Source: Tubiluchus corallicola
Lineage: Eukaryota > Animalia > Priapulida
Length of the DNA: 64,000 nt
Direction: 5' to 3'
Assembly: GCA_030141605.1 (NCBI GenBank)
Contig: JAQGDQ010000332.1
Coordinates: 62,001-126,000, forward strand
Shown here: positions 1 through 64,000 of the stretch, one piece after another
Layout: each line of letters starts with the position of its first letter
How positions within the stretch are numbered: the first letter of the stretch is position 1
Translations under genes and position numbers: made by a program
Notes under the pieces: model-generated
Databases searched by the model: none
What the model was told of the DNA's origin: nothing
The model's input: the letters and a program-made list of their open reading frames with translations, nothing else

Positions 1-2262
1 TCATAATAGATTAACTTACCGGTGTGTTTCGTTTTCTTTTTAAATTAATAAACTGTATACATTTCTTTCGAAAAAGCGTGTCGAAGTTTTGTGTGATTTA
101 AAAAACTCATGTTATCACGTAACTGATCAGCATGCACCTCGCATGGCGCTTTTCAAGTCGAGTTACTGAAATAATCGATTTCTCGCGAAATAGTTATAAA
201 TGGTATGCCACGAATTAAGTCTTTTCCACTTATTTTTGTAGGTCGCGTCAGTTTTAGTAATTATTAGTTTTCTTGGACATTCAAGTCAATACGCGGCTTT
301 AAAGCACTGTAATATACAGTAACTACAAACCATTTCATAAGCAAATAATGTTTTACAAATGTTTTTGTAAATAATATATTATGAAATGAGTAATTCTTAA
401 AAGATATATTACATTAATACCAGAAGTCTGCAATTATGCCAACAGTGGCCAGTCGTTGCATTCTACGCCCCCCCCCCAGCAAGCGCTGATTTAAACTCTC
501 CCATTGACTCAAATTTCAAACGTCTCCTCTATTTATGACGTATAGACCTTTCTATAATCTGTTGCATAGTTATTGTTATTTTATTTTTCTATAATAGTTG
601 ATCTTATATTGCTTGCTCTAATAATTGTACCAAGCTCAAACAAACTTTCCTTTTCGTACATTCATGTGTTCTTTATACGTGCGCGAGTTTTTGTTTGCAC
701 AACTTATTAAGAGTTTTAGCTGTAGGGTTAAATGAATGGGCTGTTATGGCGTATTTGTGTCATAATTTATGCCATTTATCCGTTTACAATGCAGACAATG
801 GTGATAAGGACGGATAATTTGCCTATACAGAAACATTCAAGAAAGAAGCCTGCAAGTGCCTTAGCGATTATATTATTTTTTGCTTCGGATAGTTATAATT
901 GTGTAATGTAAGCGTTTATACGGTTTATCGCTTCTGCTGAGCGAGATGACAATCTGCTAGTCTCAGTTGTTTTTTCCTTGTTTTTCACTGCTGAATTGTT
1001 TAATTTACGGTCACTATTCTTGTCATTACGAATTAATTTGTGTTGTGACAACACACCATCTTTAAAATTTTTAAATTAATAGTTGAAATTGTCAAATATG
1101 TGTAACACGTGTACTGTTTGTCATTTCTGACTGACCTGCTCTGCCACTATGTATGACCTTTAATGGTCAACGGTTACAAGCTGATCGGTTACAAAACACC
1201 CAGCTTTCAAGCTTGACCGTTGTTCCAAGTCTCATCAGTTTACACAGATCTGGTTCAACGTATTATTGGAACTTGGTATATACCCGTGGTTATTTCCCTA
1301 TTTCTATAGCAGAAGTACTGCTTGCTCCATTTTTGGTCGTTCTAGTCATCCCACTTCGTTAAATTTTTCCACTAATTACGCCGCATTTAAAATAATTAAG
1401 AGAAAAAGTTAGGCTAGGGTAGGTTAAGAAGAAAGGCTAAGTACTTCGGTCGTAGTTGCCATACTATGTATATTTCAATGTTTGTTCAAGGCATTAGTTC
1501 AATAAGCTACTGAGTAGTTTGCGTTGGATCGCTCCAGAGTAGCGTCCACGAACCATCCTGAATGGCCAGATCTTGGTGCCATCACTTGTAGGACCCAAAT
1601 AATAAAATGCTCTCAGGAGTAAAATGTATTTGTCCAGTGGAAAACTGGCAAATCCCACCCGGGGCCCGATGTATTAACGACTTTACGAACGCATTTAATG
1701 AAATATCGCATGATATGAAATATTTATGAGTTAAGCGCAATTTCTAACAACCGTACATCTAAAATCAGATTTTCCGAACTTCACGCTTCAAACAACAGGT
1801 GGCGCTCCCCTGCCATAAATTTCCTGCATTATATAATCTGTCCCGACTTAATATTATGTCTTAAAACCTGCCGTAACACCATGATGCCAACAAGAGAAAA
1901 GATAAAGTTGGTGTTTCATCAGATTCGGGTTCCCAGTAAATAACAATGAATTATTGCATCAACGTGCTTGTAACACCAGAGTTGCAGCTTTAAAAAATCA
2001 GAGCTGAAGAAATGACGTGGTAGCAGAATTTTTTTCTTCAAAAGCTGTATTCATTAAATAAATAACCACCCAACACGTCTTTTATAAATTTTATGAATCT
2101 TCCTGCTATAGTTGTTTCGTTTGTTTAAGTCCTCGTAAAGCTTTACATTTTAGTAACGTAATACTACTAATGCCAATACTACATGTACTATAAGAATTAC
2201 GATATATTCTTTAAGCAAACGAATGAATTTGATTACGGGCGCCTCCTTAGAAGTGTATTATA

Positions 2263-2494
2263 TAGACCGGGAGAGCCACAAGGCTCAAAAATTGGCATCG
2301 TTCACTCAACCTGGTAATCAGTTTTTACCTGTACCAGAGGAGATCTTGGTGCTTACTGCTCGGGTGTAATGCCCCACCCAGGCGGTAGGCACTAAGGTCC
2401 CCTCTATCATCTGATATAGGTAAAAACTGGTCAACAGACTGAGCGAACGAAACTCATTTTCCTGGCCTTGTTTTGAGTTTGGGCTCTCGGTCTA
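2263..2494. mobile_element. Small palindromic MITE-like element
   Basis: Ends TAGACCGGGAGAGCC / GGGCTCTCGGTCTA are imperfect inverted repeats. There is a second internal inverted pair (CGTTCACTCAACCTG..CAGTTTTTACCTGT vs ATAGGTAAAAACTGG..CTGAGCGAACG). No ORF. Confidence 0.6.
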
Positions 2495-3283
2495 ATATGT
2501 GTTTAGTTTGTTTGTTGCTGGCGCATTATGTGTCTGTTTTGAATTGTGGTTCAATAAACATGCTCACTTATGTGGATCGTCTCGCTAGCACTTTACAAAA
2601 TTGCTGTATTACTAGTTTTATAAAATAACAATGCAATTTTATTTTCTGAACGGTAACTAAATTTCTTTTTAGTGAATTCGATTTCATTTCTGACTATTTT
2701 GTTTAGTTTAAAAGAATTTTGTTTATAATGTTTAACCAATAGGTTTCTCCTTATACTAGTACCATGTTCTACGTTTAACCAATGTAGAAAGTACTACTAG
2801 TAAGGTAGTATACTAAAATTACTGTCAAAAGCTAATACAGAACCTAATACACTTTAACAACTAGCTCGATTAATAAAAAAATATGATTTTTACTTTTATT
2901 TTCTTAAATTTTACAATTTCTAAATAATAGCTTGCTTCAAAAACGTATACAATATAATAATTGAAAGAAATTGGTTCCTGAATAACTTGGCGTGAAAAGA
3001 CAAAAATCGAAGCAAATTTACAAAATACAGAATTAAAACTAATAGTCATACAACAATTTTTTGTATATCAAAATAGCTCCAAACTGATAGTGATTGACAA
3101 CACAGAATGCAAATTATATATGTATGGGCACTTTCGCTCATTTATTATGTAAGTATTTAATTATTATGCTTATTTACACAGAAAAATCTGGCTCCAACTC
3201 GCCAGTAAGATTAATAAAAGGATATGCTCAAATAACAAAAAAACCGCCTAAAGGTTCACGTTGTCTGATGATATTTCCAGCGT

Positions 3284-8071
<4,788 letters not shown>

Positions 8072-11000
8072 CGTTCGTTGTCACAGCTGCCTAGTGTCGT
8101 CGGGACGCATGTATACTGAAAAATGCAGCAGGAGTTTTCAGTCACCTGTACTTACATAAAGTTTCCATGGTTTAATAAATCAACAGAAGAGACGACCTAA
8201 AGCAGCCGCTACTGTTCTAGCCTGCAGCTAGATTATAACCTTCACATTTCTTCATTTAACCGAATCTCTGAAACAGTGACTCTGACTGCTCATTATTCAC
8301 TACTGATGACATAAGAGTTTACGTAGGATTAACAAATAATGCAGTTAATGTGGGATAGGTGAAAAGGTGCGATGACACGACTTGAAAAAATGAAAGTTAA
8401 AGTCGTTTAAGTGACTATGTCAAGGCCATTTCAGAGTCAGATTTGGCAGTTTTTGAAAACTTCTTTTGAAATTATGCTATATATAGTGAGATGACGAAGA
8501 GAAAAGGTGAATGAGAGATTGGGTGATGAAACCGTGAGAGAGAAACTGTAGTTGCTATTGTCCATAAATGACAAGGGAAGCAAGGCGAAACCAAACGAGA
8601 GAGAAAAGAGCAAAAAAGAACGAGTGAGAAAAGAAAGAGAACGAGAAAGCGAGAGAGAGAAAAGGAAAGGGAAAAGAGGGGACAGAGGAGAAAGAGAAAA
8701 AAGAGAGGGGGAAAAATCGCCATACGCGAAAGCATTGTTAGAATAATAAACCGAGTAGGTGAAATCACCTATTATTTTACTCTGTGTAGACAAACTACTA
8801 GCCTTATAACTGACGCTTGACAATAATCACGCTAGCCGTACGTCATAGAGATTATACTATATATGCAGAATAAAATTAGAAAATGAGTGACAAAATCAAG
8901 CAAAAACGAAAGGTAACAACAAAATGCAGTAAACGTATGCACTTACCATTAACTTAATAATGACTTTTTGACAAAAAGAAGAGATTTAGAGCTCCATCAA
9001 AATCTTATAGCTTGTAAAGAGCGTGTTTAACATACATACTGTAAGAACGTAAGTCGACGGCTGACGTTCCTAGTGACATATATATATATATATATATATA
9101 TTCTTAATATATGAGTAATGTGAACGAGTTTTCATGATGTGAGTGTTATTAATAATAACCGGTTTAAATTTCAACATATCTTCTCGTGTAATAATTTAAT
9201 TTCCTTTAATGTTTTCTATAGACTGTCTTGAATACAGTAACTTATTTACGTCAAGCGTGCAAGGCGACAGACAAATTTAATGTCAACAGCGTTGCGTAGG
9301 TTGCGCTTTAAATAATAAAATAGGCTGTGTCACTGTGCGTCGCAAAAATGTGAAAAAATTGAAAAAAGGTTAGAGATTGCCGGGAGGTATATGGAAACCA
9401 CAAAACCACGATGTACATCATTAATTTTCAACACAATTTAAACACTTAATGTATTTTGGAATACATTTACACAATGCAAGACTAATGGAAATGACTTAAT
9501 ATCCTACTTTTTATAAGTTTTTCATCTTAAGATTCGAGGCGTCATACATATATATTGTCAAATGTGACCTTAATCTGTATTACATGTACATGTATGACAT
9601 CACCCGCATATCGTAAATTGGAAAATTACTGTTACTCCTGCTGATGTGCTCTCATGTTTTTCTTGACAGTTTGCCTAAAAACTATTGGTCAGAAATGATA
9701 TTCATGTGCGATCGTCTTACCCGCACAGATTCTTGAAGTAAACAAAAACATCAAAGTTGTATTAAAAAAACTCAAACTCAAGAGTTTAAGTTAAACTAAA
9801 ATGAATTAGCTGAGTACTCAAGTTTGTATTTAGTGACTTAGTGACGGAAGTTAAGCAACTTTGAACGTGTTTAGTAAATGCATAGATTATCGCATGCGGT
9901 TTGCTAGAACAATTCCATGTGCTATAATGGTGCCTGGTTAAAAGAAAACCGAGCACAATCTTAAACTATAACTCAAAACAAACTACTCTAAAAATATTGA
10001 AAATGAACCTACTGTTTTTCAGGAATGACTTACGTGGAAAAATTATTACAATAAAAACATAATTTTGTGTTCCCGTGGCTAGTTCTTCGCTGTTATATGC
10101 ATTTGCCATTCAATAGTTAAATACATGCATCTCGGAAACGCTTTGCACAAAAAAACAGGTGCTGTACCGCTCAGTTCAGAGATGTCCAGGTGGTGACGTA
10201 GCACACACGTTCGAAAGCTCGTGCGTGAACACAGTGGCAAACTCTAAATTTTAATTTTAAACTTAAAATTTGCCGAGTTTTTGCATATCACACTGAATGC
10301 TGTACGGTAGCACTGCACGTAAATTTTCGCTTTCACAAACACGTGTAACGCGCTCGTGAAACGTTCGTGCTGTTGAAAATTATGTTCACTTGTGATGTCA
10401 TCACTAGTTGAGCTTACCCGCCGTTGATTAACCGATTATTTAATTATTAGAAACACTCGCATTACCTCAGGTATTAAAATGTATAGTTTTATATTACTTC
10501 AAAGTGTGGTAGGATATCAAAAATCAATCTGGTTTCCTTTAAGAAAAGTACAACTATGTGCATCTGTACGTGGCTAAGACACATTTGGGGCTCCAATATC
10601 TCTTCTTAGATAATTATCCTTATAAAAAGCTAGATTGTAGTCCAGCCATAATTATGTACACTGAGTGACTAAAGCCTTTGAGTGTTGCTTCCCATCTTGC
10701 TGAGTGCTAAGCTATTTCAAAACGCAATGCCGCTCAGGCGTCAAAATTGAGCAAAAGATAGAAGAAACTAGGAAAGCACTAACGACAGAATTGGGAACTA
10801 TTTGGAAAAGATAAAAATTACAATTATTATAATCTTCAATGTTAGCTGTAACAGCAAGAAAGCCAGAAATTACTTAAATTAACTAAAAAAGGATTTTTGA
10901 TAAAAGAAAATTATTCTGAAGAAGTGTTAACTGTGAACAGAAAATTTAATCAATTGCGATGGTTCTAAAGGCAATTAGGTTAAAGTGTATTATTTTGATA

Positions 11001-12563
11001 AAAATGACGTGTGTACATAGCCGAGCAGTTGACAATTATCACAAACATCACAAGAAACTGAAAATGAGGACGGTGTTGACGTTGATGACGACGACTACAA
11101 TGGTGATGATAATCATGTGACACGTATGATGATTACTCTTTGTGACAAAACTGCGTAAAGTGATTCGGTATAAAGTATTACTCACGCGCTGTTTTGGTGT
11201 AATTGATACAGCAGTGTTTGAGTAGCGTCTTACTCCATGTTGCACGTCTGCGATGAATGATTACACATGATTCATGAAACAAGTTTAAAAGCAACCAAAT
11301 GTAAACCACTATACGCAAGATCTTTTTCGATCAACGTTTCTGGTCAATGAAAAAATTTTTTGTACACTAATAATTGGGAATCATCAGTAATGCGAGTGCT
11401 CAATAATTGTTATTAAAACTGACTGTACAGGCCGCCACTCAATAGAACATACAAACCAGAAAATGTACAGAGACATAGCCTAGCATTCAAGTAAGACAGT
11501 ATAATTATTGCTCAAACATTCCTAATTATAGTTTACCAAACTTTTCTTTTTTCAGCGAAACGGGTCATTATTTTTTCACGCGGTTAATACCCCTACGGAA
11601 AATACGGGTCACGTGGTAGTACCACTAACTGAATATGCCTAATATGTGTTGTATCTTGTCTCGCCAAATTAAAGGAGCCCGGTTGTATTTTTCTAGTTGA
11701 GGTCTACTTAAGCACACGCACAGGATACATGCAATTACGGGAAATAAACAGCAAGAAGCGAGAAACAGTAACATGCAAGATTTAATTTCGTAGTATAACA
11801 GTGACACAAGACTTTTATTGCAAAATTTTTCTAAACAGTGGCACAAAAACATTTTTTGACAAGTCGTTTGTACAAGTACGATAAAAACTGAAGCAGCAGG
11901 TTACAAAAGCAGCCAACGCAACTAAAGCACAAACTAAACTTAAGTGGGTTAAATATGGGGCGTTGCGCCATCTTGAAGCCATTACGGAATTATATAATCA
12001 AAGGATTTGCCGAGTTTCATCCCAATTTACTTCAGCTATACATTCAACATTCGAGCGAAATAAAAACAAACACAGAAAAGAAGCAGTGAACATAATTTTC
12101 ATCTTTTATTTACATTGAAAACACAGAGCGGCATCCCTTTCGTTTCTAAGCCCCTAACAAGTAAGGCACACTGCGGAGACTACCAATAAAACCAACCAGA
12201 GCTTGGCCACGATCGGGAATTTCCGCAAGTTTACAAGAGAACGAAAACATCTGTAAACACACCTGTTGCAATATCGTTATTAATGGCTCGTACCTACATG
12301 CCTAGACTTCGACATTGCAACATCACAAGAAAACAAATCTCGGACATTTACAATTACTCACAAGTTACAGCATTGTCATAAAATGGCAAAAAACAAATTT
12401 TCAAAAGAACACGAATAAATACTAAAATGCAAAAAAATCACGAAATGTGAATGCAGCACTTAAGTACCAATAAAACCAACCATATTAGTGAACGTGGGAC
12501 TGCATTACCATATCGTACTGCTAAAATGAATGTGAATAAAATTGTCAAAAAGCATCCTTGTTT

Positions 12564-13060
<497 letters not shown>

Positions 13061-13275
13061 TTATCAACGTGTCACTGTCAGCCCCTTTGTCTGACAAAAG
13101 TGGATAGAAAACCTGAAAAAAAACAGGTTCATTATACCAACTTGTTATTGTGCTACTAGCTACATAGATTTCGTAATTACTGATATGCAGGCGTACTTAC
13201 AAAGCGAGGCTCTCAGACGTCTTGTTAAACTGTGCAATAACGAACAAATGCCGTGGCCGCAATACGTGGCGTTTC

Positions 13276-13283
13276 TTATATAC
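13276..13283 (-). promoter_or_regulatory. Putative TATA box of the H4 gene
   Basis: TATATAAG on the minus strand ~75 bp upstream of the 5'UTR splice donor at 13200. Confidence 0.5.
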
Positions 13284-15246
13284 CTGTTCTAGTTTATATT
13301 TACATATTTAAAACCCGTCTGACTGTATAGAAGCCATTCAAAATGTTTATAGTCTCTAGCACTGGAGCACGTATTCATGTATGTGTGAGTACCGTGCTTA
13401 AATTTAATCGAAATGTGATATCAACACACATTTTGGTTGAAATTTGCTTCCAAGTTACTTGTACGTTATATACATATAACATGACAACGTTTTAATAGAT
13501 ATATTACAATTTGCAAGTGATACTTTAATCGATATAACATAAATAAATCACTGGCAAGCACACTAAATTAAGCATCGCTTAAATTTCAAGTTCACGTTTC
13601 CAAGTTAACTTATCTGTTTTGTACAAGTTGAATGTAATTATTATAGCGGTCATCAGATGTTAATGAAACACTATAGCAGGCGGGTTAATTATTTTAATTT
13701 GAAAATTAATTTATAACTTTTGCTATCAATTATAACACTATGTACTAAAAGGGAAACATTTAAACAAGTCCTTAATTACTACCCTAGCTTTTTAAATTAG
13801 TTATCTTGCCAGCGAACAGAGCCTCTCGGCTTTCTTGGCTATATTATAACTCGCATAGTATCATTTAAAATATATTGGGTCCAAGATATTATACCAACAT
13901 ATTAGGTCTATGTTGGTTTAAATGAATATTTGGTCGACGTTTTGTAACTCGCAGATAATGTTTTTAAGTTGACCTTCGCTTTCAGCAGCTATATTGGCGT
14001 TTGAATCGCCCAATCTCTTGGGTTGCTGAGGCATTGTTAACCAAAAACGGTCGTCCGTATCGTCTACTCAGCTTAGGTCAATCTTTTTAGATGGGTCGAC
14101 ATGTCTCCCTGTCGCTATTATTATTGTGCTGCTCCATTCATGTATGGAGAGTCTAAGCTCCAATACCTATTATAGATTGGAGATTTTCAGGCTTTAGGCA
14201 GATATAATAAGGTCATGATTATTGCTTAAAAATAGATCACTTCTCCAGCAGGTAATGTCGTGGTTGCTTCGAGCAGATTAGCATTGATTAGCAATGCGAA
14301 CATACTGACGTCAGCACTATATAAATTACCGGAGCCTGTATGCCGATAGAAATTACAATAATCACGGATTCTAAGTAAAACATCTTTAGCGTGAATGAAA
14401 ACATTTCAAATTTTGGAAAGTTTGAAAACAAAACCGAAAGTATCGATAAGAGTTCGGTATGTATAGTGAAGATGTTAAACATTTTTGCATGATATAGTAT
14501 AAATAACTCGTACAAGCGAATCATATGAGTGTAATTTTTTTCAAAGCATTTTTGCTTTCTAATCAAATTTCGAGTAGAAGGCAAAACAAGAAAGAAATGA
14601 AATATTTTCTTTTTAAAGACTTTTCTAAGAACGATATTTTTTATTCTTTGCCATTTATCGATAAAAATTTATATAAAATTAAGAAAAGAAACAAAAAGGC
14701 AATTCGGAAAGACTAAATTTAACGTTTTCGACTACAGAATATTTAAAAAAGGTTAACCTCCTTTAGAATACTTAGTTTCGTATAACGTATTTTGTTTTAC
14801 TGATTATCGTCCTTTTTCTTTGTTCTTCTCAGTCATTATATATACTATTTAAGTTCAATTATTGTATCTTTAATAACCCAGCCTTAAATTTTATTTATAT
14901 AAAGTGGGATAACTGTATTTACTGTAAACAAACGAAGTCTACTGCAGGCATCTCCACCAGGTGTGACTAAGCAAGAAGTATAGGCAAATAAAACAAAATA
15001 ACGAACATATAACGAAATCTTTCACTTCGTTCCAATCAGTCCAATACTTTAGACTTAGAAAAGCCATTTAGTTTTCAATTTCAATGCGGCTTTAATCTTA
15101 TTCAGGTTGGCAGAAATATAACGTTGCTGTGACGATCTCAACAATCCAGCTTGATATGGGACTGACAGAAAAAGTTACTTGATTTCAGAGCCTCTTCACT
15201 TATTGTCAGCGATAACCGATTGAAGAACCTTTTGTGGTATTGAAAC

Positions 15247-18200
15247 ATGGAAAGCTTGCCAACAAATACAACGAACGATAGCACACACAAAAATTATACG
15301 TTGTCCAACGACGACCATGAATACACTACAGCCAAGCAGAGATGGGCTTATAGGGTAAGAAGGCGACATTCTTTACTTCGCAGAGCAAACAAAAGCTTTG
15401 ATGAAAACTTTGCACTGATAATTCGAAACGCTAGACTGAAAGGCACTGAAGAACAGCAAAGCAATCAACAAAGACATTCAAGCAGTGGTTCCAGCAAGAC
15501 TGTGCACAAAGCATGGAGTTTTCACGTATCTTCTCAAAGGCACGATGAAGGATGTAAAAGTATTCAATGGTCTGTACCCTATCATCGAATTCCACCTCTA
15601 AGAGATATTGGTCGTGCACAAGCACTTGACATAAACTCTCAAGAAACTTCTTCAATATCGAGTATACTACCTCAAGAGACCTGTAATATAGGAAACACCA
15701 TTGACAGTGCGAATTCTGGTGATGAGCTGAAAGCAGATTTTCCATTCAATTGGAATTCTAGCAATATGGTGTTAAATTCGCCAGCACCTAATAATGTAAA
15801 TTACGAAATTGTAAATACCGAAAATAAAGAATGTGACGGCAATGTGAACAGGGATGATAATGATAACTGGGCGGTTCATGACAATCTAGATGATGACAAT
15901 GAACGAGAAGGAGACTATGAATATGACGCCATGTACAACAAGCTAACAGAAAAGCTGGGGCAGAACGAACGACAAGACAACTCGCGACAATTGTTGTCAA
16001 ATAATGGCTCGGAATCTGCTGTAAAATCTCAAAATGCCAATTTAGCTTATCTTCAGAATCAAGAAGATTTTGACAACCAATTGCAAATGCCGCATCGAAA
16101 CGTCCGAGCCTTAGAAAGCAGTGTGATGGCAAGTGGTAGCCTTCAGAAAAATAATAGCATGACAGTACATGGAAAACTCACGCACAAACATATGTCCTGG
16201 CACGGTGTATTGGCAAAAAATGACAGCATGTCCTCGATGCCCTGTCCTGACTCTACAAGAAAATCTGTCAGCTTTGAGAAACGACTGCCTTTGGCCAAAT
16301 TTTCGATGGAATCAGACGAGAAAATATGTCGGATTTGCTTCGAGGACGACACAGTCGAGAAGCTTATTTGTCCATGTTATTGCTCAGGCACAGGTGCCTG
16401 GATTCACAGGAGATGCCTGGAAGAATGGTTGACGATTTCACAGTCATTCCAGTGTGAAGTCTGTGAGTACTGCTTCAACATCAAGTTGGTCTTGAAGCCC
16501 ATCAAAAAGGTATAAATAAAATATTTGGTTTTTATGTTTTTTTGGTCAAATTTACGATAACTTTATAAATCATTGCAGAGATGGAAATGTGTCCATGGGG
16601 ACAGTTTTTCAGTGGGTCACATGGATGCCGCTTTCTTGCATTTAAAACTACAGGTCGAACATCCGATTACGTCGGTCGATGTGAAATTCGCTCTCGTACA
16701 TTTCTGACGATTCACTGCAAATTGGTAGATCCTTAGGCTTTTTTTAAATGATGAAATCGCTGCCATCTTGGCAATATGGCAGATGAATCAAAAATCCAAC
16801 TGCCATCAGTCAATGCAAAATTCATACTAGCATATCCGTGCGAAATTTCATGACGATCCGTTGCAAGCTGGCGGAGTGTTAGGCTTTTGTCAAAAAGTCA
16901 CCCACTAAGAACAACAACCTAAAAGGTCGCGCTTTGTGTCGAGTCATCGAGTCACCCTACTGCTACTGTAATAGTATCACAATATAACACTATTGCTTTT
17001 CCGATAAACTGTTCGTCCTTTTGGCTGCAACAGTTGTAATTAAGAAAACCGCACGCCGTTATATGTAAAACGACTGGCGTGTTTGCATGTCTGTAATGTT
17101 CAGTCATGATGATGAGTTTGGTACTAAATTCGCGTTTTCAGCCAACTGTTCATTATCAGTATTATCATTTCTATATTCCTCTTTTAATTACATCATGAAT
17201 TGTGTTTGTATATTCTCTGTCTGCCTCTTGTACTTGGTGATGTCGATTCACTTTGCAATCGTCATTGAGCACTTTTATCAGTTAATACAGTCTGCTAAGT
17301 GTAAGACTGTATGTCCTGTAAACCCTAGGTAATGCTTGCATGAAATTTGTTAATCAGAGTTCTGGAAACGTTAAAAAACACTCGAAGGCGTGAACTGACA
17401 TTTTGCAGCTGGACAGTTGGTAACTCAAACATTTCGCAACTGGTCGCTGACAACTGTTACTGTTAACGGCATCTAGTGAACGTCTTCAGAGTCTTTCAGT
17501 TCAACCTTTTTAAATTTGTAGTACATATTACAGCCATCAAATGTGCAGTCCGATGTCAGAAGCCAACTTTAGGTATAGTCACCTGACCTACCTGACCTAA
17601 TTTGCTTGTTCACACTTACACGTGTACGAGTACAGTTTTTCTTTTCCCCGTTTTTTAGTTTTGATGAAAGTAATAATTGCTCTTTTTTATACAGAATGCC
17701 ACTTTAGTTACCAAATTGTAAGTTTTGCTAATGTAAATTCTGTTATCCTTCTCTTTAAAATTAATGTAAATCTCCTGTTTTATTATAAATAAGAAACGGA
17801 CTAGTCGATAATTGGACACGTGTTATTTTTTAAAAACTGCTGTAATTTCCTTTTTTCTGTTCCCTTTCTCTTGCTAGTTGAACCATTTTTATACTACATA
17901 AATTAATTTCAGCTTTGTCACACCAGGTAGTGCTGGAGTTATCTTTTATCTGGGCGCATCCACAGTAACTTAGACATATGATGATTAAGTTTCACATTTG
18001 CAACTCATACACTTGCTGGCCCGGTCAACAAACTCGAACAATTAGTAACCTGGACACTTTTAGTTGCATGGTGTAGTATGGGCAATATATGTGTGGGTGT
18101 GCATGGTGGGGTGATACCTAGTTTGTGTGTGGTATGGTGTGCTGGTCTTCTGCGGGATTTGACTGGATATGACGAATACTGATTACGCTGACATCTGGTA

Positions 18201-21200
18201 CTAAGAAATGGGTGTCCTGGTTGCCAAGTATCGTAGTTACCATAATTTTTACGAAACTTGCATTCGTGCTGGTTACCAAGTGTAGTGGTTAAAAGCACAG
18301 TTTTAGGTATGTTAAAGTTCAACCTCAAATACGTATTTTGGTGAATGTAATTTTCGTTTCAGTGGAGGAAGCCGCTGACGACACGCGAACATTTCTATTG
18401 GATCTACTATCAGCTGTTCATTACAGTTTGTTGCGTTTTCACTCCAGTTGTTTGCTACCTACTCGTCATCTCATTAACCAACCTAAAATCATTTTTAGGC
18501 AAAGATTTCGAAGTCTGGAAAGTTCTTGGTAAATATTTCGTAGTTGCTCTGTTACATGCTGTTTATGTAATGTTGACTGACTATTGCAAATGATGTTGAT
18601 GTTAATTTTAATCTATTCTTTGCTTAGCAATTAATTTGCTTGTTTGGAATGAATCTGAAATTAACTACTGAAGTATTCCTACAATTATGTAAACAAACTT
18701 TGATCAAAGAATGCCCAGGTGTTACCAGGGAACATCCAAATAGAAAAGTACTATTGCAAACTCAGTGTTCGCTCAGTAGAGTTTTCACTTTTTGTGTATC
18801 GATGCACTGAGTATTTCTAAAATGCAATATTATTTACTTGACTACTTTTTAAAAATCTGAGCTTTGTAGAGATTTCGGGTGGCTTCATTGTGTTTACCTA
18901 CTTCTTTCATGTTTTAGCTATTATGCTAGGCGGCACAGTAACATTATCGTTGTACTTGGTTTCTATTGCTTACTGCGTTTACCGATTCATCGAGCTTGCT
19001 CGTTTGTTCATGGAGACAAACAGAATGGTATGTGCGTAACAAGCTACATAGCTATAGGCAAAATCTTAGCTGGTGAAGCCTGTTTGTGTATACGTCTGCC
19101 TCTAAAATGCATTCACATAATCTTAGATACGACACTTCTCGGTTTATTCTGACAAAAATAGTGTAGTCTAGGGTAGGGGCTATCTGACCTTGTTTTATTG
19201 CGTATACAATATTCTTTGCAGTTTCTGTACTATTGTGATTATAGTTGGTTCAGAATTATAAATGTGCCAGGCTGGAGAAGTTGAGGAATTGAAAAATTCT
19301 AAGATTTCTCCTAATATTATCAACAAATTAACCCTGTTTTGACAAAAGATGAAGCTAATAGTGTTTGCATATATTTGAGGTGGCATCTAGATGACCGATT
19401 ACTGAAATGTATCCACAGATGGTCGACAGGAAAGCGCAAATTATGATTTTCGTGTTCTTCTACATGCTAAAATATGTCATACATTCTCTGGCTCAAAATC
19501 TATCTCCTCCAAAACTACTAGGATAATGAAGACGGAAATCTACACTGTGGTACCTCTGACAATTATCATAAAGATGTCTGAGGCCATCTCAAATTTTTAT
19601 CTGTGTGCCTATCTGTCTGTCCGTCTACGTTTCTCTGTGTTTGTTGGCTATTTCTCCGAGTTCGCTGATCTGATTCCAAAATCTGTCTCCTCCAAAACTG
19701 CTGAAGTAATGAAGACGAAACTCGGTACTGTGGTGCCTGGGTAATTACATAAGAGATTTGAATTTTTACAATGTGACCGCCATTGTTGCATCATCATTAT
19801 TTCTGAGCCGGGCTGAGCCACTCGTCGTCGAACCACTATCAGCTGACTAGCTTATTTTATCATGAAGCTAACTACGTATTTATGACTTTTTATCTAACAT
19901 TGATGAAAAATAACTGTAGAACTAAATCCAAGATGGGTATCAGGACCTAAAACCCACAACACTAGAGGAAATTAACTTGACCACATTATGTATCGTCTGC
20001 ATCATCTTCACTGCGTTCACTGTCTTCATGATCCCCTGCTTTTATGTTTTCTCATAATATCACCCCCCCCCCCCCCGTATTTGCAGAAGGGACAGCCTGA
20101 GCAGAGTGTTGAATTGCAGGCAGTCTTACAAGCAGGTCATGAAATTCAGTATATGATCCGGGACAACTGTCTAACGTTCCTTCAGGCATAAAAATAAATG
20201 ATTTTTCTTATAATTCGCTGGATCAGGATTTGTAGGTAGCACACATGCAGCTTTCCATTGGATGGTTTGACAATACGTGCGTTTACAATAGAGCCTAAAT
20301 AAAGCTACTGTTGGAGGCAAGCTGCTAAGTTTTGTCGGTACATGCCTCTTGCCCCGCGTCACTCCAAATACGTGCCTATAGGTGTAGCTACGAAATTCAA
20401 ATGCATGATTCAGTGATCTCACCGAAGGATAAACATGTGTCTCAAGTGCTGACTACCACAATGCCGATAAATGTAGACACATTTGCTGCCTAGGCAGGCC
20501 ACGTGAAACACACCAAGAATTACGACTTGCGAGACTAGCCTGTTCCTCTGACCACATTCTACTTTTTTTATAAAAAATTACCGTTCTTGGAAAACAAAGC
20601 AAATGGAAAGAGTCCATGTCATAAGACAAGACTGTTAGTGTAGAAATAGTATTCTTTTACAGTTGATATGTCCAACTACTCTCATACAACCATTTATTAG
20701 TGCAATTTCGACTGCTTCAGCAATATTTGCAGTTTTGTTGTCAGCAAGAGATTAACGAGGATAACAAGTCCTATCCAACTGGGTATTATTCGTAAACAAC
20801 AGATCGCTGCAGGTTTACACTACATCACATGTTCTGAATCTGTCAGTCGCGTCTGATTTCATCCATGTGTTGCGTGTTTTCTTTCGCGGCAAGTAATGAC
20901 TTTCTGAACTGACTTTTTCCTGTGACTTTTTGAAAGAATGTAAGATCTTGCCCAACTACTTCTTTGGCGGCCATTGTGGAACTCGGCAAGCAATAATTAA
21001 CAGTACTGTACAGTTTTGCCCAAAAATCCGACTTAATTTAATCCTTTACGAACTGTAAGATATTGTATACCATGTTTGTGAATGTTTTCCGTGATGTATG
21101 CAACTATATTATGAACAATTCGATATTGAAAGACTTTTTTGTCTTGGCGTTTTTAATTTAAAGAAAATACATTTTTTTTAATTAAAAACACAAATAAACT

Positions 21201-21594
21201 ATTGGCATAACTTTTTATCAATACAAAATTGAATTATATAAATAATTTTTGGTTTGCACATTTGGAAGAACATCACAATCACAATTTGTACTGTTTTATT
21301 GGCCATCTTAGCTATTATTATTCGTCTATTTTTCATCTAGGTGCCAACCACAAAAATAAGCACTATTACCATCATCCTTTGTCTAAGCAAGCTTAATTTG
21401 CTGATAATGTTAAGTTGGTACGCAAGAATAGGCGCAAAACAATAATTTAAAAGTTTTTGGCAGCCATATTGATCTTTAAATTCACAAAAGAATCGGTACG
21501 TCAAAATGGCATAGAAGCTGCAAAAAATGGTTTGCATGTAAAAAAGCAAGATGGCCACACGCATCTTATTAGGAATAATAATAATAATAATAAT

Positions 21595-21689
<95 letters not shown>

Positions 21690-22936
21690 TAATAGTAGTA
21701 GTAATAGTAATAATAGTAATAATAATAATAATAATAATAAATAGTTATTTATTTCGCCAGCAGAAACGATTTAAATGAGTATATATCTCACCAAAATTTC
21801 GTGATTTCCTATCGGAAACCTAGCCAGCGATTAAGGGTTCTTGCTGTTTCTCTAAACTGGGAGTAAGCAAAATGTAGCCAGATCGTAAAAGACTCGGGGC
21901 TCGTGGATTTTTTACTTTTTAAATCCCGGCGCTTTAAACTTAATTACCTGCTTTTCCCAAGTGACTGCATCCTGCTCAAAAGGCAACAAATATGGCAATA
22001 TCGCATTTAATTTACCGTTCAGGCAAAGTATAAAGGCTACTAGTAATTATTGTCGTTTTTTTGTAATCTTTGCTTATAAAGGATTCCCACGGAGGCAACC
22101 TATGGGTAACGTTACGGAAACCACGACTAGCAAAAGCTGCTATGGCTATTAACCATTAACGATTTTCTGATCATTGTTAAAGACCTACGGCCTTTTTTCC
22201 TTACCATCAGTGCCCCCCTCCTGCTATCGTTTACCAAAATGGTCAAATAAAATGTAGACAAGAGCGCTGTATTCTAGGAGACGAAAGTAAGAACTAAATG
22301 TTGTTCTGTGTTTAAATAAGTTGTTTCTACTACCATTACAGGTTTCCAAATGGTTTTTTGACGCGAGATACTGCCTAAAGTATATTTTTATTAATAGCAT
22401 TAAGTTTTCGGGTAGAAAATACCTTCCATTTCTAGTTGATTTAAATATAGATACTGCCACATCATTTGTTTTATTTTTTCGTCATCATGCTTGACAAATC
22501 TACGTTTTCATGGCAATGTTTAACGCCACAGGATGGGCTTTAACCTACTCATTATTTTCATTTTCAGATCGTTTTAGATATGCCAGAAGATGACTCTATT
22601 AGGAAAAGTATGGCTTCACTACGCGCCTCTTTAGTGAGCCTCACGGCAAGCATCAGAAGTGGGGGAAGGATTTACCCCGCTGCTCAGCCACAACCAGACC
22701 ATGAAAATGTCGTTGCTGTTGCTCATCAAAATGAAGCAAGCAGACATTTGGCCAACCAAGATTTAGCCACTGCTCACTCTGTCAATGAAGAGACTGCGTC
22801 GGTTTCTTCTACAAATCCAGAAACATTAACGACGTCTTTTCATTCAGTTATTCAGGAAACAGGATCGTCTCTTCTTTCAGAGATACAGTCCACGTCATCT
22901 AAACCTTTGCCTAGTCTCGTGGAGATACACACATAA
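15247..22936 (+). CDS. Membrane-associated RING-CH (MARCH1/MARCH8-like) E3 ubiquitin ligase, ~635 aa
   Basis: Exons 15247-16509, 18363-18528, 18918-19027 and 22568-22936 join in frame at GT-AG sites. C4HC3 RINGv motif CRICFEDDTVEKLICPCYCSGTGAWIHRRCLEEWL..CEVC, then LKPIKK|WRKP, two TM helices and NRM|IVLDMPE (cf. MARCH1/8 KPLRKW and NRVIYVQNCPE). Start codon uncertain. Confidence 0.88.
19440..19850. mobile_element. Interspersed repeat with internal direct repeats (Helentron/HINE-like remnant)
   Basis: Two diverged copies of CAAAATCT(A/G)TCTCCTCCAAAACT..TAATGAAGACG..ACTGTGGT(A/G)CCT (~19494, ~19677) separated by a CTGTCTGTCCGTCT microsatellite. This layout is typical of DINE-1/HINE elements. 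Confidence 0.45.
21574..21741. repeat. (AAT)n microsatellite
   Basis: Directly visible; explains the poly-N/L/I ORFs. Confidence 0.97.
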
Positions 22937-23363
22937 CACTGACGCAAATTGTGGAGGACTTTGAGACTAAAACTGACGCATGGAAAGAACTACCTTTGCA
23001 ATGTGTTCTTTTCCAATAAAAAAAGCTCTTGTAGTTCGAGCCATACGTTAATTTACGTCCTACAAAATCTTCATAGTCTGTGCGGGAGGTAGGCCAGCAC
23101 ACAGGATGGCCAAGTGGTCCATTTGGCCGCGCCTTACAGATCTGAGGGGCACAAAGGAATAACGTTTGCTAAAAATGCTGATATTGTAAAAAGAGTCAAG
23201 GAAATTATTGTAGAAAACTGAAATAAACTATATTCGAAATTTACTATAATATATGCATGTATTATGCATCTTGTTGCAGTTTCCGCAGAATCATATGATG
23301 TTATTTAACCAGTTGAGTCCACAGTCTATGACTAATTTTTTTTCATTCTGTTTTTATTTGCAA

Positions 23364-24189
23364 GTAGGGGAGACCGGGAATGGTTCAACATATTGTGTAT
23401 TTTTCTCTTGTAAACATGTAAATCCTTAGCGACCGTGACGTAATGCAAAGTACACATCGTCCTCTATATATTTGCTAATTAAGATAGGTAGGGGTTACAA
23501 GAATATGGAGATTTGGAAAATTAAATTATAACAACAAACTCATCAGTCGGGCGTAACAGCTTGGGACAGTTGAAACAATGTTTTAAGTAGCAGTTGTATT
23601 CATGCACATAGCAAGATTTTTTCCAATGAACCTAAATTAGTAGGACACTTAATTATAGAAACAAGCCAATACACAAATACAACATGCCGAGGACAAGGAC
23701 AGTGAAATTTCGTTTATAATGTAAATTGAAAAAAGTTACTGATCAAGTTTTTAACTCCGATAACCAAATTTTGATCAAAATTTAAGGGCAGTTGCTGATG
23801 AGTGATGGATTTTGGACTGAAATGGTCAAGATCGCAACAGTGGTAAAAATAATTGGCAAATTAGTAGTGCTGGATTGTAGCGTTACAACTAACCCCAAGG
23901 GTACTTTGTACTGGAAAACTATGAGTTAAAAAATATTCCAGTATTTAAGACTTTTTATAGCATAGCATAAGCTACGTAGTGGAAGGTCAGTACTTTCTTA
24001 TTTTACTATTGCGTACGTTAATCAATAGATCTAATATTCCAAAAAATTACTTTCAGCTTTCAAAATTGCGCTGGCATTGATGTATATAACAGGTTGCCCA
24101 GAAATCATTGTAAACTAGCTTTCCTTTGTTTAAAGTAATGTAGATATAGGTTGCTTCAACTTGCCCGAGATACATCCAGCCCTCTCCCA
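23364..24189. mobile_element. Degenerate non-autonomous DNA transposon
   Basis: Left end TAGGGGAGACCGGGAATGGTTCAAC; degenerate inverted end CAACTTGCCCGAG..CCCTCTCCC; internal CAACTAACCCCA. Confidence 0.35.
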
Positions 24190-27100
24190 TGCATTTCAAC
24201 TACATATCATACTCATACATGTATAAAATTTAATCACATTGATTAAGCACTGATTGAAGAAATGCCTATTATGCGTGACTGATAAGTGGTGGAAAAATAT
24301 TAAAAACTGTTACGTTTAAATCCGGCACAGAAGTTATCATAATAATTATCTTGCTAATTTTACTTGCATTACTTAACAGTATCGCGAAATTCATGTTCAG
24401 ATTTCAATTTTATACGTGATCAGTTTTATTCTTGTCACATTCGCATTGTGAGATGTACCAGTGTAACTAAAGTATGTAACAAAATACACGCATAATGTGC
24501 TACGTAAATAAATTTTACATTACATTGCTTAACGAGAATAGTAAGGCATTGACTTGGTTTATTAACAACGCGTGGTAATTAATTGATTTACGTACTGCGC
24601 TCTATAAACAAGCGTGCCGATAAGTGTACCATTTCGGTTGCCTTGATCTCATTGTGTCTATAGGAGATAGAATGGGAAGCTTTTGGTACTTAATATAAGA
24701 CCCTAGTCACCCTCCCATAATCATAAGCAACCTGGCAAGGTCAAAGTCAAGATCTAGACTAGTTTGCCATAGTGCGGTTTTCAACCTTACATACCGATAT
24801 GACTGCTTTGACCTCATTGCCCTAAAGGAACTTCGTCGGTTATATAAACTTCTTAAAAATGTATTTAGTTTCAAGTCTTTCGTATAATGTTGATCCATAC
24901 TACTACACTTAACTAACTCTATTAAACTAGACGATTATAACAAGAAAAGGCTGAGGTAGTCGTCTGTAAAACCAAAATCAGCAAAATGTATTGCAAACAA
25001 GCGCAGCAGGGAATCTTTCAGGCATTTTAAACAATTTTCTAAGCTTCCGCCATTTTTTATAATATGTGGAAATTTTAGCTCCACGTGAAAGTATTATACA
25101 CAAGCGGTGTAATTACGTGTACAAATACTTGCCTGGGAGGAAAAATCAGATTTTCACGCGGTTTTCTCAGTTGTAGTTTCTGATATATTACGCCAACAGA
25201 AAAAATAAACAAACATTAGGGTTACTACACTAAGATGCCAAGTTCCCATTAATTAATGTGAAACTGCCTCAATTTTCTCCCATAATTACTATCATCATAA
25301 ACTACACAAAGCTTCAAAATCTTAAAGAAAGCATTATGTAATTCGGTCATATATTTGCAGCCCATTATGTCACTTTAGTGAAAACTTTTAATTTAGCCAA
25401 AAAGATGAAGTCTGCACATTATAAGCGATGATGAGAACTACACTGCTCATACTGAGCAAAACAACTACGTGTAATCTTTCAAACATCTCAAGTTAGATAA
25501 GAGTCATTAGAATTGCTACAAACAGAGGTCATTATGAACAACCAAACCCAAAATAATAAGGGATATTATGCAATTCGTGCAAAGAAATTATGTAATGGTG
25601 AGCAAGGGATAATAATGTAAATGAGGCACGAAATCATGTTGCACAAAAGCAAGTATCGATGATCTAGAACATGCGATTACAATAAAAACTACCGCCATTT
25701 TTGGCACTAAAAAGACAATAATTTGCGTCCGTGTTGCAAACCAGTGTATTTTTTGGAATGGAGACAGCTCTAGCTGGACGCCTGGAATAAACGAATTTAA
25801 TATAAGGTTGAAAGCTGCAAGAAAGCCAACTACGTAATTTACTAAAGCCGAAGAGTAATCTAATTCCCATGTACTTAATGTTTGCCGCTGTGATTTAATT
25901 TTGTATGACGTCCATAGTCGCTGCTCTGATTAAATATGTTGTGTATATCCCCGATTTTAAGTCATCAACATAGAGATCCGGTAGAAAAGAATTACATGTT
26001 TTATTAATTTGAAATGTTATTATTTTCTGTACTGTTGTTTTGTTTATGTATTTACTTGTATTTTCGTTGTACATATTAATAATGTTGTACTAATATCATA
26101 TAAACGAGTTTTTATATAAAGTAGTAAATCAAATCAAATCGACATGTTCGTATATAAGTTTCAATTGACGTCAAACATATTGGTCTATCGCTCTGCCTCC
26201 GCTGTAACGTAAGCGCACTCAGCGGCATTCGGGACAACAGCTCATGCTGGACAACAACTGTCTAACTAAACTAAACAACATGACAGTCACAATTAATGTC
26301 TATTCAGCAGATAAACTGATTGCACGTTTTCATAAACATAAGCAGAGTATTATTATAATATTATTAAATATAAATTTGCAGAGTAGCAGCTATTTTTACA
26401 CGAAAGTAGGCAAAAAATGACTTTTCAATTTAAACAGAAAGTAGAGATAAAGTTTCAAAGCACTACAAAATTTAGAGACATAAGTATAATAAAGAAACTA
26501 AGCCAGTTAGCATTGCTTTACAATAAATGGGCAACAAAATATATTTACGAGTCTCTTTTGCCTTTGAATATGCGAACGCATCATACCTGCGACGTATAGC
26601 AGAAAATAGACTATTTCAGGATATAAATTTCACGTTGATATATAACATAAATTTTGACCACATTTGAATTAATTTGGACCGTGAAGATCTTGAGGTTTAT
26701 AAAAACTGACCAGAAAAAACATTTTGCCTGAATGTGAATTCGAATGAGTATGCTCGCTTACCACGTAATCGTGATAGTTGTCACGTATTTCCGTAAATGA
26801 GTGTTCAACTCTACCGCTGGGATTCAACTATTGCTAACTGGCCATTCCTACAATCTGCGCAAACGTACTTAGAAGTGATCATGCTGTAATTTTTACATGC
26901 ATGTTAACCTTGAGTCATTTACACCTGCCAACTCGGGCTTCAATTTATAAAGTTATAAATTTCATTGTCACCTCTGTTCAAGTCGGCCATTTTACATTTG
27001 TGATCATTGAAGCAGCGTCATATGATCGGCCTAATTAACCTCGTTAAGTTAATTTGCATTTTATAAAGTTAATACATGTCCTTATCTAGCTTGCAAGGTC

Positions 27101-30100
27101 GTACATTAAACTTAACTGCGTATTTTATTAATAGCAAAATCAGTAACTCATAGACGGAAGCCTGTGCATTTCTTCCTATCAAAACGAAATTATACTATGT
27201 ATTTCCACTAATTCACCTGCAATTTTAATCGACAATACAGATAATCGACAACCTGTAATAAGATCCACAACCAGGCTGATTTCTCTCCCGCAAATTTATG
27301 AAAAGTTGAGCATTTTTCATAAGAATATAACATATACCGACAATACATAGCCAGAGCTCTTGTCCCGAAAGACGAGGTAATGAACCAGTTCTGTGGCGTG
27401 TGAAAAATATGCACACTGATTGGACAGTCAGTAGAGCTTGACTGAGAATGATTGACATTTTGTTTGACGTCAGTTTGTTGGCTAAATGCTACTAACTGAA
27501 AAATATAATGTTTGGAACCAAGGACAAGAAATAAAAAAAGAAAAAAGCTAAGAATGGGCCTGGTATTTATGTAGGACCTTGGCAAATCTACTACCAGAAC
27601 GACTGGCCCAGATGGGCAATCAAATACCAGTACATCTGGAGCAGGTGCCAACCAACCTTTTTGATGCTCTATTATACCTCTGTATTGGGTCTGATATTTT
27701 TGCAAATTCCTGTGTAGGCCCCTAAATAGTATAACTATAAATAAAACAATGATTTGTATACATACCATGATTATTCTCTTAGATTTGCATATATCTCTAG
27801 AAAAAGGCAAATATACTAAATCGTACATCAAGTCTTAGTTCAGTCATAACAGCTCATAAGTAATCCAATAATTTCAAGTGCTAGTACCCTCACACTAGAG
27901 TGAATTAGAATAATGTGTAGTCTAGTGGACTTTTATCTAAACATCAGGCATACCAGGAGTTTTTCACAAGTCATTCTTTTAAATTAAGTCAGGTTCCAAA
28001 TACTTAATAATTATACGTTCAGTCCATTATCAGGTAACACATATACAAATATAACAGCTACACATATTATGAATATTTTCAGAACAACAACAGAATGTAT
28101 AGTAACTATAACAATTTTATTAGTTTAATTTATTATTTTATTAGTGTATTATTTTAAAAGTGCAAAGTGTAGTTTGTGCGAAACAGAGTGGTGGGTAAGG
28201 TTTCCTAATTATATCAGATGGCGCAAAGTTTTGATCACGATATGATCTGTATAAAAAATATAACGGGATCGCTTCAAAATTTTCACACTGAAGTTACAAT
28301 CGATTATGTATAAACGCTAAAAATTTTAGTCTTTCCCTTAAGACCTAAAACAACAAGTCAAAAAAAATAAATGAGAAAAAATTTCATGTCACTATTAATG
28401 AAGGCCTTTTTTCCAACAGCTGACACAGTTTCTCACATTTTTAAGGGGTATTTGGTACCAGCACTCATCAGTTTTTGCCTTTAGTTCCTCTGTATCAAAC
28501 GGCTCTGTGCAAGTCTTACGCTTTTTAAGTCCCACTTTTTATTGGTAACAAATCTTTTTCAGTGTCTTATCTTTTGTAGTGAAAACCACAATATAAACTG
28601 GTTGATTTGATACCTTAATCGTTTTGCTGGCATGTGCAAAAAGCTTTATACCTCAACATGGCTATTTTTCAATTTAAATTTTCTGGCATTTAAATTTTTA
28701 ATATGTATAAGCTTTTTGGCCATAACTCAAAGACCATTAAAGCTACTTCTTTTTCAACTTCAATGTTGAAATGGTGAAATTTCAACTTTTAAGTCATTGC
28801 TTCTAAATTTATCATAATCCAAACTTTGGCACACTTTTTCTTCGCCAACCAATATAATATTATGTAATTATATTTAGTAGTATCATAATAAACTATTATT
28901 CACTACTACCAGTATATATGTCACTCAGCACATCTGCACGGACATACTATAACATTTCAACCACTTTTTCTCTACAACGTTAAACACTAATGTACATTCT
29001 AAAATCAATTACAAAAGCTGCCCTAAAATTAGTTTACCTAAATTTGTACATTTCAGTGTGTACAATCTGCAAATCAATGCACATTATCAAAATCGTACTT
29101 ACAAGGTTAAGAGTGTTAAGTGCTCAACAGGTCATTAAAACAGATTATAAACATAGTTTAAGTAACATATGTCAAAGAAAAATCTGCATCACTATTTTTG
29201 AAGTATTGTTGCCCCAGGAGTTAAATTCTGAGATAGATTAAAAAATGCCTGCACCATCCGAAATCATTAAATTATACTTACAATTATGACGTGTGATGTA
29301 TCTGTGAACATTACTGGGGTCATTCACTCAATCCTTATAAAGACTGCCCATACATGCCGACTCTAGCATGTAAAAGTAATCAACCAACAAAAAAATTTAA
29401 TTTCAAAAATTGTGTAAATTTTTGGGAAAATATTTTCAGCCTAAGGCATACTCAATAAAATGACAGGTGACACAAAGTGAAAAAGGTTTATATTACCAAA
29501 ATATCAAGCATCATTAACTTGGCCATGGCAGTATTTTAGTGTTCAAGGACTAGACAACTGCTATAACTACATTTTCATTTCAACAACACTTAATCACAAC
29601 TGTTAAGAAACAGGTTGAGAGTAAAAAAGTAAAAAATCTAAGCAATTCAGCAATTCCAATAGCATAAACGTTGTTATCAGAAAATTAAGCTACCACATAT
29701 CTAGAACCTGCTAGAATTATTCCACCTAATTTCACAAAATTCACACACGCTTACTCTATTCAATGCAAAAAATAAAACTTTGAACAATACCTTCAGACAT
29801 GGCCTTGTCAGTTACACAGATAATATATTTCTCATGGCAGCTATATCAGAATTAATATCAAGTTGGCATCAATTTTTTACACAACTAATGTGCTGGCTGA
29901 AAGGCTGCAAAGTGCACAATAAGATAAGATGAGTAAACTTGTCAGTTACGTTAAGTCTAATACACCTTTAGTTGCTAAAGTCTATTATCCTATTCTTAAT
30001 AAAATAACACTCAATCATTTAAAGATTAAAATCAGGCAATGCTCAATTCAGCTGAATTATAGCAGTTGGGAGAATAATTTTGCTAATGTATCTATTCTTC

Positions 30101-30884
30101 ACATGTCTATTCAAATTTGAAGTTAGCTATACATGACTATAAAAATCAGAAAAAAACAGCAGCATACTATCTTTCAAGGTGACGGAAATAGCTGAATGGT
30201 AATATATGTTTAGTGCAAAAATTTAAGCAATGTTATGGATGGCTTGCAAATGGATGGATGATTGCCAGGAAGATGGCTCCGGTTAATTCTATCTGCCATT
30301 AAGTGCTTGTAATGTGCTGAAGTTTACTACTGAAATGGCATGCTAATAGATATGCCATTATTCAGTGGAAATATCAATGTTTTTGATTTAAAATTATGCA
30401 TTCCAGGCAAGCAACAAAAATTTTGTCCTGCAATTTATTTTTGCAGTGTCTTAATCCACAAGACCATAAAACATTTCTACAACTAAAGAATGTTAAAGAA
30501 GATCTATAGGTGATTTTACACTACTATGCCTAAATTATACTATAAACAGGAAAAAAAGTGAAAGCTAAATTTTTGTGAAGTAACCTTCAGAGTTTTGTTT
30601 GTTAAGAGATATTTTTGCAATACACCACTCTAAGCATATTATGCAAGTTTAAGATTGACAGAAATTTATGGCTTCATTTCACAATAATGCACAACAAATT
30701 GCACATTAGTGATACTTACAAATACAAGTGTATTTTATGAGCCTAGGGATTTCCTTGCACAGTTTGCAAACATTTTTAGCAGTTGTAAGCTAATTTTACG
30801 GTTTACACTAGCTAATACATTATACTATTAACATCAGCATTGTACTGCAGACTAAACAGCTAAAACTGTTTTCCCTAAATGTTC

Positions 30885-32054
30885 TTATTCAATAGAAATG
30901 AGGCAAAATATAGTGGTGTATGCATGATCTAGATGAGGAAATGGCTTGTCAGTAAAATTTCCAACATCCAAAGCATCATGACCTATTTCTCCATTACCGA
31001 AAAATCCAACTAAAGGAGTTTTTGGAAAAACTTTTCGAAAAGCATCTGCTTCAACATTATGCTCACCATACCAACCCCATCCTCGACCAAGGCATGCAAA
31101 CTGAAATGCAAATGATGTTTCTTCATTTAATCCAACCTGTTTCAATTTCTTCAGATGCTGCAGTGCAGTTTCGGCTGTTGTCACCTCGCTACCCAGGATG
31201 ATGCTTGCTGCTTTGACGTTTTTTCCGGAGATTCCGACGACCAATATGTTGGACTCTGACTCAATCTCCTCTGGATTTAGCTGCCCATCCCTGAAAACAT
31301 ATTCGGCGATACCTCCAGCGATAACAACATCCCCTGACCTCCGATTCCAGATGGTTTTACATATTTCCTTTCCTGCGTTATTTAAATCATGAAATGGTTG
31401 TGCACCATCAGGAAACATCAGCAGACATTTTATATCATTGTCCTGCATGATCCATGGATAATGTTCCTGCCACTTTTTAAAATTTTGTTGCGTAAGAATA
31501 AACTTGTGTATACTCACATCCGGAATTGCTGGAAGGCAGAGGCAGCTGAATGCAGCATCCTCACCTTCTTGCTCTTTAACTTTTCCTCCGTCATCAGTGC
31601 CTATAACGCCGGATGATCCAACACCAAATATGCCAGAAGATGGAGGCAGTACTTCATTTAAACACTTGAGAAATTTTTGTTTGCGTCTTTTCATACAAGA
31701 AACAACTTCGCTACTGTAATTAGAAAAGTCACCTCGGTTGGGAACACAAGCACCTTTGCCTTCAATAATGTTGTCAGTTGCAAACACTATAGTAAGCTTA
31801 GGTTCTGCATATAAACGACTTAAATAATCGTACTTTAGACTCACAAGAGCTTTGTGCAAGTCGTAGGTTTCATCTATGTTTCTGAAAAAGCAGGAAGGAT
31901 TCATTTTGCGTAGACGCTTGAGTCGACGACTAGCATTTGCCCATGCTTTGCACACACGAGCAGCTGTATTTAGCGTTACAGCTGGTAAACACGAGAGTAC
32001 TCTGTCCGTGACAACAGGTATAGTTGTTAATATGTTTGTTGGTACATCAACCAT
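30885..32054 (-). CDS. FBXO22: F-box only protein 22 (F-box + FIST-C domain), 389 aa, single coding exon
   Basis: N-terminal F-box (ILTTIPVVTDRVLSCLPAVTLNTAARVCKAW) and C-terminal FIST-C motif FACLGRG..NVEADAFRKVFPKTPLVGFFGNGEIG, matching FBXO22. A splice acceptor at 32063 makes the ATG at 32054 more likely than the ORF-track start at 32105. Confidence 0.9.
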   Translation of the reverse strand: MVDVPTNILTTIPVVTDRVLSCLPAVTLNTAARVCKAWANASRRLKRLRKMNPSCFFRNIDETYDLHKALVSLKYDYLSRLYAEPKLTIVFATDNIIEGKGACVPNRGDFSNYSSEVVSCMKRRKQKFLKCLNEVLPPSSGIFGVGSSGVIGTDDGGKVKEQEGEDAAFSCLCLPAIPDVSIHKFILTQQNFKKWQEHYPWIMQDNDIKCLLMFPDGAQPFHDLNNAGKEICKTIWNRRSGDVVIAGGIAEYVFRDGQLNPEEIESESNILVVGISGKNVKAASIILGSEVTTAETALQHLKKLKQVGLNEETSFAFQFACLGRGWGWYGEHNVEADAFRKVFPKTPLVGFFGNGEIGHDALDVGNFTDKPFPHLDHAYTTIFCLISIE

Positions 32055-32974
32055 GACCTCTCCTGCAACAATCAAATTATATAACAAAATTAAACCAGGT
32101 ACCATAACTTTAAGATTAAGAAGATTGCGGAATTAGGATACATGTCTCCTCTTAGTGAACTATAAGAGCATCAAATGCGAAAAATAATAATTAGGCATAA
32201 AAATACCAAAATAGTTGGTAATAGGCACTTAAAGGCTTGCAATCACAAAATTACATTAGGCCTACAGTCTAGATTTTAGCCTATTATTTGTCCTCGTTTT
32301 TAATTTGAGAATCAAAACAATTTCTTTAATGCAACTTCTCATTACAATTACTACAAGTACCAAAACTACTACACGGACAAGTGATACACACTGCTACTGA
32401 TCGAGCCTAATACCCAGCTAATACCCAACATCCATCTTGCAAACATTTTTAAAATTTACAGCCTTAAACAGTAAATACGTCTGTTAGTGATGAATCAGTA
32501 TTTATTAAACATTGATAATAAATGCATGTATACAAGTACCGGTACCCAGTACTACTGTAGAACTGCGGTACCTACCAACAGGAAAATTCCTTTCTTCCTA
32601 TAAAGTAAAAATTTAGTTAACACATCGCTAGGTTGGCAATGCGAAGAGTAAATACAAAAAGTTCTCAGGCACATTACATTTGGCGAGCGAGGCATAGCAA
32701 CACTCAAGCCAATAATTACTTGTGAGCCTGATGACACCCTGACTCAAGTAACTAACGTAATTTAAAAAAGGAACAAAACAACTTCTATGCCTTACAACTT
32801 ATACACACCTTGAAATCAGTTTCCAGCGAAACTGCGATTGAAATTAAAACAATTAAATATCCTAAAAAGGCAAACTTCCAGCTGGCGAATTAATGCGGTT
32901 GCGTTGTTAGTCAGCTCCAGGCAAACCAAACTAAACAAAAACTGAAAAAGACGGAATTTAAATTTTTTGCGAAC

Positions 32975-33159
32975 TTACATGCCATCTTACCTGTAATGTG
33001 TATGTTTAGTTGCAAAACAACAAAAACTAAAAGTAGTTATATTTTATAACAACACTGATATCAGTAAGTTGACAAAATTTCTGTTTTGAGTCAACTTAAA
33101 GAAATTATATTATAGTGATCAACTTCAGTTGTGTGTTGCTTAGTTGCGCCTGGGCAAAA
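32975..33159. promoter_or_regulatory. Putative bidirectional promoter / 5'UTR region between FBXO22 and NDUFB8
   Basis: Minus-strand donors CAG|GTAAG (32990) and T|GTAAGT (32978) lie <200 bp from the plus-strand NDUFB8 ATG. Confidence 0.45.
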
Positions 33160-36100
33160 ATGGCGTTACTCTTACGGTCAATTTATAGAATTGGCCCTAT
33201 TTGTTTAAAAAACAGGTCCGGTTTGATAGGCACTGTTACTATAAGATATGGTAAGTACTAAATACAAATTATGACATTGGCATTTCAAGGTATTCATTCT
33301 CTAAAGAGATTTTTCTTTAGTACTTATTATAGTGCATTTGTCCCAATTCTTTGATGACCCATCAATTGGTATTCTATAATTATATTGATTTTAGAAAAGC
33401 ATCTAACTCCGTTCCTCTTCGTCCTCTGATGTTGAAAATGGAATTTGCAGGTATAAGTTTGAAACGACTCTAATGGTTTCAATATTTTCTAACACAGACG
33501 GCAAAGAGTAAAATTAAATGGTATAACCATTTCCTGGAGAAATGTAACCAGTCTTGAAGTCTTGAACAATATACTTCTAAAAGTCTTTAGCGACACACTA
33601 GAAGTTTGGGTGCGCATGGTTAGTGATAAATGCTGAGAAAAACAGCTCGCTAACTTGTGATAGTATTAGAGGTTATGATAAGAGGTGAAACAGGGAAATC
33701 GACATGGTGTTGGTGCAGACTATAAAAACATGGTTAGATTTACAGACAAGTTAGGTGGTGTGGCACCCTGATGGTAGAAACAGCTGGGGGTGCTACTCCT
33801 CTGAAGTGATCTCTAGTAATGATTTCTCTCATATCCAGTGGAAGTTCGTTCCGCAAGCATATTGCTCTGGGGTAGAAGGAGTATAAATAAATAGTGACTC
33901 TTACTACTGGTTGAACAAATTTGCTGCTATCCTTGAGTGATGGGGCGATATAAGTTGATAAATTTATGCCTATCCTGTGATGCACTGTATCGTGAAACAT
34001 GTTTACATCGTTTGTCGGTATCTGATTTCTAGTGTTTCCCAAGGCTTTATATGTCTTTGCTGTCATGTCACCGCAGTGTATGTGAAACCACTGGTTACAG
34101 TTGTCACATTGCAGGATGGCTTTTTGCTACTGGCCTGTTACAGTGCCCGCATGGCTACTGTGCTGGATCCGTATTGACCTGTATGTCCAATGCCTGGATT
34201 AGCAGTAAGGTAGCCAATAATGTGTTGTGTATACACTGATACAGAAACGTTGATTTTTTACAATTTATGTGGTCAGCAATATCTTCCATTGTGGTAATAA
34301 CAGAATAAGTATTTTGTGTTTCTGAATTTAAATGTCTTTTACTCAGCAGCTGGTTTCCTAAATGCATTAAGCTAAACATAAAGACCATTACCAGTTGCAG
34401 AATTGAAGTACAAGTACTACGCGAACCTCCTCTCCGATGTTTGCAGTATAAAACGTTACAAGATAACATGGCATTCTTTATTCAAACATTATCACAGAAA
34501 TAACGTCATCTCCTACAAGAGCAAATAAAATGCACGAAACTGTGAAAAATGCTGATATAAAACCTTACCATCCAATTAGAAATTCCTCTGTTCAAGAGAT
34601 CTTACAAGCAGACCTGTCTGAAATTAAGTGATAGTGTGACACTGGAACTGGTTAATGTCCCTCAAACATAGTAAATGAACCGCACTTTGTATTTGTTCCA
34701 ATTCTACAATGCCTTATTATCTGAGAGCTGGTGTTATTGACGAAAAATCAGTTGTATTATCAGAGTATCATTCTCAAACAACCTGAAGTGGAACCCGCAT
34801 ATTAAGCACATTATTTCTCAGGCCAATAGACGCATAGGAATGATAAAATGCTGCATTTCATCATGTAATGCAAAAGTTATTATGCCTCTTTATAAAGCTG
34901 TAATTAGACCGATACTTGAGTATGCGTGCATTGTTTGGTCACCACAGCCTGTTACTGTTAAAAATGGTATAGAGAGAACTCACTGGAGGTGTATTAGTCT
35001 GATATTCACCCTAACTCTGTATCTTCTCTTGAACAATGCCATGATACTATAGATCTTATTAACTGTTATAAAGTCATTAGTGATAGTTCTATTTTGTGTA
35101 GCGACAAATTTTTTTCTAGATCACTACGTGAGCTCTAGTTACGTGGACACAATTCTAAATTATTTGTACAATACTCTCGCAATAATATCAGAGCCTATTT
35201 CTTCTCCTCTCGTGTTGTGGGCCCTTGGAATTCACTTACTAGTGAAACGGTGCTGCATCGAATCTGCTTCAGTTGTTGAGGAGAAGCCGCCAATAACCAT
35301 ACCTGTCAACCTGTTATTAGCGTTGCCCTTATATAGGGTCTTGCTAAACCTTATAAGACAGCACGGGACCTTACCGAATCTGAAAATATGTTAATTTGCT
35401 GGGAGCCAACAGAAACAGACCAGTCACGAGATTGCATATCAGTCCACACAACAACAAAAAATCATTGGAACATGATTTTATTGTCTTGTTTTCATGAAAA
35501 AAAAACTATTTAGTTATGGTGTGATATTATTTATGTATGCATATCAGATGGAATTTTGTAACAAACACTTAACTTTATATATACATTATTACATATATAT
35601 TAAAAAAAAAGACAAAACACATAAAAACGAGAGAGGGTTCAAGTTAATCTCACTTTCTTCCTTATATCCTGTTATACAGTCACTGAATCCTTCTGTCCAC
35701 GTGTTGAGAAATGGCTCTTCAGGTCGTAAAACCCGGACGCTCGCACTTTCACATTTTTCCTACATGGAACACAAAACGAGTAGTCGGAGCCTTCTGACGA
35801 GGCTTTCACCCATCCAGCGTATGCTCCACCACAAAACTTTGGGCTCTCCCATTCTTTTAAATGACGTCCAGTTCCAGTTTTTTGCTTTTTCGCCGGAAGA
35901 ACACGTTCGCTTGCCATGTTTTTTTTCACGAATGAAATAGCGGAAGTGGTTAACCGGATGTTAAAAATTATTAGCTGAGTGTGCGCAATGACAACGTTTG
36001 AACGGAAGTAAGATCGTCTGCATGAAAGTACCGATCGAAAAGGGAATATTCGATGCGATTATTTTCGCTGAGCAACATTTTGATTTTCCCGTATATTTTT

Positions 36101-39100
36101 CTTTTCGCCGTATGGATTTTCTTGTAAGCCGTATTGGGCCAAAAATGCATTTTTCCCGTACAGCAATACGGCCAAACCGTATAGGTTGACAGGTATGCAA
36201 TAACCATGTTACGGTTAGGTCTCTTAGACTTTGGAAGCAAGTTTTGCAAGCTCTAGAAAGGTCTAGTAATTTCGCTTCATATCTATCACAATAAACGTGA
36301 CAATAGAAGCAATTATAAGAATAATTATATGAGAGCCTTAACTTAAGTTCATTTTTGAAAACAAATGAGTTATGCCTGGTTTCTTACAACACAGAGCACT
36401 TTATAACACTATAACATTCAATCATCAATTTTGCTCAAGGTGAACTGCAGTTAAACAGTAAAAAGAATTTGTATCCGTTTTTAATCGTGAGGATAAACCT
36501 ACCTAAAGTATTCCAATTTTGAACGGTACCTAGTTATTCATTTCCTAAAATTCAATGTTCAACAGGAAGGTATCGCCAAAAACTGCTTATGAACTTGAAG
36601 CCTATTGTAAAGCTTCTGGTCCGTATGGCATCCCTTGTTGCCTTCTGAAGTCCCCGATCAACATTTTTGGGTAATGAGCCGATCAACTTTGCCGTTCTTC
36701 TATACAGATCGATCACCAATCAGTCACAAGTCCACTAAAATATGTTAATGTTGCTGCTATTAAAGATAAAAAATATTTTTAAACTAACCTAGGTTAGGAC
36801 TTAATCTACCCTAGATTCTACTCAGAATAGATGGCTACAGCCTAATGCACCATGTACACAAATACGGGGTAGACTTGCTTCCCAAAAAAGAATTTCTGTG
36901 AAATGAGTTTTCTAAGATAAATATTTTCTGGGAAAAAATTTTCTGGCATTTCTTTTCTTGGAAGTTATTTTTTCTGGGAAATGGTTTTTCTGTGACTGGG
37001 AAGCAGTTTTTCTGAGAAATGCACCTAAACCACCAATACAACTGTAATAGAACATTCAGGTAATGTGCAAGGACTTCAAAAAATTTAACTAAATGCAATT
37101 AAGTTTTAAATTTTTGTTTGGATGTTCTTCAATTCTAAATTCTGCAATTTTTATGGCATGATTGGCTCAATAATTTACGTAACCAATCAAACAGTTCAAT
37201 GATGAGCTGATCAGAGCTTGTTCTCTGATCACCGATCTTAACCAAACATCAATATCCATTCACCAATTACTGATCAGCTCGCCTGTCATTATTATTTGAT
37301 GAGGACAGACACAAGTAATATAATGATGCATGCAGTAATCAAAATTGAAAATTGATGAGTAGGTCATAAAAAGGACGAAATGAAATATGTAAATAATTCC
37401 CATCGATTTAATTAAACTGCTGAAACAATATTTGGTGTACTAGTTTACCATTTCCTAGTTTAGTTAGTGAAAGTGTTTGTTTGCGCAGTTTTATAGATTG
37501 TAAGTACTATAATTCCCACAGGAAAAGAATAGTACTGTATACTTACATACCTATAAGGCTGCAAGCACTGAATAGGTAGTAGATATGCAATTTTGCCATG
37601 TATATGTAAGTATTTTCATCTACCATGAAACCGTGGTTGCTAATCAGTGACGAAGCACAACTGAAACAGTACTTATCATGAGATCGATATGTAAGTAACA
37701 AGGTGATTGGCTAAGTAAGATCATCCAATAAGAGCATTTCATTTTGTTATTGGCGAATCCTGAATGGCAGCATCCTGAAATTGGAGACTGGCAAAGATGC
37801 CGAAAAGAAGAGCCTATAGTTTGAAAGTAAACCACTAGGAACTAAACATTTTGCGAGTGTGATTTTGGCAAGTGGAGAGTGCTGAAAAACGTGCTTCTAA
37901 ATTCAAAATGGGTGGGTGCGATCACGCCCCCAAAAGGCAAGCACTGTTAGTGTATGCCAATTTACATTACACTATGAACATTATTTATGAACACTTTTGC
38001 AAAGTTTCACATTTTAACAAAGATTATTAGTTTTGTTAGAACACTAGATATTGCCTGACAAGTAAAAGTGAACTTAACATGTAATCGTGATGTATGCAGA
38101 AACAACACTGTTGCTTTGGAGTCTCTTCAGTCCAAAGGTTCTCCCCATTAACTCTAGATAAAAGCCACTAACTACAGCTTATCATTAATACATGTATAAT
38201 TTATGGCAGCTGCATCTGTATGTAAAACAACCAGGTTTGTGATAGTATGTTTGAAGGATTTCAGTTTAATATGTGTTGGTTGGGTCTACGGTGGCTTCAG
38301 TTTAATTCTGTTTAAATAACTTCACGTTCGGTGTTTAATTTAGTTTTCTAGATACTCTGCAAACCCAATATGATTTTACATTTGTCGGATGTTTCAGGAG
38401 GATACTGGAACAAAGACTGGAAACCAGGGCCCTTTCCCAAAACACCAGAAGAAAGGGAAGCCGCAGCTAAGAAATATGGCCTGTTGCCAGAGGATTATGA
38501 TGTTTATCCTGATGATGGTTTGTATAATTAAATTTTACTTTCTGCACCAAATGTAGTTGCAGCTTAATTGGCTTACAATAAGTTTTAGACCGACTATCAA
38601 AATTCCACTCGCGCACAAGTGTTTTCTTAAATTTTCCTACAAGAATCACTAATCCGAAATACTGTTGGAAAAATGCGGGTTGTGATCATTGATTAGAAGC
38701 AGTCAAGTGATATGAGCTGATGTGATCGTACCGATGTGATCAATTTAAACTAAATTAGTATTTCAACTTTTAAAAAACTGAAGATTCTGTGGAAAAATAA
38801 AAGGCACCAAAAATAGCATTTCCTACGAAGATTATTTTTGATTTCTAAAATCAGCCATTTTAAGCCTACTGCCATTGCAATTGATGCTTCATATTTTTGT
38901 CTTTTTTAGCAGTGGTGGTTGTTTCAAACTAGTGAACCACTGCAATTCTAAGTTAAACTCTTAAGCTGTAGAATACATTGAAAATTATTTGATGAATCAG
39001 TTACGTTTCACAGAAACATGTTATCCCTGCAGTTTAACCATGTGTAATATGCAGAAACAGCCTGCTTGTGGATGTTTGATTTTATTTAGCAAAGCTGGAT

Positions 39101-41807
39101 GGGAAATGAGTCGCATAAGTCACATGTCTGGCACACTGATAATGGTAAACTAAACCGTTGATGTGTAGAAATTGTGTTTCTTGGTAAAAAAAAGCTGTTT
39201 CATAAAAAAGTATTTAATTTTTGTGACTAACAAGAGTAAATTTTAGCAACTTAAGCTAAAAATTAGTGATAGTAGTTTGTCTCTGGTTTCTATTCTTGCA
39301 CTAAATGACTAGACATTTTAATCGTTGGTTGTATGTTATAAAATTGAAGAGATTTCTCTTAACACAACATTTTATAAAAAACTGGCACATAATTAGTCGG
39401 ATACAAATTATGAAGCTGCTAAAAATAAAAACTATTATTTTATTGTCACCATTATCAAGCAATTTGTGAATCATTTTGGATATTTTTCAGGTACTGGCTA
39501 TGGCGACTACCCAAAACTTGAACCAGTGTCTAATGATATGAGAGATCCATACCACAATTACGATTACCCGTATCTAAAGTAAGTGATAGAGTACAGTAGG
39601 TGGGTCATAATTATTTGTAAAGCAATACTCACCACTGTTAGCATGTACTTGTAAATCTTTGACTTAAAATTGTGTTTTTGAGGTTGGTAATGTAATTGAC
39701 TTCTCTTCTGCAATCTCACGCAGTACATGAGAGTTTTACAACTTGCACAAGATTTTAAAAATTTTTACAAGGTAGAGAGCACTTTTTGCAGCATTGCCAG
39801 TTAGAGAGCTGCTCAATAAATTTGTCTGGGAGGCTGTGTCTATGTCTAGAAAACTTGATGTTGTTGTCGTAATGAACTCTAGTTAATGTGTCAAAGATGC
39901 AACAATTAAAAAAACAAAGAAAAGGAAGGGCAAAAATGTAGGATTAAACAAAAAGTTTGAAGTTTCTTTTCAAATCACAATATTAATACAGATTTTTAAA
40001 TCAAAATGAGGATCAGAAGATTTGTTGCAAAATAATATTTAAATTTTGTTTTATAATTTAGTTCAAAATTTTACTGGTGCTAAATCTTGTGATTAAGCGT
40101 GGCTTCAGTGGTGTGGAGCATGAGTGAAGCTAGAAAATGTTGTGGCATTATATCACCTTTATCAATTCTTTTTCACAGTTTCTTTTTCTCCTTTTTAGGC
40201 GTGATTTTGGTGAGCCAATTCACATAGATGCCGACATGTACGGTGAAGACAGAATTAGTTTGGCACGACAGCGGTATAGCACGTGGGAAAAGCTTCGATG
40301 GCTCTTTACAGTTATTGGCCTTTTTTCTGCTGCTTGGTTTCTTTGCGAGAAATATCCACTAACACTTGCTGTTGTAAGTTTCGTTAATGTTGTGGCAACA
40401 AAAACTTGCAAGTACAACTTTCATAAACATACATGATACACCAAATGAAATTCTATGGCAAATTTCTCTCTTTCATTAAAGAACATAAGCAAATCGCAAA
40501 TGTGATCGCATGTGACATACTAGAAGAGTCTGTGTTATATGTCTCAGTAGCAAATATTCACTTTAGCTGTTTAAATTATTTGAATTTATGTGTTTTTGTA
40601 CAACTATGAGAAAACTGCAATAGATTTGAACTAAGTGGTGCATGTTCTAATTAATCACAACAAAATTGATGGGTAATAGATCCGAATACAGAACTAGTGT
40701 GTTAACGTCCACCACGCACTGTGATATAGAGCCTGTCTAATATTGAATACTAAAACACAAATGTCAAAATGTTAAACACAGGTTTCCAAAACATGTTTTT
40801 CGTTTTTTCATAGACTTCAAAAACTTTAATTTCGGGTCGGATTGTGTACTAGGCTCACTGCCTGTCTAGTGTCTACACTGAAAAGTTGGTGCTTTCACAA
40901 CTTTTTGCAATTTTTAGCTGTTTTAGAAATTCTGTAGTGTGAAAACAATTTAATATCCTAATTCTTGTCCTTGAGAAAATTGTTTTGTTTTGCATTTCTG
41001 ATATATCCAACGTTTTAAAATTAGCTCTAAATTTGTGGTTTGAAATTTTTTGTCTGAGGTCAGGTAAGTGACTATCTAGCTTTTTAAAAGAGCTCAACAC
41101 ACTGAAATCTAGAATTCGGGATTCAGTTTGGGAGAATAAAATTATAGACCACTGTCAGTCATAAGTGTTAAGCTAATAAGGGTAAAGTAATCCAAACTCT
41201 TGTAGACTATATCTTGATTATTCTCGAAAGAGAAGTTATGTAGATTTTATTACATGCTCATTTTTAGAGCAAGGCATTCCTATTCATTGTATAGGCACTC
41301 TCACCTGTGACTCATTTTAGTCTTGCACACATTTTTAGTGTATTTTTAATACATATTTTTTTAATATTTGTGAATATTGTTGCCAATTTTTAAAATAAAA
41401 TAATTCATTAATTTTTTTCAATAAAATAATCCTTAATGAAGTAATTGAGTTTCCATTGATGTTAATCAGTTTAGCTCAGTGTGTCTGTTCTTTGTTAAAT
41501 AAGCTCCTCCGTGGCTCAAATTATTTTTATACATTTTTTTATTGTTAAATAACTTTGATGAATATGAATACCAACTTTTTTACAGAAAATTCACTTTTAA
41601 ATAAAATAATAATGCATTATCCTGGTGATGCAAAATTTGGCACATTTTAACCCAAGCATGTTTCACACTTAAGGACAGAAGCATTTCTTTCATGTTGATT
41701 TTTAGATGCCAAAGCAGTTTCCTTACAATGAGCTATGGGTGGAAAATGGCGGTGCTCCAGATGAGATGCCAGAAATTAAACATTACACATTTGAACCTGC
41801 GGAATAG
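33160..41807 (+). CDS. NDUFB8: NADH:ubiquinone oxidoreductase subunit B8 (ASHI), mitochondrial, 191 aa
   Basis: Exons 33160-33250, 38398-38517, 39491-39578, 40199-40373 and 41706-41807 join in frame. Arg-rich presequence, [52 protein letters not shown]...KRDFGEPIH, one TM helix, [20 protein letters not shown]. Confidence 0.95.
33345..35245 (+). mobile_element. Decayed CR1/L2-group LINE reverse transcriptase fragments (NDUFB8 intron 1)
   Basis: [13 protein letters not shown] (cf. YLDFxKAFDxVPH) at ~33380; [41 protein letters not shown] at 34780-34945; stops and frameshifts. Confidence 0.8.
33570..34230 (-). mobile_element. Second LINE 3' fragment in opposite orientation
   Basis: ORF 33740-34066 contains [15 protein letters not shown] (cf. 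the LINE ORF2 C-terminal SFFPRTIxxWNxLP motif). Confidence 0.65.
35298..36197 (-). mobile_element. 900-bp non-autonomous DNA transposon (hAT-like) with BED-type zinc-finger remnant
   Basis: Perfect 15-bp TIRs CATACCTGTCAACCT / AGGTTGACAGGTATG flanked by the direct repeat CAATAAC. Internal minus ORF 35672-35929 with [22 protein letters not shown]. Confidence 0.8.
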
Positions 41808-42502
41808 GAATAGGATTTCTCTGTACCATTGCTTCTGATCTGCAGTTGCCAGTCTAACTGTGCTCCCGAAGACTGCACACAGCCCAGTGTCTGTTATAAT
41901 TTTACCTGCATGGATTTTGTGTCTGACTGCATTGTTTCTTTTCTAAATGAGTGTACGACAACATTGGACAACGGTTACTCCTTTACAGCTGTTCTTTTTA
42001 ATACAGTGCCAGTATAATATGTAGTGGGTTTTTCATACTGTAAGGAACCAAGTAAGTGGCATGGAACTATAAACTTCAATTATCAGTAGTACTTATATCT
42101 TAGGAAATATAGGAAAACAATAGTAAATCTTATTTGTATAGTGTATACTGGGCTGTCAAGTTAGAGCACAGTCAGAACAGTGACTGTCCTCTGGCTCTAA
42201 TATCTTAGCATTTATAAGATTTTTGCAAGTTTCACAGGAAGAAACATTAAAACTTTTTCAGATTGTCTTGTTGTATGTACAAAATGGTTGTCTTGTACCT
42301 GGAAAATATGTTTCTCAAAACATTTAATGCCAATAAAGTAGGATAACACAATTTTTTACACACCACTAAACAAAATGTATTAAATAAAAGCAAGAAAAGT
42401 GGAAAAAGTTATTTCCTAAAATGTGATCATTAGGAAGTGTCTTTGTTTTGTGGTTTCCGTGTTTAATTTGTGAATTGGAAAATTTTGAATGTAGTTTTCG
42501 AG

Positions 42503-43103
42503 CAGTGGCGGCTCGTGTATAGACACTGCGGAACTGCAGCATCCCCTATTTTCACTCGATATTATCGCTAATATTCAATATAATGAATCTTATTTCTTTA
42601 ATTCTTTCTTATACTTATACGTACTTGTAAATCTTTGTATGGAAACAGACCATGTGGCGGAACTGTGCGCTTCACATCTCCAGCATTGTGCACTTCGCTG
42701 GTCCAGTAACTTGGTGTTTGGCTGTTGTGCACATGCGGCCATGCGCACATGTCTGAGATAAGACTCTGAATGCTTGGTGAGAGAGTGCTGTCACTCATGA
42801 AGTGTTGATCAAGGAGAAAATTATTTATCTTTTTGCTCAAAGTAAAACAAGAAGAATGGATTTTGTTTTTAAATGAATAGATCTATTTAAACTTAAATTA
42901 ACTTAATAAATTAGGTTAATTTAACTTGAACTGCAACAACTTAGGATATTAGTAAGTAAAAAATGTTTTTTTGTTTAGGATTTTATCAAATTTATGTATA
43001 AATTTCCTTTTTATATGTTTGTTCCATTTTACACAATATTAAAACAATAGCTAAAAATTTTCTGAAGTAGCACTCCACTAATTTTAGCTATGAGCCGCCA
43101 CTG
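42503..43103. mobile_element. hAT-type MITE
   Basis: TIRs CAGTGGCGGCTC / GAGCCGCCACTG; 8-bp TSD TTTTCGAG / CTTTCGAG (7/8 match). Confidence 0.85.
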
Positions 43104-44862
43104 CTTTCGAGTGCCTAGAGTAATTAATAAGTAAGGAAAAAAATCTGCAACAGATTTCCAGATATGTTCAATTTAAATTTATTGTACAATATTAATTTTT
43201 TGTGAATATGTTAAGTCACAGACACAGTAAAAACTTATTGGAGTAACCTGGCAGACAGAATGAATGAAAGAAAGCATAATTTTATCTGTATGGAAATGAG
43301 CGAACTGTCGTATCTGAGGCATGTATAGTAGCGTAATATTCATCAAAAGTAACACCTGAAAGTTGATTAGATGGTTTAGTGTTTTTCCAGCTAGAATATG
43401 TGACTATTGTGATAATAACAGTAATTGTGTAATTAAAACTGTTGTCTGTTTGTTACTACGAACTTTGTTGGGTCTTTTTTTAGTATTGATTGTTTTTTCG
43501 AAATCTGTACATCTGCAGGTGCAAAATGTTAGTTCGGAGTACGAAGCGGCATCAAGATGATAATATTTTGAAAAGTTATATTTGTATTGAGTTTTATTAC
43601 TTCGTGGCAGACTTTTGGAAGTGTGTCATTTAGTACATTTAATTTACACTGTTTATTAATTCGATACGATGTTCACAGTAATGAAAACAATGCTAGTTCC
43701 CAAAATTCAACTATATGTGTGACCTGATACATTCTATTATGTACGATAAAATTTAGTACACCACGTGGAGGGCAAAAAATTATACACATTTTATTAAGTG
43801 AGCACTTAAAAGATACACATATAACCAGATGCATTTTATTAATCAACAATATATTACTATTTTAGCATTAAGGACCAAACCAGAAGCATTATTTTGTACA
43901 ATAAAGATAACAGAAGGCTTTTCTGCTTTCAAAAGAAAAGCTCAAAGTTCTAAAGGATTCTACAAAGATTGAAAAATGCAATTTTTACATCTGTAAGCAA
44001 ATAATCATATACATAGGATAGGTGTGTGGGTCTTTCAAAAATGTGATTTTGGCCTGTGGTTGTTTAAAATTGTAGGTCTTTAGTAAAATACGTCACACAC
44101 TCACCAATGGTTTTTGTCTTTGTCAAGTGATGTGATCGAATTAAACATGGATATCTTAACCAGGCTTGCTAAATGTTAAAATGTCGAAAATTTTAATTTC
44201 ATACTATACAGAAGAGCATCAAATTACGAGCTTTTTCATTTTTGTTGTTGGCCTCTTGTAGTTAATTATATTAGTTATGCTTTGTTTCCCAATAACCTTG
44301 CAAATCATTACCAGAACAGCTGCAAAATTATTTAAAGAAGAGCTCCGTGCACTTTCTAGATCTTAATAAACACGTGATTATCAAGGACAAACTGCTTGTC
44401 AGAGTTTGATAAAAATGGTATTCAATGGAAATAATAATTAATATTTAATAATGCCTAAAAAGCCAGCTAAATGATGTTCACCGTTGACTTAAACCTTAAC
44501 CTTGGAGTATTATAAAACATGAATAAGACTGGCACTTTGATCCACTGTTCGTCTGTACCAGCAAGCACGCTTATCTGAAGTTCAAGAAGGTCTCACCAGT
44601 TTACTGTAACCCTGATTTCAATAGTGGTCTTTACGTTGATTTCTTCTCTGTCTCCTAGGGGAATGCCTACCTCGGCTAATCGGAGTTCCTTTAAAAACTA
44701 TACCAGCGTGCCTGCCCAGGCCTGAATGCACTGCAACGATAATAAAATAATAATTGATTGTTTGTTAATCAGTGATGTGGCAGAAGAAAGACTGATAATT
44801 AATGTGACTACAAGAAAGTCTATTATAATTAATTTCGTTGTGATAAGACTCTCTCCCGCGAG

Positions 44863-44865
<3 letters not shown>

Positions 44866-44933
<68 letters not shown>

Positions 44934-44995
44934 CTCTCTCTCTCTTTCTCCTTCCCCCCTCTCTCTTTCTCTCTCTCCCTCTTTCTCCTTCTCTT
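44866..44995. repeat. (CT)n microsatellite
   Basis: Directly visible. Confidence 0.95.
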
Positions 44996-45379
44996 TCATA
45001 AAAAAAAACACTTCAACCATTTTTCGGTGACATGTGGAACTTCAGAACAAGGCTTATAAAAACAAATTTGTTCGTGCAATACACGTTATTGTCACCATGT
45101 TGGTACAATATAGGATGTTTTTCCAGTATTGATGCAACATTTGGACTAATATTGTTATCCATTATTGGAAACACATGGTTTGCATAATATTTATAAAATA
45201 CTGGTACAATGCTGTGGCAAGTCCACATTTCCACGTGGTATCCATATTTGCAAAAATATTGTGACAACATTGGTACAATATTGTCGTGCTCCTGGGATAT
45301 CATGTTATCTTGTTATATTGACACTGTTAATCATGTTCTTCTTGACAAATTAAACTATTATGGAACTAAATCTGTATCT

Positions 45380-46032
45380 CAGTCTTGATTCAATAGCTAT
45401 TTAACTGGTCGCAGTCGATATATTGAAGTAGATGGACATCGATCCTCTCAACTTCCAATGACAGTAGGTGGCCTTCATTAAGGGACCAACATTAAGTCCA
45501 AGTCTATTTTATTTCTTTGGTATATAGATGACATGCCTTTCTGTAGTAATAAACTTTTGCTTCGTCTATTTCCTCTTGGCAGAAATATGTTCTTTGCTAA
45601 CACTAATTTAATAAATTCAGAATTTACAATGAATCAAGAACTTAAATATATAACTGAGTGCTTACAGTCAGTAAACTGCCTCTTAATATTAAAAAATCTA
45701 ATTACATTCTTTTTCTCTCAAAAAATAAATCAATAAATGGCAATTTCGAAATTATACTTAATGTTTTACCTATTGCTAAGCCACAGTGATGCAGTAGTTG
45801 TACCCTAAATTTTCGCAGGTTTCCCGAAATTTACAATTTTGTTTTCCATTGAATTTATATAGCTATTGAATGATAATTATTGTCAGTTATGGTAACCATC
45901 TGTAGGAGGAAGACTAGAGAGCACTTGCTATTTCTTCTCCCGTACAGTAACCTTATTTAATCATTATTATCACTGTATTGTTGTATCCGTTATTTTGACT
46001 GTTGTAAAATAAATTTATTCTATTCTATTCTA
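45380..46032 (+). mobile_element. Decayed LINE (L2/CR1-group) 3' fragment
   Basis: SYLTGRSRYIEVDG..S..LPMTVG and YIDDMP..LLLRLF RT-like motifs; ends in AATAAA plus an (ATTCT)n tail at ~46008-46032. Confidence 0.65.
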
Positions 46033-46454
46033 TATCACGGTGTGCAACAAGATTGTATTTTCTTAAATGTACAGTAACTCGTTAAACTGGCTTACGTAAT
46101 TATTGCTCCCTGCTATTTTTATTATAACAGATAGGCGTGAAATCAGTTGTATTATTTACTTGTAAAGTCAGCGTGTAACCTTAATATAAATCGGATGACT
46201 GACAAATTGACGAAATTCGCGTACGAACGATTACCGCGTACACAGCACTGCGCACGCTCCATCCAAGGCATGCCTTGTTGGTTTACACAACAAGATGAGT
46301 TTGGAAAATTATAACAATAAACTAAATCCAAGTTCTTTTAGACTGCGCGACTTGCTATGCTCGTAAAATGTGCAAAAGCTGATTCTGTTTGATGAGCCGG
46401 ATGAGGCTTTTGACGGTCTTGTCTGTAACTGACCGTTTAGCAATCGCAGTTCTA

Positions 46455-46830
46455 AATCAATAAACCTTTTCATAGTTTTGTTGTGCGCACGCGCAGTTGC
46501 TGTAGGTCAAAGGTTAAGCGTACCACAGCAACGCGTCATAACTACAACCGCCACGTGACATGTGAGTAAAGCAAAGCCGTCTGCCACATCAGTTTAGTAA
46601 CGTCAGTTGTTTTAGGTAAAGTTTGCCTAATAATGCATAGTCTGTGATTTACTAGCAGGATATTGCTTGAGAACAAGAAAGAATGAATTTTCTGGTTAGC
46701 TATTAAAATATGCTAAAACGCTTACAACAGCTTGGGCTGCGAAGCGTTGTCAAGTGAACACAAATACGTTGTCTGGTACACTTAACCTCTGATACTTTCA
46801 CGATCATCATCAATCGCTGGAACTGTGAAA
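46455..46830 (+). repeat. Interspersed repeat, copy 1 (inverted relative to the copy at 59086-59474)
   Basis: GCAGTTGCTGTAGGTCAAAGGTTAAGCGTACCACAGCAACGCGTC..TGATTTACTAGCAGGATATTGCTTGAGAACAAGAAA matches the reverse complement of the 59.1-59.5 kb copy. Internal inverted repeat GGTCAAAGGTTAAG../..CTTAACCTCTGA. Confidence 0.85.
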
Positions 46831-47217
46831 ATACTTATCAACAAGATTATAATGCCACATCATATAAACGTAATTAAAAACAGAAAATTACCTCTGTCTT
46901 GTTTATGCTTCCTTGGACGTGAGTGTCTTCTCGTACCGACGTATACCGGGTGATAATAAACTTTCTGCGTCTGCGGTGCCCTCGTTGTTGTCGTCGTTGT
47001 CGTTGCTGCCGTTGGCTCTTCTGTTGTCGTTGTTGTCGTCGTTGTCGTTGGCTCTTCTGTTGTCGTTGTTACTATACGAAAAACAAATACATTACGTTAG
47101 TAAGTCTAGTATCGATCGCACAGTTTGTTTTGTTTGTCTGTGATGTGGTTTGCAAAATTTATGTATTAAAATTTAGATTTCATATTTTAGAATTTTATTC
47201 TGCATGTGGTGAATGTG

Positions 47218-47685
<468 letters not shown>

Positions 47686-48974
47686 ACTTACTTAACGTTC
47701 GAAGATATTTATCGAACGGGATAAATCGAGAAATCTACTAATTTATTGTTTCCGAATTTTGTAAAAGGCAGATTGACTAAAGTAATTATACGTGTGTTTC
47801 GCAACTAACGTCTTTTTAGGGCCAGTGTGTGGCGGCAGTAAATGGCGCTTACGGCGAAATCGTAAGCAATTTTATGGTGTGTTGAACATAACATTCACCG
47901 TGTCGTGGAACAATGCGAAGCAACCAATCAGCATTTTCCAAGCGGCTGCCAGCTGCCTGCATCCTCAGTTGCTCTGTGATTGTTGCGTTTATGCTTTTAT
48001 GGGTAAGTTAAAGCCACAGTAGTAAAATCACACTGAAGTAGAACTTGAACAGTATTAAAGAAATTTAAAGTAAAATCACATTTGAGCAAAATTATTAGCG
48101 CCAAACTACTGTAATAAATTGATTGCTTAGCGCAGCGTGAAGCTAATATGTTTGACACCTCGCCACAATGGAGGTAGCCTGTTCGGAAGATGACTAGCCC
48201 TGATCGTTGTTAATTAGGTGTTACGTATTTTCTCATAATAGCGAACAATAGGGCTTGGCTGTGGTTTTACCAAAAACTGTCTTAATCTAAAATCCATATT
48301 TGTCATAGAGTTTCTTGCCTTCAAAACAAACAGCTAGAGCTTCGTTCCCTGCAGCAGTCAGTAGATGCTGACGCACTCAATAGGAGAACAGCCCCAAAAA
48401 ATCCTATTGCGGAGATATAAAATATTCCACAGCACAAAGTAATAATGGGGAAGAATAAAATCAAAAAGCTTCAAGACAAATTATTGAACGTTATTAAACG
48501 TACACATAGCCATGCATCCGTACGTGACCACTAAATTTATAATATAAACTACAGCTCAAATTTAGAAAACATTTGACGTCCAACTTTGTTCGCAGCCTGT
48601 CGTTAACCAGAAAAATTTTCCAAAAAATGTGTTAACTTGTGTATAATATTTTCCAACCCAGAAATAAGATGGTACCTTACTTTAAACAATTTGACTGCTG
48701 CTAAAAATTCTTTCCTTTCTCTAGTACCATAATCCGTCCTGTTCGCTTGTCGAGATTTTCATAAGTGTAAAATAAGCCTTTCCAATTTTATTTCAGTGAC
48801 TCAGTGCCAACATCAGGGGAGTTTAGATTTTGTGGTAGATAATACAGTATGTCAAAACTCTGGCACAATCGGTGTATAAAAATGATATCTATAGGTAATA
48901 CCTTACTGCAGTACAATATTCAATATTTAAAAAAAGAAACTACAAACGTTCCAAACATCTAAAATATCTAAAAA

Positions 48975-50003
48975 TTATGACAAAAAGCTAACTTTAGGCT
49001 CACCGTGACACACTTCTTCCACCTGTTCACCTAACGTATCTATCTCTGTATTAATTTCACTAAAACTCATTGCAGCAGAATTCATTGCTTCCATTACAGT
49101 AGACTCCACGTCAGTTAAATCGGCTTGAACATGAGCAATGGTGCCCAGGCGTGATTTGATAGTTTGCAGCTTTTCAGCGCGATCAGACAATTTGCTGTGC
49201 AACTTTTGGATGTCTTTCGAAATTCCTTTGGTTTCCGTGTTCAAGGTCGCCAAGGAAGTAGTCATATCGTTGGCCTTTCCAATGTCACTTGCTAGTTTCA
49301 TCTGCAACTGATCGACTGCCATCTCCGTTGCATCCATGGCCGTAGCCGCAGTAATTAGAATCGATCTAGCAGAGTCAATGTTCATTGCTGCAGTACCAGT
49401 GCTTGCAGCAACGCTGGTGATTGCAGCAGGCAAAGGAGTTACTTCGTCTATAAGAATACCAGTTTTCGTGTCTAGATCCATAGCCTTTGCGCCAAGCTGA
49501 GCTGCTCCAGCAACCAGTGATTGAGTAGTGAAATCGAGTTTACTCAGTGTTGCACTCACACTTTTCATTTGGCTATCAACTTCGTTCAACCTGCTAATTA
49601 AACCGTCAAGTTTGGTGTGTATTTCATCTAGCACAGGTATTATAGCATTTAATTGCGGTATAGTTGCCTCAACTATTTCGTCAACAATGCTTTGAAAATC
49701 TGAAACAATCGAATCTAGGTCCGTATTCGCAATTTGATCCCCGAAATTTGTAAGAACATCAATAGAGCTGTCTAAACTGTTGACATCGATTGAAATATCA
49801 TTCGTAATGGATAGTACAGTTGTTATAGTAGAAACTGTACCCGTCAAGCTTTTCTTCACCACGTGAAACCATTTGTCCACGCTCCCCAGCCCTTTTGAAA
49901 TACTGGCCACTGTCGAGGACGTTGAACTTCCGGAAAACCCCTGAACATATTGAACTGTTGTCACAGTGAACAACACCACGGGAAAATACTTTGTTAGCTT
50001 CAT
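48975..50003 (-). CDS. Secreted coiled-coil protein, paralogue A (342 aa), unknown family
   Basis: Uninterrupted ORF. The signal-peptide-like MKLTKYFPVVLFTVTTVQYVQG starts at the ATG at 50003 (the ORF track starts 18 codons earlier). Heptad hydrophobic pattern, EIHTKLD and DIQKLHSKL motifs, single Cys near the C-terminus. Confidence 0.85.
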   Translation of the reverse strand: MKLTKYFPVVLFTVTTVQYVQGFSGSSTSSTVASISKGLGSVDKWFHVVKKSLTGTVSTITTVLSITNDISIDVNSLDSSIDVLTNFGDQIANTDLDSIVSDFQSIVDEIVEATIPQLNAIIPVLDEIHTKLDGLISRLNEVDSQMKSVSATLSKLDFTTQSLVAGAAQLGAKAMDLDTKTGILIDEVTPLPAAITSVAASTGTAAMNIDSARSILITAATAMDATEMAVDQLQMKLASDIGKANDMTTSLATLNTETKGISKDIQKLHSKLSDRAEKLQTIKSRLGTIAHVQADLTDVESTVMEAMNSAAMSFSEINTEIDTLGEQVEEVCHGEPKVSFLS

Positions 50004-51654
50004 CTGAAAAATGAGACTTCGAGCAACTAGCGGTTTTGAAATTCTGGTGGACCGCATATTTGTTGTGTGGTGACCTGCGCGTGTTTCTAAAAGTTAATAA
50101 TTCATGATTGCTTTTTCTGTGCCATCAGGTCACGACTAGCATTAATTAATACATTCATTTTAATGTACAAGTTGTAAGCCTATGAAATGTCACTCTGTGT
50201 TAGGTCTATTATTTAACACACTACAGTACATTAAATTTGATTTTAATAAATCTTGTTATACTAACCTTATTTTCGCGGCAAATAACTCGTGTCGATTATT
50301 ACATTTCTTTTTCGTTGCCATTTTATGTTACATAAGTTCTTTGGGTGGAAAACGAAACAAATTTTAGCTAATTTCGCACGCCCCTTAAGGATAATTTATT
50401 ACCAATAATTACTCAAAATTATCAGTAAAACAAATTTATATAGTATATATAGTATGAATTACAGATAAACATATACAAACGATCAATATAATGTAACATA
50501 CTATGTCAATCTATTTCTGACAATTGTTAGCAAATTTACTGATTCCCAAAAATTGCAATAGGCATGGCAAGGTAGCAAGCCGACAAAGGCAATATCTGTT
50601 AAATATCATTGCATATCGACCAGTAATTAATGCAGGCGAAGCATGCAGTTAAATGTATAAACAATCTGGGGCAATCTGACTGATGTAGTTGCACAATACA
50701 CTTTTCTTCTTTTCATTTTTTCCTCTTCTTCCTCTTTCTCCTCCCGACTCTCTCCTTCCACCTCTTTCCCCCTCCTTCTTCTTCTGCTTTTACTATTTCT
50801 CTTTCTTTTTGTCTTTATCTTGTTTTCATCATTAGCACCAGTATGTTTTTCTTCTTTTCTCAAAACCTACTTGTTTCTTTGTTTCGTTTCCTGTTCTCTT
50901 CTACGTTTTTCTGGCACAAGAGAACACTCTTCATCAATAAAGCTTAAAATTCGTCTTCGGATTTTATATCGCTTATACATGCTGTCGTATTGCACACAGT
51001 ATTTGTGTTAGCAGTAACGATATATATAAGTTTAGCTTGCGATAAATCGGAAATAACGATTTTAACGGAAAGTCGTTTGAAACAAGTTTAGACAGCATTG
51101 CATAAAGTTTGAAAAAACAGAGCATTCGTAGCCACTATTGGGTAGCTAAGGAAAAGCTAAAGTTACTTTGTAGTACACTGAAATTTCAATCTTTTTTTGG
51201 TGAATCAGTGGTTCTCACTGGGATGGCGAGGCAGTGCCGTTTTACCAAGTGGGGCGAACATTTTTAATTATTAGTAATTTTCTTTTCTAATTGCATCGAA
51301 TTTTCAAACAGGCATGCGTAATGCTAAGTAATATAACTTTGTATTGAAAGTTCTTTGCGATATACTTTAAAATTTCCTTTTCTTCCTTTGTGTGTTTGTT
51401 GCTTGAATAGTTAATGCGCTATTACGTGCTACTAGAAAACTTAGAACAACCAATGAGCTTAAAACTTATTTAAGAATCTAGAGATTACAGCTATGTTATA
51501 ATTGAAATAGTATAGCTTACATATATTGCAGCTATGTTAAATTGATTTTTTTAACTGCAGGGCTTTTACGAAATAGCTTTGTGATTACTAGTTAAACCGC
51601 CTTTTCTTTATTCCAGTAGTGACGTCTTCGCTACACAGCTGCGACAGTCACTGT

Positions 51655-51965
51655 TGTGGGCGGCTTGCGTCACGCTGTTGCTGACGCCCATGACTATGAT
51701 TCTGCTGCCGTTGACTTCGCTGTTGCTGATGCTGCTGTTCTGATTCTTGATCAGCTCGTCGTCGAGAGTGAGGCCGTCTTTGCTGTTGTAAGTGCCGGCC
51801 TGGATTTTGACCTAATCGCTGCTGCTGCTGCTGCTCTTGTTGTTGTTGTTGTTGTTGTTGTTGTCGATTCTGTTGTTGCTGTTGCTGTTGCTGTTGTCGT
51901 CCCTCTTTACGCAGCTGTTGCTGTTGTCGTCCTTGTTTCCGCGACTGTTGTTGTTGCGACTTGCT
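51655..51965. repeat. Degenerate (GTT/GCT)n trinucleotide low-complexity tract
   Basis: Directly visible. Confidence 0.8.
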
Positions 51966-52977
51966 ATTGCCTCTTGTAAACTTGTTCTCTGTTTTGACAT
52001 TTGCTGACGCAGTTTTAAACACCCGTTCAAACCGAGCATGAAGAGGCGCAGGATAGGGCCTTGAAGTCCCGTATACGTGAAGACTAAAATGACTTTGTGC
52101 ATCTGAAAAAAACGTGAAATGTACACGCCCAAAGACCAATATGCTGCGTTTCCATAGCTAAGTTGTTTATTCCGCAAAAAATCCAAATTTGCTCTAGTCT
52201 GCGAAACTATTACGTACATGAATTAACTACAAATACTGTTTCTACAGAGCTACAGAGCTACGTGCTACAGAGTACAACATCACACTAGAAATAACACTAC
52301 TTTGCACTAGACATTGTTGGTCCAATATTATGTCAAGAAGAGTCAACAATTGTCAGCCAGTTAGCAAGTTAAATTTCAAACACAACACATAGGTGTGCAT
52401 ATTTTGCAAGTTCTGCCTATATGCAATGTAAGAGTGGAAAGGTGACTAGCTCATAGTACACCAGTCTAACATAATGTGGCTTCTAATGCATATACTAGAT
52501 CCATGGGAAGGGTAATGACGCAGAACATTTGTATGTGCAACAAAGGTGTATATTAATTTGCGTTTGAAATACTCGTACTTTTTAGATTATAGCTTATTTT
52601 AAAGTTTTTAAACAATCAAACAGGTTTCTCATTCATCTGCTATCATCTTTCATCTATCACAATTTTCATCTTTATCAGTTTTACTCATTTTTTTCTCTCA
52701 CTAATTCTTTCTTCACTTTTTTGAAACACCCATAACCACATTCATCACATTCATCCCCTGCAGTTATTTCCTCTATATTTTTGTTCCGCTCAACTATTTA
52801 CCTTTTGTTGGACTTTTAATTCAAATATATGCAGTTGTGCTGAATTTAATCTATCTAAGTATTCATGTATTCCTTCAGTTACGCTTTTGTGATAATTTCT
52901 TGCACTTATAACTCTAGTCATCACAAATTTTGTTATTTTGGCACCTTAGCAATATTTTGAATAACGCTTTGTTAAAT

Positions 52978-54775
52978 CACGGTGGCTTGTTAGGGATAAT
53001 TAAATAATAATAAAAATAAAAAAATAATTTATTAACTCGAAATTCAGGCTTAAGACCTCGAAATTTCGACTTAGTATCTTGAAATTCCGACTTAGTATTT
53101 TGAAATTTCGGTTTATTAGCTTTGCACTGATTTTTTGCTTGCTTTTTGTTTTGTTTTGCCTTGAGCTTATTTATGATTTTCGTTCGACTTTTGTTTTGCA
53201 TTTGGATTGTTAGATATAGGATATTTACGCTTTGATATTTTTTTATTTGCTTTTTCATTTGCGTCTATCAAAAAATTCTGTTGTTAAAAAAGAAGCAGCT
53301 TAGTTAGTGACCTATTGGTCTTTCGCTGTTCCTACATAATTATTATTGAAATATTCTACTTTTATAATATTATAATGTGAATCGAATGTTGAGGAAATAA
53401 AATCTCTTGAATTGAATTTCGACTTATAATCTCGAAATGTCGACATAGGATTCCATACAAGTGCAGTTCTCATGGTGGTCTCGCATAGATATCCGTTTCA
53501 ACGATTCTAATCAAGATGTTCCCATTGTTCACACGTGTGGGTGGGTGCTAGAAATTCTCATTTCGTTTACAAGGGTGAATATATTGAATGACAATCTACA
53601 TTTATGCAAGTTTTGCAAGACCGCTACTGAGAGATGAACATCATATGATAATTTTGACTCTAGCCTACGTTGTATTTTAACTAATTTAACTGTGTAAAGA
53701 AAATTAGTTTTCTTTAAAAAATATGTTGTTCTTTTTAATTTTTTAAAAATTCCTGTTTATTGCTACGAACCTTTTGTTGGCAAACGGGCTTAATGATTTT
53801 TAAATTTAATTGCTTAAAGAAGCTGATATGCGAACTTTGCGCCACCTGTTGACGTCACCGTTTTGTGCTAGACATATATGAGATTATGGACGCTTTTGGG
53901 TCATTTTTGGTTGTGCCGAATATTTTAGTGCCAAAACTGGTGACCAAATGTCCTGTCCCGTGAACTTCTTCAGTGTTGATTTGAATTATTTCCTCAATGT
54001 TGAACCACTAGGTGAACATTTGTAAAATTTGTTTAAGTGTTAATTCATTTTGCTCCTTCTTATCTTTTAATTTAATTTAATTGTGCAACTTGGTCGAAAT
54101 TCACTGAGATTAAGAATTATATTTATTTCTTGGATAAATATTCGTCAGTTTGGACAAAAATGGCTTTCAAGGCTTTGTACAAGGTTGTATATTATAGTCT
54201 CATATTCCTATATGTACTGTAATTTGCGTTTCAGTTAATGTTGTGAACTTTGAATATGACAGCCAGCAACAAGTCCGTGTTTTATAAAAAAACGTGGCGA
54301 AACTATGCTTTATTTTACGTTTTTCTACTTGCTATTATAATAAAATAATTAAGATACTGTAACATCTGTCAGTTACAAGTCTCAATTTGCGAAGAATTCG
54401 CTTCACACGTCTTTCACTCACACAGATATTGTCCAAAAATAACAGTCAGTACTGCAGTTATTTCTGTGTTTGTAAAACCAAGAGTGAAATACAATTAAAT
54501 TGCGTTATCTCGATTCATTGATCACGAAAAAGGCAAACGATAAGCACTTGGTGAGTAGGCCTACAACTGTGTAAGTCTTTAACCTAAGTCGAAATTTCGA
54601 GATACTAAGTCGAAATTTCGAGTTACTAAATCGAAATTTCGCGACACTGTGTCAAAATTTCGAGTTACTAAGTCGAAGTGTCGACATACTAAGCCGAAAT
54701 TTCGACATACGAAGTCGAAATTTTGAGTTAATACATTTATTTTTATTTTTACTAAGTCCCTAACAAGCCACCATA
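52978..54775. mobile_element. 1.8-kb foldback-like non-autonomous DNA transposon with 21-bp subterminal tandem arrays
   Basis: Ends GGTGGCTTGTTAGGGA / TCCCTAACAAGCCACC are perfect inverted repeats. Each is followed by an A/T tract and inverted arrays of a 21-bp unit (TAAGTCGAAATTTCGAGTTAC; ~7 copies at 54585-54730, ~4 at 53036-53120). Confidence 0.8.
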
Positions 54776-55902
54776 CTAAATGCATCCTTCAAGTAACATA
54801 ATTTTAATATCCAAAGTTGTCTAAAAACTTGCATAATTGATAGACTTCACTGTCCCTCCAAACTGATTTTATTTTCAGTGCTCTGCAAGTTTGTTTCAAA
54901 CTATTGCTTCCTTTTTCGTTTCCAGCTCCCATTATTTCGCTCATCGGTCTCCATCCTTGATTTTTTCCTGATTCACATCTAGCGTGACAATTCCATATTT
55001 TCTGTTTCATTTTCGCCACCGAAATAACTCAATGACAGAGCCCGCTCATTCTGTCCGGAACGTTATTTCTTTACTTTGGTAGTTCTTTGATTATAGGTGT
55101 ACTGATTTCTCCAAGTATTTACCCAGGGCTGGATTACGGGTTACACGGATCTAAGGTTATCAACAAATGAAGGACCTCAAGTCCCACACTGTAAAAGAGG
55201 GGCACATCTTCGTGTATCCCGAGTTCTCCTCCTTCTAAAGAGTTTATAAGTTTCTTTCAAGATCACAATCAAGTGTCAGTAAAACGTTTTATCTACAACG
55301 GCGGGTGAAAAATCTTCAACAATAGTTATGATTTACTCATTCAAGGAACATCATGTACGAGTAGAAAAAAACATCCAAGCGGCCGTTTCATTTACAGTAC
55401 TGCGTTATGAAAGCCAATTTACATTCAATGACAACACTTTCTGATTCCAAAGAAAGCATTTAGAAACTTTAAAAAACTCGAAAAAGCCCTTGCCTTCACT
55501 TGAATTGCAGAACCTTCATTTCAACGTGTGTAAGCTTAGCTACTTAGAATACTGAAATAAAAACCCGAATTCGAATCCGAGCATTGATCAAAGAAATTTT
55601 CAGGGTTTTTTTTGACAGATCTGATCACCCCAAGAACTCTGTGTAAAGCAAACTATGTTTAAGATAAAAGTCAATGGTTTAAATCTATACCCCTTTTTAA
55701 TTTATGCACATTTTTTTCTTTCAATCAGATTTGGTTTCTAAAATGCGAGAGTTATTCTATTATTCGTTATACGTTATTTCAGTTTTAAAATGTTTTCTAT
55801 AATGTTATAGGTGACAATAATTATTTTAGAGTAGCTTTATGCTCATACGTTTTTAGAATACAATTATATAAGATTATTGTGGTAATAATGTGCATGACAA
55901 CG

Positions 55903-56895
55903 TTACTCACCGCCACAAAGTGCTGCAAAAGCTCCATCCAACTTCGTTTCTATATTTGCAAAATACGACTGTGTAAAGTGCACAGTAGCATCTGTATTAC
56001 GTTCAATGTCATTAACATCTTTAATTAGCTGACCAACAACAGTTACAACAACGAAAATGTCATTAAGTTTATCATCTCGAATTGCAGCTTTCTCGTGCAA
56101 CTTTCGCAAGTCATTTGCGACGGAACCATAAACGTTTTGCAGTGAAGCAACTGCATTTGTTAGCCTATTACTCAGGCTCACTTGGCTACCAGTGTCCGTT
56201 TGGATGCTGTTAAACAGAGGTTCCAGGCCGGACACGGTTGTGAAAGTATCACTAGCCGTCGACAGTAAGTTCACACTACTTTCAGCTATTTTCTCTGACA
56301 GTGACATTGTAGCTACTAACTGAGTAGAAAGTCCACCAACTTCCAGTAGAACCGTGTCAATTTTTTCGTGTGTTTTCTCAAGCTTACTGGCTGTTACAGG
56401 GACGCTTCCCAATAGTGAAATCAGGCCGCGGTTAATTTTAGCCACCGTATTACTCACAACCATTAAATCAGCATAAAAACTGGAAGCCAAGGCGGACTGC
56501 TGGTCAAATTTTTCGTGGATTTTAAAAAAGTCAGCTAGTATTAAGTCCAGTTCATTTAGACTTTCACGAATACGCGTATTTATAGTGCCTACGTCATCCT
56601 GCAATGTTTTAACACTGGCGTCCGTGCTACCAAGTTTGGTATTTATTGTAGCAACTTGGAATAACAAATTTTCTATATCATTCTTAGCATCCACGGCACT
56701 GTACTTCACTGTTTCCACATTATTCTTAATGGCAAGCACATCTTCGACGATATTGTTTAGCAATTTTTCAATATAGTTTGCAGTTGACTTAGTCGACGCT
56801 AACTGCACAGAAGCATACTCAACTTGAGCTCGACAAGCACGTAACGAAATTAGCATAAAAAACAATACTGTTAAGGAAACATTTACAGGCTTCAT
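55903..56895 (-). CDS. Secreted coiled-coil protein, paralogue B (330 aa), unknown family
   Basis: Uninterrupted ORF; signal-peptide-like MKPVNVSLTVLFFMLISLRACRA; heptad pattern; KIHEKFD, KTHEKID and DLRKLHEK motifs; single mature-chain Cys in LCGGE*. Confidence 0.88.
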   Translation of the reverse strand: MKPVNVSLTVLFFMLISLRACRAQVEYASVQLASTKSTANYIEKLLNNIVEDVLAIKNNVETVKYSAVDAKNDIENLLFQVATINTKLGSTDASVKTLQDDVGTINTRIRESLNELDLILADFFKIHEKFDQQSALASSFYADLMVVSNTVAKINRGLISLLGSVPVTASKLEKTHEKIDTVLLEVGGLSTQLVATMSLSEKIAESSVNLLSTASDTFTTVSGLEPLFNSIQTDTGSQVSLSNRLTNAVASLQNVYGSVANDLRKLHEKAAIRDDKLNDIFVVVTVVGQLIKDVNDIERNTDATVHFTQSYFANIETKLDGAFAALCGGE

Positions 56896-59085
56896 TTTAA
56901 AATTTATATACGCGAAGAAACTGTCTTTCTTTCCCTCGCTTTACAAAACAACCAGCTAAATTAGCAAAACAGTACAACGCTTGAGCCAGAGCATGGCATA
57001 ACTCTTCCGTGTTTGACTGATAAATAATTCATGACGTTACATGCCACTTTTCGCAAGAAAAACTCTGTTGTCACTACAACTCTAAGTTACTAGACATTAT
57101 AATGGTGTTAAGCATCATTACAAATCTATAGGCCAGTGTACAGTCTTTCATTATTGAAATAGTTACAGCCATAGATCTGTGTAGCTACAAAGTCTTCGTG
57201 GCTTTAATAAAATGATATTTGGACGATGACATGGAAGTAAGCAGCTTTACAGAACTTTTAGTCTCATGTTTATATAGCTTTCTATGTCATTATGATATTG
57301 TTTAGAAGTGGACAGTTTGACGTCGGAATTTAAATTTTTTGGCTTGTTTATCGAATGCTTTAGGTTGCGCCAGACGAGGAATTTGATTTTCAGTTAATTC
57401 CAGTTCAGTCATTTGCGTATAGCCAGTCATCCGCATTTATTATCCAGGCGAAAATTTTCAATAAAAGTTATTGGAAAAAACACTGGTTACGCATAAATCA
57501 ACTCTGTAACAAACTAGCTAACCCGATTATTATATTGTTATTTTGTATAGGTTTTATTTTATTTTCGTGTTTACACAATACAGTACAATTTAGGAAAATG
57601 AACGCGTTATATAAATATAGCTTAATAAGACGGAATAAAAATGCAAACATAACAACATTTAGTGAAACAAATGAAACAATGATCCAGCCTAATTTAGTGA
57701 AAGAAATAAGGGCAACGAGAGACCAAAGGTCATTGACCCAGAAGATCTTAAATCGAAATCAAATTTTAAGCAGTTTAAACAATTATCCTTGCCACAATAA
57801 CTTGAGCCAAAAATGAAGCCTAACAATTCTCAAGCAATATTTACTGAATAGAATTTTAATCATTTTAAAACAAGCACGCTTCAGTAACGGGTTATGCCCT
57901 CTTATAAATATCTGTCTTTATACACAGAATATAGGTCGACTATTATGTTTGTTGCCACAAATAAATAAATGCCGGACATTACACGAAGGCATTTAATTCG
58001 TGTAATTCATTAAAAATAAGTAGACACAATCTAGAAATAGGATTTCGCTATAGTATTTAATTGACAAATGTTCTCACGGTGACCTCTTATTGCGCATAGC
58101 ATACAAAATTCGCGTCGTTCTAAATCTGCGGGCATCTTAGTTGAAAATATTGATAATGTCACTTCAGCTTCTATGCTGAGTTTTTATGTAAATCAAAATA
58201 AAAAAAACGTTGACGATGATAATAACGATGAAGTGAAGGCAACTATGATTGATCTTGATGATGATGACGAATATAGAGGTAGTGGTAGTGGTAGTGGTAC
58301 GTGGTGACGGTGGCAGCAGCGATGGTTGTGTTAATGGTGGTTGTTGGTGGCAATGATATATACATATATATATATCATTGAATTGTTTAAATATATAGAG
58401 ATTAAACTGAAAGATGAACTTAAGTTTATTAAAAACTGGCTCCTTGTGAATAAATACGCCTTTATCTCGGGGATCATTAAGGCAATCTTGTATGGCTCGA
58501 AGCATCGACTTAATTTTCGTGTATCGTATATTAGATAAAAAAAGGTACAAAATAAGACCAATTTTACTTGTCTTGTTGCAAATTTAGATCAGTGTCTTTT
58601 ATGGAAGTCCATGACTGTGAGAATATGTATTAGATAAAATTAATTCAAAGTTTAAATTTTTGCACCGTAGGCCCTCATGGTAAATTTTTGAACAAAAATA
58701 CCAAATAAAACTTTTGGTGCAACAATCACTTTGATTATGGCAGCCCAGCTTAATATTCAAGTTTTAGTCAGGTTATATGAAAAAGAAATTTAAAAAACTT
58801 GCTACATTAACTTGTGAGATTCGTCTCAAATTTGACATCTCAAGCACACGTCGCAAATGTAATGATGATAATGTAAAGTTGCAGGAGTCTGGGAAATTTC
58901 TTATTGAGTCTTTTTATCACATCTATATCAGTCTTGTAGTGTTTAATTATTATTTCGTTTTCTTTTGTAAGCGGTATGGGTTTATTTTTAATATCTAATA
59001 AAAGTTTTAAAAAAATTAAATACGATAAATAAATAAATGAATAAAATAAAAGCAACGTGTCCGTAAAGACAATACAATAAGCCGT

Positions 59086-59474
59086 TTCACAGTTTCAGCG
59101 ATGGGTGAAGATCGTGAAAAGGTCAAAGGTTAAATGTATCAGACAACGCATTTGTGTACATTTGACATCGCCTCGCAGTACATAATATTGTAATAGTAAT
59201 AGTTTTAACAGCTAGCTAGAACCTTACCTAGTATATTTTTCTTGTTCTCAAGCAAGATCCTGCTAGTAAATCACTCTATGCACAGATTAATGCATAATTA
59301 TGTAAAGTCCAGGTAAAACAACTTGAGGTTACTGAACTGATGCAGCAGACGCTTTGCACCACACACATGTCACGTGACGGTTGTAGTTAAGACGCGTTGC
59401 TGTGGTACACTTAACCTTTGACCTGCAGCAACTGCGAGTGTGCACAACGAAAATGTGAAAAGGCTTTTTAATCT
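59086..59474 (-). repeat. Interspersed repeat, copy 2 (inverted relative to 46455-46830)
   Basis: Reverse-complement match as above; internal GGTCAAAGGTTAA (59121) / TTAACCTTTGACC (59411). Confidence 0.85.
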
Positions 59475-60430
59475 AATATTTTGTTTTCTTTTCATTTTTG
59501 TGGGCTTGTTGACAATATCTACCATGGAATTTTTATTTTTGGATTTTTCAGTAAAAATTAGTGAATGTTATTATATGGCAAAATGATCATATCATATTTT
59601 ACCCTGTTAAAGTTACATACAAATTGGATAAAAATCCTTGGCACTATAGCTTTCTAAAAAGGGCCTACTTTTTATGTCCATCCAATGATGACCTGAATGA
59701 AAGTTTATTTAATCTAAAAAGATCACATACAGATTGGGTGTCCTCGGTGTAAACATCTTCTATATGCTGATGATACCTGTACGCTAAAATCTACAGGCTT
59801 TCTACATCTACAGACAATCTACATAAAACACTTATGGCCACGTATTTTTGAAAATAGTGCCATACTCTCAACTCAGCAGTGTGCTATATAATGAAGTCTC
59901 TGATGACTTTAATATAAATAAAATGAATCGTTTGCCATGCATTATTGCTAGACCCAATATCTCATTAAATAAATTCTTCTAATATGTGAAATCTATATTT
60001 TCCCATTTATTCTGTAGCAACACACATCAGACATTCAAACAATGCAAAGCAATAATGAAGTTACTAATATAACTTAAGTATTATGCTAATGTTTATTAAA
60101 TGAATTATTTAGGTTCACGTGTATAGCACAATTAAATTATGTCTACTAACTGTGCAGTGGTCTTTATTTTTCATTTTTATTTCAGCTATTTTAATAACAT
60201 GTAATAAAGGGGCATTGGTAGTTCTAAAACTGCAAAAAAACTTGGTACAAGTGCTGCACAATATTTAAACTACTAGCAATTTGTAATATTATGTGTAGTT
60301 CTTTTAATGCAGAATTTAAGCAAGCTCCTTCACCAGTCGAATTAACACTCCAATCAAGTTGTAAAGACAACAAAAGATAGGCTGGTACGCCGAATCATTT
60401 GCATATTCACATTTAGAATCTCTGCGCACT

Positions 60431-63343
60431 TCACGTGCAAAACGATAACCATGCCTCGTGTAAAGTAGTTAATGCAGCTACGATGCTAGCAGTTCCTGTT
60501 GTAGCAGTAGTTGTCAGAGTAGAGATCATCTGATCGATGCTCGTAATGGTAGACATAAGTCCTGAGACGTCACTGAGCATCTGGCGGATGCTCGTTATTT
60601 CTGTAGCCTGATTATCCAGCTTTTCATGTAGTTTGTTTAAATCGGCGATTACGTCATCAAGTTTTGCGTTAACCTCTGCAACGGTGGTGAGTAGATCATT
60701 GTTCAAAGCCACATCCGTCTTCACGTCCGACTCCAACCATGTAACTTTTCTGTCCACTGTTGCTGCGATTAGACTAAAAATATTTTCTAATCTAAGCACC
60801 ATTTTAACGTTGTCAATCAAATTTTGGACACCAGACAACAGTGTTGAGGCAAGCGCGGTTAAGGCGTCAATGTCAATCGATCCCAGTTTACTATTTACAC
60901 TTTGGATAAATGTTTTTGCTTGAGTAATATCTGAATTAATAGTGACAGTATTGCTGTTTACGTCATTTACGTTTGCCATAACAACTAACAATTCAGACTG
61001 AGTGCTTGTCACAATACTATCTAAGTCATCGACCTTTTTATGAATTTTTGCAATTGTCCTCAACATGCTGTTAACCGTGCCTGTTACTACTAAAAGAAAT
61101 TTTTCTGCGTCGGCAACTAAAGCTAAAAAATCATCGGCCTTGCCATTAGCAGTTGTGATATGGCTGCTTAAACTGCTCGCGTCTGTTAATGAGCTAGGTA
61201 CTAAGTCACTAATTGCATTGAGCTTCTCATAAAGCGAAAAGAAATCTGCGGTTATATGCCAAGCAGAAAAAATTAAACTGATTACGCTTTTGTTGAGTGT
61301 TTCCTTTAGAGACGCATCTCCTTCAAGCACATAATCTTGTCCCTCCTCGGGTGCCTCGATATTCGTCAGTGATGTGAACTCTCCTTCTAACTCTTCTTTT
61401 GTTATTGAACCTATTGTATCTAGTGAAGAAGCTAAATCTGTTACTGCATGACGGACAATTTCATCCACTAACGTATCAAGGCCATGTGAATCTCCTAAAA
61501 CTGGCGGCACAATTGCAATATTTGGGGCTTGTGAAAAATTTTGATCAGACGCTGTTTCGGTCGTGGCTATATCTTGTTGCATCGTAAGAATACCTGTTGA
61601 TGATGCAACTGTAGTCTCTGCTGCGTTTGTTGCCTCAGTTTCATTTGACGTTAATAAAACTGCTGTAGTTTCTACTGTCTCACTCTCGTTGTCATTCTCG
61701 GTTATATCTTGTTCCACCATAAGAATACCTGTTGATGCAGCTGTGGTCTCTGCTGTGTTTGTTGAATCAATTTCACTTGACGTTAATAAAACTGCTGTAG
61801 TTTCTACTGTCTCACTCTCGTTGTCATTCTCGGTTATATCTTGTTCCACCATAAGAATACCTGTTGATGCAGCTGTGGTCTCTGCTGTGTTTGTTGAATC
61901 AATTTCACTTGACGTTAATAAAACTGCTGTAGTTTCTACTGTTTCACTCTCGTTGTCATTCTCGGTTATATCTTGTTCCACCGTAAGAATACCTGTTGAT
62001 GCAGCTGTGGTCTCTGCTGTGTTTGTTGCCTCAATTTCACTTGACGTTAATAAAACTGCGGTAGTTTCTACTGTCTCACTCTCGTTGTCATTCTCGGTTA
62101 TATCTTGTTCCACCGTAAGAATACCTGTTGATGCAGCTGTGGTCTCTGCTGTGTTTGTTGCATCAATTTCACTTGACGTTAATAAAACTGCGGTAGTTTC
62201 TACTGTCTCACTCTCGTTGTCATTCTCGGTTATATCTTGTTCCACCGTAAGAATACCTGTTGATGCAGATGTGGTCTCTGCTGTGTTTGTTGAATCAATT
62301 TCACTTGACGTTAATAAAACTGCTGTAGTTTCTACTGTCTCACTTTCGTTGTCATTCTCGGTTATATCTTGTTCCACCGTAAGAATACCTGTTGATGCAG
62401 CTGTGGTCTCTGCTGTGTTTGTTGCCTCAGCTTCAATTGACGTTAATAAAACTGCTGTAGATTCTGTTCTAAGCGTGTTACCCGTATTCATTGATGATGT
62501 AGATACTGTCTCACTCTCGATGTCATTTTCGGTCATATCTTGTTGCATCATAGAATTGCTTACAGATTCCTCTCCATTTTGAAACTGCGCCATGCTTTCA
62601 ACGTCATTCTGCTCTTGCCTTATCTGATCTGTTATGCCACTTTCTGGAGAAGAGACATTTGACAGTGGCTGGAAAATTTCTTCAGAAATAGTTTGCCCAC
62701 TGAGTAATCCACTTGTAATATTGTCAAAATCGTTTTCATCTGAAGCATCTGTAATTCTAATTTCATCAGTCTGTCCGAGCGCCGATGAAACTGTGATCGC
62801 ATTTACGGAATTTGTTTGTCCTGTTGTTTCTGAATCAGTATTTTCAGTTGTAGTGTGCATTGTCATTACTGCAGCTGTTGCTTGACTTCCAAAATCTGTT
62901 TTCCCTGCATCTAGTGCGTTTGTTGTAATGTCTGTAGTTTGTTTAGTTACACTTACTGCATGTGTCGTCACTTCAGCTTGCTCCGTCATTTCTGAAGTTC
63001 TAGCTTGGCCCTCAGTTTCATTTTGGTTGACCGCTTGTAACACTGCTTGCAGTATCGGTTGCAATACGCTTTGTAGCATTTCAAAAGCACTACTTGAACC
63101 TCCATTAGTTTGTGTGTTTGGTGGTGATCCTATTGTAGTTGTAACTGCAGTGCTTGTCAACTCGTTGTTTCTTTGCTCCTCTTCGGCTAGTGCTTCTCTA
63201 GTTTGAACTTTAGTTTCTACCACTACTGAAGACATTTCCGATGTTCCTTCGGTTGCATTTATTAGTGTTTGTTGTGCATCAGTTTCTTGTAAAATTACTG
63301 TTGTAACTAGTAACGTGATAATCCAGAAATGCGAGAAACGCAT
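60431..63343 (-). CDS. Secreted protein, paralogue C (970 aa): signal peptide, Thr/Ser/Glu-rich mucin-like region, 44-aa tandem repeats, C-terminal coiled-coil domain homologous to A and B
   Basis: Uninterrupted 2.9-kb ORF; MRFSHFWIITLLVTTVILQETDA signal; KIHKKVD and DLNKLHEKLD motifs; only Cys in SFCT*. Confidence 0.92.
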   Translation of the reverse strand: MRFSHFWIITLLVTTVILQETDAQQTLINATEGTSEMSSVVVETKVQTREALAEEEQRNNELTSTAVTTTIGSPPNTQTNGGSSSAFEMLQSVLQPILQAVLQAVNQNETEGQARTSEMTEQAEVTTHAVSVTKQTTDITTNALDAGKTDFGSQATAAVMTMHTTTENTDSETTGQTNSVNAITVSSALGQTDEIRITDASDENDFDNITSGLLSGQTISEEIFQPLSNVSSPESGITDQIRQEQNDVESMAQFQNGEESVSNSMMQQDMTENDIESETVSTSSMNTGNTLRTESTAVLLTSIEAEATNTAETTAASTGILTVEQDITENDNESETVETTAVLLTSSEIDSTNTAETTSASTGILTVEQDITENDNESETVETTAVLLTSSEIDATNTAETTAASTGILTVEQDITENDNESETVETTAVLLTSSEIEATNTAETTAASTGILTVEQDITENDNESETVETTAVLLTSSEIDSTNTAETTAASTGILMVEQDITENDNESETVETTAVLLTSSEIDSTNTAETTAASTGILMVEQDITENDNESETVETTAVLLTSNETEATNAAETTVASSTGILTMQQDIATTETASDQNFSQAPNIAIVPPVLGDSHGLDTLVDEIVRHAVTDLASSLDTIGSITKEELEGEFTSLTNIEAPEEGQDYVLEGDASLKETLNKSVISLIFSAWHITADFFSLYEKLNAISDLVPSSLTDASSLSSHITTANGKADDFLALVADAEKFLLVVTGTVNSMLRTIAKIHKKVDDLDSIVTSTQSELLVVMANVNDVNSNTVTINSDITQAKTFIQSVNSKLGSIDIDALTALASTLLSGVQNLIDNVKMVLRLENIFSLIAATVDRKVTWLESDVKTDVALNNDLLTTVAEVNAKLDDVIADLNKLHEKLDNQATEITSIRQMLSDVSGLMSTITSIDQMISTLTTTATTGTASIVAALTTLHEAWLSFCT
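61565..62545 (-). repeat. Coding minisatellite, 132-bp unit, 6 full copies plus partial flanks
   Basis: Unit EQDITENDNESETVETTAVLLTSSEIDSTNTAETTAASTGILTV; DNA period 132 (e.g. GTTCCACCATAAGAATACC at 61711 and 61843). Confidence 0.97.
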
Positions 63344-64000
63344 TGTGGAGACTCGTGTGCGCGTTTAGTCTTATAAACTCAACAACAGTTCTCGCGAAAT
63401 GCGCCGCTTTGCAATCTGTTAAATCCCATTCTTACAATTCTACATTTATGAATAATTCATTAGGAAAACAAATCTATGTTCCAAGCCATTAGGTCAGTTG
63501 CAAAACATACTAAAACGGCATGACAGACCTTTCACATACGTTGGTGACCTCAATTCTAATGAACTTGTTATTGGAAGTTTTAGAGCAGAATCCTGCTTTC
63601 GAACTGATATTTTTCTTCAGTTATTCTGGTATATGACTGTCTTATAAAGAACGCACTACATTCCCCATTACGCATGCGTTTTATTCCTTATCATTTTATG
63701 TGGTTTACAAAATATCGGCAACTTTTCTAAGCACACAAATATATGTCACCGGTTATATTTTCATTTTTGTCACGTTCATTTAATCATGTCCTAATGCGAA
63801 TATCATTTTTAATCAATTTCGTTGGGTCAGTGCACAACTTCAAAGAATAATTAATATGGTAAGCCTATATGTAATGGAAAACGTTACTTGTGATGCCAGG
63901 CACGGTTCACCGGGAAAGCATACATAGCTCGAGAAATAATGGCGGTACTGATAACAAAATGACAATTTTGAATTGAGTGCTTTACTTTTACGGTTCACTA

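Follow-up and report, generated by a model that had tools for sequence, protein, structure and literature searches.

Three adjoining orphan genes of the priapulid Tubiluchus corallicola encode predicted secreted coiled-coil paralogues that may form an extracellular material

A 64,000-nt stretch of the Tubiluchus corallicola genome (GenBank assembly GCA_030141605.1, contig JAQGDQ010000332.1, positions 62,001 to 126,000 of the forward strand), hereafter the window, raises the question of what its three adjoining minus-strand genes A, B, and C make, and whether their products work together. Gene A (48975..50057) is an ORF of 360 aa, shortened to 342 aa if translation begins at the likely start, M19 (50003); B (55903..56895) encodes 330 aa, nearly all in a coiled-coil pattern; C (60431..63343) encodes 970 aa, comprising an acidic mucin-like region, a linker, and a C-terminal heptad domain with Cys969. 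Each frame runs uninterrupted from ATG to stop, so the initial sequence-only reading of three intronless ORFs on one strand was confirmed for the coding parts, with introns possible in the 5' UTRs. Candidate polyadenylation signals on the minus strand lie 183 nt past the stop of A (AATAAA, 48787..48792) and 202 nt past that of B (ATTAAA, 55696..55701); an AATAAA 250 nt past the stop of C (60176..60181, minus strand) is accompanied by four more such hexamers within 400 nt. A tblastn search for a fourth paralogue within the window found none, and a Pfam scan covering 66 of 71 small frames in the range 32200–64000 (the other five overlap known ORFs or repeats) gave no match between or around the three genes. 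The neighboring gene FBXO22 groups with Priapulus.

A signal peptide had been proposed for each protein, and a rule-based prediction agreed, placing it at residues 19–40 of A and 1–23 of both B and C. The hydrophobic h-regions, with maximal 11-residue Kyte-Doolittle values of 2.05 (A), 2.75 (B), and 2.84 (C), are followed by small residues at −3 and −1. In A the predicted signal begins at M19 (50003) rather than M1, and a short Ser/Thr-rich N-terminus comes next.

The hydrophobicity spectra of the three domains peaked at periods of 3.485 (A), 3.495 (B), and 3.525 (C), with powers of 17.0, 30.7, and 20.0, compared with a highest power of 11.3–12.9 in 300 shuffles per domain. The earlier claim of continuous heptad periodicity thus stood in that all three domains exceeded every shuffle; an uninterrupted register is limited to B (residues 25–327) and to A from about residue 125. 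A domain of about 300 aa is likewise present in each protein, but in C it makes up merely the last third. In A, the unbroken register spans residues 125–350 (49008..49685, minus strand) and includes the landmarks IHTK (146) and LHSK (286) and Cys350. B holds 43 heptads in a single register (55915..56823, minus strand), with IHEK (126), LHEK (266), Cys327, and two Pro, and this stretch would be about 45 nm long if it formed one straight helix. The C domain (residues ~675–969; 60437..61321, minus strand) carries IHKK (767), LHEK (905), and Cys969, and its register shifts near residues 826–850. The low Pro content noted earlier was borne out (0.6–1.3%). In B, the residues ILVMF occupy 33 of 44 a and 28 of 43 d positions, against 7 of 44 b, 6 of 43 c, and 4 of 43 f positions. 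Across the three chains, Ile, Val, or Thr fill 12–18 of 30–44 a and 14–26 of 31–43 d positions; Ala accounts for 8.9–10.0% of the domains and for 2–5 of the 30–44 a or d positions. Many e and g positions are occupied by hydrophobic or small residues, and the domains are acidic. One Cys ends the domain in each chain, and the protein stops within 1–10 residues of it.

Such proteins, all-helical, amphipathic, and predicted to be secreted, could in principle be monomeric, lipid-carrying bundles of helices akin to exchangeable apolipoproteins. AlphaFold2 models consisted almost exclusively of helix, including stretches of 95 and 133 residues (mean pLDDT 60), and the single chain folded back on itself; in VIA-align, generic helical bundles and hairpins were returned, with four-helix bundles at the top (Z 13–15), a result that excludes no family. 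However, such folding back is frequent when an oligomeric coiled coil is modeled as one chain, and Z values of 13–15 are usual for helical models in VIA-align. Spectral power at the period of 3.67 was just 0.2 (A), 0.1 (B), and 0.8 (C) against 17–31 at about 3.5, and Pro-punctuated 11/22-mers were absent, which makes the lipid-carrier explanation extremely improbable.

Next, we asked whether the three proteins are related. Identity to B is 25% for A and 19% for C, with no DNA similarity left, whereas the spacing between the two His-x-Lys landmarks is 140, 140, and 138 residues in A, B, and C, and that from the second landmark to the terminal Cys 64, 61, and 64 residues, in line with the low identity and nearly fixed spacing described from the letters. 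Three kinds of shuffle, run 1000 times each, never reached the local scores of A–B (174) and A–C (177), and reached that of C–B (143) 0, 0, and 7 times. Unrelated coiled coils picked out of 1.84 billion proteins nevertheless gave equal pairwise scores (181–209); the case for paralogy therefore rests on gap-free landmarks and adjacency, not on score alone. For the ungapped, landmark-anchored segments A2–B2, A2–C2, and B2–C2, none of 2000 register-keeping shuffles was as good; A1–B1, B1–C1, and A1–C1 were equalled in 2, 13, and 21 of 2000, respectively. The best whole-domain ungapped diagonals of A–B and A–C were in register. These sequence comparisons uphold the proposal that A, B, and C are old paralogues of constrained length. 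An internal 140-residue duplication within the domains is suggestive only, with 10 (B1–B2), 42 (C1–C2), and 392 (A1–A2) of 2000 shuffles as good.

To place the family, we searched for relatives and folds. In word-seeded searches of a protein collection that includes a priapulid proteome (protein lengths 168–578), homologues were confirmed for 0 of 4475 candidates with B alone and 0 of 7995 at E≤0.1 with a three-domain alignment. A profile search of 1.84 billion representatives gave 105 partial matches (best E 3e-12), none of which resembles a secreted animal relative or has two such His landmarks and a terminal Cys; their ends are mostly prokaryotic- or phage-looking. Exact look-up of A, B, and C returned none of the three, the ESM Atlas gave arthropod coiled-coil clusters for B (best 0.82) and nothing for A, and Pfam, NCBIfam, PHROGs, and PDB sequences yielded only sub-threshold, generic coiled-coil families. 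None of 92 candidate stretches in viral contigs was confirmed, and the one confirmed among 332 from a metagenome search was an unrelated bacterial SMC-like ORF. Foldseek gave no match at E≤0.001 with low-confidence models (pLDDT 47 and 60), a result that excludes no family. A viral fusion-protein origin was considered and rejected, the scores being weak and generic and the proteins being devoid of a transmembrane anchor or fusion peptide. The view that no known family is recognizable here thus held, in that the searches turned up no family, no sequence relative, and no confident fold, and, judged by their sequences, A, B, and C are a real, lineage-restricted orphan family.

The earlier reading had also raised a multi-component alpha-helical pore-forming toxin. 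Tripartite toxins of the ClyA family (Hbl, Nhe, and Ahl) likewise comprise three neighboring helical proteins, diverged but alike in size, and here three adjoining, predicted secreted helical paralogues of 300–350 aa are found. A hydrophobic patch of 12 residues (11-residue score 2.5) is present in B, which also has a weak score for the Pfam family PF05791 (Bacillus_HBL; E 0.12), and ClyA appears among the weak Foldseek matches of a low-confidence model (TM 0.46–0.47, rmsd 13–16, E 0.16–0.22). In models with pLDDT 47 and 60, ClyA, AhlB, YaxAB, and XaxAB came up as weak structural matches amid many unrelated helical proteins. However, the patch is missing in A and C, and the PF05791 score is 12.7 bits against a cut-off of 29.1 and occurs for B only among the matches listed. 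The highest 19-residue hydropathy in the mature domains is 1.26 (A), 1.25 (B), and 1.59 (C), so a long hydrophobic membrane segment is lacking, and a single 43-heptad register with two Pro is ill-suited to a bundle of shorter helices with a head domain. Continuous heptads, a predicted animal secretory signal, and the mucin-like brush of C, some 600 aa long, further set the three proteins apart from these toxins, and we know of no counterpart of such a brush in the Hbl/Nhe/Ahl family. Set against the 54–63 and 22–23 hydrophobic residues of the B and C components of Nhe and Ahl (PMC6602965), a patch of 12 residues in B alone makes the toxin proposal weak, and we consider it very unlikely. The acidic, beta-branched-rich cores without a membrane-spanning stretch favor three-stranded extracellular rods over a toxin of the Hbl/Nhe type.

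The brush itself is predicted from composition: residues 24–600 of C contain 32% Ser+Thr and 19% Asp+Glu, with a net charge of −99, and include a 132-nt (44-aa) tandem repeat (61568..62465, minus strand; 6.8 copies, 95% matches), six copies of which carry an N-E-S glycosylation sequon. The N-terminal ~600 aa of C thus read as an acidic, mucin-like brush.

A candidate promoter site hints at co-regulation of the three genes. Copies of the 10-base element ATGAATTATT begin 102 nt upstream of M19 in A (50096..50105), 137 nt upstream of the B start codon (57023..57032), and 117 nt upstream of the C start codon (63451..63460), all on the minus strand; the copy at C lies inside the near-palindrome ATGAATTATTCAT. 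The window holds six copies against 0.74 expected, and three of the six are these copies, which precede the likely start codons by 102–137 nt on the coding strand. The element was spotted post hoc; among random triples of 250-nt segments, 5 of 18,187 had any non-simple 10-mer in common. It may instead be a leftover of duplication. A literature search on the element and POU4 showed no paper with that string among those listed.

On this basis, we propose that A, B, and C are co-expressed in one secretory cell type and form mixed, parallel, probably three-stranded rods of about 45 nm that build an extracellular fiber or gel, a tentative model that we rate at somewhat under an even chance. The three genes would be switched on together in that cell type, and the predicted secreted chains would zip up in register into the coiled-coil rods. 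These rods would bundle into a fiber or gel serving as a cuticle layer, glue, slime, or egg coat; the terminal Cys residues may link rod ends by disulfides, seawater cations or a change in pH may trigger assembly via the acidic surfaces and conserved His, and C may furnish the rod with a glycosylated brush that binds water. Three strands are suggested by the Ile/Val/Thr-rich a and d positions, and mixing of chains by the matched domain lengths.

By contrast, each chain could have a structural role as a homo-oligomer, or the rods could be antiparallel or four-stranded as in bee silk, possibly with a fourth gene outside the window; we regard this as unlikely. The g/e' charge pairs favor C with itself (five attractive, no repulsive), while counts of 1–2 in 8 of 9 chain pairings indicate no preference for mixed over pure rods. 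Landmark spacing is off by two residues in C and three in B, and, with the register shift of C, a perfectly in-register heterotrimer would need local distortions. Hydrophobic and small residues are common at e and g, as in wider bundles, and one bee silk protein alone can give a native-like fiber (PMC3032785). On the other hand, matched lengths at 19–25% identity are more easily explained by shared assembly, and core Ala is scarce. Beta-branched a and d positions favor trimers in GCN4 variants, and the cores here would suit trimers. A complex prediction of A(95–354), C(716–970), and B(75–330) without alignments scored 0.00 with controls not folded, and bears neither way.

Bee silk genes are single-exon and, going by the title of a 2006 paper, reportedly clustered; a literature search on their single-exon structure gave no match. 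PMC3032785 and PMC12284834 describe the aculeate (bee, ant, and hornet) silk fibroins F1–F4 as a few small, diverged, secreted paralogues, coiled coil over nearly their whole length, with register kept between paralogues, as is predicted for A–C. The comparison with bee silk holds only as an analogy. The silk core is Ala-rich, about 210 aa long, and an antiparallel tetramer (PMC12284834), whereas here it is about 300 aa, Ile/Val/Thr/Leu-rich, and 9–10% Ala. No sequence similarity of A–C to F1–F4 was found, three genes are seen in the 64-kb window against four, equally expressed in a single gland, in the aculeate set, and A–C come from a marine worm rather than insects and have conserved terminal Cys and His landmarks and, in C, the mucin-like brush. 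A and B fit the silk size class (30–40 kDa, non-repetitive), unlike C with its 970 aa and 44-aa repeat. Whelk egg-capsule and hagfish thread proteins are, as predicted for A–C, secreted marine coiled coils; they form extracellular materials and are described as intermediate-filament-like (PMC9999432). The Pfam Filament family was absent from all 21 matches of B, all 7 of whole C (E≤1), and the best 25 of 64 for A. In fibrinogen and laminin, three paralogous chains wind into a secreted coiled coil of three strands that is held by disulfides at its ends; the fibrinogen genes are clustered, and one fibrinogen chain has a long repetitive extension. The coding regions of A–C, however, are intronless and in the Pfam search lacked fibrinogen, LN, LE, and LG domains, with Laminin_I and Laminin_II far under the cut-off (19.8 vs 34.6 and 15.3 vs 33 bits).

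Variation between sequencing runs bears on a further explanation, soluble, fast-evolving secreted rods that serve recognition or defense (gamete-coat, seminal, or fibrinogen-like body-cavity clotting proteins) and carry no load. Reproductive and immune proteins evolve fast, no relatives were found despite the priapulid proteome in the searched collection, and the differences between runs were mostly amino-acid-changing: 14 non-synonymous and 2 synonymous codons among the listed differences in C (p=0.39 vs neutral), and 6 and 3 in B in a run whose kind was guessed to be RNA. At 85%, that run leaves A and C uncovered and is uninformative on expression; among the sequencing runs listed for this DNA, none was a known RNA run. 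As silent changes are not in excess, the genes may be under weak sequence constraint or evolving fast. C varies between runs in repeat number and linker: in a public run of close DNA, its listed indels preserve the frame (+24 net, +3), and of the seven other letter differences in a contig over 60994–61607, six fall in the linker, not the coiled-coil part. These two observations count in favor of the mixed-rod model, and the missing excess of silent changes counts against it. Yet 15 of the 16 differing codons of C lie outside the coiled coil, and A and B have no attached binding, catalytic, or polymerization domain, leaving soluble rods an improbable explanation.

Most likely, A, B, and C work like coiled-coil silk or capsule proteins, an analogy for which small paralogous coiled-coil proteins jointly making one material provide precedents (PMC3032785, PMC12284834, and PMC9999432), and a priapulid has been described gluing its tube with gland secretions (PMC8588615). 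A literature search on priapulid secreted coiled-coil proteins gave nothing relevant, so these would be the first candidates for the protein make-up of a cuticle layer, glue, or egg coat in a priapulid. Coiled-coil materials are wanted as recombinant templates for the small size and lack of repeats of their chains. A and B share both traits but have a different core chemistry, B being an unusually clean 43-heptad rod. If the three are ordinary fast-evolving secreted proteins, their value is that of an orphan family with clear annotation landmarks. Priapulids are an early-branching ecdysozoan group, and secreted coiled-coil materials arose several times, as in bee silk and snail egg capsules. 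More speculatively, and with a low probability in our view, the locus may encode an independently evolved priapulid biomaterial, in which co-regulated A, B, and C would form a disulfide-capped 45-nm heterotrimer with a glycosylated mucin brush on one chain, thread and gel in one, setting on contact with seawater through acidic surfaces and His switches. If true, the three-chain material would be, within the literature searched, the first system of secreted structural proteins reported for Priapulida.

The three same-strand ORFs with signal peptides proposed by the sequence-only reading were recovered on the minus strand at 48975-50057 (A, 360 aa), 55903-56895 (B, 330 aa) and 60431-63343 (C, 970 aa). 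Each N-terminus carries a hydrophobic stretch consistent with signal-peptide rules, and each stop codon is followed by a candidate polyadenylation hexamer. The predicted signal peptide of A begins at M19, not at the first ATG. Because the ATG of M19 directly follows a polypyrimidine run and an acceptor-like TTTTCAG (50003-50015, minus strand), the 5' end of A is uncertain; a splice or trans-splice acceptor there would remove the upstream in-frame ATG. No fourth paralogue was found elsewhere within the window by tblastn, and a scan of 66 frames revealed no other Pfam-detectable exon inside the cluster or next to it, as far as the window reaches.

The hydrophobicity spectrum had its peak at a period of 3.485 in A, 3.495 in B and 3.525 in C, in each case higher than the maximum of 300 shuffles, and power at 3.67 was nearly nil in all three, confirming the heptad-like periodicity claimed for the ~300-aa domains. 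B holds a single register from residue 25 to 327, with I, L, V, M or F at 33 of its 44 a positions and 28 of its 43 d positions, and only 4-7 at b, c and f; at a helix rise of 0.15 nm per residue, the predicted rod would be about 45 nm long. The register of A is continuous from ~125 to 350, and that of C shifts near 826-850. Per chain, I, V or T occupy 12-18 a and 14-26 d positions and Ala just 2-5, and the domains are acidic (net charge -21 in A, -12 in B and -20 in C). AlphaFold2 returned almost all helix with low confidence (pLDDT 47 alone, 60 with a three-row alignment).

At the DNA level no similarity remains among A, B and C, and protein identity to B is 25% for A and 19% for C. The local scores of A-B and A-C were reached by 0 of 1000 plain, register-keeping and whole-heptad shuffles each, and that of C-B by 0, 0 and 7, respectively. 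Since unrelated coiled coils picked out of a huge library reach equally high scores, we compared gap-free 91-residue segments anchored at the two His-x-Lys landmarks of each domain against 2000 shuffles. Segments at the second landmark were matched by no shuffle for any pair; those at the first were matched by 2 (A-B), 13 (B-C) and 21 (A-C). The landmarks are 140, 140 and 138 residues apart in A, B and C, and a single Cys lies 64, 61 and 64 residues past the second. The claim of old paralogues with nearly fixed landmark spacing was thereby borne out. Shuffle tests also gave a hint of an older internal duplication, which reached significance in B and C but not in A.

The 10-mer ATGAATTATT starts 102 (A), 137 (B) and 117 (C) nt before the likely start codons on the coding strand, and is the sole 10-mer common to all three 250-nt upstream regions. 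Six copies occur in the window against 0.74 expected, the others being at 1946-1955 (+), 60100-60109 (+) and 41399-41408 (-), the last in an AT-rich stretch not followed by any long ORF; 5 of 18,187 random triples shared any non-simple 10-mer. As the element was discovered by looking, it counts as a lead to co-regulation, not proof. It resembles a homeodomain- or POU-type site, an assignment that a literature search did not confirm.

C carries ~600 residues ahead of its coiled coil. They are 32% Ser+Thr, have a net charge of -99 and include 6.8 copies of a 44-aa repeat as well as 11 N-glycosylation sequons, suggesting a mucin-like, putatively glycosylated brush. Neither this region nor the upstream 10-mer had featured in the sequence-only reading. 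Close DNA was present in another public sequencing run (X1), in which the indels listed for C, from a table with 6 further rows, preserve the frame (net +24 at 61502-61508, +3 at 62712). Among the 40 of 174 entries listed, the C coding region showed 19 differences, of which 17 were classed and two beside the insertion excluded; 14 codons were residue-changing and 2 silent, indistinguishable from neutral (p=0.39). Of these 16 codons, 15 lie outside the coiled coil, and in the X1 contig spanning 60994-61607 the linker between the mucin-like region and the heptad domain holds 6 of 7 differing letters. A 168-base contig of a second run (X2) covers B at 56117-56284 with 17 differing letters and no gap (6 changed and 3 silent codons among the 11 differences listed), placing a B-like sequence ~90% alike in another sample; the run type is guessed as RNA, and the match is no evidence of transcription. 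The genes appear to evolve quickly, as would also fit proteins of reproduction or immunity, a point against the structural reading.

The window has a GC content of 31-42%. Its first 41 kb contain exons of a protein that combines EGF repeats with acidic spacers (5374-6455, minus strand), a long exon with a RING-variant (MARCH-type) domain at its end (15244-16515, possibly also 22544-22936, plus strand), FBXO22 (F-box and FIST; 30885-32132, minus strand) and two NDUFB8 exons (PF05821; 39397-40433, plus strand), the nearest recognisable gene, at a distance of ~8.5 kb from where A ends. FBXO22 is one open frame of 415 codons, apparently free of coding introns. Among named relatives the best is the protein of Priapulus caudatus, at 41% identity and 300 bits (the next one scores 174 bits), and a Logan protein is 91% identical. 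A tree built from 13 rows out of 28 available, none from arthropods, nematodes or kinorhynchs, grouped it with Priapulus (98/95 support), so that the DNA likely comes from a priapulid or some other scalidophoran. A PHD-finger fragment at 33743-34126 (minus strand), in a frame with no other domains, is possibly a decayed transposon ORF1. Between the genes lie high-copy repeats at 51046-51586 and 58620-59701 (summed X1 contig depth in thousands; X2 matches too), likely short mobile elements. Between A and B, each strand carries one of a related pair of 21-nt tandem arrays (53039-53107 and 54584-54727), and at 47220-47681 there is a (TC)n array of 460 nt.

A biomaterial reading is plausible. The sequence features above are observed, and beyond them the reading is inference as to secretion, the number of strands, mixing of the chains, disulphide links, the trigger of setting and the tissue. 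A, B and C would be co-expressed as secreted chains that line up in register in parallel rods, probably three-stranded, with C-terminal ends joined via disulphides and C contributing a hydrated brush. The rods would make up an extracellular fibre or gel, and its setting would follow neutralisation of the acidic surfaces by cations or pH. We put this full scheme forward tentatively, at slightly less than an even chance; a structural role overall, including a homo-oligomeric or four-stranded variant, is fairly probable, and a thread-and-gel heterotrimer of the three is unlikely. Against mixed rods, g/e' charges show no preference for them, and the landmark and Cys spacings, off by 2-3 residues between chains, argue against in-register mixing.

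Mantis ootheca proteins are secreted coiled coils. Aculeate silk is made of four paralogues, coiled-coil proteins of 30-40 kDa that a single gland expresses at equal levels (PMC3032785). Its chains pack as an antiparallel heterotetramer whose core is rich in Ala (PMC12284834). The earlier comparison with bee silk holds as an analogy, in that A, B and C would function similarly under the structural reading; they are not members of that system, since no homology with silk proteins was found and they lack the Ala-rich core. Whelk egg-capsule proteins are described as intermediate-filament-like coiled coils (PMC9999432, PMC12568988); no Filament domain was seen in A, B or C. The alternative of a tripartite Hbl/Nhe-type toxin did not pass the principal sequence test, as the three proteins lack a hydrophobic stretch as long as those of toxin components B and C (PMC6602965).

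Sequence, profile and family searches, in which word-seeded searches took in proteins of length 168-578, found no relatives or families of A, B or C. As Priapulus proteins were present in the searched collection, the family would be confined to a narrower lineage or else have diverged beyond the reach of these searches. Outside subscription journals and supplements, no published work on secreted coiled-coil proteins of priapulids was found, and A, B and C constitute a real and coherent cluster of orphan genes, apparently new to description. Priapulids produce secreted structures, including the glued tube of Maccabeus and the cuticular lorica (PMC8588615) and a fertilisation membrane (PMC2693540), and each of these could be a candidate site for proteins of this kind.
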